Shown one piece after another: positions 1-64,000 of a stretch of DNA of 64,000 nt; positions within the stretch are counted from its first letter, which is position 1, and each line of letters begins with the position of its first letter. The stretch is from a phage. The notes beneath the pieces were generated by a model. That model had not been told where the DNA came from and did no database searches. It saw only the letters and a program-made list of their open reading frames with translations. Both the position numbers and the translations under genes were made by a program. The stretch lies in the NCBI GenBank assembly GCA_011884725.1, contig GCA_011884725.1_3919.1; one strand, given 5' to 3'.

Positions 1-2
1 TT

Positions 3-527
3 AACCTATATACACAGTTGGATGTTGGGAAGTGTGCATCATACCGATACTTAGTGGAGTCACTAGAAAAACTCCGTAAATTTTGCTGGATGCACAACAT
101 TCGTAAGATTGGTTTACCCATGATTGGTGCAGGTATCGGTGGTTTAGACGCACAAGCTGTGAAAAGCCTCATTAATAGCGTTATGTACAACGTTGATGTG
201 TACCTATACGTCTATGATGAAGCAATGGCAACTGTAGTTACCCCTAAGTATGCCACCTCAGCACCACAATTCTATGATGGTGTCGTGCTAAGTGACGGTA
301 AGTCTAACCATGTTACCCTCTATCAGCTTGTTGATGGTAAGGTCGAGGCTAGTTACCCTCTGGTTAGTGAGATGGGTATGTGTAATAGTGAAATGTTCTC
401 AATTGACCCGTTTGGTAGATACGAAGGGGTGTTCTTTGATAGCTACCCAGCAGCATACATCTACACAACAAATCAGGATGAAGTTCACTACTTGCTGTAT
501 TCTAAAAAGTTCAAATTCATAAACTAA
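3..527 (+). CDS. macro-domain-like protein, 5' end probably cut by window edge
   Basis: Frame open to window start (listed TTG start at 18 is probably internal). Motif LEKLRKF..NIRKIGLPMIGAGIGGLD resembles the macro-domain phosphate-binding loop (cf. IAFPAISTGVYG). Confidence 0.4.
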   Translation, partial: NLYTQLDVGKCASYRYLVESLEKLRKFCWMHNIRKIGLPMIGAGIGGLDAQAVKSLINSVMYNVDVYLYVYDEAMATVVTPKYATSAPQFYDGVVLSDGKSNHVTLYQLVDGKVEASYPLVSEMGMCNSEMFSIDPFGRYEGVFFDSYPAAYIYTTNQDEVHYLLYSKKFKFIN

Positions 528-923
528 TTAGTGCTTCACAGCACCTATAATTAATCTAAGAAGGCCGCCTAACCCATTGAAAAATTTAAGGTAAGGCAGC
601 CTTTTTCATTTTCAATTTGTGCAGGTAGCTGTATAGGTCTGCACAGGTGTCTCAAAAAATCTCATCGCCGGATAGAAAAATCATTTTCAAAACGTGCAGA
701 CTCCGCTCAGGTCGGGCAAGAAAAATCATTTTAGAATTGTGCAGGTAGGTTTTTATGGGGAGCCAGACCAACCCCTCTCCCCCTATTACTCCCCCTCTCC
801 CCAAAAGTCAAGAGAAAAATTTGTAGCGGATTGAAAAATAATTCTTGATTTGTGTTCTGTTTTGTGGTAGTCGTGTGCGCACGTTTCATTACAGTTTTTC
901 CAAAAATATTTTTAAAATTTTTC

Positions 924-952
924 TTGACTCTTTGAACGGGGTTATCTAGTAT
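924..952 (+). promoter_or_regulatory. sigma70-like promoter of early gene array
   Basis: TTGACT (924-929), 17-nt spacer, TAGTAT (947-952), directly upstream of the first conserved leader module. Confidence 0.5.
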
Positions 953-956
953 TTGC

Positions 957-1015
957 ATCAACGGGGAGGGAATGACCTTCCCCACTAAATAAAGTCCTAA
1001 ACTGGAGATTCAAAA
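957..1015 (+). repeat. leader module A copy 1 (5' hairpin + RBS)
   Basis: ATCAACGGGGAGGGAATGACCTTCCCCACTAA..CTGGAGATTCAAAAATG; hairpin 963-983; near-identical copies before six genes. Confidence 0.7.
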
Positions 1016-1399
1016 ATGGCATACCGTGCACCTAAATTCATCAACAAAGACAACTTTCGCAACGCACTGGAGAAGTCACTTGATGAGAATTTTAAAGGTA
1101 ACGTTATTGTTGTTCACTCATTTAATTTCAAGTATGATATCAATGGGAATAAAATCAACCATTACACGGCAACAATGCTAGATGGTACTCTTTCAAGTGA
1201 AAAAGCCATTTTACATGCACTTGCTGGACGTGGTAAAAACCTGATAAGATGCGATAAGAGACGTTATCAGGGTGGCGCATATGGTTACGATGATGCTGTT
1301 TATCATCTTGAAAATATGGGCTATCAAGTAGAAAAAGCTGGAGTGTCTCAAATAATTGGTAGTGATGGTTACGTAACTATCTTCAAAATTAACAAATAA
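1016..1399 (+). CDS. hypothetical early protein
   Basis: 127-aa ORF, ATG preceded by conserved GGAGATTCAAAA RBS of module A. Confidence 0.7.
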   Translation: MAYRAPKFINKDNFRNALEKSLDENFKGNVIVVHSFNFKYDINGNKINHYTATMLDGTLSSEKAILHALAGRGKNLIRCDKRRYQGGAYGYDDAVYHLENMGYQVEKAGVSQIIGSDGYVTIFKINK

Positions 1400-1484
1400 A
1401 GTACTTTACAGGGGGCTTATAGTTCGATAAAGTAAGCCCCAGATAAAGAGCTTTACCACTAAATCCTAAATTGGAGATTCAAAA
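1400..1484 (+). repeat. leader module B copy 1 (stem-loop + RBS)
   Basis: Hairpin GGGGCTTA..TAAGCCCC (1412-1440) then AGATAAAGAGCTTTACCACTAAATCCTAAATTGGAGATTCAAAAATG; four copies in window. Confidence 0.7.
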
Positions 1485-1775
1485 ATGGCTACTATCAAAA
1501 ACGTTGTAATCCCTGTAAAAACTCGTGATGACGCTCGCATCATGGCGAAAAAGTTAGGCGGGAAAGTGGTTGACAACGGAAAACAATCTGCTGTAAGATG
1601 GGGTGTGAAGGCTGATAAACAGTTGAAGTTAAAAAATTCACCAATAAATCTTTTTACATGTGTAAACACTATCGGAAAGACAAATGTATACACGAAAAAG
1701 GCATATATTAGACGCGTAGCCTTAACATCTCCAACTCGTACAATGAGAAGTCATGCAAAGCTGAAAATTAACTGA
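1485..1775 (+). CDS. hypothetical early protein
   Basis: 96-aa ORF behind module B RBS. Confidence 0.7.
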   Translation: MATIKNVVIPVKTRDDARIMAKKLGGKVVDNGKQSAVRWGVKADKQLKLKNSPINLFTCVNTIGKTNVYTKKAYIRRVALTSPTRTMRSHAKLKIN

Positions 1776-1777
1776 TA

Positions 1778-1863
1778 AAGTACTTTACAAGGGGCTTAAA
1801 AGTTGATACCTTAAGCCCCAGATAAAGAGCTTTACCACTAAATCCTAAACTGGAGATTCAAAA
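1778..1863 (+). repeat. leader module B copy 2
   Basis: Hairpin GGGGCTTAA..TTAAGCCCC (about 1791-1819) plus conserved RBS region. Confidence 0.7.
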
Positions 1864-2160
1864 ATGAAATTATCAAATAAAGTTCGTGAAAATCTAAGCA
1901 AATTACTCAACAAAATTGATTTCATTGAAACATCAAGAAATAGCCATGATGTTATGGAATGGTTACACGGCAAAATAAAAGGTCGTCGTGTAGTGATTTG
2001 CTTATGGAATAGTTGCAGGGAGTATAAAAAACCTGTATTGCAAGTCAATATCTATGATGATAATCTTAAAAGTCCTGTCAAATCTAAAAGCGATTTACTA
2101 GATTCTTATGAGATAACTGTAAATGGCAAAGTGTCACGTAAAGAGGAAGCACCATGTTAA
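1864..2160 (+). CDS. hypothetical early protein
   Basis: 98-aa ORF behind module B. Confidence 0.7.
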   Translation: MKLSNKVRENLSKLLNKIDFIETSRNSHDVMEWLHGKIKGRRVVICLWNSCREYKKPVLQVNIYDDNLKSPVKSKSDLLDSYEITVNGKVSRKEEAPC

Positions 2161-2486
2161 TGACTGGTATCACTGCAATCATTGCCATTTTCGCGCTCTA
2201 TAAGGCATATAAAGCCTATAATCTAGCAAATAAGGCAATCACACAACAGGTTAGTAATAGCCTTGTAATGAGCTTTCTAGAGCGGTTGAGCGATGAACAA
2301 TTAAAGCGGTTAGAAATGAGCTTCAGATTCAGGGCGAGAACTTATCAAATCAGCGACATTTTCAAAGATGATTTTCAATTAGTCGATGATTATAATTCTC
2401 TGATAAATGCTTTAAATATTAGTGACTTAAAAGACTATCATACTGTAATTGTTCAAGAGTTGAGCAAACGAAAACAAAACTGTTGA
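2154..2486 (+). CDS. hypothetical membrane protein
   Basis: 110-aa ORF, hydrophobic N-terminus (MLMTGITAIIAIFALY), start overlaps previous stop. Confidence 0.6.
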   Translation: MLMTGITAIIAIFALYKAYKAYNLANKAITQQVSNSLVMSFLERLSDEQLKRLEMSFRFRARTYQISDIFKDDFQLVDDYNSLINALNISDLKDYHTVIVQELSKRKQNC

Positions 2487-2511
2487 CACTGATTTTTAGA
2501 TAGATTAAATT
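2483..2511 (+). promoter_or_regulatory. sigma70-like promoter
   Basis: TTGACA (2483-2488), 17-nt spacer, TAAATT; identical sequence recurs at 3347-3375. Confidence 0.55.
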
Positions 2512-2515
2512 ACAC

Positions 2516-2575
2516 ATCAACGGGGAGGGAATGACCTTCCCCACTAAGTAAAGTCCTTAAACTAGGAGATTCAAA
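2516..2575 (+). repeat. leader module A copy 2
   Basis: Same 5' hairpin (2522-2542) and RBS as copy 1. Confidence 0.7.
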
Positions 2576-2848
2576 ATGTATACTACTAACAACGGTCGCA
2601 CTTTAAATGTCACTCTACGTCACTATGTCGACGGTGTGATGCACTTTGAGGATTTACAGGCTGAGCAACATATCTTAAATTGGCAAGTCGCAGGACTCCA
2701 AAAAACTGCTACCGGATACGGCAAAAAGATTCCAACTAGCTGGAAAGTTCACTATGAAGGCCGTTTGCGCAGAATTTATCAGGATGTATGTAACAATAGC
2801 ACATCAAGTTACATCATAGTAAAAGGTAAAAAACTGCATTTAGTATAA
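2576..2848 (+). CDS. hypothetical early protein
   Basis: 90-aa ORF behind module A. Confidence 0.7.
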   Translation: MYTTNNGRTLNVTLRHYVDGVMHFEDLQAEQHILNWQVAGLQKTATGYGKKIPTSWKVHYEGRLRRIYQDVCNNSTSSYIIVKGKKLHLV

Positions 2849-2849
2849 A

Positions 2850-2933
2850 GTACTTTACAGGGGGCTTATTAGTCTGTACAGTAAGCCCCAGATAAAGAGC
2901 TTTACCACTCAATCCTAAATTGGAGATTCTAAA
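2850..2933 (+). repeat. leader module B copy 3
   Basis: Hairpin about 2861-2889 plus conserved RBS region. Confidence 0.7.
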
Positions 2934-3338
2934 ATGACTATTAATAATCGTGAGTTGTCAATCTTAAAAGCACGTTTAACCGTTAATCGAATCAATGTTA
3001 TTACATCATCAGCACCGGATGAAACATTGCACAACATTATCGGAAAGATTCAAAGCGTTATCTTAGACGTTGAAAACGTAAAAAACTCATTGGCTGACGT
3101 TGCAGCAGGTATCACGCTAGACGGTGCACAATATGAAATGGCCGACATGTTAGGCAAATCTAAGGTAATGAATAAAGAGTTAGACTTGAAAATGTTTAGA
3201 TTTGCCGTGAAAGTGTGGCTATCTGTTGAGTATGATGCTAATTTTGCAATCGCTGATTTCTTTGCCACTTGGTTACAACGTAATTTGGCAAATCATGACT
3301 TTCGTGACATCTGCGACGCAATTTATGCAGAACTCTAA
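2934..3338 (+). CDS. hypothetical early protein
   Basis: 134-aa ORF behind module B. Confidence 0.7.
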   Translation: MTINNRELSILKARLTVNRINVITSSAPDETLHNIIGKIQSVILDVENVKNSLADVAAGITLDGAQYEMADMLGKSKVMNKELDLKMFRFAVKVWLSVEYDANFAIADFFATWLQRNLANHDFRDICDAIYAEL

Positions 3339-3346
3339 AAATTTTA

Positions 3347-3375
3347 TTGACACTGATTTTTAGATAGATTAAATT
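3347..3375 (+). promoter_or_regulatory. sigma70-like promoter (duplicate of 2483-2511)
   Basis: TTGACACTGATTTTTAGATAGATTAAATT. Confidence 0.55.
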
Positions 3376-3377
3376 AC

Positions 3378-3439
3378 ACATCAACGGGGAGGGAATGACC
3401 TTCCCCACTAAGTAAAGTCCTTAAACTAGGAGATTCAAA
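3378..3439 (+). repeat. leader module A copy 3
   Basis: Hairpin 3385-3405 plus RBS. Confidence 0.7.
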
Positions 3440-3637
3440 ATGGCTATTATCAACGGTTTAACCATTGAAACCACGCACATCAAAGACATTAAAGTTGGTG
3501 ATGTAGTTCTTTCCCACGGCGTAGAAAAAACAGTCACTGCAAAGGGTATCAAAGATGATTCTTTCATGGGTAGAACTCTCTTCGGTGATTCTTATTGCTT
3601 AGGTTATCTTGCAGTTTTAAAAGTTGTCAAAAATTAA
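3440..3637 (+). CDS. hypothetical early protein
   Basis: 65-aa ORF behind module A. Confidence 0.65.
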   Translation: MAIINGLTIETTHIKDIKVGDVVLSHGVEKTVTAKGIKDDSFMGRTLFGDSYCLGYLAVLKVVKN

Positions 3638-3639
3638 CT

Positions 3640-3730
3640 GATAAAGTACTTTACAAGGGGTTTATAGTTCGATAAAGTAAGCCCCAGATAAAGAGCTTTA
3701 CCACTAAATCCTTAAACTAGGAGATTCAAA
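3640..3730 (+). repeat. leader module B copy 4
   Basis: Hairpin GGGGTTTA..TAAGCCCC (3657-3685); a C-to-T change gives a G.U pair, consistent with an RNA stem. Confidence 0.7.
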
Positions 3731-4273
3731 ATGAAATGCTTTCACGGTACTACTCAAGAAAACTTTATCAACCTGATTAATAACGGTGATAAACCATCAG
3801 GTGTATGGAATTGTTCGGATATGGACGGCAATTTTTACGTGTACCCAGAAAATAAACTCTATGGTGATGATGAGGAAGAGATAGCATCGGAAGGTATCCA
3901 GCAAGCTCTAGGAAATGCCACTATCACGGCAGCTTTTCAGATGAAAACTCAAAATATTGTTATCTTAGAACTTGACATTCCAGAGGATGAGCTAAATGAT
4001 GATTATTCTTGTGATAACATGTCAAATATAGCAAGCTTTACAGAGTACTTTGATGTAAATTGGATTAAAAAGGTCTATACAACAGAGTTCAACGCTATGT
4101 ATTCACCTTTTTGTCTCCCTTCACTGGATAACCCAAATTTAAATTATCTTGATGAAACATTGGAGCTACTTGCTAAAAGTATCCAACAATCCGACAGTAT
4201 TCAGGTTTTTTGTGACATCATGGATACACTGACAGAAAACATTGTAGAGAGTGATTTAAAGGTCTTTTTCTAA
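3731..4273 (+). CDS. hypothetical early protein
   Basis: 180-aa ORF with conserved RBS. Confidence 0.7.
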   Translation: MKCFHGTTQENFINLINNGDKPSGVWNCSDMDGNFYVYPENKLYGDDEEEIASEGIQQALGNATITAAFQMKTQNIVILELDIPEDELNDDYSCDNMSNIASFTEYFDVNWIKKVYTTEFNAMYSPFCLPSLDNPNLNYLDETLELLAKSIQQSDSIQVFCDIMDTLTENIVESDLKVFF

Positions 4274-4305
4274 AAACCTATACATTCACCTTATAAACAC
4301 TGATT

Positions 4306-4326
4306 AACCCCTTACAGGGGCTTTTA
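4306..4326 (+). terminator. possible intrinsic terminator
   Basis: CCCCT-TAC-AGGGG stem followed by CTTTT. Confidence 0.4.
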
Positions 4327-4339
4327 GAGGGCTTAAATC

Positions 4340-4573
4340 ATGCTTACAACCATTTATCTCATCCTTTCTATCTGTAGCGGTCATTCATGTGACTTTAAAG
4401 GGCTTGAAGAGTTTACAGGAAGTAAAGAAAATGCTATTCAGGTTTGCCAGATAGCAAGACAAGACTATCCCGCCAGTGATGATATACAATGCTACTTTAA
4501 GACAGAAGATGAAGAAGGAATCTATTTCGACAGTGTTGATGGTCAATATGAAATTATCATTGAAAAAGACTAG
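4340..4573 (+). CDS. hypothetical protein
   Basis: 77-aa ORF; RBS GAGGG upstream. Confidence 0.6.
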   Translation: MLTTIYLILSICSGHSCDFKGLEEFTGSKENAIQVCQIARQDYPASDDIQCYFKTEDEEGIYFDSVDGQYEIIIEKD

Positions 4574-4603
4574 ACAAGCCTGATAAAAGTCTGTAAATTA
4601 CAC

Positions 4604-4663
4604 ATCAACGGGGAGGGAATGACCTTCCCCACTAAATAAAGTCCTAAACTGGAGATTCTAAAA
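4604..4663 (+). repeat. leader module A copy 4
   Basis: Hairpin 4610-4630 plus RBS; preceded by TAAATT -10 element. Confidence 0.7.
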
Positions 4664-5005
4664 ATGGCTTATGTAACCGTAATTACTGATAAAGAGAATT
4701 CATCTTGGTCAACTCAGGTTAGTGACAAGATGTCACCTATGCAGTGCCTAAAATACTTTGAGCAGTGGAATAAAGGCGAGGATGTAAGCCCATTTCAAGT
4801 GATGCAGGTTATCCATGTAGATAACGAAGGGAATAAAACGGTTTTAAATAGTGAGTACTACGCAAGCCGTTTTGAAACTAGAAGTAAAACAATGAAGCTT
4901 TTACGTGAATCCGGTTATGCCCATATCGCCGCGCTAATCTGGGATGACCTGCTAAAAAGTCAGCGTATCAGCTATGTAAAACCTGAAAAAATATTCATCA
5001 GTTAA
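4664..5005 (+). CDS. hypothetical early protein
   Basis: 113-aa ORF behind module A. Confidence 0.7.
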   Translation: MAYVTVITDKENSSWSTQVSDKMSPMQCLKYFEQWNKGEDVSPFQVMQVIHVDNEGNKTVLNSEYYASRFETRSKTMKLLRESGYAHIAALIWDDLLKSQRISYVKPEKIFIS

Positions 5006-5037
5006 TCAATAACTTATAAAAAACTTTTAAAAAAGTG

Positions 5038-5066
5038 TTGACAACACCCCTTGACAATAGTACATT
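5038..5066 (+). promoter_or_regulatory. promoter with tandem TTGACA boxes
   Basis: GTTGACAACACCCCTTGACAATAGTACATT: TTGACA at 5038 and 5051, TACATT 17 nt after the first. Confidence 0.45.
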
Positions 5067-5206
5067 TGTTCGAGGGGGTTTATCTAAAAGGGATTCACTT
5101 AAAAGATTCTTTATAGATAAACTTAAAAAATTGCTTGCAATCATCTTCCAAAAACTTTATAGTTTATCTCAAGCAATAATGCTTTCCTAAACTGGAGATT
5201 CAAAAA

Positions 5207-5737
5207 ATGAACAAGTTCAAAGCTATCAACTACATTCGCTCAAATAGTGTCATGTCTAAGCCTGTTAAGGATACCTACGAATTCCGTTGCAATGGTGAAC
5301 ACTTTGCTACCATCACCAAATCAAACAACGGGGCTTATTATATCCATCGTCGTAATGTTTCTACGGTTGTAGTTTCTAACTTTATGCAAGCTGTAGCGGA
5401 ACTCCTCCCGCTCTTCTTAGAAAAGTATGCCGTACAGTGTGAAAGTGTTCGTGAATGCACTAAAACAGTGTTAAACGGTTATCGTATGGCTTACGAGCGC
5501 TCTTTAAAGAATCTCAATAAATACTACAAAGCACCGGAAGGCACTTCATCCACAGCCTACGGGGTAGGGGGCTTCAATGTCAGCCTTTACGAAGTGGAAG
5601 AAATCGAGCTTTATGACCATCGCCCAAATGGTTACGCTAAGACACTGGGAGAGGGGTTAATGCTGAATATCAAGAACTTAGAAAAAACTTTAAGAGAAAT
5701 TGAAAAAGATATTGACGAGACAATCAAAAGTCTGTAA
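5207..5737 (+). CDS. hypothetical protein
   Basis: 176-aa ORF; RBS CTGGAGATTCAAAAAATG. Confidence 0.7.
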   Translation: MNKFKAINYIRSNSVMSKPVKDTYEFRCNGEHFATITKSNNGAYYIHRRNVSTVVVSNFMQAVAELLPLFLEKYAVQCESVRECTKTVLNGYRMAYERSLKNLNKYYKAPEGTSSTAYGVGGFNVSLYEVEEIELYDHRPNGYAKTLGEGLMLNIKNLEKTLREIEKDIDETIKSL

Positions 5738-5743
5738 ATTATC

Positions 5744-5802
5744 AATCAACGGGGAGGGAATAACCTTCCCCACTAAGTAAAGTCCTAAACTGGAGATTCA
5801 AA
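5744..5802 (+). repeat. leader module A copy 5
   Basis: Hairpin GGGGAGGGAATAACCTTCCCC (5751-5771) plus RBS. Confidence 0.7.
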
Positions 5803-6066
5803 ATGGAACACGTAGAACTGACCACACTCTTACAAATCGCAACCGACAAGGAAGACGTAGCATTATTTCACCGTATAGAGAGTGATTTGTTCAATGGTGA
5901 AATCATCAAAGAATCTTACGAAGTTGTCGGATTCAAAGATGGTAAAGCATTTGGCTTTTTTGACCTCGACAAAAGCAAAGCGGTTACAAAGTACGATGTT
6001 CTATCTTGTGAGATTCTTACAAAATACAACGAAAAAAGGCTTGCAACCTACGCCAACATGCAGTAA
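5803..6066 (+). CDS. hypothetical early protein
   Basis: 87-aa ORF behind module A. Confidence 0.7.
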   Translation: MEHVELTTLLQIATDKEDVALFHRIESDLFNGEIIKESYEVVGFKDGKAFGFFDLDKSKAVTKYDVLSCEILTKYNEKRLATYANMQ

Positions 6067-6072
6067 ATTACT

Positions 6073-6132
6073 AATCAACGGGGAGGGATGACCTCCCTAC
6101 TAAACAAAGTCCTAAACTGGAGAATCTAAATT
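6073..6132 (+). repeat. leader module A copy 6 (variant)
   Basis: Variant hairpin GGGAGGGATGACCTCCCT with compensatory changes, then conserved RBS. Confidence 0.65.
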
Positions 6133-6381
6133 ATGTCAACTATCCGCGTAACTGTTAATGCTTATGGCTGCCACCAACTTGATGCAAAATTCGATATCGG
6201 TGGAACAGATAACACCTTTGACCTTATCAAAATGCTGATTCAGCAGGTGATACCAGATTATAACCCTACTGATGACTTCTGGAAAGATGCCGTAAAAGAA
6301 GCCATAAACGAGGAATCTCACTACCATTATTGGGGTGACTTGATTATCTCTCTGTACTACAGCAAACAAGGTTACAACTAA
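6133..6381 (+). CDS. hypothetical early protein
   Basis: 82-aa ORF behind module A variant. Confidence 0.7.
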   Translation: MSTIRVTVNAYGCHQLDAKFDIGGTDNTFDLIKMLIQQVIPDYNPTDDFWKDAVKEAINEESHYHYWGDLIISLYYSKQGYN

Positions 6382-6391
6382 TCGACGCAGC

Positions 6392-6445
6392 GGGGCTAAA
6401 TAGCCCCAGATACCTGAAAAGCTCCTTCTCATAGGGGCTTTTTTA
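6392..6445 (+). terminator. terminator(s) closing the early plus-strand array
   Basis: Hairpin GGGGCTAAATAGCCCC (6392-6407) and GGGGC + TTTTTT (6434-6445). Confidence 0.55.
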
Positions 6446-6449
6446 CGTC

Positions 6450-8010
6450 TATAAAGAGACTCTATACAGTCCCTTTCCTTTCCTTCCTAGAATCTATCCC
6501 ACTAATTCGATAGAGACTATCTCATACCTTAAAAAGCAATAACTCTATAGTCTACTCTATAACCTCTTATCAAATCAACTTAAATATAAGCCCATAACCC
6601 GAAAGGGAAGGGCAACCACTAAAACGCTCTATAAAGCTCTATAACAGCCTTATCAATCTAACTTAAGCAATCATATTAACCTACTCTAAAAAGCCCTTTA
6701 TAGAGCTTCCCAGAGCCTTAAAAGAATCTTATAAGGGTGTAAGCTTTATTATCTCGTTAGCTATCTTGTGAACTACTAAAAAGGGCTTGTTAGTGTCTTA
6801 AAAGTATGTTATAGGGGCTATAAAGTTACTTCAAAGTTACGTAAAAGGGGCTATAAAGTTACGTAAATGCTAGCCCCCTTAACATTTTCTTAACAATTTC
6901 TTAACAATCCCTACATAGTTATGCTTTTAAGGCACTTGTTAGAGACTTGTTAGCCCCTTGTTAAATCTCTGTTAAGACCACGTAAAAGCCTTGTAAGAGT
7001 CTTTAGCATAGCCTTTAAAGCCTCTGTAAAGCCCTATAAAGAGGTGTCTGTATAGTTGGGGTGTAATTACTAGGAAGAGACTTAAAAGAGCTTACAAGGA
7101 GCTATAGAGAGCTTTTAAGAGGGCTATTTAGAGAATCACTAAGAGGGAAAGGGAACGATAAGAAAAGAGATAGTGACCATGTTAATAGCTTGTTAAAAAG
7201 ATTAAACACTTGTTAGGAACTTGTTAATTATCCCTACAAAATAACTCTTTAAAATTAACTTGTTAGCTCTTGTTAGTCATCTGTTAAGATTCTGTAAAGC
7301 CTATGTATCAACTGTTAAGAAACTGTTACACCCTTGTTAGTTCTGTTAAGAATCTGTTAAGACCTCTGAAGAGATGTTAAGAAGATGTGAGAACTGTTAA
7401 GGAATTGTTAATGATATTTTAAAATTTTGCAAAGTACTTGTAAGGGAGTTGTTAAGGGCTACCAAGCAGATATACATCTTCTACAGATATTTTTCAGTCC
7501 CTTCAAAGACCCTAAAAAATGACTTGATAGTCCTATTTTATAAAAATTTTAAAATTCTGAATAATTACCTATACAGTCTTTTAAAAATACAGGTAATAAC
7601 AGGCTTATAAGATACCTTGTTAGTACCGTGTTAGACCTTGTGAGATAAGGTCTGTAAAGATATTCCTGTTAAGTTTGTTAAAACAGTCTATATAGAGGCT
7701 TAGTATTTCCTAGTGAACACCTATAGAGGGTAACATAGCTAACCTAGAGATTAAGAGGTGTATAGGAGCTTCTAAGAGGGTGTAGAGAGATGGTTAAGGT
7801 GATTGTATAGGTTGTTAAGAAGGCTTGTTAGAAGAGTGTTTAGAAGGGCTATACAGAGGGGCTATTAAGACCACTAGATAGATACTAAGATACTATATAG
7901 TACTATATAACTATATAGAGAGTAAGATTAAGAAGGTTGTTAAGAAGGGTAGATATTTTATTCACATATGATGGTGACCCAGCGGTTGGGACAACCGATA
8001 AATTTTATAA
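6450..8010. repeat. ORF-free region with dense phased short repeats (iteron-like)
   Basis: No ORF of 60 aa or more in any frame; more than 30 copies of (C)TTGTTA(A/G) and CTGTTAAG, several CTATAAAG, tandem GGGGCTATAAAGTTAC x2 (6817, 6846); spacing in 7261-7410 is multiples of about 10-11 bp. Confidence 0.75.
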
Positions 8011-8042
8011 AAATTAAAAAGCCCCCGATTAAGGAGGCTCTT
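7975..8042 (-). terminator. possible terminator region after minus-strand operon
   Basis: Hairpin CGGTTG-GGA-CAACCG (7983-7997) and GC-rich GCCCCCGATTAAGGAGGCTC next to A/T runs, just downstream of the stop at 8051. Confidence 0.3.
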
Positions 8043-8050
8043 AAGATATT

Positions 8051-8599
8051 TTAAATCAGTGTTTCCAGAACTGTTTTCAATGATGACTTGGTTGTCTGAT
8101 AAAAATGAGTAAATCCATTGTTATTATCGAATACCTGCATCATGATATCATCTCCCTTGATTGGGTACACTCGGATATCATAGTGAAAACCATTAAAGAC
8201 ACAAGAACCACTACAGAATGCTCTAAAGTCATCTACTGAGATATACTCTTCATGACCTGTGATTTTTATACAAACGCCTTTACTCGGTCTCTTAGGGTTG
8301 ATATCTTCCATCACAGACATACTCTGTCCACCAAGAGATACCATAGTGACCACTTTACGGTTCTTCTGTTTAAAGTACATCTTAACTTTCTGCAAAGTGT
8401 CTTCATAGAATGGATAAGACCTTTCTACAAAGATTCCTTCAAGTGGCTCTTTACCATTTTCAACTTCTCGGTTATGCCGTACTGCAAAGATAATTTGTTC
8501 GAACCAGTCAAGATTTTCTTCGGAGAGTGCTTCCCGAACATCCTTCCAGTCAAGTACTAAGTAGTTACCTTCAACTTCTTTTAAGTTATCTTTTTCCAT
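8051..8599 (-). CDS. hypothetical protein
   Basis: ORF 8051-8674; internal ATG at 8599 chosen because it avoids a 62-nt overlap with the upstream gene. Start is uncertain. Confidence 0.55.
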   Translation of the reverse strand: MEKDNLKEVEGNYLVLDWKDVREALSEENLDWFEQIIFAVRHNREVENGKEPLEGIFVERSYPFYEDTLQKVKMYFKQKNRKVVTMVSLGGQSMSVMEDINPKRPSKGVCIKITGHEEYISVDDFRAFCSGSCVFNGFHYDIRVYPIKGDDIMMQVFDNNNGFTHFYQTTKSSLKTVLETLI

Positions 8600-8612
8600 A
8601 TCTATCACACCA

Positions 8613-9077
8613 TTATCGTAAAACTTGATATTCTGGTACTGCGAATTTATTACTATTGTTCTTGATGAGGTCATCCTCTGAAACTAAAAATGTAATCCCA
8701 CATAAGTGTCTGTAACGACTATCATACTCGAATATCTTAAACAGATATTTACCATCATGATAAACCTGTTGCACTTCACCTTCTGCAACAGTCTCGCCTG
8801 TAATAAAATTTTTTAGTTTATACACATTACCAACTTTAGGTACTGTTTTCATCTCAGGCTCTTTTAGTGCTACACCTATTTTTGCATCACCGAGTAAATG
8901 AGAACTCTCAAAAGCTACGTGTTTCATATAAGCTTCTGAGCATTCCCAAATAAAACAATGTACAAGAACCTTAGCAGCATGTCTTGAGCAGTTCAACTTA
9001 TCACAAATTTCTGTGTACATCTCATCTTTAGTAGAATTGTCAAGCATTGCTCTTTGCACTACTTCTTTAATTTTCAT
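8613..9077 (-). CDS. hypothetical protein
   Basis: 154-aa ORF in a tight minus-strand operon. Confidence 0.65.
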   Translation of the reverse strand: MKIKEVVQRAMLDNSTKDEMYTEICDKLNCSRHAAKVLVHCFIWECSEAYMKHVAFESSHLLGDAKIGVALKEPEMKTVPKVGNVYKLKNFITGETVAEGEVQQVYHDGKYLFKIFEYDSRYRHLCGITFLVSEDDLIKNNSNKFAVPEYQVLR

Positions 9078-9495
9078 AAGCTCTCCGAATAACCCTATTA
9101 AGCATCTCTAAAGTCAGCTTTCCAGACTCTAAATGTGGCATAACAAGCTTTAAAGCTTTTTCAACATCATGCACAACATCTATTATACCTTCTTCATAGG
9201 CTTCTACAAGGATATCTTTTACGTTTTGTTGGTTATCTTTTTGTGGTATTGCTAGACGCATATCAAACTCATTTGCTTGAGGGTGGTCACTACCATGCCA
9301 GTAACCATCTTTGTTAAAGCTGATGTAGTCACCGTGGTAAAAGTGTACACCATTAGCTTTAAACTTCTCCAGCACAAGGCATTGAATTGGGTATTCAGTA
9401 TTCCACTCCCTGACTCCTATAACCTTCACTGTTGCGATGTACTCCTGTGTTTTTGCATCTACGATGTCAAGTTCTTGACCAGCTATGATTTGCAT
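9067..9495 (-). CDS. hypothetical protein
   Basis: 142-aa ORF, overlaps neighbour by a few codons. Confidence 0.65.
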   Translation of the reverse strand: MQIIAGQELDIVDAKTQEYIATVKVIGVREWNTEYPIQCLVLEKFKANGVHFYHGDYISFNKDGYWHGSDHPQANEFDMRLAIPQKDNQQNVKDILVEAYEEGIIDVVHDVEKALKLVMPHLESGKLTLEMLNRVIRRAYEN

Positions 9496-9549
9496 ATTCT
9501 CTACCTTCTAAGTTTCTACAAAGGGGCTATCAAGTAACCCCTCAAGTTA

Positions 9550-9774
9550 TTACTCAGACTTTTCAGTCTTCTTGTCGGATTTCTTACTAGTCTTCTTCTC
9601 AGCTTTCTGTTCAGGCTCCTTCTCAGAAGTTGCCTTAATAACCATATCAAGAAGCTCTGATAAGTCACTCTTCAGTAAAGTAACAGGCTGCTCATTGTAG
9701 AAGTTTTTGTCAAGATAGACTTTGAACTCTTCAATAGATGGAAATCCAAAAATTGGTACAGGTGTCTTAGTCAT
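9550..9774 (-). CDS. hypothetical protein, Lys/Glu-rich C-terminus
   Basis: 74-aa ORF. Confidence 0.55.
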   Translation of the reverse strand: MTKTPVPIFGFPSIEEFKVYLDKNFYNEQPVTLLKSDLSELLDMVIKATSEKEPEQKAEKKTSKKSDKKTEKSE

Positions 9775-9850
9775 TACTTAGTTTCTCCATAAGCATCTTT
9801 CAAGATTGCCTTGTTAATCATTTCAGCGATTGCAAAACGAACACATACAG

Positions 9851-10354
9851 CTATAATTGTAGGTTGCATTCTTTACTTACCTCTTCAAGTTTAACCTCAG
9901 AGTCCTTAAGTCGTTTCTTATGAACTCTGAATCTCATTAGTGAGATGATGATACCAACTAAAGGGACAGCATACAAGTACCAAACATCATATACCTTTGC
10001 AGTAATCTGTGTAATTGTCAAATCTTGAGCTATGCAGCTAATTGCTGATACTGCCAGTAGCATTGCTAAGAAGAACGCCAGTACCATAACAATACTTAGG
10101 CATCCTCTAGCATGGTGTTCATGCTTAATGCACTTATTCTTTTCGTCAACAACCCTGTTGTAGTCATTTGTAAAGTCTCTGTAGAAAGCTTTCAAGTATT
10201 CTTGAGTGTAGCCTTCAAAGCAACCTGTACCATACCAATAATCACCACCGAAATGTGCTATGATACCAGTATCTCCATTTGGTTTGGTTACTTTCAAAGA
10301 AGTATGATGGCGAGTGTCCTGATAATCTATCTTATATCTTTCTTCGTAAATCAT
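9851..10354 (-). CDS. hypothetical membrane protein
   Basis: 167 aa; hydrophobic segments LSIVMVLAFFLAMLLAVSAISCIA and YAVPLVGIIISLM. Confidence 0.6.
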   Translation of the reverse strand: MIYEERYKIDYQDTRHHTSLKVTKPNGDTGIIAHFGGDYWYGTGCFEGYTQEYLKAFYRDFTNDYNRVVDEKNKCIKHEHHARGCLSIVMVLAFFLAMLLAVSAISCIAQDLTITQITAKVYDVWYLYAVPLVGIIISLMRFRVHKKRLKDSEVKLEEVSKECNLQL

Positions 10355-10569
10355 TTTTCAATCCCTCTCAATCGTTTGTTCCACTCAAGGTCAACAAGTC
10401 TTTGCAGGACTTTCCCTCTAGGTGTTACACCTTTTAAATCTGCATTGTAACAATGGTAAAAATCACCTTCAGTATGTCTACCATAGCATTTTCTGATGTT
10501 CTGACTTCTACGATACTGCTCTAATAGGGACAGTTTGTAGTAATCTTCAACTGTAGTTAGTTTTTTCAT
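10351..10569 (-). CDS. hypothetical protein
   Basis: 72-aa ORF, start/stop overlap with neighbour. Confidence 0.55.
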   Translation of the reverse strand: MKKLTTVEDYYKLSLLEQYRRSQNIRKCYGRHTEGDFYHCYNADLKGVTPRGKVLQRLVDLEWNKRLRGIEK

Positions 10570-10652
10570 TCTTTCACCACGTATCTTCTCAAGAAACTAA
10601 AAAGGGAACTACCTCTCGATAGCTCCCATCATAGTTAATGTTGTATATTCGG

Positions 10653-11234
10653 TCAAGAGTATTTTTTAGGCAGTAATGCACTGCGCTTATTGCTCTCTTC
10701 ACTCAATAGTGCGATAAATTCATCACCTTTACCCTTCCACGGGCTGAATGTCGGAATGTGCTCTCTGATAGCATCAATCACTGTTTTAAGGGCGTTGTTC
10801 TTTAACCACCAATCAGATACCGCTGAAGCTACAATGTAGTAAGCACCGTCATCTGTGAAGATTGGCTCAGAGATACATGGCGAAATCATAGTGGTAATGA
10901 TAGAACCATTATTCATGTAGTATGTTCTTTTTTCAACCTTATCAAGAAGCTTATGAAGGTCTGCAAAGAGACTCACCACCTCTTTATGGTCAATATCTTT
11001 TTCAAGATTTGCTCTATATTTCAATAGTGCAGCATCGACCTCTTTGTCATTGAATTTGAAGTATTGAACTTCTTCATTCACACATACACTGATGTTGTTG
11101 GTGTTTATCGTCAATTTGCACAGTTTGACTGGAGAGTTAATGTTGGTCTGAAAAAGTGCTACACAGCCTTCTACATTCCCGAAATGTTTGACTAATGTAA
11201 CTTCTGGTTGGATGTGCTCATGTTCTTCTGACAT
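10653..11234 (-). CDS. hypothetical protein
   Basis: 193-aa ORF. Confidence 0.65.
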   Translation of the reverse strand: MSEEHEHIQPEVTLVKHFGNVEGCVALFQTNINSPVKLCKLTINTNNISVCVNEEVQYFKFNDKEVDAALLKYRANLEKDIDHKEVVSLFADLHKLLDKVEKRTYYMNNGSIITTMISPCISEPIFTDDGAYYIVASAVSDWWLKNNALKTVIDAIREHIPTFSPWKGKGDEFIALLSEESNKRSALLPKKYS

Positions 11235-11578
11235 TATAGTTTCCTCATTAAATACTTTTTAAGTTGTGTGTTAGGTTTCTCAAAAACTTCTATAGAAGAT
11301 ATTTTGACAGATTCACCACGCATACCAGTATGTTTGAATATATAGTACTCTAACATCCCTATGTACTTTGCTGGTAAGTCATGCTTGACATACACCGTTA
11401 CAGAATCTTCAAATTCAACGACCTTTGTACCATCTTTGTAGTTAAACTCTTTAGGATGGTCGTAGTTATCGATATCGTACATTAAAAAGAGTCTTTTACG
11501 TTGTAAGTCAAGCTTATTTGTTAAAGACTCTTTGATATCTGAGAAGTTTTTGTACACTGTGACATGGAGCTTACTCAT
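11234..11578 (-). CDS. hypothetical protein
   Basis: 114-aa ORF, coupled to neighbours. Confidence 0.6.
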   Translation of the reverse strand: MSKLHVTVYKNFSDIKESLTNKLDLQRKRLFLMYDIDNYDHPKEFNYKDGTKVVEFEDSVTVYVKHDLPAKYIGMLEYYIFKHTGMRGESVKISSIEVFEKPNTQLKKYLMRKL

Positions 11579-11864
11579 CGTTAAACTCTCTGACGAAGAA
11601 ATAGTTGACTTTGTTATTACCTACCATAAGGTCAAAGCAGGTATTTTCAAAAGGTTTGTTGTAGGCATCATATGAAACATATGGGTCAGCTACTTGCTTA
11701 GTGCTTAACTTCTTACTTGATGGGTTTAAGAGGCCACCATACAGCTTCTTGATAGCCTCTTCTACAACAGACCAGATAATTTCGTCAGTAATTTCTTCGT
11801 ACAGGTCAAGTTCACGCTCTAGTGAGAAGTCACAAATAGGGAAAATAACCTGTACTTTACTCAT
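11571..11864 (-). CDS. hypothetical protein
   Basis: 97-aa ORF. Confidence 0.6.
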   Translation of the reverse strand: MSKVQVIFPICDFSLERELDLYEEITDEIIWSVVEEAIKKLYGGLLNPSSKKLSTKQVADPYVSYDAYNKPFENTCFDLMVGNNKVNYFFVREFNDE

Positions 11865-12262
11865 TAACGAATCACCTGTGAGACTTGAATTGCTTCAGTT
11901 ACTGACAAGTCACCTACTTTCTCTTCTTTGATAAAGGTGAAGGTAAGTTCAACAGGCTCTCGCTCTTCTTGCTCAACTGGAACACCATTAAGCTCATCAA
12001 AGATTGATTGGGTTGTCCAATCTTCACCACCATCTGGGTAGTGGATTGCGTAAAGAGGGAACTCCCTGTCAAACCAACCAAATACAGGACAACCATCTTC
12101 ATCATCTCGTACTCGATGAAGTGTGCTTCCAGACCCTGTAAACTGAAGGAATAAATCTCCGTTGCACTTGTATATTACTGCATCGGCAAAACCTATATCT
12201 TCTCGACCATCATAGCCAAACGTGTCAACTTTTACTTGGATATCTCTAACATCTTTATTCAT
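11864..12262 (-). CDS. hypothetical protein
   Basis: 132-aa ORF. Confidence 0.6.
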   Translation of the reverse strand: MNKDVRDIQVKVDTFGYDGREDIGFADAVIYKCNGDLFLQFTGSGSTLHRVRDDEDGCPVFGWFDREFPLYAIHYPDGGEDWTTQSIFDELNGVPVEQEEREPVELTFTFIKEEKVGDLSVTEAIQVSQVIR

Positions 12263-12653
12263 AAAAACCTCTCTCTGCTTGTTCGATTTTTGCTCTTAAA
12301 GTTTCGCAATGATGTAGATGGTAGTTAGCTTCTTGTTCATGTGTTGCTAACTGCCTTTCAAGAACAGTTTTATAGTAACCTGCAAGTTGCTCTTTTGTCA
12401 ATGGGTGCTCTGAAATAATATCAAGTCCACTTTCACCAAGAGGATTGAATTGTCCATGCTCATTGACATTGTAAGTCTCAAACTTGAACATACCATTGTT
12501 CACAGACTCAATAGGTGACAGTTCAACAAGCTCTACAGTAAACCGTGTATACACCTTGTCGCCTCTTGAAACTACATTGTTTCCAATGATGCGTACAAGC
12601 GAACCATTACGAGTGTATTTAAAAGTCCCAAAATCACTAGCCCAAAGCTTCAT
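12255..12653 (-). CDS. hypothetical protein
   Basis: 132-aa ORF. Confidence 0.6.
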   Translation of the reverse strand: MKLWASDFGTFKYTRNGSLVRIIGNNVVSRGDKVYTRFTVELVELSPIESVNNGMFKFETYNVNEHGQFNPLGESGLDIISEHPLTKEQLAGYYKTVLERQLATHEQEANYHLHHCETLRAKIEQAERGFYE

Positions 12654-12661
12654 AGTTTTCT

Positions 12662-12693
12662 CCTTAGAAAATAAAAAAGGCTCCCGAAGGAGC
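12662..12693 (-). terminator. intrinsic terminator after endolysin gene
   Basis: Minus strand reads GGCTCCTTCGGGAGCC followed by TTTTTTATTTT. Confidence 0.6.
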
Positions 12694-12704
12694 CTATGAA
12701 GATA

Positions 12705-13169
12705 TTACTTTGGATATACACTGTCAAGATAAATGTCAGCTTCCATTCTACGTCTATTTTTCAAGCCGTTTGAAGTTACCTTCTTACCTTTGACTGTAAT
12801 CTTGTTCCACCACTGCATAGCTTCTGCACAACCTACCTTATTACCAGCATTGTGGCGCTTGATAAATGTAGAGTCCTGCATAGCTGTGATACCGATGTTA
12901 TATGTTTCACTTACAAGTGCATCGAACTCATTCTGAGAAGTTGGAGCCTTGATAGCTTTGTTCACTGCTGCAACAAACTTTTCAACATCTGCGAGAAGAT
13001 ACTGTTCAGCTTGTTCAGCCGTGATTTTCATACCCATCTTAACAGGTTTCCCGTCAATACGGATTGTACCATACCCGATTGTTGGGATTCCGGCAGAGTC
13101 TTCGTAAGCCTCTAACTCCAGACCTTCGAAGAACTTAATAGCGTCTAAACCTTTTCTTGAGAGTTGCAT
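12705..13169 (-). CDS. endolysin, T4-lysozyme-like (GH24) muramidase
   Basis: FFEGLELEAYEDSAGIPTIGYG matches the T4 lysozyme catalytic region [22 protein letters not shown] (Glu-Asp-Thr spacing). Confidence 0.85.
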   Translation of the reverse strand: MQLSRKGLDAIKFFEGLELEAYEDSAGIPTIGYGTIRIDGKPVKMGMKITAEQAEQYLLADVEKFVAAVNKAIKAPTSQNEFDALVSETYNIGITAMQDSTFIKRHNAGNKVGCAEAMQWWNKITVKGKKVTSNGLKNRRRMEADIYLDSVYPK

Positions 13170-14302
13170 TACGCCTCCCCTGCTGGGTTAACTGTAACTG
13201 TTGCTGCATTGGATGTTACAGAGCCACCTGCACCAGTAACTACACAGGTGTAGCTTCCTGCATCAGCAGCGGTTGCACCTTCTTTGGTGTAAGTTGCAGT
13301 AGTTGCATCGAGGATGTCTTCCTCACCTTTCTTCCATTGGTAACCTGTCGCACCTGTTGCCACAACATTCAGCGTTAAGGTCTCACCTTCAGTGATTTCT
13401 TGATTGGTTGGCTGTTGAGTGATAACTGGTAAAGCTTTCACAGTAACGGTTGCAGGGTTAGAAGTGACAGAACCACCTGCACCTGTTACAACGCAAGTGT
13501 ATGAACCTGCATCTGCTGGCAGAGCACCAGACTTACTATAGGTTGCATCTGTAGCCGAAGGAATGTCAGAGCTATCTTTCTCCCACTGATAACCTGTTGC
13601 ACCTGTTGCAGTCACTTCCAAGTTGATGTTTCCACCCTCATTGACGGTCTGGCTAGAAGGTTGTTGTGTAATCACAGGCAGTGCGTTGACAGTAACTGTT
13701 GCCGCATCTGAGGTAACGCTTGTCCCAGCCTCTCCAGATACAACACAAGTGTATGAACCAGCATCAGAAGGTTCTACAGACTGTTTTGTGTAGGTTGCAG
13801 ATGTGGCGCTAGTGATATCCTCACCATCCTTTTTCCATTGATATCCAGTGGCATTAGTTGCAATAACACTTAGGGTAAGTGTACCACCTTCATTTACTGT
13901 TTGATTGGTTGGTTGCTGAGTGATTGATGGTGGCTTGATAGCGTCCTTCAACTTAGCATTCAACATTGAGAATGGTTTAACTCTTGCCAGCCATTCACAA
14001 TAAACTGTATCAACGTCTTTACCATTGATAATTGCATATTGTAAGTCCATGAAGAAGTCAGAAGTTCTCATTTGAGCACCAACACTGTAAAGCAACTCAT
14101 CACTAAATGGAACTTTGTAGTCTGGTTTATAGTCAAACTTCTCAACTTCTGCAATATCAGCTTCAGGCCAATACGAGCTATAGGTAAGTGGTAAAATAGC
14201 CTCTTGATATGTTCTAAAATCATATCTCTTACCAGCCTTTACGTTTGCAATGAAGCCCTTCACAAACTCTTTGAAGTCTGGGTAAGTCTTTGCTTTAATC
14301 AT
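13169..14302 (-). CDS. protein with three tandem Ig-like repeats
   Basis: 377 aa; N-domain of about 130 aa, then three repeats of about 85 aa (PVITQQPTNQTVNEGG..ATGYQWKK..AGSYTCVV.G..VTS..ATVTV). Confidence 0.7.
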   Translation of the reverse strand: MIKAKTYPDFKEFVKGFIANVKAGKRYDFRTYQEAILPLTYSSYWPEADIAEVEKFDYKPDYKVPFSDELLYSVGAQMRTSDFFMDLQYAIINGKDVDTVYCEWLARVKPFSMLNAKLKDAIKPPSITQQPTNQTVNEGGTLTLSVIATNATGYQWKKDGEDITSATSATYTKQSVEPSDAGSYTCVVSGEAGTSVTSDAATVTVNALPVITQQPSSQTVNEGGNINLEVTATGATGYQWEKDSSDIPSATDATYSKSGALPADAGSYTCVVTGAGGSVTSNPATVTVKALPVITQQPTNQEITEGETLTLNVVATGATGYQWKKGEEDILDATTATYTKEGATAADAGSYTCVVTGAGGSVTSNAATVTVNPAGEA

Positions 14303-14670
14303 TTCTTTTCAGCCTCTAAATGTGCGTTTAGTCTAAAATAACCTTTGTGATTCGGAGATACATCACCAACGACAATACCTTTAACCTTATAGCCTTTACC
14401 AATTACATACTGGATATCCATAAGGAATCTTCCAAGACCAACAATATGGAACATTGGGTATAATAGATTCTCAGAGTCTGGAATATTGATTTCAGGTTTG
14501 TAGGTACGCTGTTCGCTTGTTGGTGTAATATCTTCTTCAGGCCATTTACTGAGTCTCCATGTCAAAGGTGTTGGGATAACATCATTAAGGTTGTACCTTT
14601 CACCATTTTGCACGGAATTGATATAGGATTGTAGGAAGCAATAAAAGTCTTTTGCACTCTTAGCTTTCAT
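14299..14670 (-). CDS. paralog of the N-domain of the Ig-repeat protein
   Basis: 123 aa; shares RY, WPE(E/A)DI, YKP, LLY, F(L/F)MD(I/L)QY(V/A)I with residues 1-110 of 13169-14302. Confidence 0.65.
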   Translation of the reverse strand: MKAKSAKDFYCFLQSYINSVQNGERYNLNDVIPTPLTWRLSKWPEEDITPTSEQRTYKPEINIPDSENLLYPMFHIVGLGRFLMDIQYVIGKGYKVKGIVVGDVSPNHKGYFRLNAHLEAEKK

Positions 14671-14717
14671 TAAATATCCTTATAAATAGTTAAAGGGGCA
14701 TAAGCCCCTATTCACAC

Positions 14718-15308
14718 TTAAGCTTTGGTCTTAAGTAGGTTCTTAAGTTTTTTAAGATTCATACTCTCATCAAACTTAAAACCAAATCCATTGACATAAT
14801 CAATGAACTCGGATTTCTTACTGAGTGACAATGCGTAACTCATATCAAAGTTCTTGCTTGTTTCTGCGTCTGGACTAGAGTTCACATCAAATGAAATTTC
14901 CGTAGGCTCTTGCTTACTTTTTCTCATATTATCAACCAACAAACATGTATAGTTTGCTGGATAGAAATTTACACTACCATCAACGTAGCTATACTTATTA
15001 TTATGGACAAGGTTGGAAAATACCTTAAGGAATGTTTCTGAGTCGTGGCAAACAAGTTTGAATTGGCTGCTCTCTCCAAGCGCAACTAATGAATACGGAC
15101 TTTCACTATCGAAGTGATAATTTGGATTCGATGCCGTTACTGTTACACGCATCAAGTTATTAGCAATAGTCTTCTGTTTAAAAGAATTTTGAACATAGTG
15201 AAGACCTCTATCACACTGATTGACTAGCTCTTTAAGTAGGTCATTTGCATAAGGTGAGTTAATTGATACAGAGCCATCACTATTGTAATTAAAACTTACT
15301 GTTAACAT
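14718..15308 (-). CDS. hypothetical protein
   Basis: 196-aa ORF. Confidence 0.65.
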   Translation of the reverse strand: MLTVSFNYNSDGSVSINSPYANDLLKELVNQCDRGLHYVQNSFKQKTIANNLMRVTVTASNPNYHFDSESPYSLVALGESSQFKLVCHDSETFLKVFSNLVHNNKYSYVDGSVNFYPANYTCLLVDNMRKSKQEPTEISFDVNSSPDAETSKNFDMSYALSLSKKSEFIDYVNGFGFKFDESMNLKKLKNLLKTKA

Positions 15309-15535
15309 TTTTCAGTTCTCCTGCGATTTATAATTTTGCTGCAATAGAGAAACGAAGTAAACTCACTGGAAGAAACCATTAAGTGTTGTTCACTAGATTG
15401 AGCCATTGCCCTGAAATACATTCCAGTCAAAGCATCATAGTGACTATTCTTTCCAATTGAGGTTATATAGCCATGACTCTTTGCAGTTTGATATAAATCT
15501 ATAATATCTGCGATTTCTAATTGGGAACTACACAT
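15302..15535 (-). CDS. hypothetical protein
   Basis: 77-aa ORF. Confidence 0.5.
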   Translation of the reverse strand: MCSSQLEIADIIDLYQTAKSHGYITSIGKNSHYDALTGMYFRAMAQSSEQHLMVSSSEFTSFLYCSKIINRRRTEKC

Positions 15536-15678
15536 AGATAATCCTCTTGTCTTCTGTAATTTTGAAAGAACAGGTACAGACCAATTTCAGAGGATGAATA
15601 GTAGATTAACTCTACCCTTTTTGATTCCTTACAGTGATTGGTATTCTTACCTTTCTTCGGTTTATTTGATTTTCTCAT
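15517..15678 (-). CDS. hypothetical small basic protein
   Basis: ATG at 15678 preceded by AAGGAGA; the listed 15699 start lacks an RBS. Confidence 0.35.
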   Translation of the reverse strand: MRKSNKPKKGKNTNHCKESKRVELIYYSSSEIGLYLFFQNYRRQEDYLCVVPN

Positions 15679-15772
15679 TAAGTCTCCTTTGTAGAACAAG
15701 GCAGACCTACAGCTTTAACTAAGATGGTACAGTAATCCATACAACAAGTCAAGAACTATTGCAAGTTAAAAA

Positions 15773-15797
15773 AGTTGTTGACAAAGTACTTGACAAG
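15773..15797. promoter_or_regulatory. conserved dual-TTGACA motif in divergent promoter region
   Basis: GTTGACAAAGTACTTGACAAGGTG; a 23/24-identical copy lies at 56832-56856 in the other divergent intergenic region. Confidence 0.55.
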
Positions 15798-15927
15798 GTG
15801 TAGGCTTATAAATACTTAGAAGATAACTTAAAAGGTTCCTCTAAAAAGGCTATTTAAACAGATATCTTTCTGGATATCTATCTTTTATCTTAAAAGCCTT
15901 TTAAGAGGTCTTATAAGAGGCATACCA

Positions 15928-16299
15928 ATGAAAAACAGAACAAACAAAGGCCAGTTTAAAAAAGGCCAGTCTGGAAACCCATCTGGAAGACCGAAAGGCT
16001 CACGTAACAAAAGTTCACTCGTAAAAGCTCAACTGACCATTGATAATTCTGCTGAGTTTGCTGCAAAGTTGTTTGAAGCGATTGTTACAAGGGACGCTGC
16101 TAAGCTTGCAGAGTTCGGGTTAAACACAGACGATGTAACCATCAAGAGCATGATTGAAGTCGGTAAAACCATCATGACTCACTCAGCAGGTGAGATGAAA
16201 GCAATTGCAGCAGACACTAAGAAGACCCCTGATAACGGTGGTCAGTCTCAGACAGATAACAAACCAACGTTCTCTGCTGTTGCAACCCTCAAAAAATAA
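15928..16299 (+). CDS. hypothetical protein with basic Gly/Pro-rich N-terminus
   Basis: 123 aa; KGQSGNPSGRPKGSRNK motif, possibly nucleic-acid binding; family not identified. Confidence 0.6.
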   Translation: MKNRTNKGQFKKGQSGNPSGRPKGSRNKSSLVKAQLTIDNSAEFAAKLFEAIVTRDAAKLAEFGLNTDDVTIKSMIEVGKTIMTHSAGEMKAIAADTKKTPDNGGQSQTDNKPTFSAVATLKK

Positions 16300-16311
16300 T
16301 TTTAAAAGGTG

Positions 16312-16341
16312 TTGACAGACTCTACAAAGTTGCTCTAAAGT
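16312..16341 (+). promoter_or_regulatory. possible promoter
   Basis: TTGACA (16312-16317) with TAAAGT-like -10. Confidence 0.35.
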
Positions 16342-16380
16342 CTGTCACATCAAACAACAAATGAGAGAAGAGAGTAAAAT

Positions 16381-17796
16381 ATGAGCGAATTATTTAAACA
16401 TGCGCACCTTCATGCAGGTCGAACTGAAAATGGTGCTGTAAACCATACTTCATCAATGTCTGCTCTTGTAGACTTTTACAAAGCTGCTGGTTCAAGCCGT
16501 AGCAATGTAGAAATCTTACCAGACCTGTTCTACAAAGCTTTGCGTGAGGATGTTGATGTTGCAGTTCGTATTTTACTGCATATGCGAGATGTACGAGAAG
16601 GTATGGGTGAGCGTAAAGCCTTCAGAACTGTTTTACTTCAAGCGATTGAAGACAAAGTTTTAGAGCCTACGCAGGTTCTTCGCATTATGGATAAGATTGC
16701 AGAACTTGGTCGTTTTGATGACTTCAAAATCTTTGTAGGTACTCGTTTCGAGACAGATGCCTTCAAGCATTTAGAAGCAGCATTACTAGACCCTGCAACA
16801 GCAGGTTTGGCAGCTAAGTGGTTACCACGAGTCAAACCACGTCATAAGCAGTTTGTAAAACGTTTCTGCAAGTTTGCCAACTTGAGCGAGAAAGAGTACC
16901 GCACACTGTTGTCTGCACTATCTGATACAGTTGAGCAAAAAATCTCTGCTAATGAGTTTGGTAAGATTGACTACAGTAAGATTCCTTCACTTGCTGCTGC
17001 ACGCTACCAAAAACTGTTTAACCGTAAAGATGGAGAGCGATACAAAGCTTACATCGAGTCCTTATCAAAGGGTGAGGCTAAGATTAATGCTGGTGCTGTT
17101 TACCCATACGATGTGATTAAATCTGTCAAGCATGGTAATGCAGATGTTGCTAATGAGCAGTGGAAAGCACTACCAAACTGGATGGCAGAAGGTGAAAACA
17201 TCTTGTGTATGTCTGATGTATCAAGTTCAATGTCTTGGGTGAATTTTGGCTCCATTACTGCTCTGGATATTGGTGTATCACTTGCCTTGTATGTAGCAGA
17301 ACGCAATACAGGCTGCTTTAAGAATGAGTTGATGGTTTATTCAACAAACCCTCACTTCATCGAACTGAGTGGTGATTTACGAAACCGTCATCGTCAGGTG
17401 ATGCGACACGTTGAATATGGCTCAACTAACTTACAAGCAGCTTTTGACCGCATTCTTGAAACAGGTAAAAGAAACAACTTGACTCAGAAAGATATGCCAA
17501 GTAAGCTTATCATCTTCTCCGATATGGAGTTCAATCAGGTTGATGGAGCTAACGGTCGTACAAACTTTGAAGCAATTCAGAGTAAGTACAAAAAAGCTGG
17601 ATATGAGATGCCACAACTGGTATTCTGGTACTTAGCAAACCGTAATGGTACTTGCGAAGTGTCTGTTAAGGATAACGGTGTAGCAATGGTATCTGGTTTC
17701 TCTCCAGCCACTTTAAAAGCTCTGCTTGGTGGTGAGAAGTTTGACCCAATCAGCGTAATGCTCAAAGCAGTAATGATTGACCGTTATATCTGGTAA
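16381..17796 (+). CDS. vWA-domain protein with helical N-domain (possible TROVE/Ro60-like architecture)
   Basis: 471 aa; C-terminal vWA with MIDAS-like DVSSSMS (DxSxS) and downstream T and D positions (IIFSDMEF); helical N-domain of about 270 aa; sits directly upstream of the tRNA array. Confidence 0.7.
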   Translation: MSELFKHAHLHAGRTENGAVNHTSSMSALVDFYKAAGSSRSNVEILPDLFYKALREDVDVAVRILLHMRDVREGMGERKAFRTVLLQAIEDKVLEPTQVLRIMDKIAELGRFDDFKIFVGTRFETDAFKHLEAALLDPATAGLAAKWLPRVKPRHKQFVKRFCKFANLSEKEYRTLLSALSDTVEQKISANEFGKIDYSKIPSLAAARYQKLFNRKDGERYKAYIESLSKGEAKINAGAVYPYDVIKSVKHGNADVANEQWKALPNWMAEGENILCMSDVSSSMSWVNFGSITALDIGVSLALYVAERNTGCFKNELMVYSTNPHFIELSGDLRNRHRQVMRHVEYGSTNLQAAFDRILETGKRNNLTQKDMPSKLIIFSDMEFNQVDGANGRTNFEAIQSKYKKAGYEMPQLVFWYLANRNGTCEVSVKDNGVAMVSGFSPATLKALLGGEKFDPISVMLKAVMIDRYIW

Positions 17797-17814
17797 AAAG
17801 TTTTAAAAAGGGTA

Positions 17815-17843
17815 TTGACAATGTGTTTAATACCCTTTAATAT
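17815..17843 (+). promoter_or_regulatory. promoter of tRNA array
   Basis: TTGACA (17815-17820), 17-nt spacer, TAATAT (17838-17843); a second TTGACA lies at 17906. Confidence 0.6.
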
Positions 17844-17961
17844 GTTCTACATAGAAACGAAATGAGAGCTTTTCTAAGATACTGAAAAATATTTTAAAAA
17901 AGTTCTTGACAACCACTAAAAAATAATGTTAAAGTGGTTACATAGAGTTTGAAAAGTTTAT

Positions 17962-18038
17962 CTCTGTTTAGCTCAGCTTGGTAGAGCGTTCCGTTTGGGG
18001 CGGTAAGGCCGGAGGTTCAAGTCCTCCAACAGAGACCA
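17962..18038 (+). tRNA. tRNA-Pro (anticodon TGG)
   Basis: 7-bp acceptor CTCTGTT/AACAGAG, T-arm GGAGGTTCAAGTCCTCC, anticodon loop TTTGGGG, encoded CCA. Confidence 0.75.
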
Positions 18039-18045
18039 AATTAAT

Positions 18046-18123
18046 GTTCCAGTAGACAAAATGGTAAAGTCACCACTCTTTCAAAGTGGATATCTGAGGG
18101 TTCAAATCCCTTCTGGAACGCCA
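18046..18123 (+). tRNA. tRNA-Glu (anticodon TTC)
   Basis: Acceptor GTTCCAG/CTGGAAC, anticodon stem CCACT/AGTGG, loop CTTTCAA, T-loop TTCAAAT, CCA. Confidence 0.75.
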
Positions 18124-18126
18124 GTT

Positions 18127-18205
18127 TTGACAGAAGACCAATTACAGCAAACTTAATCTTATTCATCTGAAGGTAAATCGGACAAAGAAGAGATTTGGTC
18201 TGGTC
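18127..18205 (+). ncRNA. inter-tRNA structured element E1
   Basis: CAGAAGACC-box, helix AGACCAA (18135-18141) / TTGGTCT (18195-18201), TTACAGCAAA box inside. Confidence 0.5.
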
Positions 18206-18214
18206 ATTAAGAAT

Positions 18215-18291
18215 TGCGGGTATAGAGAAAGGGCGTCTCACATGTCTCATTAGCATGGTATCGGCAGGTTCGACTCCTGCACCCGCCTCCA
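18215..18291 (+). tRNA. tRNA-Met-like (anticodon CAT) with 1:72 mismatch
   Basis: Anticodon stem CATGT/GCATG, loop CTCATTA, T-arm GCAGGTTCGACTCCTGC, 3' ACCCGCC-T-CCA; 5' end TGCGGGT leaves position 1 unpaired. Confidence 0.6.
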
Positions 18292-18294
18292 AAT

Positions 18295-18365
18295 TTACAG
18301 AAGACCGTTTACAGCAAAATTGAATGAAATTTTTAGCGGAAAAATTGAAAGATACGGTCTGGTAA
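18295..18365 (+). ncRNA. inter-tRNA structured element E2
   Basis: Helix AGACCGT (18302-18308) / ACGGTCT (18354-18360); compensatory to E1; TTACAGCAAAA box. Confidence 0.5.
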
Positions 18366-18375
18366 TACTAAACAT

Positions 18376-18449
18376 GGTTAGGAAGCACATAAGGTATGTG
18401 CGGTCGCCTGTTAAGCGAATGGCACAGGGTTCGAATCCCTGACTAACCG
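18376..18449 (+). tRNA. tRNA-Asn (anticodon GTT)
   Basis: Acceptor GGTTAGG, D-stem GCAC/GTGC, anticodon loop CTGTTAA, T-arm CAGGGTTCGAATCCCTG; no encoded CCA. Confidence 0.65.
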
Positions 18450-18461
18450 CAAAATTGAAAT

Positions 18462-18549
18462 GTGTCGTTATCCCGTAGATGGTAGCGGTGGGGACTGTAA
18501 ATCCCTTGTCATTGAGACTCGGTAGGTTCGACTCCTACACGGCACACCA
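18462..18549 (+). tRNA. tRNA-Tyr (anticodon GTA), long variable arm
   Basis: Acceptor GTGTCGT/ACGGCAC, anticodon loop CTGTAAA, long variable arm, T-arm GTAGGTTCGACTCCTAC, CCA. Confidence 0.7.
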
Positions 18550-18554
18550 ATAAA

Positions 18555-18631
18555 GGCTATGTAGTTTAACTGGAGAAAATACTCCCCTGTCACGGGAGAT
18601 GATGTGAGTTCAAGTCTCATCGTAGCCGCCA
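18555..18631 (+). tRNA. tRNA-Asp (anticodon GTC)
   Basis: Acceptor GGCTATG/CGTAGCC, anticodon stem CTCCC/GGGAG, loop CTGTCAC, T-loop TTCAAGT, CCA. Confidence 0.75.
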
Positions 18632-18685
18632 AATTATAATAAGTATTTCAAAATGATGTTTTGAGAGGGCTATTTAGCCCCTCCC

Positions 18686-18716
18686 TTAAAGAGTTCTTAC
18701 GAGTATTCTTTAAAGG
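18686..18716 (+). ncRNA. hairpin with conserved TTCTTACGAG loop, copy 1
   Basis: TTAAAGAGTTCTTACGAGTATTCTTTAAAGG; second copy at 22027-22056 has a different but still complementary stem. Confidence 0.45.
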
Positions 18717-18795
18717 AGCAGAAGACCAAATACAGCAAGAATGTATGATATTTTCAAGCCAATCCAATTTTGAAAAAATTTAAAACTTGGTCTGG
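18717..18795 (+). ncRNA. inter-tRNA structured element E3
   Basis: CAGAAGACC box, helix AGACCAA (18723-18729) / TTGGTCT (18787-18793), ATACAGCAAG box. Confidence 0.5.
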
Positions 18796-18804
18796 CTCAA
18801 CAAA

Positions 18805-18939
18805 TTTACAGAAGACCGTTTACAGCAAAACTTAAACAATCTATTTCTCGGTAAAGAAAAGGCGAAGGTTCGATTCCTTCACTCGGCAGATGTCGAGTTG
18901 GTGTAATGGTAGCACTTAAGATGATAAACAACGGTCTGG
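18805..18939 (+). ncRNA. element E4 enclosing a tRNA-like module
   Basis: Helix AGACCGTT (18813-18820) / AACGGTCT (18930-18937); inside: T-arm GAAGGTTCGATTCCTTC, hairpin ACTCGGC-AGAT-GTCGAGT, D-arm-like GTGTAATGGTAGCAC. The order is 3'-half before 5'-half. Confidence 0.45.
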
Positions 18940-18940
18940 T

Positions 18941-19084
18941 AATTATCTTTGTAGATAAGTTATTAAGCTTACCTGTGAGTATGCGACCACAAAGGGTGAA
19001 AGGGTAAATTCTAGATTTAAACCCAAAAAGGCACATCGCTACAGACCTTAAGCAAGTCTGGGTAGCTTATCTACAAAGATAATT
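18941..19084 (+). ncRNA. structured RNA closed by a 19-bp perfect helix
   Basis: AATTATCTTTGTAGATAAG (18941-18959) is the exact reverse complement of CTTATCTACAAAGATAATT (19066-19084); inner hairpins include CAGAC/GTCTG. Confidence 0.5.
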
Positions 19085-19088
19085 TAAT

Positions 19089-19164
19089 GGAAGTGTAGCA
19101 GAATGGTGATGCGGCAGACTTTTAATCTGACAGGCGATGGGTTCGAATCCCTCCACTTCTACCA
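19089..19164 (+). tRNA. tRNA-Lys (anticodon TTT)
   Basis: Acceptor GGAAGTG/CACTTCT (G1.U72), anticodon loop CTTTTAA, T-loop TTCGAAT (weak T-stem), CCA. Confidence 0.65.
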
Positions 19165-19168
19165 ATAT

Positions 19169-19245
19169 GGTTCAGTCGCAGATAAGGTAATGCAAGGGTC
19201 TCATAAGCCCTATGAATGTGGGTTCGATTCCCATCTGAACCTCCA
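19169..19245 (+). tRNA. tRNA with CAT anticodon (elongator Met or Ile2-type)
   Basis: Acceptor GGTTCAG/CTGAACC fully paired, anticodon stem AGGGT/GCCCT, loop CTCATAA, T-loop TTCGATT, CCA. Confidence 0.65.
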
Positions 19246-19246
19246 A

Positions 19247-19322
19247 GCTGGTATAGTTAAGAAGGTTATAACACTCCCCTGATAAGGGAACATCGGTGGT
19301 TCGATTCCACCTACCAGTACCA
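19247..19322 (+). tRNA. tRNA-Ile (anticodon GAT)
   Basis: Acceptor GCTGGTA/TACCAGT, anticodon loop CTGATAA, T-arm GGTGGTTCGATTCCACC, CCA. Confidence 0.7.
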
Positions 19323-19337
19323 ATTTCAATAAAGTTG

Positions 19338-19366
19338 TTGACATTGAGATGTGACTACTTTATAGT
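19338..19366 (+). promoter_or_regulatory. internal promoter within tRNA array
   Basis: TTGACA (19338-19343), 17-nt spacer, TATAGT (19361-19366). Confidence 0.6.
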
Positions 19367-19568
19367 AACCTTAGTTTTCGTTGCGTAGCGTCTATTTTGC
19401 AAATTTAAAATAAATGCAAACGACAATGTTTTTCTGGCAGTAGCTTGATAGGCTAAACACCAGTGAGGTCTTCCAATCCCTCATCAAAGAATTTGGCGTA
19501 CTCGCCCACGGTATGATTAATAAGGTGGGCATCTTTAAGGGCTTTCTAAGAGAGTCTTTAAAGATAAT

Positions 19569-19645
19569 GCACCCTTAGTTCAATTGGATAGAGCAACGGT
19601 CTTCTAAATCGTTAGTTACAGGTTCGAATCCTGTAGGGTGTACCA
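19569..19645 (+). tRNA. tRNA-Arg (anticodon TCT)
   Basis: Acceptor GCACCCT/AGGGTGT, D-arm TAGTTCAATTGGATAGAGC, anticodon loop CTTCTAA, T-loop TTCGAAT, CCA. Confidence 0.75.
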
Positions 19646-19787
19646 AATAGTTAGCAGATTACTTAGACGGCCTTAGCGGGTCTTCCTGTAGGGAGGTGGT
19701 CTGTATCTCATGTTTTCCAGAACATGTAAATAATCTGAGAAGAAGCTTGACAGTGTTGAGATAACAGGGTAAGCTTCGAATTATAAT

Positions 19788-19870
19788 ATGGGACGATGTT
19801 AAGACTCTAAGGCATGAGCAACGGCCTCCAAAACCGTTTCAAAGGGGTTCAACTCCTCCGTCCCATGCCA
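19788..19870 (+). tRNA. atypical tRNA (anticodon probably CCA, Trp?)
   Basis: Acceptor ATGGGAC/GTCCCAT, T-loop TTCAACT, CCA; anticodon stem AACGG/CCGTT encloses 9 nt (CCTCCAAAA); D region is 4-8 nt longer than usual. Confidence 0.45.
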
Positions 19871-19883
19871 AAGTCTTATTAGG

Positions 19884-19971
19884 GGTAGGTAGCGGCTAAT
19901 GGTAGCCAAACTGTCTTGAAAACAGTTGCCACTGTAGAGATACGGTGAGGGTTCGACTCCTTTACTTACCG
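19884..19971 (+). tRNA. tRNA-Ser (anticodon TGA), long variable arm
   Basis: Acceptor GGTAGGT/ACTTACC, anticodon stem ACTGT/ACAGT, loop CTTGAAA, long variable arm, T-loop TTCGACT. Confidence 0.65.
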
Positions 19972-20126
19972 CCTAATAAGATTTACTCCGTCCATGCTTG
20001 TTCGCATTGTCGGTTTATCCCTCGTGTATTGTCGTACACTGTCAAAGCACCTAGTAGGTGTCACGGAGAAGAGATAATATCAAGCTCTCCAAAGGTTCTA
20101 GTCACCGGATTAAACAAGACTATGCA

Positions 20127-20151
20127 AAGACCTATTTAGGTCTTTTTAGAG
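20127..20151 (+). terminator. intrinsic terminator inside tRNA array
   Basis: AAAGACC-TATTTA-GGTCTTT followed by TTTAG. Confidence 0.5.
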
Positions 20152-20227
20152 GGCTTCTAAGGTTATTAGTCGCTTGTTGTGGAACCTTGTTGCTTAGGTT
20201 CTTAGAAGTTCTCTAAAAAGATTTAAT

Positions 20228-20305
20228 GGGAGATTGACGGTAATTGGTAAACCTACCATCCTTAGAAGTTGGTGTTTGAGGGTTCGAATCCCTTGTCTCC
20301 TACCA
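20228..20305 (+). tRNA. tRNA, class I shape, anticodon TAG (Leu?)
   Basis: Acceptor GGGAGAT/GTCTCCT, anticodon loop CTTAGAA, 5-nt variable loop, T-loop TTCGAAT, A73, CCA. Confidence 0.5.
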
Positions 20306-20312
20306 AATTAAT

Positions 20313-20388
20313 GCAGGTGTAGCAAAATGGTTATGCGGCTGACTCTTAATCAGTAAGACGATGGGTTCAATTCCCTCCACCTGTACCA
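20313..20388 (+). tRNA. tRNA-Lys (anticodon CTT)
   Basis: Acceptor GCAGGTG/CACCTGT, anticodon stem GCTGA/TCAGT, loop CTCTTAA, T-loop TTCAATT, CCA. Confidence 0.6.
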
Positions 20389-20394
20389 AACATT

Positions 20395-20470
20395 GGGGAT
20401 GTAGTTTACATGGTTAAAACATAAGTTTTGCAAACTTAAGTACAGGGTTCAATTCCCTGCTTCTCCACCA
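20395..20470 (+). tRNA. tRNA-Cys (anticodon GCA)
   Basis: Anticodon stem AAGTT/AACTT, loop TTGCAAA, T-arm CAGGGTTCAATTCCCTG, CCA. Confidence 0.65.
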
Positions 20471-20476
20471 ATTAGT

Positions 20477-20551
20477 GCATCCATAGTTTAAACGGGAAAA
20501 TTACAGTCTTCCAAACTGAGGTTGAGGGTTCGATTCCCTCTGGATGCTCCA
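20477..20551 (+). tRNA. tRNA-Gly (anticodon TCC)
   Basis: Acceptor GCATCCA/TGGATGC, anticodon loop CTTCCAA, T-loop TTCGATT, CCA. Confidence 0.65.
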
Positions 20552-20557
20552 AACAAT

Positions 20558-20634
20558 GCTGCTTTCGTATAATTGGCTATTACACATCCCTTGTAAGGAT
20601 GGAAATGCAGGTTCGAGTCCTGTGAGCAGCACCA
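20558..20634 (+). tRNA. tRNA-Thr (anticodon TGT)
   Basis: Acceptor GCTGCTT/GAGCAGC, anticodon stem CATCC/GGATG, loop CTTGTAA, T-loop TTCGAGT, CCA. Confidence 0.7.
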
Positions 20635-20635
20635 A

Positions 20636-20730
20636 TTCAGAGGTCAAGTGAAAGACCGCTTTGAGTCAACTGAAGACCGTAACAAATACCACGGAGTTGA
20701 GTTAGCGGCACAACTTCAGACCTCTTTCAT
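20636..20730 (+). ncRNA. structured spacer element between tRNA-Thr and tRNA-Val
   Basis: Closing helix CAGAGGTC (20638-20645) / GACCTCTT (20722-20729); contains a GAAGACCGT box as in E2/E4; no T-loop. Confidence 0.4.
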
Positions 20731-20805
20731 ACTCGCTTAGTTTATATGGTAAAACATCACCCTTACAAGATGAAGAAAAAGGTTCAAGTCCTTTAGTGAG
20801 TACCA
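20731..20805 (+). tRNA. tRNA-Val (anticodon TAC)
   Basis: Acceptor ACTCGCT/AGTGAGT, anticodon loop CTTACAA, T-arm AAAGGTTCAAGTCCTTT, CCA. Confidence 0.6.
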
Positions 20806-20806
20806 T

Positions 20807-20884
20807 GTTCCAGTATCCCAATTGGCAGAGGATGCAAGCTCAAACCTTGTATTAGTGACGGTTCGAATCCGTCTTGGAACACCA
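20807..20884 (+). tRNA. tRNA, class I shape, anticodon CAA (Leu?)
   Basis: Acceptor GTTCCAG/TTGGAAC, anticodon stem GCAAG/CTTGT, loop CTCAAAC, T-arm GACGGTTCGAATCCGTC, A73, CCA. Confidence 0.5.
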
Positions 20885-20889
20885 ATTTT

Positions 20890-20965
20890 GCAGGATTAGT
20901 TCAAATGGAAAGAGCAACAGTCTACGAAGCTGTTAATAGGGGTTCGAATCCCTTATCCTGCGCCA
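20890..20965 (+). tRNA. tRNA-Arg (anticodon ACG)
   Basis: Acceptor GCAGGAT/ATCCTGC, D-stem GTTC/GAGC, anticodon stem ACAGT/GCTGT, loop CTACGAA, T-loop TTCGAAT, CCA. Confidence 0.75.
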
Positions 20966-20982
20966 GATAAAAAGGTGATACT

Positions 20983-21225
20983 ATGCAAACATTAACAGTA
21001 GTTGAACATGAAAACTGTGAGAGTATTGAGTTTGTCAGGGTCATTGGTGTTGAACACCACATTTTCTTAAAAGTGGGATACTTATGTGACCCCGCTAGAG
21101 TAGAAAGATTTATACGTGATTGTTTTGGTGGTAGACATCTGAAGAGTGTTATTTTTGAGACAGTTTTACCAGAAGGTTTAGAAACGAATAATAACATTTA
21201 CCTCCTTACGAGGATTAGACAATGA
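20983..21225 (+). CDS. hypothetical protein embedded in tRNA array
   Basis: 80-aa ORF; RBS AAAGGTGA 7 nt upstream of ATG. Confidence 0.5.
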   Translation: MQTLTVVEHENCESIEFVRVIGVEHHIFLKVGYLCDPARVERFIRDCFGGRHLKSVIFETVLPEGLETNNNIYLLTRIRQ

Positions 21226-21779
21226 GATACTTAAAGTATGCTTCATGGATTTTCTTAGCTTTGTTAGAGCCATTTGCAGCAATCTTAGCAGTTATCTTAG
21301 CACCTTTTGTAGTTCCATTCTACAGTGAGAAGAAAGGACACTTACCTTTCGGGTTCAGATGGATGGAGACATATGACAACCCAATTGATGGTGATGAAGG
21401 TCACGTTAAAAGATGGGCTAATATTAGATGGATTGGTAAACTAGGTGTCTACATGCAAAGAGTCGGATGGCTCTGGAGAAACAAAGCTTATAACTTCTCT
21501 TACCATGTATTAGGAAGAGATGTAAGAGATGTTACTAAGTGGAAAGGTAATATCAACGTAAGTTCTAACCCTGAAGATAATCAGACTGGTTATCTCCTAA
21601 TGTGGAACAGTAATGCTTGGGGATTATTCGCTTTTATCCCATCAATTAAAGTCTTCGGTAAACAGTTTTACTGGAGAATTTATGTTGGATGGAAACTTAA
21701 AAGTGTTGTCCCAGAAGAAAGAGCATTCTCAAGGGAAAGAGTTATGTTGGCATTCTTTATTCATCCACTGAGAAAGTAA
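21222..21779 (+). CDS. hypothetical membrane protein embedded in tRNA array
   Basis: 185 aa; N-terminal TM segment (WIFLALLEPFAAILAVILAPFVVPF); start overlaps previous stop; RBS GAGGA. Confidence 0.6.
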   Translation: MRYLKYASWIFLALLEPFAAILAVILAPFVVPFYSEKKGHLPFGFRWMETYDNPIDGDEGHVKRWANIRWIGKLGVYMQRVGWLWRNKAYNFSYHVLGRDVRDVTKWKGNINVSSNPEDNQTGYLLMWNSNAWGLFAFIPSIKVFGKQFYWRIYVGWKLKSVVPEERAFSRERVMLAFFIHPLRK

Positions 21780-21787
21780 AGATTTAA

Positions 21788-21863
21788 AGGGGATTAGTTT
21801 ACAAGGTTAAAACCTCGGTCTTTGAAATCGAAGAAGTTGGTTCAATTCCAACATCCCCCGCCA
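21788..21863 (+). tRNA. tRNA-Gln (anticodon TTG)
   Basis: Anticodon stem TCGGT/ATCGA, loop CTTTGAA, T-arm GTTGGTTCAATTCCAAC, 3' ATCCCCC-G-CCA; position 1 (A) unpaired with C72. Confidence 0.6.
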
Positions 21864-21865
21864 AT

Positions 21866-21944
21866 GCTCCATTACTCCAATTGGCAGAGAGGCCAGACTT
21901 AAAATCTGTGTTATGTATCGGTTCGAATCCGATATGGAGTACCA
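21866..21944 (+). tRNA. tRNA, class I shape, anticodon TAA (Leu?)
   Basis: Acceptor GCTCCAT/ATGGAGT, anticodon loop CTTAAAA, T-arm ATCGGTTCGAATCCGAT, A73, CCA. Confidence 0.5.
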
Positions 21945-21949
21945 AATTT

Positions 21950-22025
21950 AGCGGTATAGCATAACTGGCAATGCAGCAGTCTCTGAAGCTGTCCTATTAA
22001 GGTTCAAATCCTTATGCCGCTGCCA
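21950..22025 (+). tRNA. tRNA-Gln (anticodon CTG)
   Basis: Acceptor AGCGGTA/TGCCGCT, D-stem GCAT/ATGC, anticodon stem GCAGT/GCTGT, loop CTCTGAA, T-loop TTCAAAT, CCA. Confidence 0.6.
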
Positions 22026-22026
22026 C

Positions 22027-22056
22027 TTCTAAGGATTCTTACGAGAGTCCTTAAAT
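22027..22056 (+). ncRNA. hairpin with conserved TTCTTACGAG loop, copy 2
   Basis: TTCTAAGGATTCTTACGAGAGTCCTTAAATG; stem TAAGGATTC/GAGTCCTTA. Confidence 0.45.
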
Positions 22057-22132
22057 GTGGCCTTATCATAAATGGTAATGACCCATGCTGTGAACATGGT
22101 CTATACGGGTTCAAATCCCGTAGGTCACCCCA
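22057..22132 (+). tRNA. tRNA-His (anticodon GTG)
   Basis: Acceptor GTGGCCT/AGGTCAC, anticodon stem CCATG/CATGG, loop CTGTGAA, T-arm ACGGGTTCAAATCCCGT, CCA. Confidence 0.7.
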
Positions 22133-22138
22133 ATTTAT

Positions 22139-22214
22139 AGTCCAAGTAGCTTATATGGTTAAAGCGCGTGTCTGAAAAACATGAGAAGAGGGTTCAAATC
22201 CCACTGGACTACCA
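22139..22214 (+). tRNA. tRNA-Phe (anticodon GAA)
   Basis: Acceptor AGTCCAA/CTGGACT, anticodon stem CGTGT/ACATG, loop CTGAAAA, T-loop TTCAAAT (short T-stem), CCA. Confidence 0.6.
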
Positions 22215-22230
22215 ATTTCAAAGGTGCTTA

Positions 22231-22965
22231 ATGAAAGAGATGACAGAACAAGGTAAGGAGATTTTCAATCTCTTAAAAACCGGTAAAGGGTTTTCTAACC
22301 CCCTTATTACTGGTGCAGCAGTTCTCGGTGGAACCGTAGCTGCCTCTACATCACTTGTAAGCTCTATTAGCTCTGTATCAGACCCTACAGTAAAGGATAA
22401 GCTTGTTGCTGCTGGACTTACAACAGTTCTGCTTAACAGCTTTACCACGAGTCTGACAAGCACTACATCAACTACCAAAACACTAACAGATTACGGTCAA
22501 AAGTCCATTGATGAGTTTTCATCACGTATGCAGGTAGCAAAAGGTTACTCTAATGTTATGGGTGCAGCAGGTGAACAAGTTGGCTGTACACCATTTAGTG
22601 GTATTATGGGTGTTGCTACAGAGTATGGTCAAAAAACTATTGATACGATTAACAGTGTACTAGATAGTGTTAATGGTGTGTTAAGTGACTTACAAGATGC
22701 TATTGACAAAGGTCTTGATACTATTTCTGATTTAGCTGAGCAAGCTGTTAGTAAGATTAATGAAGGTATTTCAAAAATTACAGCTTATGCAGATGAAGTT
22801 GTGCAGATGATTGAAGAAGAAGCTGCTCTTATTGCAGAGTACCTTAAAACGAATATCAATGGGTTCTTAGCAGGTATCTTACCAGACTGGTTTGATGATG
22901 CTTGTAAAACTGGTGTAATTGACACTATTGCAACACCAGAAATGAAGAACGCATTACAGAAATAA
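22231..22965 (+). CDS. hypothetical protein (Ser/Thr-rich N-half, helical C-half)
   Basis: Listed ORF starts at 22168 inside tRNA-Phe; in-frame ATG at 22231 with RBS AAAGG chosen. Confidence 0.55.
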   Translation: MKEMTEQGKEIFNLLKTGKGFSNPLITGAAVLGGTVAASTSLVSSISSVSDPTVKDKLVAAGLTTVLLNSFTTSLTSTTSTTKTLTDYGQKSIDEFSSRMQVAKGYSNVMGAAGEQVGCTPFSGIMGVATEYGQKTIDTINSVLDSVNGVLSDLQDAIDKGLDTISDLAEQAVSKINEGISKITAYADEVVQMIEEEAALIAEYLKTNINGFLAGILPDWFDDACKTGVIDTIATPEMKNALQK

Positions 22966-22967
22966 AT

Positions 22968-23060
22968 GGAAGATTAACCCTAAAAGGTAAGGGAGCAGTT
23001 TGCTAAACTGCCAGTAGCTGAGAAATCGGTGTACCAGTTCAAGTCTGGTATCTTCCTCCA
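22968..23060 (+). tRNA. tRNA-Ser (anticodon GCT), long variable arm
   Basis: Acceptor GGAAGAT/ATCTTCC, D-stem CCC/GGG, anticodon stem GCAGT/ACTGC, loop TTGCTAA, long variable arm, T-arm ACCAGTTCAAGTCTGGT, CCA. Confidence 0.7.
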
Positions 23061-23064
23061 ATTT

Positions 23065-23140
23065 GAATCCGTGACAGAAACGGCTATGTGCCTGTCTGCA
23101 AAACAGGTTTATAAGGGTTCGAGTCCCTTCGGATTCTCCA
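23065..23140 (+). tRNA. tRNA with GCA anticodon (second Cys-like)
   Basis: Acceptor GAATCCG/CGGATTC, anticodon stem CCTGT/ACAGG, loop CTGCAAA, T-arm AAGGGTTCGAGTCCCTT, CCA; atypical D-arm. Confidence 0.5.
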
Positions 23141-23177
23141 AGTTATTTTACTCTCTCTCAATTAAAATAATAATAAT

Positions 23178-23237
23178 GCCCTGCTATAAGTATTCTTCCT
23201 TTCGCTACCGAAGAGTATTTTTAGACAGGGCTTTTTT
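23178..23237 (+). terminator. terminator after tRNA array
   Basis: GCCCTG .. CAGGGC followed by TTTTTT. Confidence 0.5.
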
Positions 23238-23303
23238 ACAGAGTTATACTTTATAGGAAGACTTATACAGTATGTCTCTGACGTACATTGTGGTTTCTCC
23301 TTG

Positions 23304-23331
23304 ACGGTCTCTGTGCCGTCTTTTTTAAGGG
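23304..23331 (+). terminator. intrinsic terminator
   Basis: GACGG-TCTCTGTG-CCGTC followed by TTTTTT. Confidence 0.55.
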
Positions 23332-23362
23332 GAAACATGATTAACTATTTGGAGAAAACATA

Positions 23363-23563
23363 ATGAGCGAGACCGTTTATAAAGAACTTTATGAAGCTAA
23401 TAAAAAGCTAGAATTTATGCAGAATACTATCATGGCAATTGCAGACAGATTGTCTGTAGCAACAGGTATTGATATTAAAGAAGCATCTATGGATGCACTT
23501 CTTGATGCTGTTGATGCAAAGTTCGAAGTTAAGAAAGAAGAGACTGCTACAGACTCTGAATAA
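23363..23563 (+). CDS. hypothetical small protein upstream of terminase
   Basis: 66-aa acidic ORF with RBS GGAGAAAACATAATG. Confidence 0.5.
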   Translation: MSETVYKELYEANKKLEFMQNTIMAIADRLSVATGIDIKEASMDALLDAVDAKFEVKKEETATDSE

Positions 23564-23584
23564 TTCTATTTGCGGAGGTGCTTA

Positions 23585-25186
23585 ATGGACTTAAATGCTG
23601 TTAAGCAGAAGCGAGTGGAAGATGTTAGGAAAGTCCTAGCTGGAGAGTTGGGGCTTTCTGATGAAGTAAAAGAAATTATTAAATCATTCGGTAAAGACCC
23701 CTCTAAATTCCTTCCAACTCAAATTCTGACTTTATTAAGATACACACCAGACCAAGTTCGCCTTATCTTTAAATTGATGACTGATAAGAATTATGTAGCC
23801 CCTCAGCCGGGTTCTCAAGAGGTCTTTTTAAATACTAATGCTGACTTGGTTCTCTATGGTGGTGCTGCGGGTGCTGGTAAGACTGCTGCATTGTTAATGG
23901 ACTCTTTAAGGTTTATTGATGACCCTAATTATAATGCTGTATATTTCCGTCGAAATACAACACAGCTACAAGGTGGTTTGTGGCCTGCTGCAAAGAAACT
24001 ATTTGGTAAGTTTGGTGGGGTTCCTCACGAGCAGAAGATGACTATCACATTCCCTTCTGGGGCAACTATCAAGTTTACCTATCTAGAGCTTGAAAAGCAC
24101 GCTGAAGGTCATCAGGGTATTGAGTATTCAGCTATTTACTTTGACGAAGGTACTCACTTCTCTGCTTCACAGATTTCATACCTACAGACTCGTCTACGTT
24201 CTGGGGCTGAAGGTGATTCATACATGAAGATTTCTATGAACCCAGACAGAGACCACTTTATTTACGATTGGGTAGAACCATTCTTAGATGAAGAAGGTTA
24301 CCCAGACCCTGAAAAGTGTGGTCGTATTCGTTGGTATGTAATGAATGATGGTGTTATGGTTTCTGATTGGGAGAGAGACAAGATTCTTGAAATGTTTCCT
24401 CTTGAGATTCCTCAAACATATACATTCATCTCTGGTACGATTGATGATAACCCAATTCTTGACTTCTTAGAACCTAAATATCGTGGTAAGTTGGAAAACA
24501 ACACCCCTGTAAACGTTGCAAGACTTCGTTTCGGTAACTGGAAGGCTCGTGCAGAAGGTTCAAACTATTGGCAAAGACAATGGTGTGAAATTGTTGATTC
24601 ACTCCCAGAAGATGTATTCGATGTCAGAGCATGGGACTTAGCAGCAACTTTACCATCTGAGATTAACCCTAACCCAGACTGGACAGCAGGTGTTAAGATG
24701 GGTAAATCTAAAAAAGACGGTTGCTATTATATCATTGATGTAGTAAGATTTAGAGATAGACCCTCTGGAGTCGAAACACAAATTAATTTGACTGCTGAAA
24801 GTGACGGTAAGCGAACTGGTATTTTTATCCCTCAAGACCCAGGCGCTGCTGGTAAATCCTACGCAACATCCCTCATCAGGAAACTTGCCGAGAAAGGTTA
24901 TCGAGCAAGAGCTAAACCAACAAATAAAGACAAAGTTACCCGATTTGCGGGGTTTTCTGCTGCTTCTGAAGCTGGACTTGTAAAAGTCTTGAGAGGTAGT
25001 TGGAACGAAGCTTACTTTCAAGAACTTGAAGGTTTTTGTGGTGATGGTAAAACTAAAGATGACCAAGTGGATGCTACCAGTGATGCTTTCAACAGTCTTA
25101 ACGAAGTTAAATTATTCAAGCCACCATCAATGGGTGCTCACACAGACTTAGTGAGAGGAAACCCATATGAGGGGCTTAGACGTTGA
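23585..25186 (+). CDS. terminase large subunit
   Basis: Walker A LVLYGGAAGAGKT, ATPase and nuclease-domain acidic residues; ATG at 23585 follows RBS GGAGG. Confidence 0.9.
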   Translation: MDLNAVKQKRVEDVRKVLAGELGLSDEVKEIIKSFGKDPSKFLPTQILTLLRYTPDQVRLIFKLMTDKNYVAPQPGSQEVFLNTNADLVLYGGAAGAGKTAALLMDSLRFIDDPNYNAVYFRRNTTQLQGGLWPAAKKLFGKFGGVPHEQKMTITFPSGATIKFTYLELEKHAEGHQGIEYSAIYFDEGTHFSASQISYLQTRLRSGAEGDSYMKISMNPDRDHFIYDWVEPFLDEEGYPDPEKCGRIRWYVMNDGVMVSDWERDKILEMFPLEIPQTYTFISGTIDDNPILDFLEPKYRGKLENNTPVNVARLRFGNWKARAEGSNYWQRQWCEIVDSLPEDVFDVRAWDLAATLPSEINPNPDWTAGVKMGKSKKDGCYYIIDVVRFRDRPSGVETQINLTAESDGKRTGIFIPQDPGAAGKSYATSLIRKLAEKGYRARAKPTNKDKVTRFAGFSAASEAGLVKVLRGSWNEAYFQELEGFCGDGKTKDDQVDATSDAFNSLNEVKLFKPPSMGAHTDLVRGNPYEGLRR

Positions 25187-25202
25187 TAGCTAGGTGAGAA
25201 GA

Positions 25203-26669
25203 ATGGCAGATATTACAGAAACACAAGAAAGCTTACCACCATTTAGAATGGGTGAAGTAGGTTCTTTGGGTCTGAAGGTTAAGAATGGAAGAATCTATGA
25301 AGAACCTCGTCAGGCACTAAGGTTCCCTGAAAGTATTAAAACTTTCCAATTAATGATGCGTGACCCTGCTGTAGCAGCATCTGTAAATATTATTAAGATG
25401 TTTGTCAGAAAAGTCAACTGGAGATTCGTACCTCCAAAGGGAAAAGAGCAAGACCCTAAAATGCTTGAAAGAGCAGACTTCTTTAATTCTTTAATGGATG
25501 ACATGGAGCATGATTGGGCAGATTTTATTAATTCTGTAATGTCATTCTGCACTTATGGGTTCTGTGTTAACGAGAAAGTTTATAAGAAGCGTCAGGGTAA
25601 AAAAGGAAAGTACCAGTCTAAATTTGATGATGGTCTAATTGGATGGGCTAAATTACCAATCAGAAACCAATCAACACTTGATAAGTGGTATTTTGACGAA
25701 GACTTTAGAAAAGTTACAGGTGTTAGGCAGAATCTGAGAAATGTTTCACATATTGCTGGAGCAATTAATCTCGGAGAAAGACCACTAACAAGAAAACTTC
25801 CACGAGCTAAATTCATGCTGTTCAAGTATGACGATGAATATGGAAATCCAGAAGGTCGTTCACCATTACTTAATGCTTATGTACCGTGGAAGTATAAAGT
25901 ACAGATTGAAGAGTATGAAGCTGTTGGTGTTTCAAGAGACTTGGTAGGTATGCCAAAGATTGGTTTACCACCAGATTATCTGGATGAAAATGCAGAACCT
26001 GAAAAGAAAGCTTTCGTACAATACTGCAAAACTGTTGTCAACGATATGATTGCTAATGACAGAGCAGGTTTAATCTGGCCTAGATATATCGACCCAGATA
26101 CTAAAGAGGATATTTTCGAGTTCTCATTAGTTTCTAGACAGGGTGCTAAAGCATACGATACAGGTTCTATTATTGACAGATACTCCAAGCAGATTATGAT
26201 GGCATTTATGTCAGATGTTCTTGCTATGGGTCAGTCAAAATACGGTTCATTCTCTCTTGCAGATTCTAAGACAAGCTTATTAGCGATGTCAGTAGATATT
26301 CTGCTGAAGCAAATTAAGAACGTAATTAACCGTGACTTAGTTGCACAGACTTATGCTCTTAATATGTGGGATGATGAAGAACATGTACAAATCACATATG
26401 ATGATATCGAAACTCCAGACCTTGAAGCAATTGGTTCTTATATTCAGAAGACTGTTGCAGTAGGTGCTTTGGAAGTTGACAAAGAACTATCTAACAAGCT
26501 TAGAGAGCATATTGGTCTTCCTCCTGCTGATGAGTCTCAGCCAGTATCTGAAAAGCTTTCTCCAAATAGCCAAAGCCGTTCAGGAGATGGTTATAAGACC
26601 GCTGGAGAAGGTACTGCAAAGACACCTTCAGCGAAAGACCCAAGCACAGCAAATAAGGCAAATAAATAA
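25203..26669 (+). CDS. portal protein
   Basis: About 489-aa ORF immediately after the large terminase, followed by protease and capsid genes; RBS AGGTGAG. Confidence 0.75.
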   Translation: MADITETQESLPPFRMGEVGSLGLKVKNGRIYEEPRQALRFPESIKTFQLMMRDPAVAASVNIIKMFVRKVNWRFVPPKGKEQDPKMLERADFFNSLMDDMEHDWADFINSVMSFCTYGFCVNEKVYKKRQGKKGKYQSKFDDGLIGWAKLPIRNQSTLDKWYFDEDFRKVTGVRQNLRNVSHIAGAINLGERPLTRKLPRAKFMLFKYDDEYGNPEGRSPLLNAYVPWKYKVQIEEYEAVGVSRDLVGMPKIGLPPDYLDENAEPEKKAFVQYCKTVVNDMIANDRAGLIWPRYIDPDTKEDIFEFSLVSRQGAKAYDTGSIIDRYSKQIMMAFMSDVLAMGQSKYGSFSLADSKTSLLAMSVDILLKQIKNVINRDLVAQTYALNMWDDEEHVQITYDDIETPDLEAIGSYIQKTVAVGALEVDKELSNKLREHIGLPPADESQPVSEKLSPNSQSRSGDGYKTAGEGTAKTPSAKDPSTANKANK

Positions 26670-27169
26670 TGGCTGAAGTTATCTCTATTTCAAATGCTAC
26701 ACGAGTGCATTCGTATAGAGGTGTTCTTATTATCACTGACAAATTATCTGTAGAGGTTGGCTCAAGGGTCAGCCTTTCAGGTTATGTAAGTGATGGTGAA
26801 ACCTCTGACGTTTTCACTATTTGCAGGTTACTTGATGCTCCAATGAGTGGGAAACCGTTTATTTCAGGAAATTGTAGTGAAATTGTTAAAATTCCATTTG
26901 ACAGTTCATGCCTTTTGGGTGTAAAGTTATATAACTGCGAGAATAAACGTATCAATGTTAATAGCATTGAAGCCGCTTTCATTACCCTCGACACTGCATT
27001 TCAATCTCCAATGACAGTTAATAAAGAAACAAACAGACTTGAATACATTTTTTCACAAAATGATTACAAAGTACTTGTCAAAGGTAAAGTATATGATATG
27101 ATTGTAAATGTGGTAGATGAATCTGGTAACCATTCAACAGTCCTTAAACAAAAAGTAAGGTTTAATTAA
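26669..27169 (+). CDS. hypothetical head-module protein
   Basis: 166-aa ORF coupled to portal stop (TAATG). Confidence 0.6.
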   Translation: MAEVISISNATRVHSYRGVLIITDKLSVEVGSRVSLSGYVSDGETSDVFTICRLLDAPMSGKPFISGNCSEIVKIPFDSSCLLGVKLYNCENKRINVNSIEAAFITLDTAFQSPMTVNKETNRLEYIFSQNDYKVLVKGKVYDMIVNVVDESGNHSTVLKQKVRFN

Positions 27170-27501
27170 TGGGAACATTAACTATTGATGGTAAGAATAA
27201 AATCCTCGCCACGCTAACCCCAACGACTATTATTTTACACAATGTAGACCCAACGGCAGACCCTACAGCAAATAAGGTTACTCAGCCAGTGGCTATTTAT
27301 TTTTCTGAACCGGATAACGGCTTAATTGCCTCAGAAGACACAGTTAATATTACTGTTCCAGCTTCTGCAACGGTCTCACACTATAGCTTGTGGGATGCTA
27401 ACGATAAATGCGTGGCAACTGGTGCTCTTAGCAAACCTCAATTCTTTGCTGAAGAAGGTATTTATGTTATCTCTTCAGTCTCTGTAGATTTAAACAAATA
27501 G
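27169..27501 (+). CDS. hypothetical head-module protein
   Basis: 110-aa ORF, start overlaps previous stop. Confidence 0.6.
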   Translation: MGTLTIDGKNKILATLTPTTIILHNVDPTADPTANKVTQPVAIYFSEPDNGLIASEDTVNITVPASATVSHYSLWDANDKCVATGALSKPQFFAEEGIYVISSVSVDLNK

Positions 27502-27512
27502 GGTGAGTAAAA

Positions 27513-28859
27513 ATGAGTTCGAATATCTTCAGACTTGCTGATAGATTATTCAACCAACCTTTACTAGCCACTGAATCATTAGCTCACTCAGCAGCAACTT
27601 ATGTGAATAACAGATTGCTGGGTGATGTCCAAGCAGCAGTAAACTTTGATAAACCCAAAGGTGACGCAAGAAGTCTTTTAAAAGTAAAAGATGACATTGC
27701 TATTATCCCTATTATGGGTGGTTTAACTCATCGTATGACGTTCATTGATGCAATGTGTACAGGTGGATTAAGCTCTTATGAGGGTTTACGTAGAGGCTTT
27801 GACGAAGCTTTAGCAGATGAGTCAATCAAGACTATTGTTCTGCATATTGATTCTGGTGGTGGTGAAGCTTCAGGTTGCTTTGAATTAGCACGTCACATCA
27901 TGGCTTCAAGAGGCCAAAAGAAAATTATTGCTTATGTAGATGAGTTCGCTTGTTCCGCTGCATATGCTCTTGCATCTTCTGCTGAAGAAATTATTGCATC
28001 ACCAGATGCAGATGTTGGTTCTATTGGTGTAATCATGGTTCATCAGGAATTAACTAAGGCATTTGAAAAGAATGGCGTAACAATTAACGTCATCAAAGCT
28101 GGTGAGTTTAAAGGTATGGGTTCACCATTCCAAGCACTTTCAGAAGAAAGCAAAGAAAGACTTCAAAAGAGAATTAATGATACCTACGCAACCTTTACAG
28201 GTTTTGTAGCTGAAGCTCGTAATATCTCTGAAGAAGCTGTAAAGAATACTGAGGCGAATGTTTATTCTGCTCAGGAAGCTCTTGAACTTGGTTTAATTAA
28301 CTCAATCATGTCTCAAGATGATTTCTTAAATTACTTACAAGGTTCTGAAGAGGCTCCTGTAAGTTTAAACGTTAACAATTCAGGTGAAGAAATGACTGAA
28401 CAAGAAAAGCAAGAACTAGAAGCTTTGCGTCTTCAGGTTGCTCAAATGAAAGCTAAAGAACAGGAAGCTGCTTTGTCAGATTTGACTAATAAGATTTCTG
28501 CTTCTGCTGAAGCTTTTGGATTTGATGCAAAAGAAGCTGCAACGACTATTTTAGGTGCTGGTCTTGATAACCCTCTGAGTGTTCTGTTTATGAATGCTAT
28601 GGAAGGTGCTAACCAGAAACTTAATGAAACTATCGCGTCCCATGCTTCTGCAATGGAAGAAAAAGAATCAGAAATTACCAAGCTGAAAGAAACTGCTGGT
28701 GCTGTTCTTGAACATTCCAACGCTATGGAAGAAGTGGGTAATGACGGCGAAGCTGATTTAGTTGAAGAAGAAAAAGAACCAGCTAAGAATGCTTCCGAAG
28801 ACACCGCTGAACAACGCAAACTGGCTCTCCAGAATGCTCTAAAATCTCTTATCAAATAA
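27513..28859 (+). CDS. prohead serine protease (ClpP/S49-like) fused to scaffold-like domain
   Basis: N-half IIPIMGG..DSGGGEASG..ACSAAYALASSA resembles S49/ClpP peptidases; C-half Glu/Ala/Lys-rich and helical. Confidence 0.8.
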   Translation: MSSNIFRLADRLFNQPLLATESLAHSAATYVNNRLLGDVQAAVNFDKPKGDARSLLKVKDDIAIIPIMGGLTHRMTFIDAMCTGGLSSYEGLRRGFDEALADESIKTIVLHIDSGGGEASGCFELARHIMASRGQKKIIAYVDEFACSAAYALASSAEEIIASPDADVGSIGVIMVHQELTKAFEKNGVTINVIKAGEFKGMGSPFQALSEESKERLQKRINDTYATFTGFVAEARNISEEAVKNTEANVYSAQEALELGLINSIMSQDDFLNYLQGSEEAPVSLNVNNSGEEMTEQEKQELEALRLQVAQMKAKEQEAALSDLTNKISASAEAFGFDAKEAATTILGAGLDNPLSVLFMNAMEGANQKLNETIASHASAMEEKESEITKLKETAGAVLEHSNAMEEVGNDGEADLVEEEKEPAKNASEDTAEQRKLALQNALKSLIK

Positions 28860-28870
28860 GGAACACAATA

Positions 28871-29248
28871 ATGGCATATCAAGGTTTTACTAAGTTAGGT
28901 AAAAGAGAACCTCTGAATGATATCATTCTTTGGGAACAGGTTACCCCAACAGGCCACTCTCGTAAAGAGTACACCCCACAGGCATCTACAGAATATCGTG
29001 TAGGTGAAGTTCTGAAAGCAGATGGTACTAAAGTTGCAGCAGGGGAAGAAGCTCAGGCTGATTCTGTATGTATCGTTAACTTTTATGCAGACCTGCAACT
29101 GTCTTACCACGGTCAGTTGAAAGTTGTTGGTATTTACCGTGACGCAGAACTGAAAGACATGCTGACTCTTGAGTCTGGTGTTAATGCCGAGAGCGTCAAG
29201 ACAGCTCTGGCTGCTAAAGGTATTGATTTCGTACCAACTGGCCTGTAA
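28871..29248 (+). CDS. putative head decoration protein
   Basis: 125-aa ORF between protease and major capsid genes; call is positional only. Confidence 0.4.
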   Translation: MAYQGFTKLGKREPLNDIILWEQVTPTGHSRKEYTPQASTEYRVGEVLKADGTKVAAGEEAQADSVCIVNFYADLQLSYHGQLKVVGIYRDAELKDMLTLESGVNAESVKTALAAKGIDFVPTGL

Positions 29249-29281
29249 TAACAATAATAAGACATTCTGGAGAATTTTACA

Positions 29282-30388
29282 ATGTTGACTAATTCTGAAA
29301 AAAGCAGATTTTTCCTTGCTGACCTGACTGGTGAAGTCCAGTCTATCCCAAATACTTATGGGTATATTTCCAACTTAGGTCTGTTCCGTTCAGCACCAAT
29401 CACCCAAACTACTTTCCTTATGGACTTGACTGATTGGGATGTTAGCTTGCTTGATGCGGTAGACCGTGATAGCCGTAAAGCAGAGACTAGCGCACCTGAG
29501 CGTGTTCGTCAAATCAGCTTCCCAATGATGTACTTCAAAGAAGTTGAAAGCATTACTCCTGATGAAATTCAGGGTGTACGTCAGCCAGGCACTGCAAACG
29601 AACTGACTACTGAAGCTGTAGTACGTGCTAAGAAGCTGATGAAGATTCGTACCAAGTTCGATATTACTCGTGAGTTCCTGTTTATGCAAGCTCTGAAGGG
29701 TAAAGTTGTTGATGCTCGTGGTACTCTGTATGCTGACCTGTACAAGCAGTTCGACGTTGAGAAGAAGACTGTTTACTTCGACCTTGACAACCCTAATGCT
29801 GACATCGACGCTTCTATTGAAGAACTGCGTATGCACATGGAAGACGAAGCTAAGACTGGCACTGTAATCAACGGTGAAGAAATTCACGTAGTTGTTGACC
29901 GTGTATTCTTCAGCAAGCTGACTAAACACCCTAAGATTCGTGATGCCTATCTTGCACAGCAGACCCCACTGGCTTGGCAACAGATTACTGGTTCTCTGAG
30001 AACTGGTGGTACTGACGGCGTTCAGGCTCACATGAACACTTTCTACTACGGTGGTGTTAAGTTTGTCCAGTACAACGGTAAGTTCAAAGACAAGCGTGGT
30101 AAGGTTCATACTCTGGTGAGCATTGATGGTGCTGGTGCAGAGGTTGGTGTAGGACACGCTTTCCCTAACGTTTCTATGCTGGGTGAAGCAAACAACATCT
30201 TCGAAGTGGCTTATGGCCCATGCCCTAAGATGGGTTACGCAAATACACTTGGTCAGGAACTGTATGTATTCGAATACGAAAAAGACCGTGATGAAGGTAT
30301 TGACTTCGAAGCTCACTCTTACATGCTGCCATACTGTACTCGTCCTCAGTTGCTGGTAGACGTTCGTTCTGACGCTAAAGACGAATAA
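29282..30388 (+). CDS. major capsid protein
   Basis: 368-aa ORF after protease/scaffold, strong RBS, codon usage of a highly expressed gene. Confidence 0.75.
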   Translation: MLTNSEKSRFFLADLTGEVQSIPNTYGYISNLGLFRSAPITQTTFLMDLTDWDVSLLDAVDRDSRKAETSAPERVRQISFPMMYFKEVESITPDEIQGVRQPGTANELTTEAVVRAKKLMKIRTKFDITREFLFMQALKGKVVDARGTLYADLYKQFDVEKKTVYFDLDNPNADIDASIEELRMHMEDEAKTGTVINGEEIHVVVDRVFFSKLTKHPKIRDAYLAQQTPLAWQQITGSLRTGGTDGVQAHMNTFYYGGVKFVQYNGKFKDKRGKVHTLVSIDGAGAEVGVGHAFPNVSMLGEANNIFEVAYGPCPKMGYANTLGQELYVFEYEKDRDEGIDFEAHSYMLPYCTRPQLLVDVRSDAKDE

Positions 30389-30409
30389 TATTCTTAAGGA
30401 GGGTTATGA

Positions 30410-30859
30410 ATGTGTTATACAGGCGACCCAGCCAATAACCCTCTTGATAGAGTAAGAATCCTCTGCACAGACACCAATAATGATGAAATTCTTATTGAAC
30501 AGTCTGTGCTAGAGTGGTTCTATCTAGAATCTGGAAAGGATGAAAAGAAAGCAGCCATCAAAGCTCTTAAATATTTACTCTTTCAAGTAGCCAAGATGGG
30601 AGATGAGAAGGTTGGTGGTGTTTATTTACGTAACTCTTCCAGATTCAAATCTCTGAAAGCTGTTTATGATGACCTTGTTAAAAGCTCTGTTTCAGGACTA
30701 CCCTATGCAGGTGGTATTAACCAGTGCGATATTGATATGCGTCGTCAGAATCCTTGCTCTGTCAAGAAATACACAGAATATGGTGATGCTGCCAGATACG
30801 AAGGCAGAGATTACTGCAACCGTGTTAATGGCGTATTTATTATCGAGCGAGATGAATAA
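30410..30859 (+). CDS. putative head completion protein
   Basis: 149-aa ORF with RBS AAGGAGGG; positional. Confidence 0.55.
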   Translation: MCYTGDPANNPLDRVRILCTDTNNDEILIEQSVLEWFYLESGKDEKKAAIKALKYLLFQVAKMGDEKVGGVYLRNSSRFKSLKAVYDDLVKSSVSGLPYAGGINQCDIDMRRQNPCSVKKYTEYGDAARYEGRDYCNRVNGVFIIERDE

Positions 30860-31341
30860 TGGTTAAAAGGGTTATTCACCCCGCTAGAGCAAAATTAGTC
30901 GGGGCTATGAAGAACTTGCAAACGGCTAATGCTCAAGTTGGGTATTTTCAAGAACAAGGTCAACATAGCTCTGGTTTTTCTTATCCTGCTTTAATGTATT
31001 TGCAAGAAGTTATTGGGGTTCCCTCAGCTTCTGGTAAAGTATATCGTAGGTTGTTTGAAATCACTATGATGCTAAACAGACAGACCTTGTTAGAGCAGAC
31101 TAAGAAGAATCTATATAAGCAACTTAGCAGTCTCAACACAGACCCTTCAAATACCCTAGAAGCATTTGCAAAGAATGCTCAAAAGGCAATTAAAAGAGGT
31201 TTTGGTAATTCTGCTATCCTCCCTCCTAACGCACCTTCCACAGTCAAGAAAAAAGGCTTTAATGCACCTCTTGTTGAGACAGGTGACTTAAGGGATAACC
31301 TTGCTTATAAAATTTCTACTAAGAAGGGTATTAAGAAATGA
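30859..31341 (+). CDS. putative head-tail joining protein
   Basis: 160-aa ORF, coupled. Confidence 0.55.
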   Translation: MVKRVIHPARAKLVGAMKNLQTANAQVGYFQEQGQHSSGFSYPALMYLQEVIGVPSASGKVYRRLFEITMMLNRQTLLEQTKKNLYKQLSSLNTDPSNTLEAFAKNAQKAIKRGFGNSAILPPNAPSTVKKKGFNAPLVETGDLRDNLAYKISTKKGIKK

Positions 31342-31739
31342 GACTCTTAAACAGACACAGCTTTGTAGTAAAGCGTAAAGTCTCTGAAGACGGTTATTAC
31401 AATGATGATGGTGATTGGGTAGCTTCACAAGATATTGTAGAGGTTAACTGCAAAGGTAATATCCAGCCATATATCAAAGGTTCTGTAAAGAACGGTACAC
31501 AGATTGCTTTACCGGAAGGTATCAGGCTTACCGATACAAGAATCCTGTATACTACATATAAACTTAGAACTTCAGATGATGTAGAGTGGAATGAGTCTGA
31601 CATTGTTATGATTGATGGTCATGAGTATGAAGTATTTATGACTATGGATTGGTCACAGCAATTAGCTCATACGTCCCATTATGAATATATCATTATTAGA
31701 AGGGATAAAATGAATGCAGTTAGAAACAGCAGAACTTGA
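31338..31739 (+). CDS. putative tail completion protein
   Basis: 133-aa ORF, coupled. Confidence 0.55.
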   Translation: MRLLNRHSFVVKRKVSEDGYYNDDGDWVASQDIVEVNCKGNIQPYIKGSVKNGTQIALPEGIRLTDTRILYTTYKLRTSDDVEWNESDIVMIDGHEYEVFMTMDWSQQLAHTSHYEYIIIRRDKMNAVRNSRT

Positions 31740-32313
31740 AAAAGGTCTAGTTAGAACCTTAGTGGATGTTATTGGTCACAGACTAGCTCGTGATAAAAAT
31801 AATAGACCAAATGTAATTAGAGCTTACCCTTCTGATAACTCAAATGACAAAGGTTTAAAACCTGACCAGCCATTTATTACCGTATATTGTCAAGATGCTG
31901 CAACACCTTATGGTTGGGTTCTTGATAAGTTTGTTGAGGATGATGTAGTTTGCTACAGAATTGCTTTTCAGATTCCAGTATTAATTACGGTAAATGGTAA
32001 AGGTGCTCACAGTATTATGCTTGAGCTTAAACAACGATTAGAGATGAGTTCAGTCAGAGATTTAATTCTTGAAGAGACAGGAGCTACAGTTTTAGACACT
32101 GGAGCTATCCCGAATGACTATACCTATCTCAATACAGATTTCGAAAATTCTGCGCCTCTTGTTGTAACTCTTGTAAAAAATTCAGTCCTGAAAGATGAAC
32201 GTGGGGGAATTATTGAACGTGTCATTGTTGATGGTGAATTAGTTTACGAAGAAGGACAAGAGCCACCAGAATATACTATCCATCTAGATGTAGACTCCAA
32301 AGGGGTAAAATAA
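31714..32313 (+). CDS. hypothetical structural protein
   Basis: 199-aa ORF. Confidence 0.55.
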   Translation: MQLETAELEKGLVRTLVDVIGHRLARDKNNRPNVIRAYPSDNSNDKGLKPDQPFITVYCQDAATPYGWVLDKFVEDDVVCYRIAFQIPVLITVNGKGAHSIMLELKQRLEMSSVRDLILEETGATVLDTGAIPNDYTYLNTDFENSAPLVVTLVKNSVLKDERGGIIERVIVDGELVYEEGQEPPEYTIHLDVDSKGVK

Positions 32314-33666
32314 ATGTGGAATCCAATTGTTAATGTAGATATTACATTGAACACCGCAGGAACTACAAGAGAAGGTTTTGGGCTACCACTATTTTTAGCT
32401 TCAACAGATAACTTTGAAGAAAGAGTCCGTGGTTACACTTCCTTAACTGAAGTTGCTGAAGATTTCGATGAAAACTCTGCTGCATATAAGGCTGCTAAAC
32501 AACTTTGGAGTCAGACTCCTAAAGTAACTCAGCTTTATATTGGTAGACGTGCTATGCAGTACACTGTATCAATTCCTGATGAGGTTACTGAGAGCACCGA
32601 CTATTCTTTAACTGTAGCTGTGAGCGGTGGAGTTTCTCAGCCATTCCAGTACACTTCACAGTCAGAAGATACTGCTGAGAAGGTGCTACAGCAGCTTAAA
32701 ACTCAGATTGAAGCAGAGCCTTCTGTAAAAGACCTTGTTACCGTCAATGTAACTGGTGCTGGTGGTTCAGCAACAATGGTAATCACCAAAGCGGGTGACA
32801 ATGACTTCGTGAAGGTTACCACTACAGCACAAACAGTGTCAATTGCAAGTACAACTGCTGACACAGCATCGACTGCTCTGGCAGCTATTGAGGCTTATTC
32901 AACTGACTGGTATTTCATTGCAGCAGAAGATAGAACTCAACAGTTTGTCTTAGCAATGGCTTCTGAGATTCAAGCTCGTAAGAAGATTTTCTTTACAGCT
33001 AACTCTGATGTAACAGCCCTACAAGGTACAGAATTATCCAGTGCAAATGATGTTCCAGCACAACTTGCTAAGAATAAGTACACTCATACAGTTTGCTTGT
33101 GGCATCACACAGCAGCAGAAGATTATCCAGAAATGGCATACATTGCTTATGGTGCTCCTTATGATGCAGGTTCAATTGCTTGGGGTAACGCACAGTTAAC
33201 TGGTGTAGCTGCTTCTCTACAGCCATCTAATCAGAGACCTCTGACAAGTATTCAGAAGTCAGCTTTAGATGCACGTCACTGTAACTTTATTGACCTTGAT
33301 GGTGGTGTTCCAGTGGTTCGTAGAGGGATTACTTCTGGTGGGGAATGGATTGATATCATCCGTGGTGTTGACTGGTTAGAATCAGACCTGAAAACTTCTC
33401 TGAGAGACTTGCTAATTAACCAGAAGGGTGGTAAGATTACTTATGATGATACTGGTATTACCCGTATTCGTCAAGTCATTGAAACCTCTCTGCAAAGAGC
33501 AGTCAACAGAAACTTCCTGTCATCTTACACAGTTAATGTTCCTAAAGCCTCTCAAGTTGCTTTGGCAGACAAGAAAGCTCGTATCCTGAAAGACGTTACC
33601 TTCTCAGGTATCTTAGCAGGGGCTATCTTGGATGTTGACTTGAAAGGTACAGTGGCTTACGAATAA
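32314..33666 (+). CDS. tail sheath protein
   Basis: 450-aa ORF immediately upstream of tube, chaperones and tape measure. Confidence 0.65.
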   Translation: MWNPIVNVDITLNTAGTTREGFGLPLFLASTDNFEERVRGYTSLTEVAEDFDENSAAYKAAKQLWSQTPKVTQLYIGRRAMQYTVSIPDEVTESTDYSLTVAVSGGVSQPFQYTSQSEDTAEKVLQQLKTQIEAEPSVKDLVTVNVTGAGGSATMVITKAGDNDFVKVTTTAQTVSIASTTADTASTALAAIEAYSTDWYFIAAEDRTQQFVLAMASEIQARKKIFFTANSDVTALQGTELSSANDVPAQLAKNKYTHTVCLWHHTAAEDYPEMAYIAYGAPYDAGSIAWGNAQLTGVAASLQPSNQRPLTSIQKSALDARHCNFIDLDGGVPVVRRGITSGGEWIDIIRGVDWLESDLKTSLRDLLINQKGGKITYDDTGITRIRQVIETSLQRAVNRNFLSSYTVNVPKASQVALADKKARILKDVTFSGILAGAILDVDLKGTVAYE

Positions 33667-33681
33667 TAGAGGTAAATTGGA

Positions 33682-34128
33682 ATGGCTATGTATCAGCAAT
33701 ATTCCCCTAAAGACGTTGTGTGTAGCTGGAATGGTATTGCCATTGAAGGCTTTGCCCCAGACTCATTCTTACGTCTACAGAGAACATCACCACTTGTGAC
33801 ACCAGTTGTAGGTGCAGGTGGTCAAGTTGCTCTGACAAGAAATGCAGACAAGACAGGTACTATTGAGATTGAGCTAATGCAGACTTCTCTCTCTAACCAG
33901 ATGCTTTCTGCAATTCAAGCTAAACAAGACAATATGGAACTTGAAGAAGATATCTCTTCTAACTTCGTAATCTACGACCCATCAGGCTCTGTTCTGGCAA
34001 CTGGTATTAATGCTTGGTTGCAGGAATTACCACAGATTGAACTTGGTCGTGACCAGAACTCTAAGACTTGGATTTTTGGTTGTGAGAAGCTAGACTACAC
34101 TTCTACAATTCCAGCGTCAAGTGTTTAA
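33682..34128 (+). CDS. tail tube protein
   Basis: 148-aa ORF after sheath; followed by terminator. Confidence 0.65.
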   Translation: MAMYQQYSPKDVVCSWNGIAIEGFAPDSFLRLQRTSPLVTPVVGAGGQVALTRNADKTGTIEIELMQTSLSNQMLSAIQAKQDNMELEEDISSNFVIYDPSGSVLATGINAWLQELPQIELGRDQNSKTWIFGCEKLDYTSTIPASSV

Positions 34129-34142
34129 TAAATCCTATAAGG

Positions 34143-34177
34143 GGGAGACTTTAAAAGGTCTTCCCCTTTTTTGTTTC
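34143..34177 (+). terminator. intrinsic terminator after tube gene
   Basis: GGGGGAGAC..GGTCTTCCCC followed by TTTTTTG. Confidence 0.55.
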
Positions 34178-34201
34178 TTTTAAAAATATTAAGGAATCAC
34201 A

Positions 34202-34600
34202 ATGAAAACAGAATCTAGAGTAATTAATGGTAAGAAAGTAAATATCGTTCTGCTTGGGGCAAGAGATGGTATTAAGATGTCTATGAAGTTGGGTAAAATT
34301 GTTGTTCCAACATTTGCACAGATGCTGTCAAGCCTGACTGATAAAGATAAGAAAGAAGCTCCAATGGTTCCATTTAAAGAACTTGTTGAAGCTTGTTTTG
34401 ACAGAATTGAAGAAATCAACCTTGAAGAAATGGCTACCATGTTATTTCAAGGGGCAACTGTTGATGACTTCCCACTTAATATTGATACATACTTCCAAGC
34501 AAACTACGGTGAATTTATTGATTACTTAGCATTTGCGCTGGAGGCAAACTTCGGAAGTTTTTTCGAAGCAAGCATTTTCAAAAGCCTAACTTCTCAGTAA
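34202..34600 (+). CDS. tail assembly chaperone
   Basis: 132-aa acidic ORF between tube and tape measure. Confidence 0.55.
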   Translation: MKTESRVINGKKVNIVLLGARDGIKMSMKLGKIVVPTFAQMLSSLTDKDKKEAPMVPFKELVEACFDRIEEINLEEMATMLFQGATVDDFPLNIDTYFQANYGEFIDYLAFALEANFGSFFEASIFKSLTSQ

Positions 34601-34602
34601 AC

Positions 34603-34841
34603 ATGGGTAACACTCTACAGACACCACTAACTGATGCTGCTGTAGAGGCAACCTATGAAGAAGCAGACGAGATGAAATTTGTGCTTGCTATTTATGGTAT
34701 GGAAGGGTGTAAAGAAACACTTGACCAACTCTTTGCTATGACATTCTCTGATTTATTATCATTGAGACAATTTCTTGAAATTCAGAGGTCGTATAAAGAG
34801 GAAATTGCTTACAACGAACTTAGAAGAGCAGGAAAAATGTA

Positions 34842-34842
<1 letters not shown>
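34603..34842 (+). CDS. second tail assembly chaperone ORF
   Basis: 79-aa ORF directly before tape measure. Confidence 0.5.
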
Positions 34843-40226
<5,384 letters not shown>

Positions 40227-40227
<1 letters not shown>

Positions 40228-41696
40228 TGGCAGGATTAACTACAACAGGATTACAAACTCTAAGATATCAGGAAATTTTTGATAATATCAAATCAAGACT
40301 TCTTAGAGATATCTCACCAAACCTTGACGTTTCTGAAGATAGCCAATTAGGTCTCTTCCTAGCTTCAATTGCAAGGTCTTTAGCAGATACTCATGAGATT
40401 CTATCAGAAATCTACGATGGGGGTACAATTGATAAGGCTGAAGGCTTTAACCTTGATGATATTACAGCTTTAAATGCGGTATACAGATACGTTGCTCAGG
40501 CAACAAGAGGTCAAGTTGAGTTTACTGGAACTACTGGTGCTACCATTCCTTCAACAACAAGATTAAGAAGTACTGCCGGAAACATCTTTTATCCAGTTAA
40601 CAACATTACCCTTACTCCGTCATATTGTGTTGAAGCTGTTCTTGAAGTTAACTCTTTACGAACTGATGCAGATTATGTTATTATTATTGATAACGTTATT
40701 TTCTCATATAAACCAACCTCATCAGACACAATTACCACACTCCTAACTAAATTAGCAGAGGCTATTAATGGTGGTATTGTAGCAAAAGCAGAAGTTATCA
40801 ATGATGGAGCCGCATTAAGAGTCTATAAAGATGAGGGTGATATCATTGCAAGAACAAACCCTATGGTTGTCACTGCAACAACGTTTCTGACCTTTACAAA
40901 GATTACAACTATCTCAGATGTAGTAGCTGAAGAGGTTGGTGCTATCCCTGCTTTAGCTGGAACTCTTATTGAGATTGAGACAACTGTTGATGGTCTTGAC
41001 AGTATTTATAACAGGTATGACTTAACAACTGGTAGAAACGAAGAAACTGACACAGAACTTAGACAGAGATATTTAGAATCCTTAGCAGTTACTGGTGTAG
41101 GGACTTTGGATGCAATTGTAGCTGCTGTTAAAAGAGTTCAAGGTGTCTCAGATGCTTCAGGTGTTGAGAATGATACTGAAGAGACAAACTCAGAAGGTCT
41201 TCCACCAAAATCTTTTAAGATTGTTGTAGTTGGTGGTCAAAATGATAATGTTGCTCAAGCAATCTGGGATACAAAACCTGCTGGTATCAGAGCTTATGGC
41301 TCAATTTTTGGTACAGCCTATGATTTAGGTGGTCTGGCACATAATATCTATTTTAGCAGACCAACACCAAAATACGCATTTGTTAAGGTGTCTTACTCAT
41401 TATATGACGAAGAAAGTTTGACAATCCCTGAAGAAGATATCAGAGATAGTATTGTGCAAGGTATTAACGCCTACGGAAGAACTCTTAAGGTTGGTAATGA
41501 TGTTATCCCTAACAGAATTTATGGGTACATCTATGACGTAATCAAAGGTATTGAGATTAATGAGGTGAAAGTAGCATTATCAAACAGCCAATCAGTTCCA
41601 CCTAGTGACGGACAATATACTACAGCAAGAATTACTGTTGACGGTGACCAATATACTGTTTGGGAAAGTAGCCAGTATACCATCACTAAGGAGTAA
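40227..41696 (+). CDS. baseplate wedge protein (gpJ-like)
   Basis: 489 aa, position-conserved. Confidence 0.6.
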
Positions 41697-41698
41697 TA

Positions 41699-42553
41699 AT
41701 GTTTGAAAAGATTGATAGTGTCTATTATAAAACACTTGATGAAAGGACTGTAACACAGTTTAAAGATAAATTTATCTATACAAGTATCTTGAAAGCAATC
41801 ACTGATGAGCTACAAACACTAGAGGATGTTTGCTGGCAGATGCACACAGAGAGAAATATCAGGACGTCAGTAGGTCAACAACTTGATAATATTGGCTCAC
41901 TGATTAAAGTTCCCAGACCTTTAGGTGCTGATGATGAAACATATAGAGCTATGCTTTATATCCAAATCTTCCTAAGACGTTCTGATACTACTCCAACATT
42001 CTTGCAAAAAGCAATTATGACATTGTATGGTGCAACTTTCTCTCAGATTTTTGAGCATATTACTCCTAAGACTGGTGGTATCGTTATCCGTATTAATACT
42101 AGAAAAAGCGTTCTTGATGCTGCATATACACTGTCAAAGATTTCTGCAACAACCACTGGTTCCGCTGTTATCTTAAGAGATGTTACTTTAAATGGGACCG
42201 CTTGGACACCTGTAGAGGTTGCTGATTCATCACTTGCTATTGTTGATGATAAAGAGAACTGGTTTGTAACTGATGCTAACAGAGGTCTGGTCACAAATAA
42301 CACTGGTGGCTCTCTGGAGTCCAACCTAGTAGGGAGTCTTGCAGATGCTGGTGTTATTGATGGTTACTTTAAGGTTGACAGAACAGCAAACTCACAGAGC
42401 GATGATTATATGACTGTAGATAGGTCTAATAATAGTGGCTATTTCATTGCTGGTAAAGAAGCTATTGCAGGTGGTGCATATGGAATCATGGCTGAGGTTG
42501 CACAAATTGTCAAAGGCAGAAAAGATAAATCACAACAAGAAGGAAATTCTTAA
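41699..42553 (+). CDS. baseplate/tail protein (gpI-like)
   Basis: 284 aa following the J-like gene. Confidence 0.5.
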
Positions 42554-42855
42554 TGGCAGTTCTAAATTGGTCTACAAACGAAGTAGATACTGATGGTAAT
42601 CAGTTAAAAGTTTTACCACCACCGGAAGTTCAAGAGACAGGTCTTTTAAAGGGTGAGCCTATGGGTAGGCAGTGGTTCAACTATATTATCAACTACCTGC
42701 TGAATAAAGTAAATGGCACTGTTGGTGAAGTTCGTTCATATGCAACTGAGCAACCAGATTTAGTGGCTAATGGCTGGAACCTCATTAAGTCTGAGACAGG
42801 GACTGCATCAACAAGTACAAGAAACCTTTACACATATGAATATGTAGGAGCTTAA
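42553..42855 (+). CDS. hypothetical tail protein
   Basis: 100-aa ORF. Confidence 0.5.
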
Positions 42856-42857
42856 TA

Positions 42858-44033
42858 ATGGCAGTAGGTGAAATTCAAATTAGTGCCTTGCCACAAGCGG
42901 CCTTACCAATTGATTTGAGTGATATCTTCCACCTTAAGCAAGGTGTTGAGGATAAAAGATGTACGCTTGAGCAGTTGTTAGCACCTCACGCATCTCTGAG
43001 GAATAATCCTCATGGTGTAACTAAATCACAAGTGGGTCTTGATAATGTTATTAACTCTCTTCAATTAGTTGCAGCTAATAACTTGTCAGACATCGTGAAT
43101 GTTGCTGAGGCAAGAGCAAATCTACAAATTATGTCGTCAGAGGAAGTGAATAACTTAATTCAGCAACATATTGACGACAAAAGTAACCCACACAATACAA
43201 CGAAAGCACAGGTTGGTTTAAGTAATGTTCAGAACTGGACAACATCTAATCTGTACAATGAAGATGCTGATAAGTATGCTACAGCGAGAGCAGTGAATAA
43301 CTTATACAAAGCTATCCAAGCATCATATCCAGTGGGGACTATTCATCTGTCTGTTAACTCTGCTAACCCATCCACTTACTTGCTTTGTGGTGGCACTTGG
43401 GAGTTAGTTTCTAAAGGTAGGGCACTAGTTGGTTATGATACAGATTCTAGACCTGTTGGTTCAATGTTTGGTTCTCAGACTGTAGCATTAACAAATAATA
43501 ATTTACCAGCACATACTCACTCTATCTACCTAACAGGTGGTGGTCATACACACTCTGCAAGTGTATCTATCTCTAGTTTTGATTATGGTTCAAAAAGCAC
43601 ATCAACTTTTGATTACGGTACAAAAACGACTAATAGTGCTGGTGCTCACACTCACACGTTTAGTGGCACAACAAGTAATGCTGGTAACCACAACCATAGA
43701 GTTCCTATGAGGGGTAATGATAGGGGTGGCACAAACGCTATTACTGCATCTGCTGATGCTGGTGTTGGTAATGCTATGTATACTGATTTAGCTGGTGCTC
43801 ACACCCATAGCTTCTCAGGTACAACTGCATCATCTGGTGCTCATAGTCATACTGTCGCAATTGGTGCTCACAGCCACACTGTTAATATTGGTTCGCACAG
43901 TCATACAGGCACTGTTACTGTTTCTAGCTCTGAGCATACACACTCAGGGACAACTGGTTCTGTTGGTGGTGGTCAAGCATTCAGTGTTGAGCAGCCATCT
44001 TTTGTAGTGTATGTGTGGCAGAGAACAGCTTAA
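42858..44033 (+). CDS. tail fibre protein with His-x-His repeats
   Basis: 391 aa; repeats GAHTHSFSGTT, GAHSHTVAIGAHSHTVNIGSHSHTG; C-terminus homologous to that of the next gene. Confidence 0.7.
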   Translation: MAVGEIQISALPQAALPIDLSDIFHLKQGVEDKRCTLEQLLAPHASLRNNPHGVTKSQVGLDNVINSLQLVAANNLSDIVNVAEARANLQIMSSEEVNNLIQQHIDDKSNPHNTTKAQVGLSNVQNWTTSNLYNEDADKYATARAVNNLYKAIQASYPVGTIHLSVNSANPSTYLLCGGTWELVSKGRALVGYDTDSRPVGSMFGSQTVALTNNNLPAHTHSIYLTGGGHTHSASVSISSFDYGSKSTSTFDYGTKTTNSAGAHTHTFSGTTSNAGNHNHRVPMRGNDRGGTNAITASADAGVGNAMYTDLAGAHTHSFSGTTASSGAHSHTVAIGAHSHTVNIGSHSHTGTVTVSSSEHTHSGTTGSVGGGQAFSVEQPSFVVYVWQRTA

Positions 44034-44043
44034 TTTCTTTACA

Positions 44044-44068
44044 GGGGCTTTATAGCCCCTTTTAAGAG
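44044..44068 (+). terminator. intrinsic terminator between fibre genes
   Basis: GGGGCTTTATAGCCCC followed by TTTTAAG. Confidence 0.55.
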
Positions 44069-44079
44069 GAAAACTTATA

Positions 44080-46452
44080 ATGGCAGATTACAAATTGAGT
44101 CAATTAAACTCAATCGACACAATTCGTTCAGAAGACCTATTGCACATCAGAGTTAAGAAAAGACCTGAAATGTTGGGTGATGAAGACCGTAGAATGACCT
44201 ATCAAGATTTCTTAGCTTCCTTCAAACTAGAAAGGTTTGTTCAGATTGCTGGGAGTACTATGATTGGGGATTTAGGTATTGTCAAGTTACTTTACGGTGG
44301 TAAGACGGTATTTGACCCAACAGGCTCTTCTGAGGTTACTATTGGGGATGTTTTAAAGACTTTTAAAATTAACGCAAATGGTCTTAAACTAACTATTGCA
44401 GATGCTTCAAGGTCAGCAACTGTTTATCATACTCTGAATAAGCCAAGTCCTAATGAGCTTGGTATGAGGACTAATGAAGAGAATGATGCAAGATACGCAA
44501 GACTTGCTATCACAAACACATTCTCTGGAACTCAAAATATTCAAGGTGATGCTAACTTACTTCGCCTTAGAAACCAAAATGCAAATAATGCACAATATAT
44601 CGAAGGTGTAAACCTAGATGGTTCGGCTAGATGGTGGGTTGGTATTGGTAGTAATGGCTCTGACGAAGTAAAGCTGTACAATAACAAATACAACTCAGCC
44701 TTGACTGTTGCAAGTAATGTCTCTGTTAATAAGTCTTTAGCAATCACTGGTCAAGTTCAACCTTCAGATTTCTCTAACTTAGATGCTAGATACTTCACTC
44801 AGACAGTTGCTAATCAGAGATTTGCACAGTTAGCTGCTAATAATAATTTCACGGGCACTAACACGTTTAGTAGAAATCTAACTATCATTAGTGACAGTGC
44901 TGCTTTAAGGTTGAAAAATGCAACAGCTAGCTCACTATTCATTCAGGGTGTTGACTCTCAGAACACTAACAGGTGGTATGTAGGGAACGGGGATAACACA
45001 GCCTCTGTGCTGCTACACAACTATGTACACGGTTCAAATATCAGACTTGATAATGGCTATATCTCAGTCAACCAGAACTTCAGAATCACTGGTCAAGTTC
45101 AACCTTCGGATTGGACTAATATTGATTCTAGATATATTCCGGCAGCAACATTAAGTACTATTGCAAGAACTAATGCACAAAACACTTTTAACGGTGTACA
45201 GAAAGTTGTTACGGATAATGAAGCTCTAATTTTGAAAAACTCTACTCAGAACAGACCATTGTATATCCGTGGTGTGGACACTGCTAATGTGTCAAGGTGG
45301 TGGGTAGGTGTTGGTGGGGCAGATACTAATGATGTTACCCTAAATAACAGTTTTTCTGGCACTCAGTTAGTTTTAGGTAACTCATCTGCAAGCATCAATA
45401 AGACACTATCCCTGACTGGACAGATTCAGCCCTCTGATTTCTCTAACTTAGATGCTAGATATTATACGCAATCTACAGCAAACTCTAGGTATATGCTTGC
45501 TTACTCTTCTGGCACTGGTACAGAGGTAGGTGATGGTGATGGTATTGCTTGGAATGCTAAAACTGGTCTGTATAATGTTACAGGTAAATCTGGTAGTTCA
45601 ACACAGCTAGTCTACCATATGTATCAGGGTACAAGTTCTACACCATCTGCTCAATTAAAATTTGACTATAGAAATAGGGGTTGTTGGTATAGGTCAGCAA
45701 GAGATGGGTATGGGTTTGAGAATACTTGGGCTAAAATCTATACAGACCAAGATAAACCAACCCCTTCAGATATTGGTGCATACACTAAAGCAGAAACTGA
45801 CCAGAAGATTGCAAAAGCAATTAGTGACTCTACAGACCTGAATAAAATCTATCCAGTAGGTATTGTGACGTGGTTTAACAGTAATGTCAACCCTAACACA
45901 GCACTTCCTGGGTTAACTTGGACGTACCTGAATAATGGTGTTGGTAGAACTATTAGAATTGCAGCAGCAAACGGTTCAGATGTTGCTACAACTGGTGGTT
46001 CAGACTCTGTAACGTTGTCTGTTGGTAACTTACCTTCACACACGCACAGCTTCTCTGCTACCACTTCATCATTTGATTATGGTACTAAGACTTCTAGCAC
46101 AACTGGTAACCACAACCACAACAGAGGTACTATGGAGATTACTGGTACAGTAGGTTACTTTAGAAGTGACTCTAGCAGCTTCTACACAGCAAGTGGTGCA
46201 TTCACACTTGGTAGCTCAACTGCTTCTAAGGGTTTTACTGGCTCTAACTTCACTAATGGTATCCCTGCTAACTTTAATGCGTCAAGAACTTGGTCTGGTG
46301 TAACGAATACAACAGGTAACCACAGCCACACTGTTGGTATTGGCGCTCACAGCCACACAGTTAGCGGTAACACAGGTGGTACTGGTTCTGGTTCAGCATT
46401 TAGTGTTACTAACCAGTTCTACAAGTTAATGGCTTGGGTAAGAACTGCTTAA
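44080..46452 (+). CDS. long tail fibre protein
   Basis: 790 aa; internal repeats (LTGQVQPSDFSNLDARY x3), C-terminal HxH block and ..SAFSV..W.RTA tail shared with 42858-44033. Confidence 0.75.
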   Translation: MADYKLSQLNSIDTIRSEDLLHIRVKKRPEMLGDEDRRMTYQDFLASFKLERFVQIAGSTMIGDLGIVKLLYGGKTVFDPTGSSEVTIGDVLKTFKINANGLKLTIADASRSATVYHTLNKPSPNELGMRTNEENDARYARLAITNTFSGTQNIQGDANLLRLRNQNANNAQYIEGVNLDGSARWWVGIGSNGSDEVKLYNNKYNSALTVASNVSVNKSLAITGQVQPSDFSNLDARYFTQTVANQRFAQLAANNNFTGTNTFSRNLTIISDSAALRLKNATASSLFIQGVDSQNTNRWYVGNGDNTASVLLHNYVHGSNIRLDNGYISVNQNFRITGQVQPSDWTNIDSRYIPAATLSTIARTNAQNTFNGVQKVVTDNEALILKNSTQNRPLYIRGVDTANVSRWWVGVGGADTNDVTLNNSFSGTQLVLGNSSASINKTLSLTGQIQPSDFSNLDARYYTQSTANSRYMLAYSSGTGTEVGDGDGIAWNAKTGLYNVTGKSGSSTQLVYHMYQGTSSTPSAQLKFDYRNRGCWYRSARDGYGFENTWAKIYTDQDKPTPSDIGAYTKAETDQKIAKAISDSTDLNKIYPVGIVTWFNSNVNPNTALPGLTWTYLNNGVGRTIRIAAANGSDVATTGGSDSVTLSVGNLPSHTHSFSATTSSFDYGTKTSSTTGNHNHNRGTMEITGTVGYFRSDSSSFYTASGAFTLGSSTASKGFTGSNFTNGIPANFNASRTWSGVTNTTGNHSHTVGIGAHSHTVSGNTGGTGSGSAFSVTNQFYKLMAWVRTA

Positions 46453-46481
46453 TCCCTTGTTGACTGATTGTTAAGATGGTG
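46453..46481 (+). promoter_or_regulatory. possible promoter plus inverted repeat
   Basis: TTGACT, 17-nt spacer, TAATAT; overlaps inverted repeat AAGATGGTG..CACCATCTT. Confidence 0.4.
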
Positions 46482-46531
46482 TTAATATTCTTTATGGGTA
46501 TTCTCACCATCTTGGCTGATGAGGTGATTAA

Positions 46532-46729
46532 ATGCCTACAATCCTAGCAATTCTTCTAAAAAATCTAGGTAGCTTCTTCTGGAAACTCATTTTATCCCTT
46601 CTAAGTGAATACATGATTGAGAAAGTGTTCTTTAAGCTTGCAAGATACCTTGCGAGTAAAACAGACACACCTATTGATGATGAGTTCGTAGATAACTTAG
46701 AAAAAGCTTTTAAGGGGGAGAATAAATGA
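46532..46729 (+). CDS. hypothetical small membrane protein (holin-like?)
   Basis: 65 aa; hydrophobic N-terminus (ILAILLKNLGSFFWKLILSLL), charged C-terminus. Confidence 0.45.
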   Translation: MPTILAILLKNLGSFFWKLILSLLSEYMIEKVFFKLARYLASKTDTPIDDEFVDNLEKAFKGENK

Positions 46730-47097
46730 AGTGGCTAGAGGATGCTTTTAAAAACAATATTGGTGCAATTGTAGTTGGTATTTTTAGTGTTATTGGAATG
46801 TATACCACTATGCAAGTTTCAAGTGGTAAGCAAGAAGTATCTGTCACAACAAAGTTACAGCAGCTAGATAATTATTCCAAAAGTAACTATTCAGCTATTC
46901 GTGATTTACAGTCTGACATGAGACTGATTCAGCTAGGGATGGAGAACCAGAAAGTCCAGTTAGAGAATGTTAAGGGTGAAAACGCAAAACTTACCAAAAC
47001 CCTTGATAAATTCTCTGACAGTGTGAACAATCTGGCTCAATCAGTATCAGCCTTGCAAGCTATTACTGAAAAGAACACAAAGAATACTGAAAAATAA
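46726..47097 (+). CDS. membrane-anchored coiled-coil protein
   Basis: 123 aa; TM segment IGAIVVGIFSVIGMY then helical Q/L/N-rich region. Confidence 0.5.
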   Translation: MKWLEDAFKNNIGAIVVGIFSVIGMYTTMQVSSGKQEVSVTTKLQQLDNYSKSNYSAIRDLQSDMRLIQLGMENQKVQLENVKGENAKLTKTLDKFSDSVNNLAQSVSALQAITEKNTKNTEK

Positions 47098-47103
47098 AAT
47101 TTA

Positions 47104-47135
47104 AGGCTCCCGTAAAAAGGAGCCTTTTTTGTTTT
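47104..47135. terminator. bidirectional intrinsic terminator
   Basis: GGCTCC-CGTAAAAA-GGAGCC flanked by A-run upstream and TTTTTTGTTTTT downstream, between convergent genes. Confidence 0.65.
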
Positions 47136-48034
47136 TACTTACCTACTGACAGAGGTGCTTCAATCTTTCCTGCATGTTGGTAGTTGTAAATGCCACCAAT
47201 AAAATCACTTGCAGTAAGGTGTTTTAGGTCACTTAGTGTGTTAAGTGGTACACCAATCTCAAAAGTAGGTGCATGGAACTCTTCATTGTTCATCAGTTCA
47301 TAAACCTGCTTCATATGGTTCTGATAAATCTGAGTATCCCCAAAGACACCTATCAAGTACCGTGGAGTGTATCCAGTCATCTTACAAAGAACTTCTAAGA
47401 TGAAGCCGTAAGACGCAATGTTAAATGGAAGTCCTAAAAAGGTGTCTACAGAACGCTGATACCATTGCAAATCCACTTCACCTTCATTAGTGATATAAAT
47501 CTGAAACAGAACATGACAAGGTGCTAAAGCCATTGAGTTTGCTGCAATATCTGCTGCATTCCAAGCATTAACAAGCATGTATCGGTCTGTGATATCACCC
47601 TTCATCTTCGTTACTAAGGTCTCTAGCTGGTCTACAACACAACCGTTATGACCTTCAAAGTTTCTCCACTGAACTCCATAGATTCTCCCACCTGCGTCAT
47701 CTAACCAGTCTTGTTCAGAAGAATAATTAGAGCTTAACCAGCGTTTAAAATCATCTGACCAGATAGTCCAGCGTTCTCCATCATTTTCATCCCAAGTGCG
47801 GTAACGGAGTTCACCCAGTTTATTCTCACCATTCAGGAACCATAAAGCTTCCCCAATAACTTGCCGTGTAAACACCTGTTTAGATGTTAAGAGCGGGAAA
47901 CCAGTTCGCATATCAAAACGAAACTGAGGTGGAGCAAAAGCAGAGATAACATCTCCAGTTCGTGTAGTACGTAGTTCACCAACGGATAAAACATGGTTCA
48001 GGATATTTTTGTAACTTGTATCTGCTTGTGACAT
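47135..48034 (-). CDS. thyA: thymidylate synthase
   Basis: ThyA signatures: ..LAPCH.. (active-site Cys), DTFLGLPFNIASY, RTGFPLLTSK. Confidence 0.92.
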   Translation of the reverse strand: MSQADTSYKNILNHVLSVGELRTTRTGDVISAFAPPQFRFDMRTGFPLLTSKQVFTRQVIGEALWFLNGENKLGELRYRTWDENDGERWTIWSDDFKRWLSSNYSSEQDWLDDAGGRIYGVQWRNFEGHNGCVVDQLETLVTKMKGDITDRYMLVNAWNAADIAANSMALAPCHVLFQIYITNEGEVDLQWYQRSVDTFLGLPFNIASYGFILEVLCKMTGYTPRYLIGVFGDTQIYQNHMKQVYELMNNEEFHAPTFEIGVPLNTLSDLKHLTASDFIGGIYNYQHAGKIEAPLSVGK

Positions 48035-48035
48035 A

Positions 48036-48581
48036 TCAAAAGTGTCCTTTTACTTGTGGAACATAAATTTCAAAAGTTGCTTTACCATCCTCTGATGGTT
48101 TTGACTGTACCTTTGTAAACACACGGTTATCATACAGCTTCTCAAAGAAGTTTTCAAAAGGTAAATGCACAGTGGCCTCTTCAGTAACTTTATGGAAAAC
48201 AGTATGGAACACCACACTAGCATACGGTAAAGCATTGACAAGGATACCTGCACCACCAATTACAAAGACATCTTCATCAATAGAGCTATCAAGATACTTC
48301 AAAAATGCTCCAAATGACTCTTTACTGGCTTTAGCATACATTACATCATCTTTGCCAAAGTCTATGCCTAAGTATGGTACAGAATTTGTTAAGATGAGGT
48401 TTGCACGTTCTGGTAAAGGTTTACTACCCAGAGTCTTAAAAGTCTCATTACCCATGACTACTAAGTTATTTTTAGTGAGTCTCTTAAACTCTTGCATGTC
48501 CTGTTTATGTCGAGGCCACGGCATACCAGTCGGTGTACCAAATTCACCGTTTTCACCACTTGCAAAGATTAATTTAATCAT
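48036..48581 (-). CDS. folA: dihydrofolate reductase
   Basis: N-terminal IKLIFA..GE.G....MPW, NLVVMG..TF motifs typical of DHFR; adjacent to thyA. Confidence 0.85.
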   Translation of the reverse strand: MIKLIFASGENGEFGTPTGMPWPRHKQDMQEFKRLTKNNLVVMGNETFKTLGSKPLPERANLILTNSVPYLGIDFGKDDVMYAKASKESFGAFLKYLDSSIDEDVFVIGGAGILVNALPYASVVFHTVFHKVTEEATVHLPFENFFEKLYDNRVFTKVQSKPSEDGKATFEIYVPQVKGHF

Positions 48582-48838
48582 TTTGTAAATCCTTTCTTAA
48601 TGAACCAGTTGATAACATTCTTCACAGCTTTATTGCTATGGTAGACTAAGTGTGGTGTAGGTTGGTATGAACCATAAGCCCAGAAAGCAATGATTTCATT
48701 ACACTCTGTACACCTTGTACTCTCTTCAGCGATATGACCATTGACTATTTCACTTACCTCGCCTTGCAAGTCTGTACACCCACAATGTGGACATCGGATA
48801 GGTGTTCCATCAGACTCATAGCAGTGTTCAATTTTCAT
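48578..48838 (-). CDS. zinc-ribbon protein
   Basis: 86 aa with CPHCGC ... CTEC (two CxxC pairs). Confidence 0.55.
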   Translation of the reverse strand: MKIEHCYESDGTPIRCPHCGCTDLQGEVSEIVNGHIAEESTRCTECNEIIAFWAYGSYQPTPHLVYHSNKAVKNVINWFIKKGFTK

Positions 48839-49354
48839 CTATTTAACCTCAAAAACTGGTTCAAGAACCAATATAAAGTCTACACAGTCATCTTCTTCAT
48901 CCAGAATACCATCAAAGTTCTTAGGAACGAAGTCGAAGAGGCTCATCACAAAGCAGTCAGAAGTAACCCTGATAGTTCCTCCGATGTTCTCTACAGTTAA
49001 CACTGTACGACTTTCTTTTACCTCCCTCAGAAGATTACCCACAAAGTCATCTAAGAAGTACTTCATCAATGACTTAAAACCTTTAGGATAATCTGTACCA
49101 GAGTATGTTTCAATCTGAGGCACAAGCTTAACATTTATAATAGTCTTTGTTAAGAACGTGTTAGAGAACATACTATCAGGTAACTTACAAACAGTCTTTC
49201 CAGTACCTTCATGTTCAATCTCAACAAAACCAGCTTCGTCGCCACATGTAACTATTTTAAAAGATGCTTCATTCTCACCCTGTGAGGCCATAAACTTTTT
49301 AAGCATCACTTTAAGGAAGTCTGCATGAGCATCTTGTAAGTAGATATCAATCAT
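48839..49354 (-). CDS. hypothetical protein
   Basis: 171-aa ORF. Confidence 0.6.
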   Translation of the reverse strand: MIDIYLQDAHADFLKVMLKKFMASQGENEASFKIVTCGDEAGFVEIEHEGTGKTVCKLPDSMFSNTFLTKTIINVKLVPQIETYSGTDYPKGFKSLMKYFLDDFVGNLLREVKESRTVLTVENIGGTIRVTSDCFVMSLFDFVPKNFDGILDEEDDCVDFILVLEPVFEVK

Positions 49355-49367
49355 AACTAATCACCTA

Positions 49368-49727
49368 TTATGGAAACAGACACTTAATGTCATCGTTTTT
49401 GAAGACGAAACTTGTGTAATTGTGACCGTCAACATCCAGCCAAACAGCCTGAACATCTACACCGTCAAGATTCTGGTAAAGCTCTTTGATGAAGTGGTCT
49501 TTTACAATCTGGCTGCTAGTTGTTTCCAGCTTAATGTTTGAGATTGCTGAACCTACAGCCATATAACCCATGACACGTTTCTTCTCAGTATGTTTAATCT
49601 TACCATCTTTGTAAGCCATAATGAGATTTGAAAGAATTTTTACACCATAATACTTTTCAAGGTGAGTGGGTACGCCATAAAAACCTAATGCGAAGTTTTC
49701 AGAGTGGATAATGTTTTCACGTTTCAT
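49368..49727 (-). CDS. hypothetical protein
   Basis: 119-aa ORF. Confidence 0.6.
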   Translation of the reverse strand: MKRENIIHSENFALGFYGVPTHLEKYYGVKILSNLIMAYKDGKIKHTEKKRVMGYMAVGSAISNIKLETTSSQIVKDHFIKELYQNLDGVDVQAVWLDVDGHNYTSFVFKNDDIKCLFP

Positions 49728-49728
49728 A

Positions 49729-50058
49729 TTAATCTGCCAACCTTAAATTGAAATTAACACCAAATTTTTCACATACTTCCAACATATACTCAAGGGAAAC
49801 ATTCCCAGTGAGGTGGATTATGTTGGATACACGAGCCTGAGAGATACCACAAATTTTAGCAACTTGCTCTTGAGAAAGACCTCTTGATTTAATCTCTCTC
49901 TTAAAACGATGTGCAACAAAGTCTCTCATTTCGTCTACATCCATTGGACAAATATAACTCTCCATTTCAGCCTCTCTATCAGCCTCCCAATCATCTTGTG
50001 GGGCATAAGGGTCAAAAACCTCATTCATCTTTCTTCTTCCGTTTGCGTGAAGTGTCAA
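49729..50058 (-). CDS. helix-turn-helix DNA-binding protein (XRE-like)
   Basis: LSQEQVAKICGISQARVSNI is a classic HTH signature. Confidence 0.6.
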   Translation of the reverse strand: MTLHANGRRKMNEVFDPYAPQDDWEADREAEMESYICPMDVDEMRDFVAHRFKREIKSRGLSQEQVAKICGISQARVSNIIHLTGNVSLEYMLEVCEKFGVNFNLRLAD

Positions 50059-50233
50059 TCAATGAATCTATGTTTGTAGCCCTAACCTTTTCACGTTCAT
50101 CATTAAGATAATCATCAAGAGCCTTTTCAATCTGTGAATCATCTTGACAGATGACTGTAAAGACTGTAAAGCCGTCTGTATCGTCAATTATCTTACCATA
50201 ACCGCTTCTGGGATGTAACTTTTTAAGAGCCAT
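50021..50233 (-). CDS. hypothetical protein
   Basis: 70-aa ORF. Confidence 0.45.
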   Translation of the reverse strand: MALKKLHPRSGYGKIIDDTDGFTVFTVICQDDSQIEKALDDYLNDEREKVRATNIDSLIDTSRKRKKKDE

Positions 50234-50234
50234 A

Positions 50235-50618
50235 TCAAATACCTGTGCAGCTTCTGTTTTCTAAGAAATACTCAACACCATACATAGCTTTTTGCATCAA
50301 ATCTTCTTTAAACTGGATACGGTGGTTGAGCATCTCCTGCACATCAATATCGTCATGGTGTTTCTCTTTAATGTTTGCAGATTGCAGGAAATACTCTGCA
50401 AGAACGCGATACTGGTAGTCAGTTACCTTATCAGTCATCTCTGTTAAAGACTCTTCAGAGATTGGTTTAAGTAGCTCGCCTTTAGATAAAGCAACACCTT
50501 TTACAATCTGGCAAGTGTCTTCTGGAACACCTGATAAGTCCACATTTGGAAGTTCTGTTGCATTGACTGGTAAATTCATTGCCATAACCATTGCAGCAGC
50601 TAATAAAATCTTTTTCAT
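50235..50618 (-). CDS. secreted/periplasmic hypothetical protein
   Basis: Signal peptide MKKILLAAAMVMAMNLPVNA. Confidence 0.6.
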   Translation of the reverse strand: MKKILLAAAMVMAMNLPVNATELPNVDLSGVPEDTCQIVKGVALSKGELLKPISEESLTEMTDKVTDYQYRVLAEYFLQSANIKEKHHDDIDVQEMLNHRIQFKEDLMQKAMYGVEYFLENRSCTGI

Positions 50619-50899
50619 AATGACCTCAAAGTTATATTAAATTTTGTATTACATTGAGTATAAAAATAAGCTATAACACCTGACTTGTCAACAGATTTTA
50701 TAGCTTATTTAGCAGATTTTTTATAAGGCTACTGCCATCCTTCCATACCAGACTACACCATGCAAAACCAGACTTCACATCACCTTACCGTGCAATACAT
50801 TACTTAAAACCCTCTTAGAAGACTCTTAAGTGATGCTGGTGAGTACCCGTTGGTTTATGCTACTCAGTATACTCACCAAATTTTCTATGTCAACAACTT

Positions 50900-51046
50900 T
50901 TATATAAAAGTCCTGATAACTATATGTGTTACAAAACAGAAGATTGTGAACAAGACACCCATTGCAAAGGATGTGTTCAAAAGTTTACTTGTTATGTAAG
51001 ACAACACAAAGACAACTAATGCAAACAGAATGATTGTGCTTAACAT
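50900..51046 (-). CDS. candidate small hydrophobic protein (unlisted ORF)
   Basis: 49 aa (MLSTIILFALVVFVLSYITSKLLNTSFAMGVLFTIFCFVTHIVIRTFI), begins 4 nt after the ligase stop; weak RBS. Confidence 0.3.
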   Translation of the reverse strand: MLSTIILFALVVFVLSYITSKLLNTSFAMGVLFTIFCFVTHIVIRTFI

Positions 51047-51049
51047 AGT

Positions 51050-52153
51050 TTACTCATAATCCCTAATAACTAGCCCTACAGGAAACTGTAAAGAACCCTT
51101 ACGAGTCATCTTCTGGAACTGAACAGTTAAAGGTTTCCCGATAAACTCTTCAGGATGTTCAGCAAGATACTGTTTCTTCTCATGAGTAGTCTTCCATGAG
51201 ACATCTACAAAGACGTTAGGAAGAGTCTCTACAACGAACTTGCCATGACCACGTTTATCGGTCTTTACACCAGTCACTTTAAACTCTTCAGTGTGCATCT
51301 TCTTATGCTTAATCAAGAAGTATGAACGGTGACAACACTCATAGAAGGAGTCTTCAGAGATTGAACGGTACATTGCACCTTCAAACTTAGCTTCAACCCA
51401 CTTATCATGAGCTTCATCAAACTCTTCCCAAGAATTTACACGACGAGACTTAACAGGAACAACTTTACAGCCGTCTCTGAAGTCATTCAATGGTGAAGTC
51501 TCAATAATATCTCTACGCTCAGGCCACGTCTTAGTACTGTCACAGATATCATACCAGTAAAACTTGAGTAGATGTCGGTCAGGATTGTCTTCATTTTTAA
51601 TCATGGAGACAATATCTTCTAAGTCCAACCCATGAGCATAGATTTCACCATCAAATTCATCAACATCTTTATGGAGCCTCAACATTGCCATAATGTCAGG
51701 TATTAGCTCAGTAGGAATTTTATAAATAGTGTTCTCACGAGAATATGCTGTAAATACACTGCCAATACTTAAGTGTCTTGAAATTCTACAACGGACACCA
51801 TCAAGTTTTGGTTGAGCATCAGCAGGGAACTTCAGATACTTTGCATGGCTAACCTTTGCAGCATCATGAGCAAGCTGTACACCTACCTTCTCAGTATTCT
51901 GTGCAGACTCTTTTGTGTAAGCATACCCTTTACGGTCAACTTGCTTTTTATACTTAGCAGCAACTTCAAAGAGAGCTTGCTGTTCAGCATTACGCTCATT
52001 CTTTTTACCGATGTTTTTAGGTTCTGCTGTATACTCTTCAAACATCATCTTGCCATTTTCTTTACCATAGGTTGTGATAACTTTGTCACCTACAGCAACA
52101 CATGACCAGACGTTGAAGGAACCATCTTTATTTTGTTTGTACAGAATTGTCAT
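51050..52153 (-). CDS. ATP-dependent DNA ligase
   Basis: Adenylation motif I KLDGVR (AQPKLDGVRCRI); ATG at 52153 with RBS AGAGG preferred over 52189. Confidence 0.8.
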   Translation of the reverse strand: MTILYKQNKDGSFNVWSCVAVGDKVITTYGKENGKMMFEEYTAEPKNIGKKNERNAEQQALFEVAAKYKKQVDRKGYAYTKESAQNTEKVGVQLAHDAAKVSHAKYLKFPADAQPKLDGVRCRISRHLSIGSVFTAYSRENTIYKIPTELIPDIMAMLRLHKDVDEFDGEIYAHGLDLEDIVSMIKNEDNPDRHLLKFYWYDICDSTKTWPERRDIIETSPLNDFRDGCKVVPVKSRRVNSWEEFDEAHDKWVEAKFEGAMYRSISEDSFYECCHRSYFLIKHKKMHTEEFKVTGVKTDKRGHGKFVVETLPNVFVDVSWKTTHEKKQYLAEHPEEFIGKPLTVQFQKMTRKGSLQFPVGLVIRDYE

Positions 52154-52358
52154 TTTTAACCTCTGAGTGATACCAAGTGTTGCAAGCATTACATGCGTAA
52201 AGCTCTAAGTCGTTTTTATCTGGTTTATGGAAACAGTTTGACCCACAACGACACCGGAATAACTTACCATCAACACGAAGAATGAATGTTTCAAGCTCAC
52301 CCTCTTCTGTAAGGACGGCGTTATTATATTTGTTATCTTTATCCATTTGCACCCTCAC
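52128..52358 (-). CDS. zinc-ribbon protein
   Basis: 76 aa with CRCGSNC ... CNAC. Confidence 0.55.
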   Translation of the reverse strand: MRVQMDKDNKYNNAVLTEEGELETFILRVDGKLFRCRCGSNCFHKPDKNDLELYACNACNTWYHSEVKNDNSVQTK

Positions 52359-52506
52359 CTGTGTCAGATTTCATATAAGACCTGTCACTAAACCTTTTAA
52401 TGAAATGTACAACGCATTTCGGTGTATCTTTTGCATCTTTGATGTGCAACCTTTCGAAACTACGCACTGTGAAGGTTGCACCTGTCATTGTTTGTTTAGA
52501 TTTCAT
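52350..52506 (-). CDS. candidate small protein (unlisted ORF)
   Basis: 52 aa; its ATG overlaps the upstream TGA (ATGA junction). Confidence 0.35.
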
Positions 52507-52760
52507 TTTCTCTTACCACCAATTTCTACGTCAATAACTTGAACATCGCCAGCAACATCAAACTTATGAATGATGCTTTCCACAGTGTAAGTCCAACCCT
52601 CAATGCGAACCAACTCACCTTCTCGTGGGACGATTGGATTACGTTGAGCTACGGTTGTAGTGGAGTGAACAACATCATAACAATAGATGTAGTTTACTAA
52701 GACTTCCATCGAGAAAACCTCACTCAATAACCGTAGTGTGTGATTGTCCATTTTTGCCAT
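52503..52760 (-). CDS. hypothetical protein
   Basis: 85-aa ORF. Confidence 0.55.
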   Translation of the reverse strand: MAKMDNHTLRLLSEVFSMEVLVNYIYCYDVVHSTTTVAQRNPIVPREGELVRIEGWTYTVESIIHKFDVAGDVQVIDVEIGGKRK

Positions 52761-52977
52761 AGTTGTAAGATGTTGTTGTTTGAGAATTTGGACATCTTAC
52801 AACAACAATATCTCTGCTTATAGCATCACCATTGAGTTTGTAGATTTTGCAGTCTTGCATCTCTGGAGGGAGGCTGTAAGAAGCATCTTTGTTTTCATAA
52901 GATGGGTTGCAGCCAGCCAGAAAAATTACTCCAAGTGCAACCATTGCTTTCACACAACTCTTAACCTTATTGTTCAC
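52720..52977 (-). CDS. lipoprotein
   Basis: Signal peptide with lipobox (MNNKVKSCVKAMVALGVIFLAGC); small mature domain with two more Cys; GTG start. Confidence 0.6.
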   Translation of the reverse strand: MNNKVKSCVKAMVALGVIFLAGCNPSYENKDASYSLPPEMQDCKIYKLNGDAISRDIVVVRCPNSQTTTSYNYGKNGQSHTTVIE

Positions 52978-53113
52978 GATAGTCTACCTCTCTGTATGTT
53001 TTTAAATAGTGAGTGATGAGTTCTGGTAATTCACTACGTTTAACGTTTGAACGAAGAAGTGTCCAATCAAAACCTTTACCAACCCTTCCCCAGAGACTGT
53101 ACATTTTCTTCAT
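52967..53113 (-). CDS. candidate small protein (unlisted ORF)
   Basis: 48 aa (MKKMYSLWGRVGKGFDW..); RBS GGAG 5-8 nt upstream; ATGA overlap with stop of 53110-53343. Confidence 0.4.
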   Translation of the reverse strand: MKKMYSLWGRVGKGFDWTLLRSNVKRSELPELITHYLKTYREVDYREQ

Positions 53114-53343
53114 ATCAACTCCAGAATATCAATACGTTCACCCTTAAGAACACCTGTACGGTCTCTTGCAATCTTACCGTCAACGATAAGGATATGCGCG
53201 ACCTTTAAAGCCTCACGATTAAAACCTTTTACGAACTTGCTAGGCATGACTACAATGGACATCTCCTGAATTAACTCTGGAGTGTAGCAGTTATCATGAA
53301 GTTGCTGAATAACATCTGCAAGTGTCATTTTTGATGTCTCCAA
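53110..53343 (-). CDS. hypothetical protein
   Basis: 77-aa ORF. Confidence 0.55.
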   Translation of the reverse strand: METSKMTLADVIQQLHDNCYTPELIQEMSIVVMPSKFVKGFNREALKVAHILIVDGKIARDRTGVLKGERIDILELI

Positions 53344-53534
53344 TACTCAATGTCAATAAGTTCTTGTGCAATGCTTTTCAGATTACTTTTAAGGAAAACT
53401 TTCTCACCACCAGACAGGGAAGTGTTATCAATGAGTCTATTCATTTTCTCAAACAACTTCTGCTTACGGTTCTTGATAGTTTCCTTTGAAGCACCTTTCA
53501 TCATTGCTGCATGGGTTCTTCCACGGTGACTCAT
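53325..53534 (-). CDS. hypothetical basic protein
   Basis: 69-aa ORF. Confidence 0.55.
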   Translation of the reverse strand: MSHRGRTHAAMMKGASKETIKNRKQKLFEKMNRLIDNTSLSGGEKVFLKSNLKSIAQELIDIEYWRHQK

Positions 53535-53585
53535 AAACCCTCCTATACAAGATACAGTATAAGGTACTCTTCCCTGAGCACCTTG

Positions 53586-54089
53586 TCAACTTAGTTTTGC
53601 AAACTCTCCGTGGAGTTTTACAGCAGCTTCACAGTATGCTTTATGGGCTTCTTCAGGGGTGTCAAATAAACCAAGTGATGTCCTTTTACCTCTGCATGTT
53701 ATAGCTGCCCTCCACTTATTACAGTCTTTAAAGTAATGTACACCCTTGTAACCTGATTTATTAGTCGTCTGCTTTATTCTATTTTGTGCATTTCCGTATT
53801 TATCAGTCTCCCTAAGATTAGAAATGTGATTATTACTTCTGTTACCATCAATGTGGTCTATCATCTTAGTAGGTTTGTAACCATGTTCGAACCACCAAAC
53901 GAGGTGATGAATTTTTATTACGACATCTTTGAATTTAAGTACTTTGTAACCGTAAGCATCAGCACCTCCTGCAATCTGCCCAGCTTTAGCTTGTCTATTC
54001 CTGTCATACTTGTTGTAGAAGACCCCTTTGTCGGGGTCGTAAATAAAATTATCCTTGTAATCTTGAAGTGTTAGTGTACGGCGTACCAT
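53586..54089 (-). CDS. HNH homing endonuclease with AP2 DNA-binding domain
   Basis: HNH core HHLVWWFEHGYKPTKMIDHIDGNRSNNHISNLR; AP2-like SGYKGVHYFKDCNKWRAAI..LGLFDTPEEAHKAY; start overlaps the DNA polymerase 3' end. Confidence 0.8.
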   Translation of the reverse strand: MVRRTLTLQDYKDNFIYDPDKGVFYNKYDRNRQAKAGQIAGGADAYGYKVLKFKDVVIKIHHLVWWFEHGYKPTKMIDHIDGNRSNNHISNLRETDKYGNAQNRIKQTTNKSGYKGVHYFKDCNKWRAAITCRGKRTSLGLFDTPEEAHKAYCEAAVKLHGEFAKLS

Positions 54090-56770
54090 GTCTTACCTAC
54101 CTTACCAGTGCCTGTAACAAGCGTCTTACTCTTTAATCCAAGATTTTTTGATGCTTGACCATACATTCTATCAATAATTTCCTTAACATCAGGTACATCT
54201 TTGGTTGGAACCTCTAAAGAGACCTCATCGTGGTAACTACAGACCCACCTAGCACCAATAGCGGGCTTCCTACCATTTAGAACTGTAAGCTTGCGCTCTG
54301 TTAACTCTCTGTTAGCCAAGTTAATACCCTCATTCTGCACCTGCGCCTCACTGCCCATAAGTGTGTAATTCAATAACTTATGTGGAGATTTACACCATAA
54401 CCACGCTCCAGCAACTTTGATATAACCACCTTTGGCAATTGCAGAAGTTTTTCCGAAAACCTCTTCAAGTGCTTTCTTAGTTGCTTTGAAGTCTTCCTCT
54501 AACCTGTCCAGAAGCTTTTTAATCTTAGGCAGACGCACAAAGTAAGTTTGTTTAGTCAATGCACCTTCTTCCGTAGATGATGCCTTGATAGTTTTTGCAA
54601 ACTTCTCGTCTCCGGCTCCAAATAACAGGGCGTAGATACCATTCTTAGCCTTCTTACGGCCTTTTGTAATCTCGTGAAGAAGTTCCTCATCCTGTGTCTC
54701 CCTACAACGAACAATATCTTCTTCCTTGTTCAAACCAAAGTAAATACTGTTCAGTGTATGTGCATCAGTACCTGTGTAGACTTCATAGAGGTCATTCTCA
54801 GCATCATAACGCAGATACTTGTCAGTTTCTGGGTTAAGATACTTGTCAAGATGCTTGCAGTAGTATCTACCATCATCTTGCTTAGTGAACTCAACTGACT
54901 CTTTACCCTCAGTTACCGCTTTAGTGAAGTCTTCATCACCCATAAAGTTACAAAGAAGAACTAGCTGGGCTGAGTTTTGGTCTACGGAGATGATATCTGT
55001 ACCATCTTCACAAGTCCACACCTCCCTCATAGGTGCTCCATAGACAGCAGCACCAGACGGCACGTTTACAATACCATATTGTGTCATACGTCCAGTTGAA
55101 GTACCAAACACCATTGCACCAGCACTAAGGCGACCATCAGGACGAATCTGGTTCAACCAACCTTTTTCATCATCCTTTGAGTTCTCAATGGTTCTGCGTC
55201 GGTGCATCAAAGTATAGTATTTAGCAATCTTCTGTCCAAGCTCACCTTCAATCGTATCATAAGAAGATTCAGTAAGTTTTGGTGAAGTACGGATTAAGCA
55301 AGGTTCAAGCAAATCCGTGTACTTCTTCACAGACCAGTTATGTTCGATGTACTGGACACCTTCGTGTTCAACATAACTCAACCCACACCGTTCAACCATC
55401 TCCTGCCACTTAGGATGCTTTGTAATCATCTTTTTGTTGTCTTTGAAACGACAAACTTTGACAGGGCGACCGTCTGAATCTTTCTTGTAGTTCCAGTCAT
55501 CTGGAATCCAACCAACTGATTTCAAGTAGTCTTTAACAACTGCTACCTGAGTCATACGAGAAACTTCAAACTCAATTGGTGTATATGGTGCATCAATCAA
55601 TCCTGTGTAGCGACTTGACTCAAGCTCAAAGTGGTTAACAACATGACTGTTATAGTACTTCACAGTTTTGACTGTTTTTACTGGCTTCCAGTCTTTGCAT
55701 TTCTTACCAATCTTTGCATTCAACTCATTGCAAATTGCACGAGCATCCTTCATTGCTACAAAGCCTTCCTTGTACTCTTCACCAGTTACAGAGTTGGTTG
55801 GTGTATAGCAATTTCTCTTTTCAATGTTAAAAATCTTTGTAGTTGGCTTACCAAATGGCTTGATTTCATAAGTCTGCATCTCACCATTACGCACCTGCTG
55901 ACGATACTTCGTCTTAGGGTACTTGGTAATTCTTTTCAGTCCATCTGCATGACCAAATGCTTCAACATACTCATTCCAAGCTTTTGCAAACTCTTCTCCA
56001 GTGACTTTACCTTTGGTCTTAATAGTTGGAGGAAGATGTGGTTCAACTTCTGAAGCAAGCTCATTAGTCAACTTGTCAAGTTCCTTTACATGGAACTCCA
56101 TAAGCTCTTTATCAGCTTTCCAACCATTGATAGCTTGTTGACTCATCCAGAAAGATGTTTCTTTAGCTCGCATATAGGTTTCATAAGTGTCTATGCCACA
56201 CTTCTTTAGCTTGAGATACTCATTATCCAGTGCGCGTTTAGTTTTGGCGTTAATACGGATATCTTCCACAACACGAGTGAAGATTTCTGCATTCCACACA
56301 CCCCAATGTTCAATCTCTGGTTTACGGACACCAACACGAGCACCCCATGCAGCCAAGCCATGAGCACCTTTATAGCCTTTTGGAGTTGGTCTATCCATCC
56401 ACTGAACACGAGACTGGATAAGAGAATCCTGAAAGAAATTACTCCACGGCTTACACTTTGGATTATCAAAGTTCCATAAATCAGGTGCAATGTGATTGAA
56501 AACCCACCAGTCATAACCCAGACCATTATGGATGCAAAGTCGTTTTGCCTTTAACGCAAACTCAACACCTTCACGTAAACCACCCTTAATGTACTTAGTG
56601 TACTTGTGACCGAGGATAGGCTCATCTGTAAAGACCCATACAGGTGGCTCTTCATCGTCAGATTTATAATCTGCGAAAGCCATTACGTGAACTTTAGTGA
56701 ACTCAAGGAGTAAACCATCAGTTTCTGTATCACCAACTAAATGTAAGTTTTTAAAATCTACGTTTTCCAT
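54071..56770 (-). CDS. DNA polymerase, family A, with 3'-5' exonuclease domain
   Basis: Exo I DTETDGL; Pol motifs D..SAQLVLL, RKKAKNGIYALLFG, YHDE; ATG at 56770 with RBS GAGGGAG preferred over 56800. Confidence 0.92.
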   Translation of the reverse strand: MENVDFKNLHLVGDTETDGLLLEFTKVHVMAFADYKSDDEEPPVWVFTDEPILGHKYTKYIKGGLREGVEFALKAKRLCIHNGLGYDWWVFNHIAPDLWNFDNPKCKPWSNFFQDSLIQSRVQWMDRPTPKGYKGAHGLAAWGARVGVRKPEIEHWGVWNAEIFTRVVEDIRINAKTKRALDNEYLKLKKCGIDTYETYMRAKETSFWMSQQAINGWKADKELMEFHVKELDKLTNELASEVEPHLPPTIKTKGKVTGEEFAKAWNEYVEAFGHADGLKRITKYPKTKYRQQVRNGEMQTYEIKPFGKPTTKIFNIEKRNCYTPTNSVTGEEYKEGFVAMKDARAICNELNAKIGKKCKDWKPVKTVKTVKYYNSHVVNHFELESSRYTGLIDAPYTPIEFEVSRMTQVAVVKDYLKSVGWIPDDWNYKKDSDGRPVKVCRFKDNKKMITKHPKWQEMVERCGLSYVEHEGVQYIEHNWSVKKYTDLLEPCLIRTSPKLTESSYDTIEGELGQKIAKYYTLMHRRRTIENSKDDEKGWLNQIRPDGRLSAGAMVFGTSTGRMTQYGIVNVPSGAAVYGAPMREVWTCEDGTDIISVDQNSAQLVLLCNFMGDEDFTKAVTEGKESVEFTKQDDGRYYCKHLDKYLNPETDKYLRYDAENDLYEVYTGTDAHTLNSIYFGLNKEEDIVRCRETQDEELLHEITKGRKKAKNGIYALLFGAGDEKFAKTIKASSTEEGALTKQTYFVRLPKIKKLLDRLEEDFKATKKALEEVFGKTSAIAKGGYIKVAGAWLWCKSPHKLLNYTLMGSEAQVQNEGINLANRELTERKLTVLNGRKPAIGARWVCSYHDEVSLEVPTKDVPDVKEIIDRMYGQASKNLGLKSKTLVTGTGKVGKTWYAVH

Positions 56771-56831
56771 TTTTACTCCCTCTAAAATCATTAACCTCAT
56801 ACATTACTGCAAAAAATTATAAAAAGCAAGT

Positions 56832-56856
56832 TGACAATGTACTTGACAAGGTGTTA
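56832..56856. promoter_or_regulatory. conserved dual-TTGACA motif, second copy
   Basis: GTTGACAATGTACTTGACAAGGTG between the polymerase operon and the plus-strand replication genes. Confidence 0.55.
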
Positions 56857-57026
56857 ATCTTTGCGAAGTGGGTTTTACTTAAAAGGTTACTTAACAGTTT
56901 AACTATACAGATACTTTAAAACTCTTAAAAGATTATTTAATAGCTTTTAAAAAGCTTTAAAGTATAACGTATAGAATACGTTAAGATAAAAGATTAAAAC
57001 TTAATAGTTACTTAAAAGAGGCTTAC

Positions 57027-57449
57027 ATGCAGAAAATGTTTGTTCACCCAGACATAGCTGACTTTGTTAGAGCTTTGCAGAAGTTGGAAGAACTTGACAT
57101 TGCTGCTCAACGGGAATATGCTCACCATCACAGGAGAATGGTTGATATACAACATGAAATAGAGTTATCAGAAGACTATGAAGATGACTTAAAATGCTCT
57201 GTGTTCGAGCATATGAAAGACGTTGCTATAGCTAGACGTAAAGCTAAAGACACAGTTGCTTTACTAGATTCTCTTAAAAAGAGGTTGCAAAGTGGTACAG
57301 ACCTGTGTAATCTAGCGTCACTGATTAACGATGTTGAAACTTCTTGGGATAGGCACTATTATCCACGTTCTGAAAAGACACTTGACTTTTCTTCATCCGA
57401 AAACTTAAAATGTTCTAGAAAGAAACTTAACCAACTGAGAGAGAAATAA
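57027..57449 (+). CDS. hypothetical protein
   Basis: 140-aa ORF. Confidence 0.6.
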   Translation: MQKMFVHPDIADFVRALQKLEELDIAAQREYAHHHRRMVDIQHEIELSEDYEDDLKCSVFEHMKDVAIARRKAKDTVALLDSLKKRLQSGTDLCNLASLINDVETSWDRHYYPRSEKTLDFSSSENLKCSRKKLNQLREK

Positions 57450-57450
57450 T

Positions 57451-58251
57451 ATGAATATCGATGTAGAAAAGATGCTTGAAGAAAAAGGTATTGACGAAGC
57501 ATTTTTAATCAATGCCGTAGAAAGCATGGCTATGATTCTTCGTGGTAATAACTACACAGAACAGTTTATGCCTGCAAGCTATAACCTACCTAAAGACAAG
57601 TCTGATAACGGTGCTTTTGCAGAACAGGTTAATATGATGTTGACAGACACTACACTTGCTCTGGCATCTATTGCAGTTGGTGTTGATGCACTTGCTGAGT
57701 TCATTTTTTATGAAATGCAAAAGAATGACTATATCAGAATGTCAGATGAAGATAAGGAACTGTTGCTGACTAAGGACACTGATTTCATTATTGATACGCT
57801 TATCTCATCAACGAGTGCTGTTATGGCTGTTCTTGAGAAGCGCATGGAAGAGAAACTTTCACGATATGAAAAACTTGATTGGGGCGTCGAAGAATTAAAC
57901 CCACGAATCAAAGAAATTATCCAGCAAACTAAAGAGTCTTTGGAAGAAGCTGTTGAAAATGACTCTGTAGCTGATATAGAACCTCTTCAGGTGAAAGTTG
58001 CACTGATGATTCCAGCTATCTCTACGATGATGAATATCGTTGCACTAATCCAACTTTCACAGATGATGGGTGTAAGTATTGAGTTCATTGAAGAGATGAC
58101 TGGTGGCGTTAGTATGCAAGCAATCAATGATGTTTTGGTGAACATCGGTGCTTCAATCATTGAAGAGAAACTACGCATTAACTTCGGTGATGATTTTGTG
58201 AAGCAAATCTCAGCTATGGCTGAAAAAGAGTCTGCTGAGCAACTGCACTAA
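57451..58251 (+). CDS. hypothetical protein
   Basis: 266-aa ORF, coupled. Confidence 0.6.
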   Translation: MNIDVEKMLEEKGIDEAFLINAVESMAMILRGNNYTEQFMPASYNLPKDKSDNGAFAEQVNMMLTDTTLALASIAVGVDALAEFIFYEMQKNDYIRMSDEDKELLLTKDTDFIIDTLISSTSAVMAVLEKRMEEKLSRYEKLDWGVEELNPRIKEIIQQTKESLEEAVENDSVADIEPLQVKVALMIPAISTMMNIVALIQLSQMMGVSIEFIEEMTGGVSMQAINDVLVNIGASIIEEKLRINFGDDFVKQISAMAEKESAEQLH

Positions 58252-58312
58252 GTCTTTATAAATCTTACAAGCCTCCTTAGTTGGGGGCTTTTTAGTAATT
58301 AATGGAGATAAA

Positions 58313-59056
58313 ATGAGTAATATTATCGCCTTTACTGGAAAGGCACGTTCTGGAAAAGACACCTCATGTTCTATTGTGAAGAACATTTTAGAGGATGAGT
58401 ATGGCTACAATGTTGAAGTAATGGCCTTTGCAGACAACCTTAAACTATCTGCATCAAAGATATTTGACTTGACTTGGAATGACCTGTACGGTGAAACTAA
58501 AGAGACTCCACAGGTTTTTGACTTATCATATCCTGAACTGATGTTTAAAGTTACGGAAGCTATGGAGTTCACCTTCAGAGATGAACGTTACCATATGGAC
58601 TTCAAGCTTATGTCAGAGTTAACCGGACGATTAATCATGGAGCTTAAGAAGGTTGCTAAACCTACCCTATTAACACGTCTGGGATTTAGTAAAAAGTATA
58701 AATTCTCATCAAGACAAATTCAACAGATTTGGGGTACTGAAGTTGTCCGTAAAGTAATGGGCGACAAGTTCTGGTCTAAAGACCTTGAAAAAAGAATGGT
58801 TAGATTCCATGAAATGTGCTCACTTAGAAACCAATATGGTTTTGTCTTAATCAGTGATTTAAGATTTGACTCTGAAGCTGAATGGCTGAGTAGATTTGCA
58901 CACCAAACTATTGAAGTAAAAAGAGACAATGTGGACAAAGTTTCATCACATGTTTCAGAAAATGGGATTTCTACAAAATATGAGCGTGACATTATTCATA
59001 ATAATGGTACTCTTGCAGACCTTGAGAACAAGCTAAGAGCCATCATTAAAGTTTAA
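58313..59056 (+). CDS. deoxynucleoside monophosphate kinase
   Basis: P-loop IIAFTGKARSGKDT resembles T4 gp1 dNMP kinase (GxxRSGKDT). Confidence 0.65.
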   Translation: MSNIIAFTGKARSGKDTSCSIVKNILEDEYGYNVEVMAFADNLKLSASKIFDLTWNDLYGETKETPQVFDLSYPELMFKVTEAMEFTFRDERYHMDFKLMSELTGRLIMELKKVAKPTLLTRLGFSKKYKFSSRQIQQIWGTEVVRKVMGDKFWSKDLEKRMVRFHEMCSLRNQYGFVLISDLRFDSEAEWLSRFAHQTIEVKRDNVDKVSSHVSENGISTKYERDIIHNNGTLADLENKLRAIIKV

Positions 59057-59064
59057 AAGAGAGA

Positions 59065-59265
59065 ATGAAGATGAGAGTAAAAGACAATTTTAAAGTTATT
59101 GACCACCGTTTAGTGGAACTCTCATCTCTTTCCAATGAGGTAATGATTGAACGTCTTAAGAGAGTTGAATCACGAAGGAAAGAGATTGCAGATGAAATTC
59201 ATGAACTGGACAAGATTGAAAATGGATTGAAGGAAGAACTACAACGAAGAGGTGCTAATGTCTAA
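59065..59265 (+). CDS. hypothetical coiled-coil protein
   Basis: 66-aa ORF. Confidence 0.5.
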   Translation: MKMRVKDNFKVIDHRLVELSSLSNEVMIERLKRVESRRKEIADEIHELDKIENGLKEELQRRGANV

Positions 59266-61243
59266 AGGTCGTAAATTGAAAGAGGCTGGTCAGTTTGTTG
59301 GTCATTGCGCATGTCCACGTTGTGGTTCATCAGATGCTGGTTCAATCTATCATCATGACGATGGTTCTTATTCAATGACTTGCTTTAGTTGTAACAAAGG
59401 TTTCCCAGAGTGGGATTTTGATAAAGGACAAATCGTGAGCACTTATTCTACTGGTTCAGACAATAAAAACCGTACTTTCCGTGGAATGGATTTAGACGAT
59501 GTGAAAGAAAACCTTGAAGCGATGGACTTGAAAGACAGGAAGATTCCTGCAAAAGTTCTTGAGCGTTTGGGTATCAAGGTTGACATTGACAGTGATGGTG
59601 AAATTGACGCGCATTTCTACCCAACTTACAAACGCAATGAAGATGGCAAGCTAGAGCATGTTGGATACCGTGTTCGTCACCGTTACCCAGAAGACCATCC
59701 AAAAGAGCACCTACGAGGTAAGTTAAAAGACTTTTCTGGTGGTGTTGGAGACATTAAAGGTGAACTGGCAATGTTCGGTTCATGGATTGCTCCAGAAGGT
59801 GGTAACCGTCTATTCATCTGGGAAGGTGAGATGGAATGTGCGACAGCAATCTATATGACTTCTCTTGCGATTAAGGACAAATCTCGTCGTAAGAATTACT
59901 GTCACGTATCTGTTCCATCAGGTGCAAACATCAAGTCTATCAAGGATAACTATCAGTACATTACATCATTTGATGAGATTTACTTGTGCTTTGATAACGA
60001 TGAAGCAGGTGCTAAAGCCACTAAAGAGGCTGCTGGTATCCTACCTATTGAGAAGGTTCGTTTATTCCAGTATCCAGAAGGTGTAAAAGACCTTAACGAA
60101 TGGTGGACAAAGTTCTATAAAGAAAAAGATACAGTTCTGGAAGGATTTAAGCAGCGTATCTACAATGCACCCCGTTACTGCCCTGCTGGTATCAAGAACT
60201 TCGCAGATGGTTTTGAGGCAATGAAGAATCGTGGTCAGATTCCATTGATTCCTTTCCCAGAATCTTTCGGAGATTTGAACAGGCTGACTTATGGTGGTTA
60301 CGGTTTAGGTGAGATTACAACTATTGCAGCACCATCTTCAGTAGGTAAGTCAGCTTACACTCGTGAGATGATTTACTCAGCTTGGAAAGAAACTGATTAT
60401 AATATCGGTGTAATTCCTGTAGAAGATACCTACGAAGAGTTGATGGAGATGCTCTGTGCAATCCGCCTGAGCAAGCAGATTTCCGAGATTCCTTATGACG
60501 AACGTGATTGGGATGAATTAAAGGAAGCACACGCAGAACTATCTAAAGGTCGTCGTATCCACATCGTAGACCATCAAGGGGCAATTGACCAAGATAACCT
60601 GCTGGAATTTGTTGACTATCTTGTTAACAGTTTAGACTGTAAGATTATCATTCTTGACCCTATTACGTTGGCTCTGTCACGTTCAGATACGGATGAAGAG
60701 GAAGTTTTGTCTGAACTATTGCGTCGTTGCAAACGCTACCAGTATGCACAGGTAAACGTCTGTCACGTTCGTAAGAGTGCAGGTGGTCAGAAAGCTAACT
60801 CTGAAGGTGGAGATATCTCTGAAGAGGACATTAAAGGTTCTGGTGCGTATTTCCAGATTTCTATGAACAACATTCTGTTAATGCGTAATAAGGTTGACCC
60901 AGACCCTGTTAAGAAAAACTTGACAAAAATAAAGTTAACTAAGTGTCGTCGTCATGGTAAGTCAACAGGTATTGCTGGTCATACTTGGTACAATCCAGAC
61001 ACAGGACGTCTTATCAAAGCTTCTGGATGTGGTGTTGACATTGATGGTGCAGCAGAAAATATTCGTCAACAGTTCGGTATTGGTGAAGCCGAAGACCATT
61101 ATGACGACTCTTTGCCTCATTATGAGGATGAAGTGTTTGACCGTGAGACTGGTGAAGTCTATACTGAAGAACAGCGTCAAAGCTCAACGATTCCACCTGT
61201 ATTAAGTGAGGATGCAGATGACTGCCCGTTTGAAACTGAGTGA
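59258..61243 (+). CDS. DNA primase/helicase (T7 gp4-like)
   Basis: N-terminal Cys4 zinc ribbon (CACPRCGS..CFSCNKGF), Toprim-like region, C-terminal helicase with Walker A AAPSSVGKS; ATG at 59258. Confidence 0.85.
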   Translation: MSKGRKLKEAGQFVGHCACPRCGSSDAGSIYHHDDGSYSMTCFSCNKGFPEWDFDKGQIVSTYSTGSDNKNRTFRGMDLDDVKENLEAMDLKDRKIPAKVLERLGIKVDIDSDGEIDAHFYPTYKRNEDGKLEHVGYRVRHRYPEDHPKEHLRGKLKDFSGGVGDIKGELAMFGSWIAPEGGNRLFIWEGEMECATAIYMTSLAIKDKSRRKNYCHVSVPSGANIKSIKDNYQYITSFDEIYLCFDNDEAGAKATKEAAGILPIEKVRLFQYPEGVKDLNEWWTKFYKEKDTVLEGFKQRIYNAPRYCPAGIKNFADGFEAMKNRGQIPLIPFPESFGDLNRLTYGGYGLGEITTIAAPSSVGKSAYTREMIYSAWKETDYNIGVIPVEDTYEELMEMLCAIRLSKQISEIPYDERDWDELKEAHAELSKGRRIHIVDHQGAIDQDNLLEFVDYLVNSLDCKIIILDPITLALSRSDTDEEEVLSELLRRCKRYQYAQVNVCHVRKSAGGQKANSEGGDISEEDIKGSGAYFQISMNNILLMRNKVDPDPVKKNLTKIKLTKCRRHGKSTGIAGHTWYNPDTGRLIKASGCGVDIDGAAENIRQQFGIGEAEDHYDDSLPHYEDEVFDRETGEVYTEEQRQSSTIPPVLSEDADDCPFETE

Positions 61244-61499
61244 TAGTTATAAAAGAGAGGGGTTTATACCCTTCTTTGAAGAAAAAAGTTTAAATGAATT
61301 TCAGGAAGAGTGTTTGACAAAGGTTGATAGGTTCTATAGAATGCTCTACATGAAATGTGATGGAGGCGTTGAGGTAGAAGAAAAGTTCCATCACAGCATA
61401 ATCACAGTCACTATTACTATACCTCGACATAATATTGGTTGGCTGTTTATAATTAAAGAAAATGTGTTTGAATATCAAGTATATCGGAGAATATCATGA
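61206..61499 (+). CDS. doubtful ORF overlapping primase-helicase end
   Basis: 97-aa ORF with no clear RBS; contains promoter-like GTTTGACAAAGG. Confidence 0.25.
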   Translation: MRMQMTARLKLSDSYKREGFIPFFEEKSLNEFQEECLTKVDRFYRMLYMKCDGGVEVEEKFHHSIITVTITIPRHNIGWLFIIKENVFEYQVYRRIS

Positions 61500-61645
61500 A
61501 ACATTCTAAAGCATTTGAACAAGTTTTTGGGGATTCCTTAAAAGCCACTGCTGGTAAACCAGCAAAATACTATGAAGAGAAGCGTGTAAGAACTGGAAAA
61601 ACTGCACGTAAAGCAGCTTCTAAAGATAAGCACAACTTCCAGTAA
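61496..61645 (+). CDS. candidate small basic protein (unlisted ORF)
   Basis: 49 aa (MKHSKAFEQVFGDSLKATAGKPAKYYEEKRVRTGKTARKAASKDKHNFQ); RBS GGAGA 7 nt upstream. Confidence 0.4.
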   Translation: MKHSKAFEQVFGDSLKATAGKPAKYYEEKRVRTGKTARKAASKDKHNFQ

Positions 61646-61717
61646 TTAATGTTTGACAATAGAGTATCAACAAATTAGAATTGGTACTCTTCATAAATTG
61701 AGATAGAGGTTTAAATA

Positions 61718-62575
61718 ATGTCTAAAGTTGTTAAAATGAAAGCTCCGGTAGAGAAGTACAATGGTACTGAACGTCAAACTCTACGTTACCTTCTGAAAGA
61801 TGTTTGGTTTTATTACCTGAACACTTCACCACGTCCGGGAAAAGGTAAATCCATTGACAAGAAATTCCCAGGCAAAGACTGTAACTACAGTGTTTCAATT
61901 CTGGCAGAAGATGGTAATAAACTATTTAAAGAGTTTACTAAGTCTAAGAAAAACCCAGAAGGTTGGGATAAAGTTACTACTGAAGCAGTTGATGCAGATG
62001 ACTTCGAAGAGAAGTTTGGTTGCAAACCACCATTTGAAGCAGACACTTACTACATCTTGAAAGTAAGTCGTGCAGCAGCTTATAAAGATGGTGCTGTGTG
62101 GACAGCTAAACAGTCATTCCCTGTAATGCTGATTGAAGAAGTAAATGGTAAGCGTGTAGCTGTTAAACAGCCGATGAAGAAAATCAAAGCTCAAGCATCT
62201 GACAAACATGAAGATGACAAGAACTATGATGTAATTCATCCAGATATTGCAGTTGGTAACGGTTCTTTTGGTAGCGTGATTCTTTCTACTCACTTCTACA
62301 CTTTTGAGAACAATGTTCTGACAAAACCTATTCAGGAACAGTTTATCATTGATACTCTTGTACCTTACACTGGTGGTAATGGCGCTAACGGTGAACCTGA
62401 ACTGGATGAAGACGAACTGGCTATGCTCGGTCTTGACGGTGTTGAAGATAACGGTGAAATCACTGAAGAAGACGCAACAGACCATAAATATTCGAATGAT
62501 TCTGATGATGGTGACGATGAAGACTTGCCAGACCCAGACGACGAAGAAGATGAAGACTTCGATACAGAAGACTAA
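61718..62575 (+). CDS. putative single-stranded DNA-binding protein
   Basis: 285 aa with strongly acidic C-terminal tail ending ..DEDFDTED, as in T7 gp2.5-type SSBs; sits within the replication module. Confidence 0.45.
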   Translation: MSKVVKMKAPVEKYNGTERQTLRYLLKDVWFYYLNTSPRPGKGKSIDKKFPGKDCNYSVSILAEDGNKLFKEFTKSKKNPEGWDKVTTEAVDADDFEEKFGCKPPFEADTYYILKVSRAAAYKDGAVWTAKQSFPVMLIEEVNGKRVAVKQPMKKIKAQASDKHEDDKNYDVIHPDIAVGNGSFGSVILSTHFYTFENNVLTKPIQEQFIIDTLVPYTGGNGANGEPELDEDELAMLGLDGVEDNGEITEEDATDHKYSNDSDDGDDEDLPDPDDEEDEDFDTED

Positions 62576-62637
62576 TCTTTAAAAGTTACTTTAAAGCCCT
62601 GTACTTAGTATGGGGCTTTTTCATATGGAGAGTCACA

Positions 62638-63684
62638 ATGGAGAAGTACACGCTAACAAAACTTCCCGATTCAGTTACACATGTCTTTATTGACTCTGAT
62701 AGTATTGCCTATAAAGGTGCTTGTGTAGTTGAGAAAGCAAAATATAAGTATGTCAATAAACTCACAGCAGAAGAATCTGAACCATTTGATAATGCAAAAG
62801 ATGCGGCAAGATGGTTAGCAGACCAGAGAATCCTTGTGGAAGAACTTGGCCTGACATTTGATGAAGATGAATGGGAAAGACAGACTTGGAAAGAAGCTAA
62901 GAGTGAAAAAGAAGCTATCATGGCTACTCAGCAGGTTCTTCAGGAATGGCTTAAGATTGTTGGTAAAGAAAGAACTTGGGTAGGTTATTTAACAGAGAAG
63001 GGTGTGCATAAACATAAAGACATTAAAGGTCTTGAGCACCAATATCAAGGTAATCGTAAAGATGCTGTCACACCAACACACTTAGTCGCTTGTCGTGAAT
63101 ACCTTTTATCCAGACCAGAGTTCAAGCTCTTAAAGGGAGGCTTCGAAGCCGATTCAATCGTAATTGCTAAAGCTGAAAAGATGGGTAAGAAGGCTGCTCT
63201 TATGAGTATTGACAAAGACCTTCGACAAGCTGAAGGAACTTATTGTATTGATATGACTTATGAAAAATCACCACTAATCTTTATTGCTGATAATAATGTT
63301 GGTGATATCTGGGATTGTCCTATCAAATCAAAACCAAAAGCTGCAAAAACAGTTGGTGTAGGTTTTAAATTCTTGTGTTATCAGGCTGTTGCTGGAGATA
63401 ATGCAGATAACTACTTCGGCCTTAAAGGTGCTGGTAAAGTAGCTGTGATGAATGCTTTAGAGGGTAAAGAGACCTATAAAGAGTGTCTTGATGCTATCTA
63501 TGAACTCTATGCTAAAAAAGACTCTTATACCTATGTGTCATGGGATGGACAGACTGTTACAAAGACACCGTTAGAGTTAATGGAACAGCATTTCTTCCTA
63601 GCTTATCAAGAGCGAAATAAATCAGATATTTTTTCATTTGAAAAGTATGGATGGACACCAAATGTTAACTCAACAAACTCTTAA
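62638..63684 (+). CDS. 5'-3' exonuclease / flap endonuclease
   Basis: N-terminal acidic cluster HVFIDSDSIAYKG, GFEADSIVIAKA, H3TH-like FGLKGAGKVAV. Confidence 0.6.
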   Translation: MEKYTLTKLPDSVTHVFIDSDSIAYKGACVVEKAKYKYVNKLTAEESEPFDNAKDAARWLADQRILVEELGLTFDEDEWERQTWKEAKSEKEAIMATQQVLQEWLKIVGKERTWVGYLTEKGVHKHKDIKGLEHQYQGNRKDAVTPTHLVACREYLLSRPEFKLLKGGFEADSIVIAKAEKMGKKAALMSIDKDLRQAEGTYCIDMTYEKSPLIFIADNNVGDIWDCPIKSKPKAAKTVGVGFKFLCYQAVAGDNADNYFGLKGAGKVAVMNALEGKETYKECLDAIYELYAKKDSYTYVSWDGQTVTKTPLELMEQHFFLAYQERNKSDIFSFEKYGWTPNVNSTNS

Positions 63685-64000
63685 AGAATACCTGCACTAT
63701 GACCCCGAAACAGGGGTCTTTACTTGGATTAAGAAGTCTGCTAGACACACAAAAATTGGCTCTGTTGCAGGTACAAACTTAAGAGGGTACACCAGAATTT
63801 ATTTGTTTGGTAAGGGCTATTATGCACATACCCTAGCTGTTCTGTATATGGATGGATACCTACCTGAGTGTGTTGACCATAAAAATCATGTAACACTAGA
63901 CAATCGCTGGGTAAATCTTAGGGCATGTACGTTATCAGAGAACCAATGTAATAGGTTGCTCAATAAGAACAATAAATCAGGTGTTAAAGGTGTGTACTAC
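63662..64000 (+). CDS. HNH homing endonuclease, 3' end beyond window
   Basis: MLTQQTLKEYLHYDPETGVF..; HNH core YMDGYLPECVDHKNHVTLDNRWVNLR; AP2-like KSGVKGVY starting at the window edge; overlaps the exonuclease 3' end. Confidence 0.7.
   Translation, partial: MLTQQTLKEYLHYDPETGVFTWIKKSARHTKIGSVAGTNLRGYTRIYLFGKGYYAHTLAVLYMDGYLPECVDHKNHVTLDNRWVNLRACTLSENQCNRLLNKNNKSGVKGVYY

Follow-up and report, generated by a model that had tools for sequence, protein, structure and literature searches.

Why does a phage keep protein-coding genes inside a tRNA array, and does this placement tell what their products do? We asked this of a 64,000-nucleotide stretch of phage DNA (the window) whose source is a Felixounavirus (Felix O1-like) with 99.8% identity to vB_EcoM-Ro111lw. 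An earlier note on this DNA had described two coupled ORFs of 80 and 185 aa between tRNA-Arg(ACG) and tRNA-Gln and proposed a role in host takeover or in defence against tRNA-targeting nucleases. The arrangement was confirmed: both ORFs lie on the plus strand inside the array, the stop codon of the first (ORF80) overlaps the start codon of the second as ATGA, and the flanking tRNAs were called by ARAGORN and Rfam (Table 1). A position inside a tRNA array is, by itself, no evidence of a tRNA-related function.

Table 1. Coordinates of the two-gene insert and of the surrounding tRNA array in the window.
Feature	Position	Strand	Remark
Sigma-70-like promoter TTGACA-17-TATAGT	19338-19366	+	11/12 consensus matches; likely start of the tRNA/ORF unit
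tRNA-Arg(ACG), encoded CCA end	20890-20965	+	Upstream boundary of the protein-coding insert; ARAGORN and Rfam
17-nt spacer with Shine-Dalgarno AAGGTGA for ORF80	20966-20982	+	Read from the sequence
ORF80, small soluble protein, PHROG 14202, optional DUF7338 partner	20983-21225	+	
DUF7338 gene (PF24027, PHROG 2143), 185 aa, predicted single-pass membrane protein	21222-21779	+	
Coding stretch of the N-terminal hydrophobic helix (residues about 6-33)	21237-21320	+	
Conserved loop T50-Y-D52-N-P-I-D-G57-D58	21369-21395	+	Alignment of 170 family members
Signature W83-L-W-R86-N87	21468-21482	+	Alignment of 170 family members
tRNA-Gln(TTG)	21788-21863	+	Downstream boundary; ARAGORN and Rfam
DUF7217 gene (PHROG 2114), second embedded protein gene	22231-22965	+	Between tRNA-Phe and tRNA-Ser(GCT); Pfam, PHROG
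Intrinsic terminator-like hairpin and T-run	23303-23326	+	Downstream of tRNA-Cys, the last tRNA; probable end of the unit

Layout and predicted transcription of the insert

The gap between the DUF7338 stop codon and tRNA-Gln(TTG) is 8 nt, and this junction was unchanged in 22 of 22 Felixounavirus-like loci. On the other side, 8 of the 17 spacer positions before ORF80 were variable among relatives, and tRNA-Arg(ACG) itself was optional; L005, L006 and L020 have tRNA-Leu(CAA) abutting DUF7338 instead. The start of the second embedded gene, DUF7217, was inferred from the beginning of its Pfam match. A control search with DUF7217 matched close Ounavirinae relatives only, and its SUSP1 orthologue was 'Not Fit' in CRISPRi-ART (PMC11879866). 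An antisense ORF (wV8 gene 52) that overlaps tRNA-Arg was rejected as a gene because stop codons break it in four relatives; the present analysis corrects this spurious gene in GenBank records.

The 19338 promoter is a consensus match only, in a region where promoter counts were no higher than in shuffled sequence; it is identical in sequence to 'P45', proposed for Felix O1 (PMC3185647). We found no promoter or terminator between tRNA-Arg(ACG) and tRNA-Gln(TTG) and nothing strong between 19338 and 23303. From this promoter to the terminator, ORF80 and DUF7338 would be transcribed along with the tRNAs. In Felix O1, RT-PCR showed that the tRNA-region ORFs 45, 46, 48 and 49 are transcribed, with a maximum at 5 min (PMC3185647); gp48 corresponds to DUF7338 if the genes are counted from the annotation. 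The co-expression with tRNAs that had been suggested earlier is thus predicted for the window, where there is one apparent transcription unit, and would not extend to the T4-like phages, which have a terminator in between.

Since a tRNA flanks the coding block on either side within 8-20 nt, the mRNA would receive its two ends from tRNA processing: 3' and 5' processing would cut an mRNA of ~0.8 kb from the precursor, leaving a 17-nt leader and an 8-nt trailer. Translation of DUF7338 would be coupled to that of ORF80; in phages without ORF80, DUF7338 would use its own AGAGG site, 19-20 nt after the upstream tRNA. The close tRNAs on both sides recall the mitochondrial 'tRNA punctuation' model. 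However, the DUF7338 gene of T4-like relatives has its own terminator and promoter context.

DUF7338 is the fixed and ORF80 the variable component of the insert

No family had been recognised by eye for either ORF; profile searches placed the 80-aa protein in PHROG 14202 (E 1.2e-37) and the 185-aa protein in DUF7338/PHROG 2143. ORF80 is a real gene, more than a chance ORF, but it is optional. Its frame was the sole frame open in 9 of 9 carriers examined, including carriers with only 28-45% identity, and its dN/dS was 0.15-0.30. It was present in 70 phage records, all Ounavirinae as judged by taxonomy or genome size except one filed under Staphylococcus, compared with ~220 records containing a DUF7338 protein at least 80% identical to that of the window. 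Similarly, 10 of the 22 IMG/VR Felixounavirus-like loci carried ORF80, whereas the other 12 carried DUF7338 without it, and roughly half of the relatives, Felix O1 and SUSP1 among them, lack ORF80.

ORF80 recurs as the coupled partner of DUF7338 in Mooglevirus and Avunavirus. The motifs VGWxCDP, FETxLPE and NNxYxLTRxR were kept even in the Mooglevirus homologues (39-45% identity), and a 75-aa ORF of Avunavirus Av-05, also ATGA-coupled to DUF7338, proved to be a homologue (hhalign probability 98%, E 2.5e-13). No ORF80 homologues were found in T4-like or other lineages. The AlphaFold model of ORF80 was weak (pLDDT 63); it comprised three strands and two helices, with no membrane helix at this low confidence. 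In addition, ORF80 exists as two deeply diverged alleles, with dS of 0.66-0.83 compared with 0.08-0.28 for DUF7338 in the same genome pairs. In this two-gene insert, DUF7338 is the fixed component and ORF80 the variable one.

The coupling of the pair, as described earlier, holds for the overlap in the window and is not obligate. DUF7338 stands alone in Felix O1 and SUSP1, and ESh21 keeps the full tRNA array and ORF80 without DUF7338. An obligate ORF80-DUF7338 module, of the toxin-antitoxin-like or holin-antiholin type, was rejected on these grounds.

The DUF7338 protein family

The 185-aa protein matched Pfam DUF7338 (PF24027) with 206.3 bits (gathering threshold, 27 bits; E 4e-61), with residues 1-184 aligned to model positions 1-176 of 180, and PHROG 2143 with an E value of 1.1e-79; it is a plain member that shows no difference from either family. 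The Pfam model was matched by 30 of 30 aligned homologues, and the orthologues are Felix O1 ORF109, wV8 gene 53 and SUSP1 gp134. Of 50,697 deposited phage genomes, ~600 carry DUF7338, and the family spans 888 protein clusters at 50% identity, with Escherichia, Klebsiella, Pseudomonas, Aeromonas and Sinorhizobium as hosts. Among the carriers are Felix O1-like, Klebsiella, Enterobacter and Cronobacter phages that are candidates for therapy. Beyond its own DUF, the protein had no match in Pfam, NCBIfam or PADLOC, and the searchable literature contained no mention of DUF7338.

As the earlier note had read from the letters, the protein has an N-terminal hydrophobic segment (residues about 6-33) and a body rich in Trp and Arg (11 and 13 residues, respectively). 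The AlphaFold model was confident (pLDDT 94.9) and predicted a helix at residues 2-33 followed by a basic, Trp-rich alpha+beta domain. No solved structure matched this model, and PDB searches by sequence and profile were also empty. The N-terminal hydrophobic helix was universal; in 165 members, the most hydrophobic stretch of 19 residues among the first ~60 had a mean Kyte-Doolittle value of 2.17. Family-wide, the C-terminal domain has a median net charge of +7 and about 11 Trp. The charges of the flanks (net +1.1 on the N-terminal side and -0.2 on the C-terminal side) mildly favour an N-in/C-out topology, although the whole C-terminal domain is +7.

We aligned 170 members, mostly representatives of the 50%-identity clusters. 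W83, R86 and N87 were 100% conserved, and T50, D52, G57 and D58 were identical in 98%, 96%, 98% and 88% of members, respectively. The signature is complete in the window protein; it consists of the N-terminal helix, the T-x-D...G-D loop, W-x-x-R-N and G156-W157-K158, conserved at 88-100%. Such invariant polar residues are suggestive of an enzyme or of a site of specific binding and would be atypical of holins. One explanation is that DUF7338 is an enzyme anchored in the membrane, with an envelope lipid or glycan (e.g., LPS, lipid II or phospholipid) as its substrate and a metabolic or host-takeover role apart from lysis timing. The conserved polar positions (T50, D52, D58, R86, N87 and K158, each kept in 88-100% of the 170 relatives), the globular domain modelled with high confidence, and the membrane anchor combined with strong purifying selection are consistent with such an enzyme. 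However, no structural or sequence likeness to any enzyme was found, and we regard this explanation as distinctly unlikely.

The dN/dS of DUF7338 was 0.04-0.18, indicating strong purifying selection. Thus, as with ORF80, the 185-aa ORF is a genuine and conserved gene, more than a product of chance. This value also bears on the explanation that DUF7338 is a hitch-hiking accessory gene, linked specifically to neither tRNAs nor lysis, that persists as arrays are recombination hot spots driven by homing endonucleases. HNH endonucleases do occur in the arrays of relatives (agp136 in SUSP1), ORF80 and tRNA-Arg(ACG) come and go, and L033 carries a frameshifted DUF7338 copy. T4 provides a precedent, as its tRNA region is preferentially inherited through the action of SegB (PMC2330249). 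Against this, the low dN/dS and a near-invariant signature over 170 diverged sequences indicate a selected function, and the repeated pairing of DUF7338 with endolysins, described below, is unlikely for a neutral passenger. We consider mere hitch-hiking highly improbable.

Genomic neighbourhoods and candidate roles of DUF7338

At least four unrelated phage groups have DUF7338 within or beside a tRNA array, and in at least eight other lineages its neighbours are endolysin or tail-fibre genes. Because it recurs beside endolysin genes as well as in tRNA arrays, a role in the envelope or in lysis is a better fit than one tied to tRNAs. From this comparative context, we tentatively propose that DUF7338 is an accessory protein of the envelope or of lysis, anchored in the membrane and expressed from the tRNA operon, and not a tRNA-defence factor, a reading that we hold to be quite possible, though short of probable. 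The protein would resemble a holin, modulate one or act on a substrate in the envelope, and it would not act on tRNAs or anticodon nucleases. Its presence among tRNAs would reflect the nature of the array, an accessory region that is transcribed early, tolerates insertions and is prone to homing-endonuclease activity; in T4-like phages, the cluster of tRNAs lies just upstream of the endolysin region.

Proximity to tRNAs recurs widely. A same-strand tRNA was present at most 1.1 kb upstream of DUF7338 in Felixounavirus, Suspvirus, Mooglevirus, an 85-kb relative (L023) and Avunavirus Av-05; in Pseudotevenvirus, KP15-like, Dhakavirus, Gelderlandvirus, Karamvirus and S13-like phages; and in Otagovirus (26% identity only) and an uncultured lineage (L056/59/66). 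In terms of larger groups, the association was seen in Ounavirinae, Avunavirus, several genera of Straboviridae, Otagovirus and the uncultured lineage. The flanking tRNAs differed between the groups each time, and the association therefore does not descend from one inherited junction. In RB43-like loci, a single tRNA within the 12.5-kb locus lies ~0.9 kb from DUF7338; by a rough estimate, this placement has a chance of ~1% if it is the only tRNA of the genome. The recurrence in at least four unrelated groups exceeds chance, and a lysis role explains it solely as hot-spot behaviour. Transfer of a 'tRNA + gene cassette' was rejected. The tRNAs beside DUF7338 in Av-05, L023 and T4-like phages are different isoacceptors and were no closer to the tRNAs of the window than other tRNAs, and tRNA-Gln(TTG) was only 67% identical while the protein was 78% identical.

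The recurrence, the differing flanking tRNAs and the RB43-like placement, together with the strongly basic domain, speak for a function tied to tRNAs, in which DUF7338 would protect, process or exploit phage tRNAs or counter tRNA-cleaving defences or imported tRNase toxins. However, a terminator hairpin separates the tRNAs from DUF7338 in every T4-like lineage, and at least 12 DUF7338 lineages have no tRNA within 6 kb; in many lineages with no tRNA at that distance, endolysin or tail-fibre genes are the neighbours instead. The association is also not kept wherever an array exists: the Aeromonas phage Ah1 has an array of more than 20 tRNAs at 93-103 kb, whereas its DUF7338 gene is at 213.5 kb beside lysozyme e, ~110 kb apart, and ESh21 retains the full array without DUF7338. 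Moreover, the membrane anchor is universal, and searches of Pfam, NCBIfam and PADLOC returned no RNA-binding, nuclease, ligase, kinase or defence-related match. The role against tRNA-targeting nucleases proposed in the earlier note thus found no support, and we judge any tRNA-tied function to be very unlikely.

The interleaving of same-strand protein genes with tRNAs in a variable region is shared with T4 segB and trna.1-4 and with HNH genes of the T5 and Felix O1 types (PMC2330249). Unlike the segB- and HNH-type genes, DUF7338 is no nuclease or mobile-element gene; it encodes a conserved membrane protein under strong purifying selection. No protein family was common to the neighbours of DUF7338 in 25 lineages; apparent shared 'families' were rejected, being alternative-frame ORFs within the DUF7338 gene itself.

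We then turn to the proposed envelope or lysis role. In several lineages, the gene directly beside DUF7338 on the same strand encodes an endolysin. This is a GH24 lysozyme in L060/61, L062, L077/78 and Ah1; it is GH19-like in L052 (lineage 7) and amidase-like in L070, a member of lineage 8 together with L073/75/79. In lineage 2 (L055/L068), the GH19-like neighbour was assigned by matching position and size only, and in STML-198, lysozyme e is 930 nt downstream. In Ah1, a cassette of DUF7338, e and a membrane/coiled-coil ORF of 147 aa fills the slot between the tail-fibre genes and asiA, where T4 has t. No T-holin homologue was found in the whole Ah1 genome (best E 0.16), whereas a comparison of T4 T with the T5 holin, used as a positive control, gave 6e-22. 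In the window itself, we also found no T-holin homologue; the endolysin (12705-13169, minus strand) is 8 kb from DUF7338 and has no membrane-protein neighbour. That is, linkage to endolysins was seen only among distant homologues (L052; by position L055/L068; L060-62, L070, L077/78, Ah1 and STML-198).

Like the class III holins of T4 (T) and T5 (PHROG 860), DUF7338 combines a single membrane helix at the N-terminus with a globular domain of ~150 residues and is of similar total size (185 versus 218 aa), and its predicted helix at residues 2-33 agrees with the at least one transmembrane segment expected of a holin. Homologues lie beside endolysins, with Ah1 DUF7338 in the t slot of a genome that has no detectable t. 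However, DUF7338 has no sequence or fold similarity to T4 T and lacks its ~30-residue cytoplasmic N-terminus. Homology to T holins (PHROG 860/Phage_holin_T) was rejected, as the Pfam and PHROG matches were to its own families only and no solved structure was alike. T4-like coliphages with DUF7338 are known to retain the holin gene t; therefore, DUF7338 is not simply a holin substitute. The main holin of the phage studied here would not be DUF7338 either; a classic small-holin candidate at 46532-46720 is a better candidate, and its SUSP1 orthologue was 'Fit'. We found no evidence supporting the 'holin' labels that are spreading for the family.

The signs of expression timing differ between contexts. 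In Dhakavirus homologues, a T4-type late promoter consensus (TATAAATA) is located at -34 of DUF7338, directly after the terminator. In the window, the gene lies within a probably early tRNA operon, and the Felix O1 tRNA-region ORFs peak at 5 min (gene numbering inferred); such early transcription is unlike that of a holin. In CRISPRi-ART, the SUSP1 DUF7338 orthologue was 'Semi-Fit', the same class as the T4 holin t, and the spurious tRNA-overlapping ORF agp137 was likewise 'Semi-Fit' (PMC11879866). Polarity on tRNA processing could account for the score of the DUF7338 orthologue.

The genes llp and cor classically lie directly beside tail-fibre or tailspike genes. DUF7338 comes after the tail-fibre genes in L060, L062, Ah1 and phiM9 and before the tailspike genes in Totoro, and one homologue (P0037) appears as a chimera with a tail-fibre C-terminal domain. 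These findings would fit superinfection exclusion or receptor masking, in which an early inner-membrane DUF7338 would block DNA entry or alter the envelope, like T4 Imm and Sp, T5 Llp and Cor, and thereby keep a second phage, or the progeny of the phage itself, from infecting or from unproductive adsorption. Similar to these proteins, DUF7338 is small, accessory, envelope-located and probably early, with homologues beside receptor-binding protein genes. Its membrane anchor, its probable early transcription in Felix O1 (PMC3185647), its accessory nature with a modest fitness cost on knock-down (PMC11879866) and the variable presence and two deeply diverged alleles of its partner ORF80 agree with exclusion. 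However, profile searches of the Pfam, PHROG and NCBIfam/PADLOC type gave no match to exclusion families, and DUF7338 resembles no known exclusion protein. Exclusion proteins are usually receptor-specific and fast-evolving, whereas DUF7338 is highly conserved over hosts with different, unrelated receptors. Exclusion would also leave unexplained the adjacency to endolysins of three enzyme types and the late promoter in Dhakavirus. Therefore, we consider exclusion unlikely.

If DUF7338 is a lysis or envelope factor as we propose, it would represent a protein class new to the lysis repertoire of phages and would help explain lysis control where holins are only candidates, as in Felix O1-like phages, whose lysin has no adjacent holin, and in Ah1, which has no detectable T. 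In that case, tRNA arrays would also serve as expression platforms for non-tRNA functions. A stronger form of this proposal, which we regard as doubtful, is that DUF7338 is a new class of phage lysis protein without structural precedent, acting as a holin or as an essential partner of one. It would have taken the place of the T holin in T4-like phages of Aeromonas (Cinqassovirus) and come under the control of the tRNA operon in Felix O1-like, Avunavirus and Otagovirus phages, where a shared precursor transcript and RNase P/E processing would drive lysis or envelope control, with ORF80 as a variable cytoplasmic modulator. Finally, the lysis cassettes with DUF7338 also hold another small membrane/coiled-coil protein, which could be the true holin.

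The array-embedded genes and their expression

The region under study shares 99.8% identity with Escherichia phage vB_EcoM-Ro111lw and 98% with wV8; the two phages belong to the genus Felixounavirus, subfamily Ounavirinae. ARAGORN predicted 26 tRNA genes, and the two that flank the ORF pair were confirmed independently by Rfam. The earlier note had described coupled ORFs of 80 aa (ORF80) and 185 aa between tRNA-Arg(ACG) and tRNA-Gln, and we found them at exactly the coordinates claimed. They overlap as ATGA, with a leader of 17 nt containing AAGGTGA before ORF80 and a trailer of 8 nt after the second ORF. The larger protein has the hydrophobic N-terminus and Trp/Arg-rich body ascribed to it (11 Trp, 13 Arg). 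No family had been recognised by eye; however, profile searches matched it along its full length to Pfam DUF7338 (E 4e-61) and PHROG 2143, and placed ORF80 in PHROG 14202.

Features of the window discussed in the text
Feature	Position	Strand	Remark
Endolysin	12705-13169	-	
471-aa ORF	16381-17796	+	directly 5' of tRNA array
Hairpin, 12-bp stem	17807-17838		just 3' of 471-aa ORF
Promoter-like site	17906-17935		just 5' of first tRNA
tRNA array	17962-23140	+	ARAGORN
Best promoter match	19338-19366	+	TTGACA-17-TATAGT
tRNA-Arg(ACG)	20890-20965	+	ARAGORN, Rfam
Antisense ORF (wV8 'gene 52'), 91 aa	20922-21197	-	overlaps tRNA-Arg
ORF80	20983-21225	+	PHROG 14202
DUF7338, 185 aa	21222-21779	+	Pfam DUF7338, PHROG 2143
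tRNA-Gln(TTG)	21788-21863	+	ARAGORN, Rfam
DUF7217 / PHROG 2114	22231-22965	+	between tRNA-Phe and tRNA-Ser(GCT)
Next good terminator	23303-23320	+	3' of last tRNA
Small holin candidate, 65 aa	46532-46720	+	charged C-terminus; adjoins the 124-aa protein
Membrane/coiled-coil protein, 124 aa	46726-47094	+	after tail-fibre genes

Both ORFs are conserved genes. Among Felixounavirus relatives, the variable sites of DUF7338 were distributed 18/5/47 over the three codon positions, with dN/dS of 0.04-0.18; that the gene is a neutral passenger is highly improbable. The ORF80 frame was the sole one of six open in 9/9 carriers examined, including two Mooglevirus homologues (39-45% identity) and Av-05 (28% identity). 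Its dN/dS was 0.15-0.30 and its motifs were still conserved at 39-45% identity, indicating that ORF80 is coding. The antisense ORF was rejected as an annotation artefact because it overlaps tRNA-Arg and contains stop codons in four relatives. It is probably annotated too in those other records that show two features under ORF80.

The best promoter match equals P45, a promoter proposed in Felix O1 (PMC3185647), and no promoter or terminator of comparable strength was found between tRNA-Arg and tRNA-Gln. Therefore, the simplest view is that both ORFs belong to a tRNA-mRNA precursor running to the terminator beyond the last tRNA, and that an mRNA of ~822 nt would be freed from it by tRNA processing. 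In Felix O1, transcripts of ORFs 45, 46, 48 and 49 were seen by RT-PCR, and they peaked at 5 min (PMC3185647). By our own gene count from P45 to terL (gp52) in the annotation, not the paper's, gp48 is DUF7338. The hairpin 3' of the 471-aa ORF overlaps one promoter-like site (TTGACA-17-TAATAT), and the site at 17906-17935 is a second. The Felix O1 equivalent of the hairpin is the bidirectional terminator t42/t43.

DUF7338 as the fixed element and ORF80 as an optional one

A word-indexed search yielded 39 relatives of DUF7338, and a full profile search yielded 888 clusters (E <= 0.001), the best 150 of which were nearly all single-domain proteins of 160-215 residues. The family was found in 600/50,697 deposited phage genomes. 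When 185,579 bacterial and archaeal genomes were scanned with a pattern, only six loci emerged, one of them on a phage-sized contig, indicating that the family is essentially viral. On a 121-kb IMG/VR contig (L033, 5917-6554), a copy with 82% DNA identity to that of the window is frameshifted into two ORFs with no tRNA within 6 kb; it is possibly a pseudogene in another type of phage.

ORF80 was absent from 12/22 Felixounavirus-like IMG/VR loci and from Felix O1 and SUSP1. In these loci, the upstream tRNA ends 19-20 nt 5' of the DUF7338 ATG, which has its own AGAGG site; this tRNA is Arg(ACG), or Leu(CAA) in three loci that also miss Arg(ACG). The presence of tRNA-Arg(ACG) is itself polymorphic in Felixounaviruses: in L005, L006 and L020, Leu(CAA) abuts DUF7338 with the same spacer. 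ORF80 occurred in 70 phage records versus ~220 with a DUF7338 at least 80% identical to the window protein. In the same genome pairs, dS was 0.66-0.83 for ORF80 but 0.08-0.28 for DUF7338, indicating that ORF80 comprises old, independently recombining alleles.

Mooglevirus HP1 carries the pair, and Avunavirus Av-05 (Vequintavirinae) has an ATGA-coupled 75-aa ORF homologous to ORF80 (hhalign probability 98%, E 2.5e-13); these sequences show that the pair is ancient. Shigella phage ESh21 (Mooglevirus; 1405-1799 of locus L098, from a record marked UNVERIFIED) retains the ORF80 homologue and precisely lacks DUF7338, with tRNA-Gln beginning at the stop codon of the small ORF. No ORF80 homologue was found in T4-like or other lineages searched. 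DUF7338 is the fixed element and ORF80 is optional, and the functional link between them is loose at most. The AlphaFold model of ORF80 was weak (pLDDT 63; three strands, two helices, no membrane segment).

tRNA arrays, lysis genes and tail-fibre genes

Same-strand tRNA genes were found within 1.1 kb 5' of DUF7338 in many groups. An upstream tRNA was present in all loci of Felixounavirus, Suspvirus and Mooglevirus, and in STML-198. DUF7338 lies between Asp and Ser tRNAs in an 85-kb relative (L023), Gly and Gln in Av-05, Phe and Met in the array of 18-19 tRNAs of Karamvirus PG7, Met and Lys in S13-like phages, and Val and Trp in Pseudomonas Otagovirus phiPsa397 (only 26% identity). It follows a Met or Gly tRNA by 0.6-1.1 kb in RB43-like and KP15-like phages, Arg(TCT) by about 0.23 to 1 kb in Dhakavirus, and a Met or Arg tRNA by 17-267 nt in an uncultured lineage (L056/59/66). 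Transfer of one tRNA-plus-gene cassette was rejected because the flanking tRNAs differ among groups and are not unusually similar. By a rough estimate, arrays fill ~5-7% of these genomes, or ~1% where a T4-like genome has one to three tRNAs; on that rough basis, independent placement by tRNAs in four or five of ~25 lineages is more than chance would give. The association is real.

The earlier note had proposed co-expression with tRNAs and a role in host takeover or defence against tRNA-targeting nucleases. Co-expression is predicted for the window, where the ORFs would share a precursor with the tRNAs, but not for T4-like phages, in every lineage of which a strong terminator hairpin directly 5' of DUF7338 insulates it from the tRNAs. 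Beyond this hairpin, four Dhakavirus loci carry the T4 late-promoter consensus TATAAATA, placed at -34 relative to DUF7338. These terminators, and the position of the gene beside the lysozyme gene e and away from the array in Aeromonas phage Ah1, leave the defence reading unsupported; a tRNA-linked role of any kind is very unlikely, the association notwithstanding. In L025-L049 and L092, within the ~120 nt that directly precede DUF7338, a strong GC-rich hairpin with a T-run is present and differs in each T4-like lineage. The T-run of RB43-like phages lies only ~15 nt before the ATG, and no promoter is visible.

The tRNA cluster of T4-like genomes is located 5' of the e.8-e.1-e (endolysin) region; DUF7338 of VR5 sits in that interval, and in STML-198 e lies 930 nt 3' of DUF7338. 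Ah1 has an array of >20 tRNAs at 93-103 kb, whereas its DUF7338 maps to 213.5 kb, 2 nt 5' of e. The order there is long-tail-fibre genes, DUF7338, e, a 147-aa membrane/coiled-coil ORF and asiA (reverse); i.e., DUF7338, e and the 147-aa ORF together occupy the slot of the T4 holin gene t (37, 38, t, asiA). A search of the complete Ah1 genome detected no T-holin homologue (best E 0.16), while T4 T and the T5 holin matched each other at 6e-22 as a control. Homologues of rIII and of the PseT.2/PseT.3 spanins are present in Ah1.

Endolysin genes also abut DUF7338 on the same strand in uncultured lineages: a GH19-like enzyme in the 250-kb genomes (L052; matched in L055 and L068 by position and size only), an amidase-like enzyme in L070 (L070-79 lineage), and GH24 lysozymes in L060/61, L062 and L077/78, some with SAR-like N-termini and with Rz/Rz1 near. 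Pairing with three unrelated endolysin types suggests a generic lysis or envelope role and not a specific enzyme partner. Tail-fibre, tail-fibre-assembly or tailspike genes were the other recurrent neighbours (L060, L062, Ah1, phiM9, Totoro). A single homologue has what looks like a fused tail-fibre C-terminal domain; this adjacency probably gave rise to it as an artefact of assembly or gene calling. DUF7338 thus tracks the lysis and tail-fibre module rather than tRNAs.

A trio recurs in which DUF7338 is joined by an endolysin and by a small protein that has a membrane helix at its N-terminus and a coiled coil (L096, 42421-43890, which is Ah1 213537-215006; L062, 5995-7313; L060, 3448-3780 and 5995-7082). 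Homology links the small proteins of L062 and L060 (E 1e-6), and that of Ah1 is weakly similar (E 0.002).

Possible role of DUF7338

We tentatively favour an accessory envelope or lysis factor, a reading that is possible but short of probable. Superinfection exclusion is unlikely. The hydrophobic N-terminal segment was universal in 165 near-full-length members; for the remainder of the protein, net charge had a median of +7 and Trp numbered ~11. The charges flanking the segment (+1.1 on the N-terminal side, -0.2 on the C-terminal side) mildly favour an N-in/C-out topology, but the domain beyond it carries the +7. Across 170 members, W83, R86 and N87 were invariant, and T50, D52, G57, G109, G123, G156 and W157 were conserved in at least 96%. 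Judged from the alignment, the invariant polar residues resemble a binding or catalytic site more than part of a holin. As a role for the family, an envelope-directed enzyme is distinctly unlikely. The confident AlphaFold2 model (pLDDT 94.9) combines an N-terminal helix of 32 residues with several short ones and a sheet of five strands, and a BFVD structure search with it matched uncharacterised viral proteins only.

The window endolysin is unlinked to DUF7338 and has no membrane-protein neighbours, in agreement with Felix O1, in which no holin-lysin cassette was found (PMC3185647). The 65-aa protein, a classic small holin candidate, and the 124-aa protein share 93-94% identity with SUSP1 agp027 and agp028, just after the SUSP1 tail-fibre genes. 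In CRISPRi-ART, agp027 was 'Fit' and agp028, annotated 'putative holin', was 'Not Fit' (PMC11879866). The 65-aa protein is likely the true holin, and the annotated one may be something else. The SUSP1 orthologue of DUF7338 fell into the 'Semi-Fit' class (1.24, p 0.087, three guides), as did T4 t; a spurious SUSP1 ORF overlapping tRNAs was likewise 'Semi-Fit' (PMC11879866), and the score may therefore reflect a polar effect on tRNA processing.

The genes are already catalogued (Felix O1 ORF109, wV8 gene 53, SUSP1 gp134, Pfam DUF7338, PHROG 2143), and protein genes within phage tRNA clusters are known, e.g., T4 segB (PMC2330249). DUF7338 was mentioned nowhere in the literature searched. What appears new is its two contexts (tRNA arrays versus endolysin or tail-fibre junctions), its place instead of t in Ah1, ORF80 as an optional yet anciently coupled partner, and the lack of any structural relative. 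The family is a good, cheap target for experiments.

A second array-embedded gene encodes a DUF7217 protein rich in coiled coil, with weak tape-measure and ZorA-like matches; a longer ORF call, from 22168, overlaps tRNA-Phe. Its SUSP1 orthologue was 'Not Fit' (PMC11879866). The 471-aa ORF equals SUSP1 agp131, annotated as a DUF2828/vWA 'RNA-binding protein', in position and length (1416 nt), and on these grounds we assumed it to be the orthologue of agp131 and of Bas63 gp130. The latter, at the corresponding position, has been reported to be Ro60-like and to counter the Ppl defence, and the same study suggested that some 'tRNAs' may be Y-RNA-like partners (PMC11482910).

Follow-up and report, generated by a model that had tools for sequence, protein, structure and literature searches.

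Adjacent tail fibre genes of a Felix O1-like phage appear to share a T4 gp37-type needle scaffold and carry unrelated heads

Two consecutive genes in a phage DNA stretch of 64,000 nucleotides, here called the window, encode proteins of very different length whose C-terminal ends are alike and rich in His-x-His (HxH) motifs. The question raised by this locus is whether both proteins present the same tip on shafts of different length, or whether they read different structures on the host surface. The original prediction had described them as two tail fibres with a shared tip and different shafts, suggestive of dual receptor use or of a short and a long fibre set, and both open reading frames were found at the positions and with the sizes that it gave (Table 1). 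The explanation favoured here, which is considered very probable, is that they are the short and long fibres (STF and LTF, respectively) of a Felixounavirus, with metal-needle tips of the T4 gp37 type and exchangeable heads.

The window is assigned by its DNA to Felixounavirus (the Felix O1-like phages), with 95% identity to vB_EcoM-Pr103Blw and 86% to Felix O1, and the gene order of its fibre region matches that of Felix O1 and Bas63. The order common to the window and Bas63 is wedge 2, wedge 1, platform, short fibre and long fibre, with protein identities of 96%, 84%, 87%, 76% and 63%, respectively, and in both phages the fibre genes are followed at their 3' side by two small ORFs and then by td/frd on the opposite strand. 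For the two small ORFs, the PHROG matches are to families without a known function, and one ORF also shows a weak Rz-like spanin match. The 100-aa platform orthologue matches PHROG 4141, a family that carries no function; its counterpart in Bas63, gp25, is the platform by which the baseplate wedge holds the long fibre (PMC12609058).

Table 1. Features of the fibre region, in window coordinates
Feature	Position	Strand	Basis
100-aa protein, orthologue of Bas63 gp25 (long-fibre platform)	42553..42855	+	87% identity; same gene-order position
STF, 391 aa; orthologue of Bas63 gp26, Felix O1 gp76, Sf14 gp52	42858..44033	+	ORF; PHROG 2097; Bas63 identity
STF residues 1-47, N-terminal baseplate-binding region, motif EDKRCT (31-36)	42858..42998	+	motif read from translation
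STF residues 48-135, short shaft, two NPHxxTKxQVGLxNVxN (at 50, 110)	42999..43262	+	regex matches
STF residues 136-218, collar domain (T4 gp10 C-terminal / gp37 collar type)	43263..43511	+	Pfam and PDB matches
STF residues 219-280, outgoing needle half, HxH at 219, 230, 264, 278, with FDYG(S/T)K repeats	43512..43697	+	aligned to T4 gp37 outgoing strand
STF residues 281-314, head cassette, predicted distal receptor-contacting tip	43698..43799	+	variability; T4 gp37 head position
STF residues 315-362, returning needle half, HxH at 315, 329, 338, 347, 360	43800..43943	+	aligned to T4 gp37
STF residues 363-391 and stop, closing C-terminal strand ..GQAFSVEQPSFVVYVWQRTA, predicted return to collar	43944..44033	+	T4 gp37 C-terminus alignment
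LTF, 790 aa; orthologue of Bas63 gp27, Felix O1 gp77, Sf14 gp53	44080..46452	+	ORF; PHROG 4277; Bas63 identity
LTF residues 1-130, N-terminal baseplate-binding region, motif EDRRMT (35-40)	44080..44469	+	family conservation 0.88-1.0, nearly invariant
LTF residues 131-475, shaft, three repeats of ~110 aa (gp37_trimer)	44470..45504	+	Pfam PF20744, three stretches, E=3e-85
LTF residues 476-585, gp37_C-type domain, second variable module	45505..45834	+	Pfam PF12604, E=5e-26
LTF residues 586-653, collar domain	45835..46038	+	strong hhalign to STF collar; invariant in family
LTF residues 654-680, outgoing needle half, HxH at 654, 678	46039..46119	+	motif scan; 2XGF profile alignment
LTF residues 681-747, large 67-aa head cassette	46120..46320	+	15% identity to STF head
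LTF residues 748-790 and stop, returning needle half (HxH at 748, 757), then closing strand ..SAFSVTNQFYKLMAWVRTA	46321..46452	+	family-invariant

That both genes encode tail fibres is borne out by the PHROG tail fibre families they match (E=2e-139 for STF; E=0 over the full length for LTF), by synteny and by their identity to Bas63 gp26 and gp27. In the cryo-EM study of Bas63 (Sci Adv 2025), gp26 forms a short fibre of 430 Å and gp27 a long one of 630 Å (PMC12609058), so that the proposed short and long fibre set is seen as such in a relative. Both Sf14 proteins, gp52 and gp53, were detected in virions by mass spectrometry (PMC11821841), and in the Felix O1 virion proteome gp77 was detected, while gp76 reached 9% coverage and was left off that paper's list (PMC3185647). 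Judging from Bas63 and Sf14, it is very unlikely that either gene of the window encodes a non-virion protein. The name short tail fibre denotes position and length, and not descent from gp12, since gp12 chains were absent from the PDB matches of STF at E<=1 and from those of its family profile at E<=0.01.

Residues 1-50 of STF reach 89-99% conservation across the family, and its EDKRCT motif can be aligned locally to EDRRMT in LTF. The short shaft of STF (residues 48-135), for which AlphaFold2 (AF2) predicts helices, matches through its family profile the solved chain 9zd7, 'short tail fiber gp92'. Every repeat of the LTF shaft closes with ..ITGQVQPSD(F/W)xN(L/I)DxRY, is predicted by AF2 with a pLDDT of 70-87, and is visible at the DNA level as a repeat family (D1; period 342/327 nt). 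Within the shaft, a match to the pyramid region of T7 gp17 (chains 4a0t and 7boz) covers residues 275-345. The AF2 model of the whole LTF, with a pLDDT of 47, is too poor for use.

The C-terminal parts of both fibres are clearly related. BLASTP aligns residues 136-342 of STF to residues 564-761 of LTF (E=2e-17, 32% identity), and profile-profile comparison with hhalign extends the relationship to residues 154-391 and 588-790 (probability 99.8%, E=3e-28). The DNA similarity of the two genes is confined to short blocks (16-54 nt, 68-91% identity, mostly 68-76%), which argues for an old paralogy rather than a recent gene conversion. By sequence comparison, this common module is homologous to the receptor-binding tip of T4 gp37 (PDB 2XGF), as STF matches 2xgf_A over residues 145-362 (E=8.2e-27; E=2.4e-21 for its family profile), and LTF matches it at E=3.6e-4 on its own and at E=1.3e-10 as a family profile (profile positions 656-771). 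A collar stands just ahead of the needle in both fibres. In STF it falls within the Pfam Gp10_C match (residues 154-276, 67.4 bits, cut-off 27) and also matches gp10 chains 5hx2 and 2fkk, and 2XGF; in LTF, where Gp10_C scores 24.3 bits and thus lies under the 27-bit cut-off, it is recognised by hhalign to the STF collar. The closing strand of STF, whose family conservation is 0.78-1.0, aligns with the T4 gp37 C-terminus ..NIAFNYIVRLA. The AF2 monomer of STF shows a confident collar (pLDDT 82-91 at its core, residues 131-180, dropping to 68-76 near its end) and long strands at 222-238 and 349-365 that flank a disordered segment (281-311, pLDDT <50); Foldseek, queried with this model, found no related structure at E<=0.001. 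E. coli prophage fibres with this same module are present among the STF matches.

The proposed model is that the window genes encode the short and long lateral tail fibres of the phage, each of them a homotrimer, as its relatives suggest, and each bound to the baseplate through its conserved N-terminal region. As in Bas63, the short fibre would sit on a wedge protein, and the long fibre would be attached via the 100-aa platform protein encoded upstream. Each fibre would be capped by a T4 gp37-type tip composed of a collar, a six-stranded beta needle and a small head, every chain going outward along the needle, making the head and coming back to the collar, a reversal expected from the homology. 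At each HxH motif, the three chains would give six histidines to one axial metal ion, which is Fe(II) in T4 gp37. The metal-clamped needle would thus be the conserved rigid scaffold, and the head a hypervariable, interchangeable cassette in contact with the receptor. The target of the genus is LPS (PMC8594841, PMC8300805), and the receptor would most likely be LPS core or O-antigen sugars. If T4 is a guide, the long fibre would make the initial contact and the short fibre would follow. The homotrimers, the bound metal, the reversal of the chain, the place of both proteins in the virion, the type of receptor and the sequence of binding are all read across from relatives.

As the chain would run out along the needle, form the head and return to the collar, the segment between the HxH blocks, rather than the C-terminus, is predicted to be the true tip. 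In that sense, the idea of a shared tip on different shafts holds for the scaffold, that is, the collar, the needle and the closing strand, which appears to be all that the two fibres share and includes the similar final segments noticed before (..QAFSVEQPSFVVYVWQRTA and ..SAFSVTNQFYKLMAWVRTA), but it fails for the heads, which are unrelated (34 and 67 aa, 15% identity). The head also appears to be the hypervariable part of each family. In STF its family identity is 0.15-0.20, against 0.43-0.99 in all other 10-residue blocks, and at least 20 unrelated head types were found on the same scaffold. In LTF the column entropy of the C-terminal module lies mostly within about residues 671-747. The LTF head type of the window is rare, with nine cluster representatives at E<=1e-3, two of which are spurious repeat proteins.

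It could be argued that the specificity of the long fibre comes mainly from its lateral gp37_C-type domain (residues 476-585), the HxH tip being mostly structural. That domain is homologous to part of a phage Mu fibre chain (8JU3, E=1e-23), and of the 34 amino-acid changes relative to the Pr103Blw protein, 21 lie within residues 466-549. Moreover, in the 846-850-aa class of LTFs, that of O157 typing phages, the whole domain is swapped out and the tip is still 76-100% conserved. However, the LTF head region (671-747) is variable too, with at least five length classes that bear two or three HxH per strand, and the residues responsible for the specificity of T4 gp37 sit in its head region (PMC12609058, PMC9659904), so that this alternative is regarded as unlikely, though it is the strongest of those weighed. 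The two ideas on specificity are mutually compatible, and residues 466-549 could matter as much as the head.

A second alternative, that the fibres are redundant, with the same tip and receptor and differing in reach alone, would agree with the collar, needle and C-terminal strand common to both, and such an arrangement does exist in the genus, as the heads of Felix O1 gp76 and gp77 are 94% identical. Felix O1 is, however, the sole exception among the 12 genomes compared: in the other 11, including the window with its heads of unequal size, the STF and LTF heads differ. In addition, STF-head and LTF-head types pair independently across genomes, as in fBSPA4, whose STF head is close to that of the window (3 of 34 residues differ) and whose LTF head is different. 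Redundancy is therefore judged improbable for the window. Under the favoured model, since the two heads are unrelated, the fibres probably recognise different surface structures, and the dual receptor use proposed originally becomes a more plausible prediction.

The predicted metal sites depend on the HxH motifs. The His-x-His-rich repeats were indeed found in both proteins, with AHSHTVAIGAHSHTV and AHTHSFSGTT in STF, and SHTHSFSATT and NHSHTVGIGAHSHTV in LTF. STF has nine motifs and LTF four, well above the counts in 5000 composition-preserving shuffles (mean 1.4 and maximum 6 for STF; mean 0.2 and maximum 3 for LTF), and their layout on the outgoing and returning strands is 4+5 in STF and 2+2 in LTF, being 3+4 in T4 gp37. 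The counting method is considered sound, because the same regular expression recovers the published seven and six motifs of Bas63 gp26 and gp27, plus the seven of the solved T4 gp37 tip. In each protein, the first HxH (LPAHTHS in STF, LPSHTHS in LTF) sits at the junction between collar and needle. The kinship with metal-coordinating spikes that had been suspected was substantiated by the homology to the iron-binding T4 gp37 needle, and by that homology both window fibres would bind metal, with up to nine sites in STF and four in LTF, numbers that are upper bounds, as the first HxH may not hold metal. Bas63 fibre densities are too weak for side-chain modelling (PMC12609058), which leaves some room for the view that the HxH arrays are just a sequence habit of beta-strands, metal-free in these proteins. 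This is nevertheless a very improbable reading, given that, in the aligned STF and LTF families, almost all motifs have histidines that vary little or not at all, that the homology to 2XGF spans the motifs themselves, and that each of the seven motifs of 2XGF holds one iron ion (as cited in PMC12609058).

Finally, that the 391-aa protein is no fibre but serves in assembly or as a gp10-like part of the baseplate, as its top Pfam match (Gp10_C) and the low coverage of Felix O1 gp76 in virions could suggest, is scarcely credible, since the gp10 matches are confined to gp10 residues 439-535, the C-terminal domain that corresponds to the collar, the remainder matches the gp37 tip, and the orthologues are a cryo-EM fibre in Bas63 and a virion protein in Sf14 (PMC12609058, PMC11821841).

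The window is thus predicted to pair a 34-aa head on a needle of at most nine sites with a 67-aa head of a rare type on a needle of four; solved counterparts exist for neither. Head cassettes recur in the STF family, the LTF family and T4 gp37, with 65-82% identity to the T4 head. It is tentatively suggested that the head is a free-standing cassette that moves among STFs, LTFs and T-even gp37 proteins, the number of HxH clamps changing along with it (2+2, 3+3, 4+5 and others), and that the LTF head could be an unseen fold. For fibre engineering, the analysis gives exact cassette boundaries between invariant HxH clamps (residues 281-314 of STF and 681-747 of LTF), and flags residues 466-549 of LTF as a second variable module. 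The same-head pair of Felix O1 bears on the difference in host range between this phage and its E. coli relatives.

The T4 gp37 tip (PDB 2XGF, Bartual et al. 2010) resembles those of the window in its collar, its FDYGTK repeats, the HxH motifs on outgoing and returning strands, a variable head enclosed by the HxH blocks and a comparable last strand at the C-terminus, with seven HxH against nine in STF and four in LTF. However, it terminates a 1026-aa distal half-fibre joined to gp36/gp35/gp34, whereas the window fibres are single proteins predicted to attach directly to the baseplate. Gene 38 of T4, annotated as 'tail fiber assembly', lies directly 3' of gp37, and T4 gp37 requires the chaperone gp38. 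In contrast, a tblastn search with T4 gp38, which detects close homologues only and covered the window as a part of the genome, gave chance-level matches far from the fibres (best E=0.22), and no gp38/Tfa-type chaperone gene was found next to the fibre genes; therefore, their folding may differ from that of T4 gp37. The T4/lambda family of modular receptor-binding proteins (gp37 tip, lambda stf, PhiNP ORF6) is alike in combining conserved flanks with a divergent receptor-specificity insert, although its published description includes a neighbouring chaperone gene of the gp38/Tfa type (PMC9659904), of which none was found beside the window fibres.

Closer to the window, the arrangement is already known and has been published for Felix O1 (2010) and Bas63 (2025). 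The Felix O1 genome paper saw gp37-like C-termini in both fibres, and the Bas63 study described tips with collar, HxH needle, head and returning strand in both fibres, as well as their variability across the genus (PMC12609058). The fibres of Bas63 (JohannRWettstein) differ from those of the window in having seven and six HxH instead of nine and four, in heads unrelated to those of the window, and in the size of the LTF head (32 aa vs 67 aa). In Felix O1 the orthologues occupy matching positions, and gp76 also has nine HxH (4+5), but gp77 has six (3+3) and a 31-aa head nearly the same as that of gp76. Sf14, a Shigella phage of the genus Mooglevirus in the same subfamily, can be likened by lengths and motifs as described (PMC11821841), with fibres of 391 and 792 aa against 391 and 790, and EDRKCT and EDRKMT in place of EDKRCT and EDRRMT. 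The closest record is vB_EcoM-Pr103Blw gp73 / gp74 (MW481326), 95% identical in DNA across the whole region, whose proteins differ from the window fibres by five residues in the short fibre and 34 in the long one; the short-fibre head is identical, the long-fibre head differs by one residue, and the long-fibre differences cluster in the second variable module.

The short tail fibre (STF) and the long tail fibre (LTF), whose open reading frames lie where they were originally placed, both carry a C-terminal module rich in His-x-His (HxH) motifs, and the repeat strings and similar final segments (..AFSV....W.RTA) claimed for them are present in the translations. In the STF, 18 of the 24 histidines fall within nine HxH motifs; the LTF has 13 histidines, eight of which lie within four motifs. 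Shuffling each sequence 5000 times gave a mean of 1.4 motifs and a maximum of six for the STF, versus the actual nine, and a mean of 0.2 and a maximum of three for the LTF, versus the actual four. Motifs were counted with a regular expression that returns the published seven in the solved T4 gp37 tip, and the published seven and six for gp26 and gp27, the short and long fibres of Escherichia phage Bas63, so that the counting can be considered valid.

The module is common to the two fibres, since their C-terminal parts are homologous by BLASTP (E=2e-17) and, when the family alignments are compared by hhalign, residues 154-391 of the STF pair with residues 588-790 of the LTF at a probability of 99.8% (E=3e-28). 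In DNA, the common blocks of the two genes reach just 16-54 nt, with 68-91% identity (mostly 68-76%). This rules out recent gene conversion as the source of the likeness, and therefore no recent copying took place between the two genes.

The STF matches the crystal structure of the receptor-binding tip of T4 gp37 (2XGF; E=8e-27, residues 145-362) and its collar matches T4 gp10. The LTF reaches 2XGF with E=3.6e-4 as a single sequence and E=1.3e-10 as a family profile, and a gp10-type collar is found by Pfam in both fibres, with a score that passes the cut-off in the STF and falls slightly short of it in the LTF. The T4 gp37 tip runs from a collar through a six-stranded needle to a small head, at which the chain turns; the needle, to which three chains each contribute one outgoing and one returning strand, holds seven iron ions, each bound by one HxH motif per chain (PMC12609058, PMC9659904). 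By homology, the fibres of the window would also be trimers with reversing chains that bind metal. No credible homologue of the T4 chaperone gp38 was found by tblastn against the window. For the STF, AF2 gave a monomer model (pLDDT 68) in which the collar is predicted with confidence, long strands occupy residues 222-238 and 349-365, and residues 281-311 are disordered. A Foldseek search of the PDB with this model gave no match at E<=0.001, as expected of a query that is one chain of an intertwined trimer, and hence a poor one; the best matches, none of them at that threshold, came from long beta-hairpin pore formers, from gp10 and from the tip of the C24 fibre. The AF2 model of the LTF (pLDDT 47), made from an alignment of 34 closely related sequences, is unusable.

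With a chain that is predicted to turn back on itself, each fibre would end distally in its head, which lies between the two HxH blocks, and not in the C-terminus. The interpretation of the original prediction stands for the most part, but not its detail of a shared tip: only the scaffold is common, and the heads of the two fibres, of 34 and 67 aa, are unrelated (15% identity). Among 48 close homologues of the STF, identity to the window protein is 0.15-0.20 at residues 281-310 and 0.43-0.99 in all remaining 10-residue blocks, and no fewer than 20 unrelated heads occur on the scaffold with four outgoing and five returning motifs. Members of the LTF family have an invariant collar, returning strand and C-terminus, with column entropy mostly limited to about residues 671-747. 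The two fibres would therefore have their scaffold in common and differ in the part predicted to face the receptor, and different heads fit the recognition of two different surface structures.

Heads of the two fibres were compared in 12 genomes in which both genes were read. They are alike in Felix O1 only, where nearly the same 31-aa head (94% identical) is borne by both fibres, and unrelated (13-25% identity) in the other 11, all of them Felixounavirus genomes and the window among them; the same-head state appears to be the exception among the sequences compared. Head types are found on either fibre class: the Felix O1-type head occurs on STFs and on LTFs, and so does a T4 gp37-like head, 65-82% identical to that of T4. 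Such heads (YIEAWNGTGVGGN...) were seen on the Felixounavirus short fibres P0024 and P0027 and long fibres P0234, P0239 and P0152, which suggests that cassettes have been exchanged with T-even phages. One STF (P0048) bears a head that is related to the 67-aa head of the window LTF, with 37% identity. As a query on its own, this LTF head gave just 9 matches in a representative library of 1.84 billion proteins. Two of the nine, P0245 and P0249, were rejected as compositional artefacts, being repetitive Thr/Ser-rich sequences.

Features of the fibre region and related loci
Feature	Window (nt)	Residues	Remark
STF gene	42858..44033 (+)		391 aa
LTF gene	44080..46452 (+)		790 aa
STF HxH motifs		219, 230, 264, 278, 315, 329, 338, 347, 360	4 outgoing + 5 returning
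LTF HxH motifs		654, 678, 748, 757	2+2
STF head	43698-43799	281-314
LTF head	46120-46320	681-747
EDKRCT, STF		31-36
EDRRMT, LTF		35-40
NPHxxTKxQVGLxNVxN, STF shaft, copy 1	43005-43055	50-66
NPHxxTKxQVGLxNVxN, STF shaft, copy 2	43185-43235	110-126
LTF gp37_C-type domain		476-585	after shaft repeats
LTF segment with 21 of 34 differences from Pr103Blw	45475-45726	466-549
Gap between fibre genes, with hairpin	44034-44079
Promoter-like site	46460-46488		within 46453-46531
Two small ORFs	46532-47097		65 and 123 aa; after LTF gene
Two-way terminator-like hairpin	47103-47126
tRNA cluster	17962-23140		26 genes
tRNA-His(GTG)	22057-22132		in cluster
Felix O1 fibre genes			Felix O1 record L001, 6306-7472 and 7523-9871

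Upstream of these modules, both fibres start with a conserved baseplate-binding region containing the motif EDKRCT in the STF and EDRRMT in the LTF, and an equivalent pair has been noted in phage Sf14 (PMC11821841). The short STF shaft holds two copies of NPHxxTKxQVGLxNVxN, and in this region the profile of the STF family aligns with 9zd7, a solved chain named 'short tail fiber gp92'. The LTF shaft is made of three repeats of ~110 aa (Pfam gp37_trimer) that resemble the pyramid region of T7 gp17, followed by a gp37_C-type domain related to the phage Mu fibre chain 8JU3. Of the 34 amino-acid differences that separate the LTF from that of the closest relative, Escherichia phage vB_EcoM-Pr103Blw, 21 lie within residues 466-549. 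O157 typing phages have an LTF class of 846-850 aa in which the gp37_C-type domain is swapped out; by these sequence comparisons, the domain is a second variable module of the LTF.

The 46-nt gap between the fibre genes contains a hairpin, GGGGC-TTTATA-GCCCC, followed by TTTT, which looks like a weak terminator whose T-run is under the scan threshold. A promoter-like site (TTGACT-17-TAATAT, with TG upstream) comes directly after the LTF stop and overlaps the inverted repeat AAGATGGTG...CACCATCTT. Each of the two small ORFs that follow has a hydrophobic N-terminal segment and matches function-unassigned PHROGs. The 123-aa ORF also has a weak Rz-like spanin match and is annotated as holin in relatives; its Sf14 counterpart has been reported in virions (PMC11821841). 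A two-way terminator-like hairpin lies between this ORF (+) and the thymidylate synthase gene (-), where transcription units converge.

The region shares 95% DNA identity with Pr103Blw and matches 240 phage records, nearly all Felix O1-like. The window, Felix O1 and Bas63 have the same gene order: two baseplate wedge proteins (489 and 284 aa), a protein of 100 aa, the two fibres and two small ORFs, after which the opposite strand encodes thymidylate synthase and dihydrofolate reductase. Identity to Bas63 is 96% for wedge 2, 84% for wedge 1, 87% for the platform, 76% for the short fibre gp26 and 63% for the long fibre gp27. By this gene order and these identities, the window comes from a Felixounavirus, whose short and long tail fibres the two genes encode. 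The tRNA cluster compares with a reported 22 tRNA genes in Felix O1.

Cryo-EM of Bas63 has revealed a 430-A STF and a 630-A LTF positioned along the sheath (PMC12609058). The Sf14 counterparts gp52 and gp53 were found in virions by mass spectrometry (PMC11821841), the Felix O1 virion proteome includes gp77, with gp76 at 9% coverage (PMC3185647), and LPS is the receptor used by the genus (PMC8594841, PMC8300805). By analogy with these relatives, both fibres of the window are probably virion components and may use this receptor. The HxH module is already described for the genus, and what the window adds is only the way in which heads and HxH counts are combined in it, with nine motifs in the STF and four in the LTF, compared with nine and six in Felix O1 and seven and six in Bas63.

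Follow-up and report, generated by a model that had tools for sequence, protein, structure and literature searches.

A predicted lipoprotein of the uncharacterised PHROG 902/DUF4884 family in a Felix O1-like phage is very probably not a spanin

Few phage proteins are known to have their site of action in the periplasm. Small lipoproteins belong to these few, and the characterised ones, Llp, Cor and Rz1, have each revealed a distinct envelope mechanism. The Llp protein of phage T5 has a mature part of 61 residues with a disulfide, and the genes of the characterised exclusion lipoproteins adjoin the receptor-binding gene (PMC9586334). The gene considered here, located at 52720..52977 on the minus strand of a 64-kb stretch of phage DNA (the window), had been described in a preliminary analysis as encoding a small lipoprotein that could be either a receptor blocker or a spanin component. 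Comparison with these systems and with the protein family to which the gene belongs indicates, with high confidence, that the product is a lipoprotein of the PHROG 902 family and not a spanin. The small-lipoprotein part of the preliminary description is well supported by these results, and the two functions that it proposed are not.

The open reading frame encodes 85 amino acids, with a GTG start codon at 52977-52975 and a TGA stop codon at 52722-52720, and the translation of 52720..52977 (minus strand) reads MNNKVKSCVKAMVALGVIFLAGC followed by NPSYENKDASYSLPPEMQDCKIYKLNGDAISRDIVVVRCPNSQTTTSYNYGKNGQSHTTVIE. The orthologue in phage Felix O1, ORF91 (NP_944949.1, annotated as “hypothetical protein”), is 97.6% identical. 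A search with a 5-kb query around the gene identifies 262 phage records with 80-95% identity, nearly all of them from Felix O1 relatives. Pairwise dN/dS values against Felix O1, momo and Michonne fall between 0.02 and 0.15, indicative of strong purifying selection. This is a genuine gene of a Felix O1-like myovirus (Felixounavirus, Ounavirinae) that GenBank already lists with a hypothetical product, and its family is catalogued but functionally uncharacterised; a search of the literature found no paper on the PHROG 902/DUF4884 family or on any Felixounavirus lipoprotein. Annotation of the gene varies among related sequences. In phage momo (MN850580.1; positions 2171-2422 of the extracted locus L002), the ORF is intact, with 81% identity, and has no corresponding annotated CDS, the momo_125 CDS overlapping it in part only. 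In some metagenomic gene calls (P0002 and P0003; 124 aa), the lipoprotein ORF is extended upstream.

The N-terminal portion of the protein has the features of a bacterial lipoprotein precursor. The predicted signal peptide (residues 1-22, 52912..52977, minus strand) consists of an n-region, MNNKVKSCVK, with three lysines (K4, K6 and K10) and an uncharged h-region, AMVALGVIF, and its hydropathy reaches a maximum of 1.82 over 19 residues (residues 5-23). It ends in the lipobox L20-A21-G22-C23 (52909..52920, minus strand), in which C23 is predicted to be lipidated and to form the N-terminus after cleavage. The rule applied here calls for [LVI][ASTVI][GAS]C with the cysteine at position 15-35, a positively charged n-region and an uncharged h-region; the product combines all of these elements and fits the PROSITE PS51257-type rule. 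The mature part (C23-E85, residues 23-85; 52723..52911, minus strand) comprises 63 residues with the lipidated cysteine, that is, 62 residues after C23, and contains two further cysteines, Cys43 (codon 52849..52851, minus strand) and Cys62 (codon 52792..52794, minus strand). The lipobox and the mature part of about 62 amino acids with two additional cysteines, as given in the preliminary description, are therefore both borne out. The +2 rule for lipoprotein sorting is established in Enterobacteria and is modulated by the residue at position +3; under this rule, the asparagine at +2 (N24) predicts sorting of the protein to the outer membrane.

A profile search shows that the protein belongs to PHROG 902, a family of unannotated role, with a match that covers residues 2-83 (E 4e-18). 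The precomputed Pfam label is PF16225 (DUF4884), which bears no mark of weakness for the query and is also carried by nearly all homologues; a local Pfam-A hmmscan does not return PF16225 for the query or for 52 members of the family, even at E<=1-10. Searches of Pfam, NCBIfam, PADLOC and PDB with the single protein return either nothing or matches to signal peptides only. The Pfam scan of the 52 members yields only LPAM_1, in nine of them, and noise that includes weak matches to Lysis_col. These weak matches are attributed to the signal peptide, and the relationship with colicin lysis proteins was rejected, the mature part of the present protein being twice as long and folded. Likewise, a Bor/Iss-like serum-resistance lipoprotein and a TraT-like surface exclusion protein were rejected, given that the Pfam scans of the query and the 52 members produce no profile match to either.

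The family is large and is found in phages that have little in common. Among 1.84 billion representatives, a search with the family profile identifies 1,241 clusters (at 50% identity) with E<=1e-3, of which 684 have E<=1e-10, and nearly all of these proteins are 75-110 aa long. A tblastn search detects the family protein in 592 phage records from at least five lineages, which include Felixounavirus and Mooglevirus (Ounavirinae), Vequintavirinae (CB7, where the protein is annotated as “putative lipoprotein”, and ABPH49), jumbo phages of Asteriusvirus (Ecwhy_1/121Q type), the Pseudomonas Straboviridae phage PspYZU05, and approximately 300 Vibrio Demerecviridae (T5-like). The BFVD collection adds T4-like phages of Aeromonas, as well as other members that are named “Lipoprotein” there. 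The hosts of the phages with this family include Enterobacteria, Vibrio, Aeromonas, Pseudomonas and Acinetobacter. An 86-aa DUF4884 protein also appears in the published listing for phage Henu8 (49.9 kb; best matches to coliphage and Shigella-phage proteins), and BT_3183 from Bacteroides is labelled DUF4884 in the literature as well. In cellular genomes, a strict scan for DNA encoding VVRCPNSxTTT across 185,579 species genomes gives a single bacterial match, in Hylemonella gracilis. Since only this one bacterial genome was identified among so many species, the family looks phage-borne. The H. gracilis ATCC 19624 protein (NZ_AEGR01000062.1; 4568..4846 of the extracted locus L014) is a 92-aa member with the lipobox SLAGC-D that is encoded on a betaproteobacterial chromosome contig.

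Alignments of 52 and 146 sequences reveal a compact set of conserved positions. Three cysteines (C23, C43 and C62) never vary, and P37, P63 and K75 are near-invariant. The characteristic motifs are LPxE(L/M), DCK(I/V)Y, (R/Y)CPN(S/A)xTxT and GK; Cys62 and the adjacent P63 lie within the RCPN motif of the present protein. The lipobox is present in 204 of the 211 members that were fetched, and 175 of these 204 contain exactly three cysteines in the mature part. The +2 position is far more variable: aspartate occupies it in 56 of the 204 lipobox-containing members, glutamate in 40, serine in 31, threonine in 25 and asparagine in 19. Aspartate is found in many members from enterobacterial phages, for which it predicts retention in the inner membrane, so that the anchoring membrane would vary within the family if the +2 rule holds. 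Many members possess C-terminal tails beyond the core domain (e.g., P0052, P0078, P0084, P0147, P0155, P0163 and P0201), which are characterised by repeats of (V/I)(D/N)G(V/E)TY or, alternatively, by a KLTxEExKxLGL-type motif; no such tail is present in the Felixounavirus protein.

The AlphaFold2 model of the mature domain shows a short linker followed by an all-beta domain with five strands (pLDDT 71.1, pTM 0.49; pLDDT 64.8 for the full-length model). A Foldseek search of PDB with the full-length model finds no match with E<1. In the model, the base of the beta2-beta3 hairpin contains Cys43, with Cys62 opposite, and these two invariant cysteines would probably form an intramolecular disulfide.

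Analysis of the genomic context places the gene in a leftward unit in which DNA polymerase (54071..56800) is followed by an HNH endonuclease, five small ORFs and DNA ligase (51050..52189), and which continues towards frd and td and is closed by a hairpin terminator at 47103-47126. Within this unit, the 48-aa ORF immediately upstream (52967..53113) overlaps the lipoprotein gene by 11 nt. A Shine-Dalgarno-like AGAGAGG (52987..52993, minus strand; read from the sequence), 9 nt 5' of the GTG codon, falls within the 3' end of this ORF, which suggests translational coupling of the two genes. The downstream gene (52503..52709) most likely starts at ATG 52709, given that the resulting 68-aa form matches phrog_4427 end to end. 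In the Felix O1 annotation, the small genes ORF88-94 similarly share 4 nt with the next gene or lie close to it, and the run of small coupled genes noted in the preliminary description is evident in both sequences. In the published analysis of the Felix O1 genome, genes 96-80 are regarded as one transcription unit that starts between genes 96 and 97; expression peaks at 25 min for ORFs 88, 89, 90, 93 and 96 and at 5 min for ORF95, the RT-PCR table does not include ORF91, and Gp91 is absent from the virion proteins (PMC3185647). The expression timing of ORF91 would thus be that indicated by the neighbouring genes of the unit.

Several other elements of the window deserve mention. An HNH/AP2 homing endonuclease (53586..54089, minus strand) separates the DNA polymerase from the small genes and is missing in a metagenomic relative (L013), an absence that fits a mobile insertion. 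The leftward unit also contains a 127-aa ORF (50235..50618, minus strand; phrog_4332) with a Sec-type cleavable signal peptide, MKKILLAAAMVMAMNLPVNA followed by TE, and no lipobox, so that its product is a second predicted exported protein of this unit, and a 48-aa, very hydrophobic ORF (50900..51046, minus strand; MLSTIILFALVVFVLSYITSKLL...; phrog_22006) that probably encodes a small membrane protein. On the opposite side of the terminator, the ORF at 46726..47097 (plus strand) is syntenic with the “putative holin” of Michonne and matches only phrog_4038, a family of unannotated role; the hairpin at 47103-47126 that follows it is bidirectional and is shared with the converging td gene. Finally, two families of direct repeats of approximately 100 nt are located between small plus-strand ORFs at 924-5819, namely five copies of the 108-nt repeat D1 and four of the 103-nt repeat D2 (83-100% identity); Felix O1 likewise has a match to the D2 copies, at 8630-8722. 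These repeats look like repeated intergenic regulatory modules.

The homologues from other lineages (Vequintavirinae, Asteriusvirus, a Vibrio T5-like phage, PspYZU05 and ABPH49) are likewise encoded within runs of small genes of unannotated role. In the Vibrio T5-like phage, these are small genes between those for a replication-origin-binding protein, a helicase and a ligase. An all-against-all comparison of the flanking ORFs detects no neighbour common to different lineages except the lipoprotein itself, which implies that the gene moves and presumably works alone. In every lineage examined, the family gene has small early or replication genes around it, and neither tail-fibre nor spanin genes were found beside it.

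This solitary context bears directly on the possibility that the protein is a spanin, i.e., an Rz1-like o-spanin subunit or a unimolecular spanin, with a function in fusing or disrupting the outer membrane when the cell is lysed. A lipobox with asparagine at +2, with the outer-membrane sorting that it predicts, is what would be expected of an o-spanin, and the window has no other plausible lipobox ORF: besides the gene itself, a six-frame scan of the 64 kb finds only two short minus-strand ORFs, 4385..4546 and 25310..25552, and a longer plus-strand ORF overlaps each of them. The remoteness of the gene from the endolysin, which the preliminary description stated correctly (the endolysin gene, at 12705..13169, is about 40 kb away; phrog_7, E 1.5e-56), is no argument against a spanin because the lysis genes of Ounavirinae are dispersed, as exemplified by this endolysin and the putative holin at 46726..47097. 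However, there is no adjacent, overlapping or embedded i-spanin gene. The products of the flanking ORFs, 52967..53113 and 52503..52709, lack a membrane segment, with maximum 19-residue hydropathy values of -0.14 and 0.87, respectively, compared to 1.75 for the Rz protein of Felix O1. The only hydrophobic stretch of the lipoprotein is its signal peptide, and the C-terminal 19 residues have a hydropathy of -1.1; without a C-terminal membrane segment, the protein is not a u-spanin similar to T1 gp11. The mature part is a predicted five-strand beta domain with 4 prolines in 63 residues, as opposed to the short, proline-rich and largely unstructured mature part of an o-spanin.

Furthermore, the genus already possesses a canonical overlapping pair of Rz-like and o-spanin genes next to pnk/rIIB, represented by ORF6/ORF7 in Felix O1 and gp090/gp091 in Michonne. 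ORF6 of Felix O1 is annotated as an Rz-like spanin and has an N-terminal membrane segment, and the overlapping ORF7 has the lipobox LLITMSGC; the Michonne counterparts are annotated as “Rz-like spanin” and “o-spanin”. The corresponding region falls outside the window. Profile comparisons of the lipoprotein with Felix O1 ORF7 and lambda Rz1 reveal no detectable homology, the gene is solitary across lineages, and the outer-membrane signal is not a family-wide feature, given the aspartate at +2 in 56 of 204 members. Taken together, these observations make a role as a lysis spanin extremely improbable, and this suggestion of the preliminary description does not survive the comparison.

The relationship with Llp and Cor requires more discussion. 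Proteins of this type are lipoproteins of the inner leaflet of the outer membrane that bind the periplasmic face of a protein receptor and thereby block adsorption of the same or competing phages, or prevent inactivation of the progeny on cell debris. The present protein resembles them in being a small lipoprotein with asparagine at +2 and a probable intramolecular disulfide, encoded within a non-structural transcription unit, and an hhalign comparison of the full-length family profile with Llp gives a probability of 86%. This score, however, comes from the signal peptide: when only the mature domains are aligned, the probability drops to 2%, and a profile search of PDB similarly encounters Llp in the signal peptide only (E 1.5). 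(The Llp query sequence agrees with the PDB entries 8a60 and 7qjf.) The tail-fibre genes (42858..46452, plus strand) are also 6 kb away from the gene, lie on the opposite strand and belong to a different transcription unit, and the Vibrio T5-like homologue lies among replication genes. Receptor blockers diverge along with their receptor, whereas the domain analysed here is conserved across phages with unrelated hosts and receptors. Aspartate at +2, present in 56 of 204 members, predicts retention in the inner membrane in Enterobacteria, and a tether in that membrane is a misfit with binding the periplasmic face of an outer-membrane receptor. Moreover, Felix O1 is reported to target LPS and not a protein receptor (PMC8594841), which makes the premise of a protein receptor doubtful. 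The size, the lipobox and the probable disulfide that make the protein Llp-like thus stand, but the mature-domain homology, the linkage to the receptor-binding gene and the nature of the receptor all speak against the receptor-blocker proposal. A receptor plug in the style of T5 is probably not what this protein is, and we consider an Llp/Cor-type function quite unlikely overall. Superinfection exclusion of another kind is possible.

The explanation that we favour, with confidence somewhat short of even, is that the protein is a stand-alone periplasmic effector that acts on a conserved component of the envelope. The precursor would be exported via Sec and receive its lipid at Cys23, and cleavage by signal peptidase II would yield a lipoprotein of 63 residues. 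In this protein, a linker of about 12 residues would tether the compact five-strand beta domain, probably clamped by the Cys43-Cys62 disulfide, to a membrane such that it faces the periplasm; for the protein of the window phage, asparagine at +2 predicts that this is the outer membrane. The gene would be transcribed with the replication unit from DNA polymerase to ligase, and not with the structural genes, and its product would act alone, without a phage-encoded partner. Given that the domain is kept in unrelated virulent phages and that the predicted anchoring membrane differs among them, the target would most likely be a conserved envelope component that is exposed to the periplasm and shared by Gram-negative hosts rather than one specific outer-membrane receptor; the same argument is also compatible with a protein receptor that is itself conserved. 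The purpose of such an effector would most likely be to protect or condition the envelope of the infected cell, for example, by excluding secondary phages after adsorption or by protecting against lysis from without. This functional part of the proposal is the more tentative one, and our confidence in it is well below even.

Two alternatives share much of this evidence. Under the first, the protein would be a periplasmic regulator of the phage's own lysis, either a tethered inhibitor of murein hydrolases or a lysis-timing factor that acts against premature damage to the wall. A periplasm-facing, membrane-tethered protein that is made before the late genes would be suited to such a task, and among the large virulent phages with a family member, several also have rIIA/rIIB loci for lysis inhibition, as seen in the records of Felix O1, Michonne and PspYZU05. 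Nevertheless, no likeness to known lysozyme inhibitors or antiholins is found in Pfam, NCBIfam or PDB, and in none of the six loci examined does an annotated endolysin or holin gene adjoin the family gene, so that regulation of lysis appears very unlikely. Under the second alternative, the protein would be a host-takeover effector that changes stress signalling, vesiculation, transport or the turnover of the wall, i.e., the normal physiology of the envelope, serving replication with no role in competition between phages. The conserved domain, the solitary gene in the early region and the variable anchoring are as compatible with this possibility as with the favoured explanation, and the chromosomal homologue in Hylemonella gracilis and the DUF4884 label of a Bacteroides protein are in its favour. 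On the other hand, the proposal is computationally indistinguishable from the favoured explanation, and the occurrence of the strict motif in one bacterial genome among 185,579 species makes the family look phage-borne. A host-takeover function is accordingly unlikely in our estimate, and the protective role is weakly preferred over one purely in host physiology.

As a gene already catalogued as hypothetical, the ORF of the window is unsurprising as a sequence, and its value is that of a testable lead into a functionally uncharacterised family with about 1,240 clusters, which evolves under purifying selection in virulent phages of at least five unrelated groups. Several of these groups, namely the Felix O1-like, rV5-like and T5-like phages, serve in biocontrol and therapy. 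If the family excludes other phages, this would matter for the design of phage cocktails, and a target that proves to be a conserved envelope machine would be of antibacterial interest.

Compared with the known systems, the window protein shares with the Rz1-type o-spanins (lambda Rz1, T4 PseT.2 and Felix O1 ORF7/Michonne gp091) the small size, the lipobox, cysteine in the mature part and the predicted sorting to the outer membrane. It differs from them in being the folded beta-domain product of a solitary gene, where the o-spanins have an extended, proline-rich mature part and an i-spanin partner. With T5 Llp and Cor of T1/phi80, it has in common a mature part of about 60 residues, a probable disulfide, a location within a non-structural unit and a predicted orientation towards the periplasm. 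However, the mature domains show no detectable homology and no match in fold was seen, the gene of the window is away from the receptor-binding gene, and the family often has a predicted anchor in the inner membrane. The closest relatives are the other members of PHROG 902/DUF4884, which possess the same lipobox, the same two further invariant cysteines and the same CPN motif; within this family, the window protein represents the Felixounavirus branch, with asparagine at +2, whereas many other branches have aspartate or glutamate. It is conceivable, although we consider it distinctly speculative, that the PHROG 902/DUF4884 proteins are pan-lineage, receptor-independent envelope effectors, each a periplasmic domain on a membrane tether, that bind one conserved Gram-negative envelope machine or the cell wall, and that they either block genome delivery by any later phage or neutralise a periplasmic response of the host. 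Such a mechanism would be distinct both from receptor jamming by Llp/Cor and from the action of T4 Imm/Sp.
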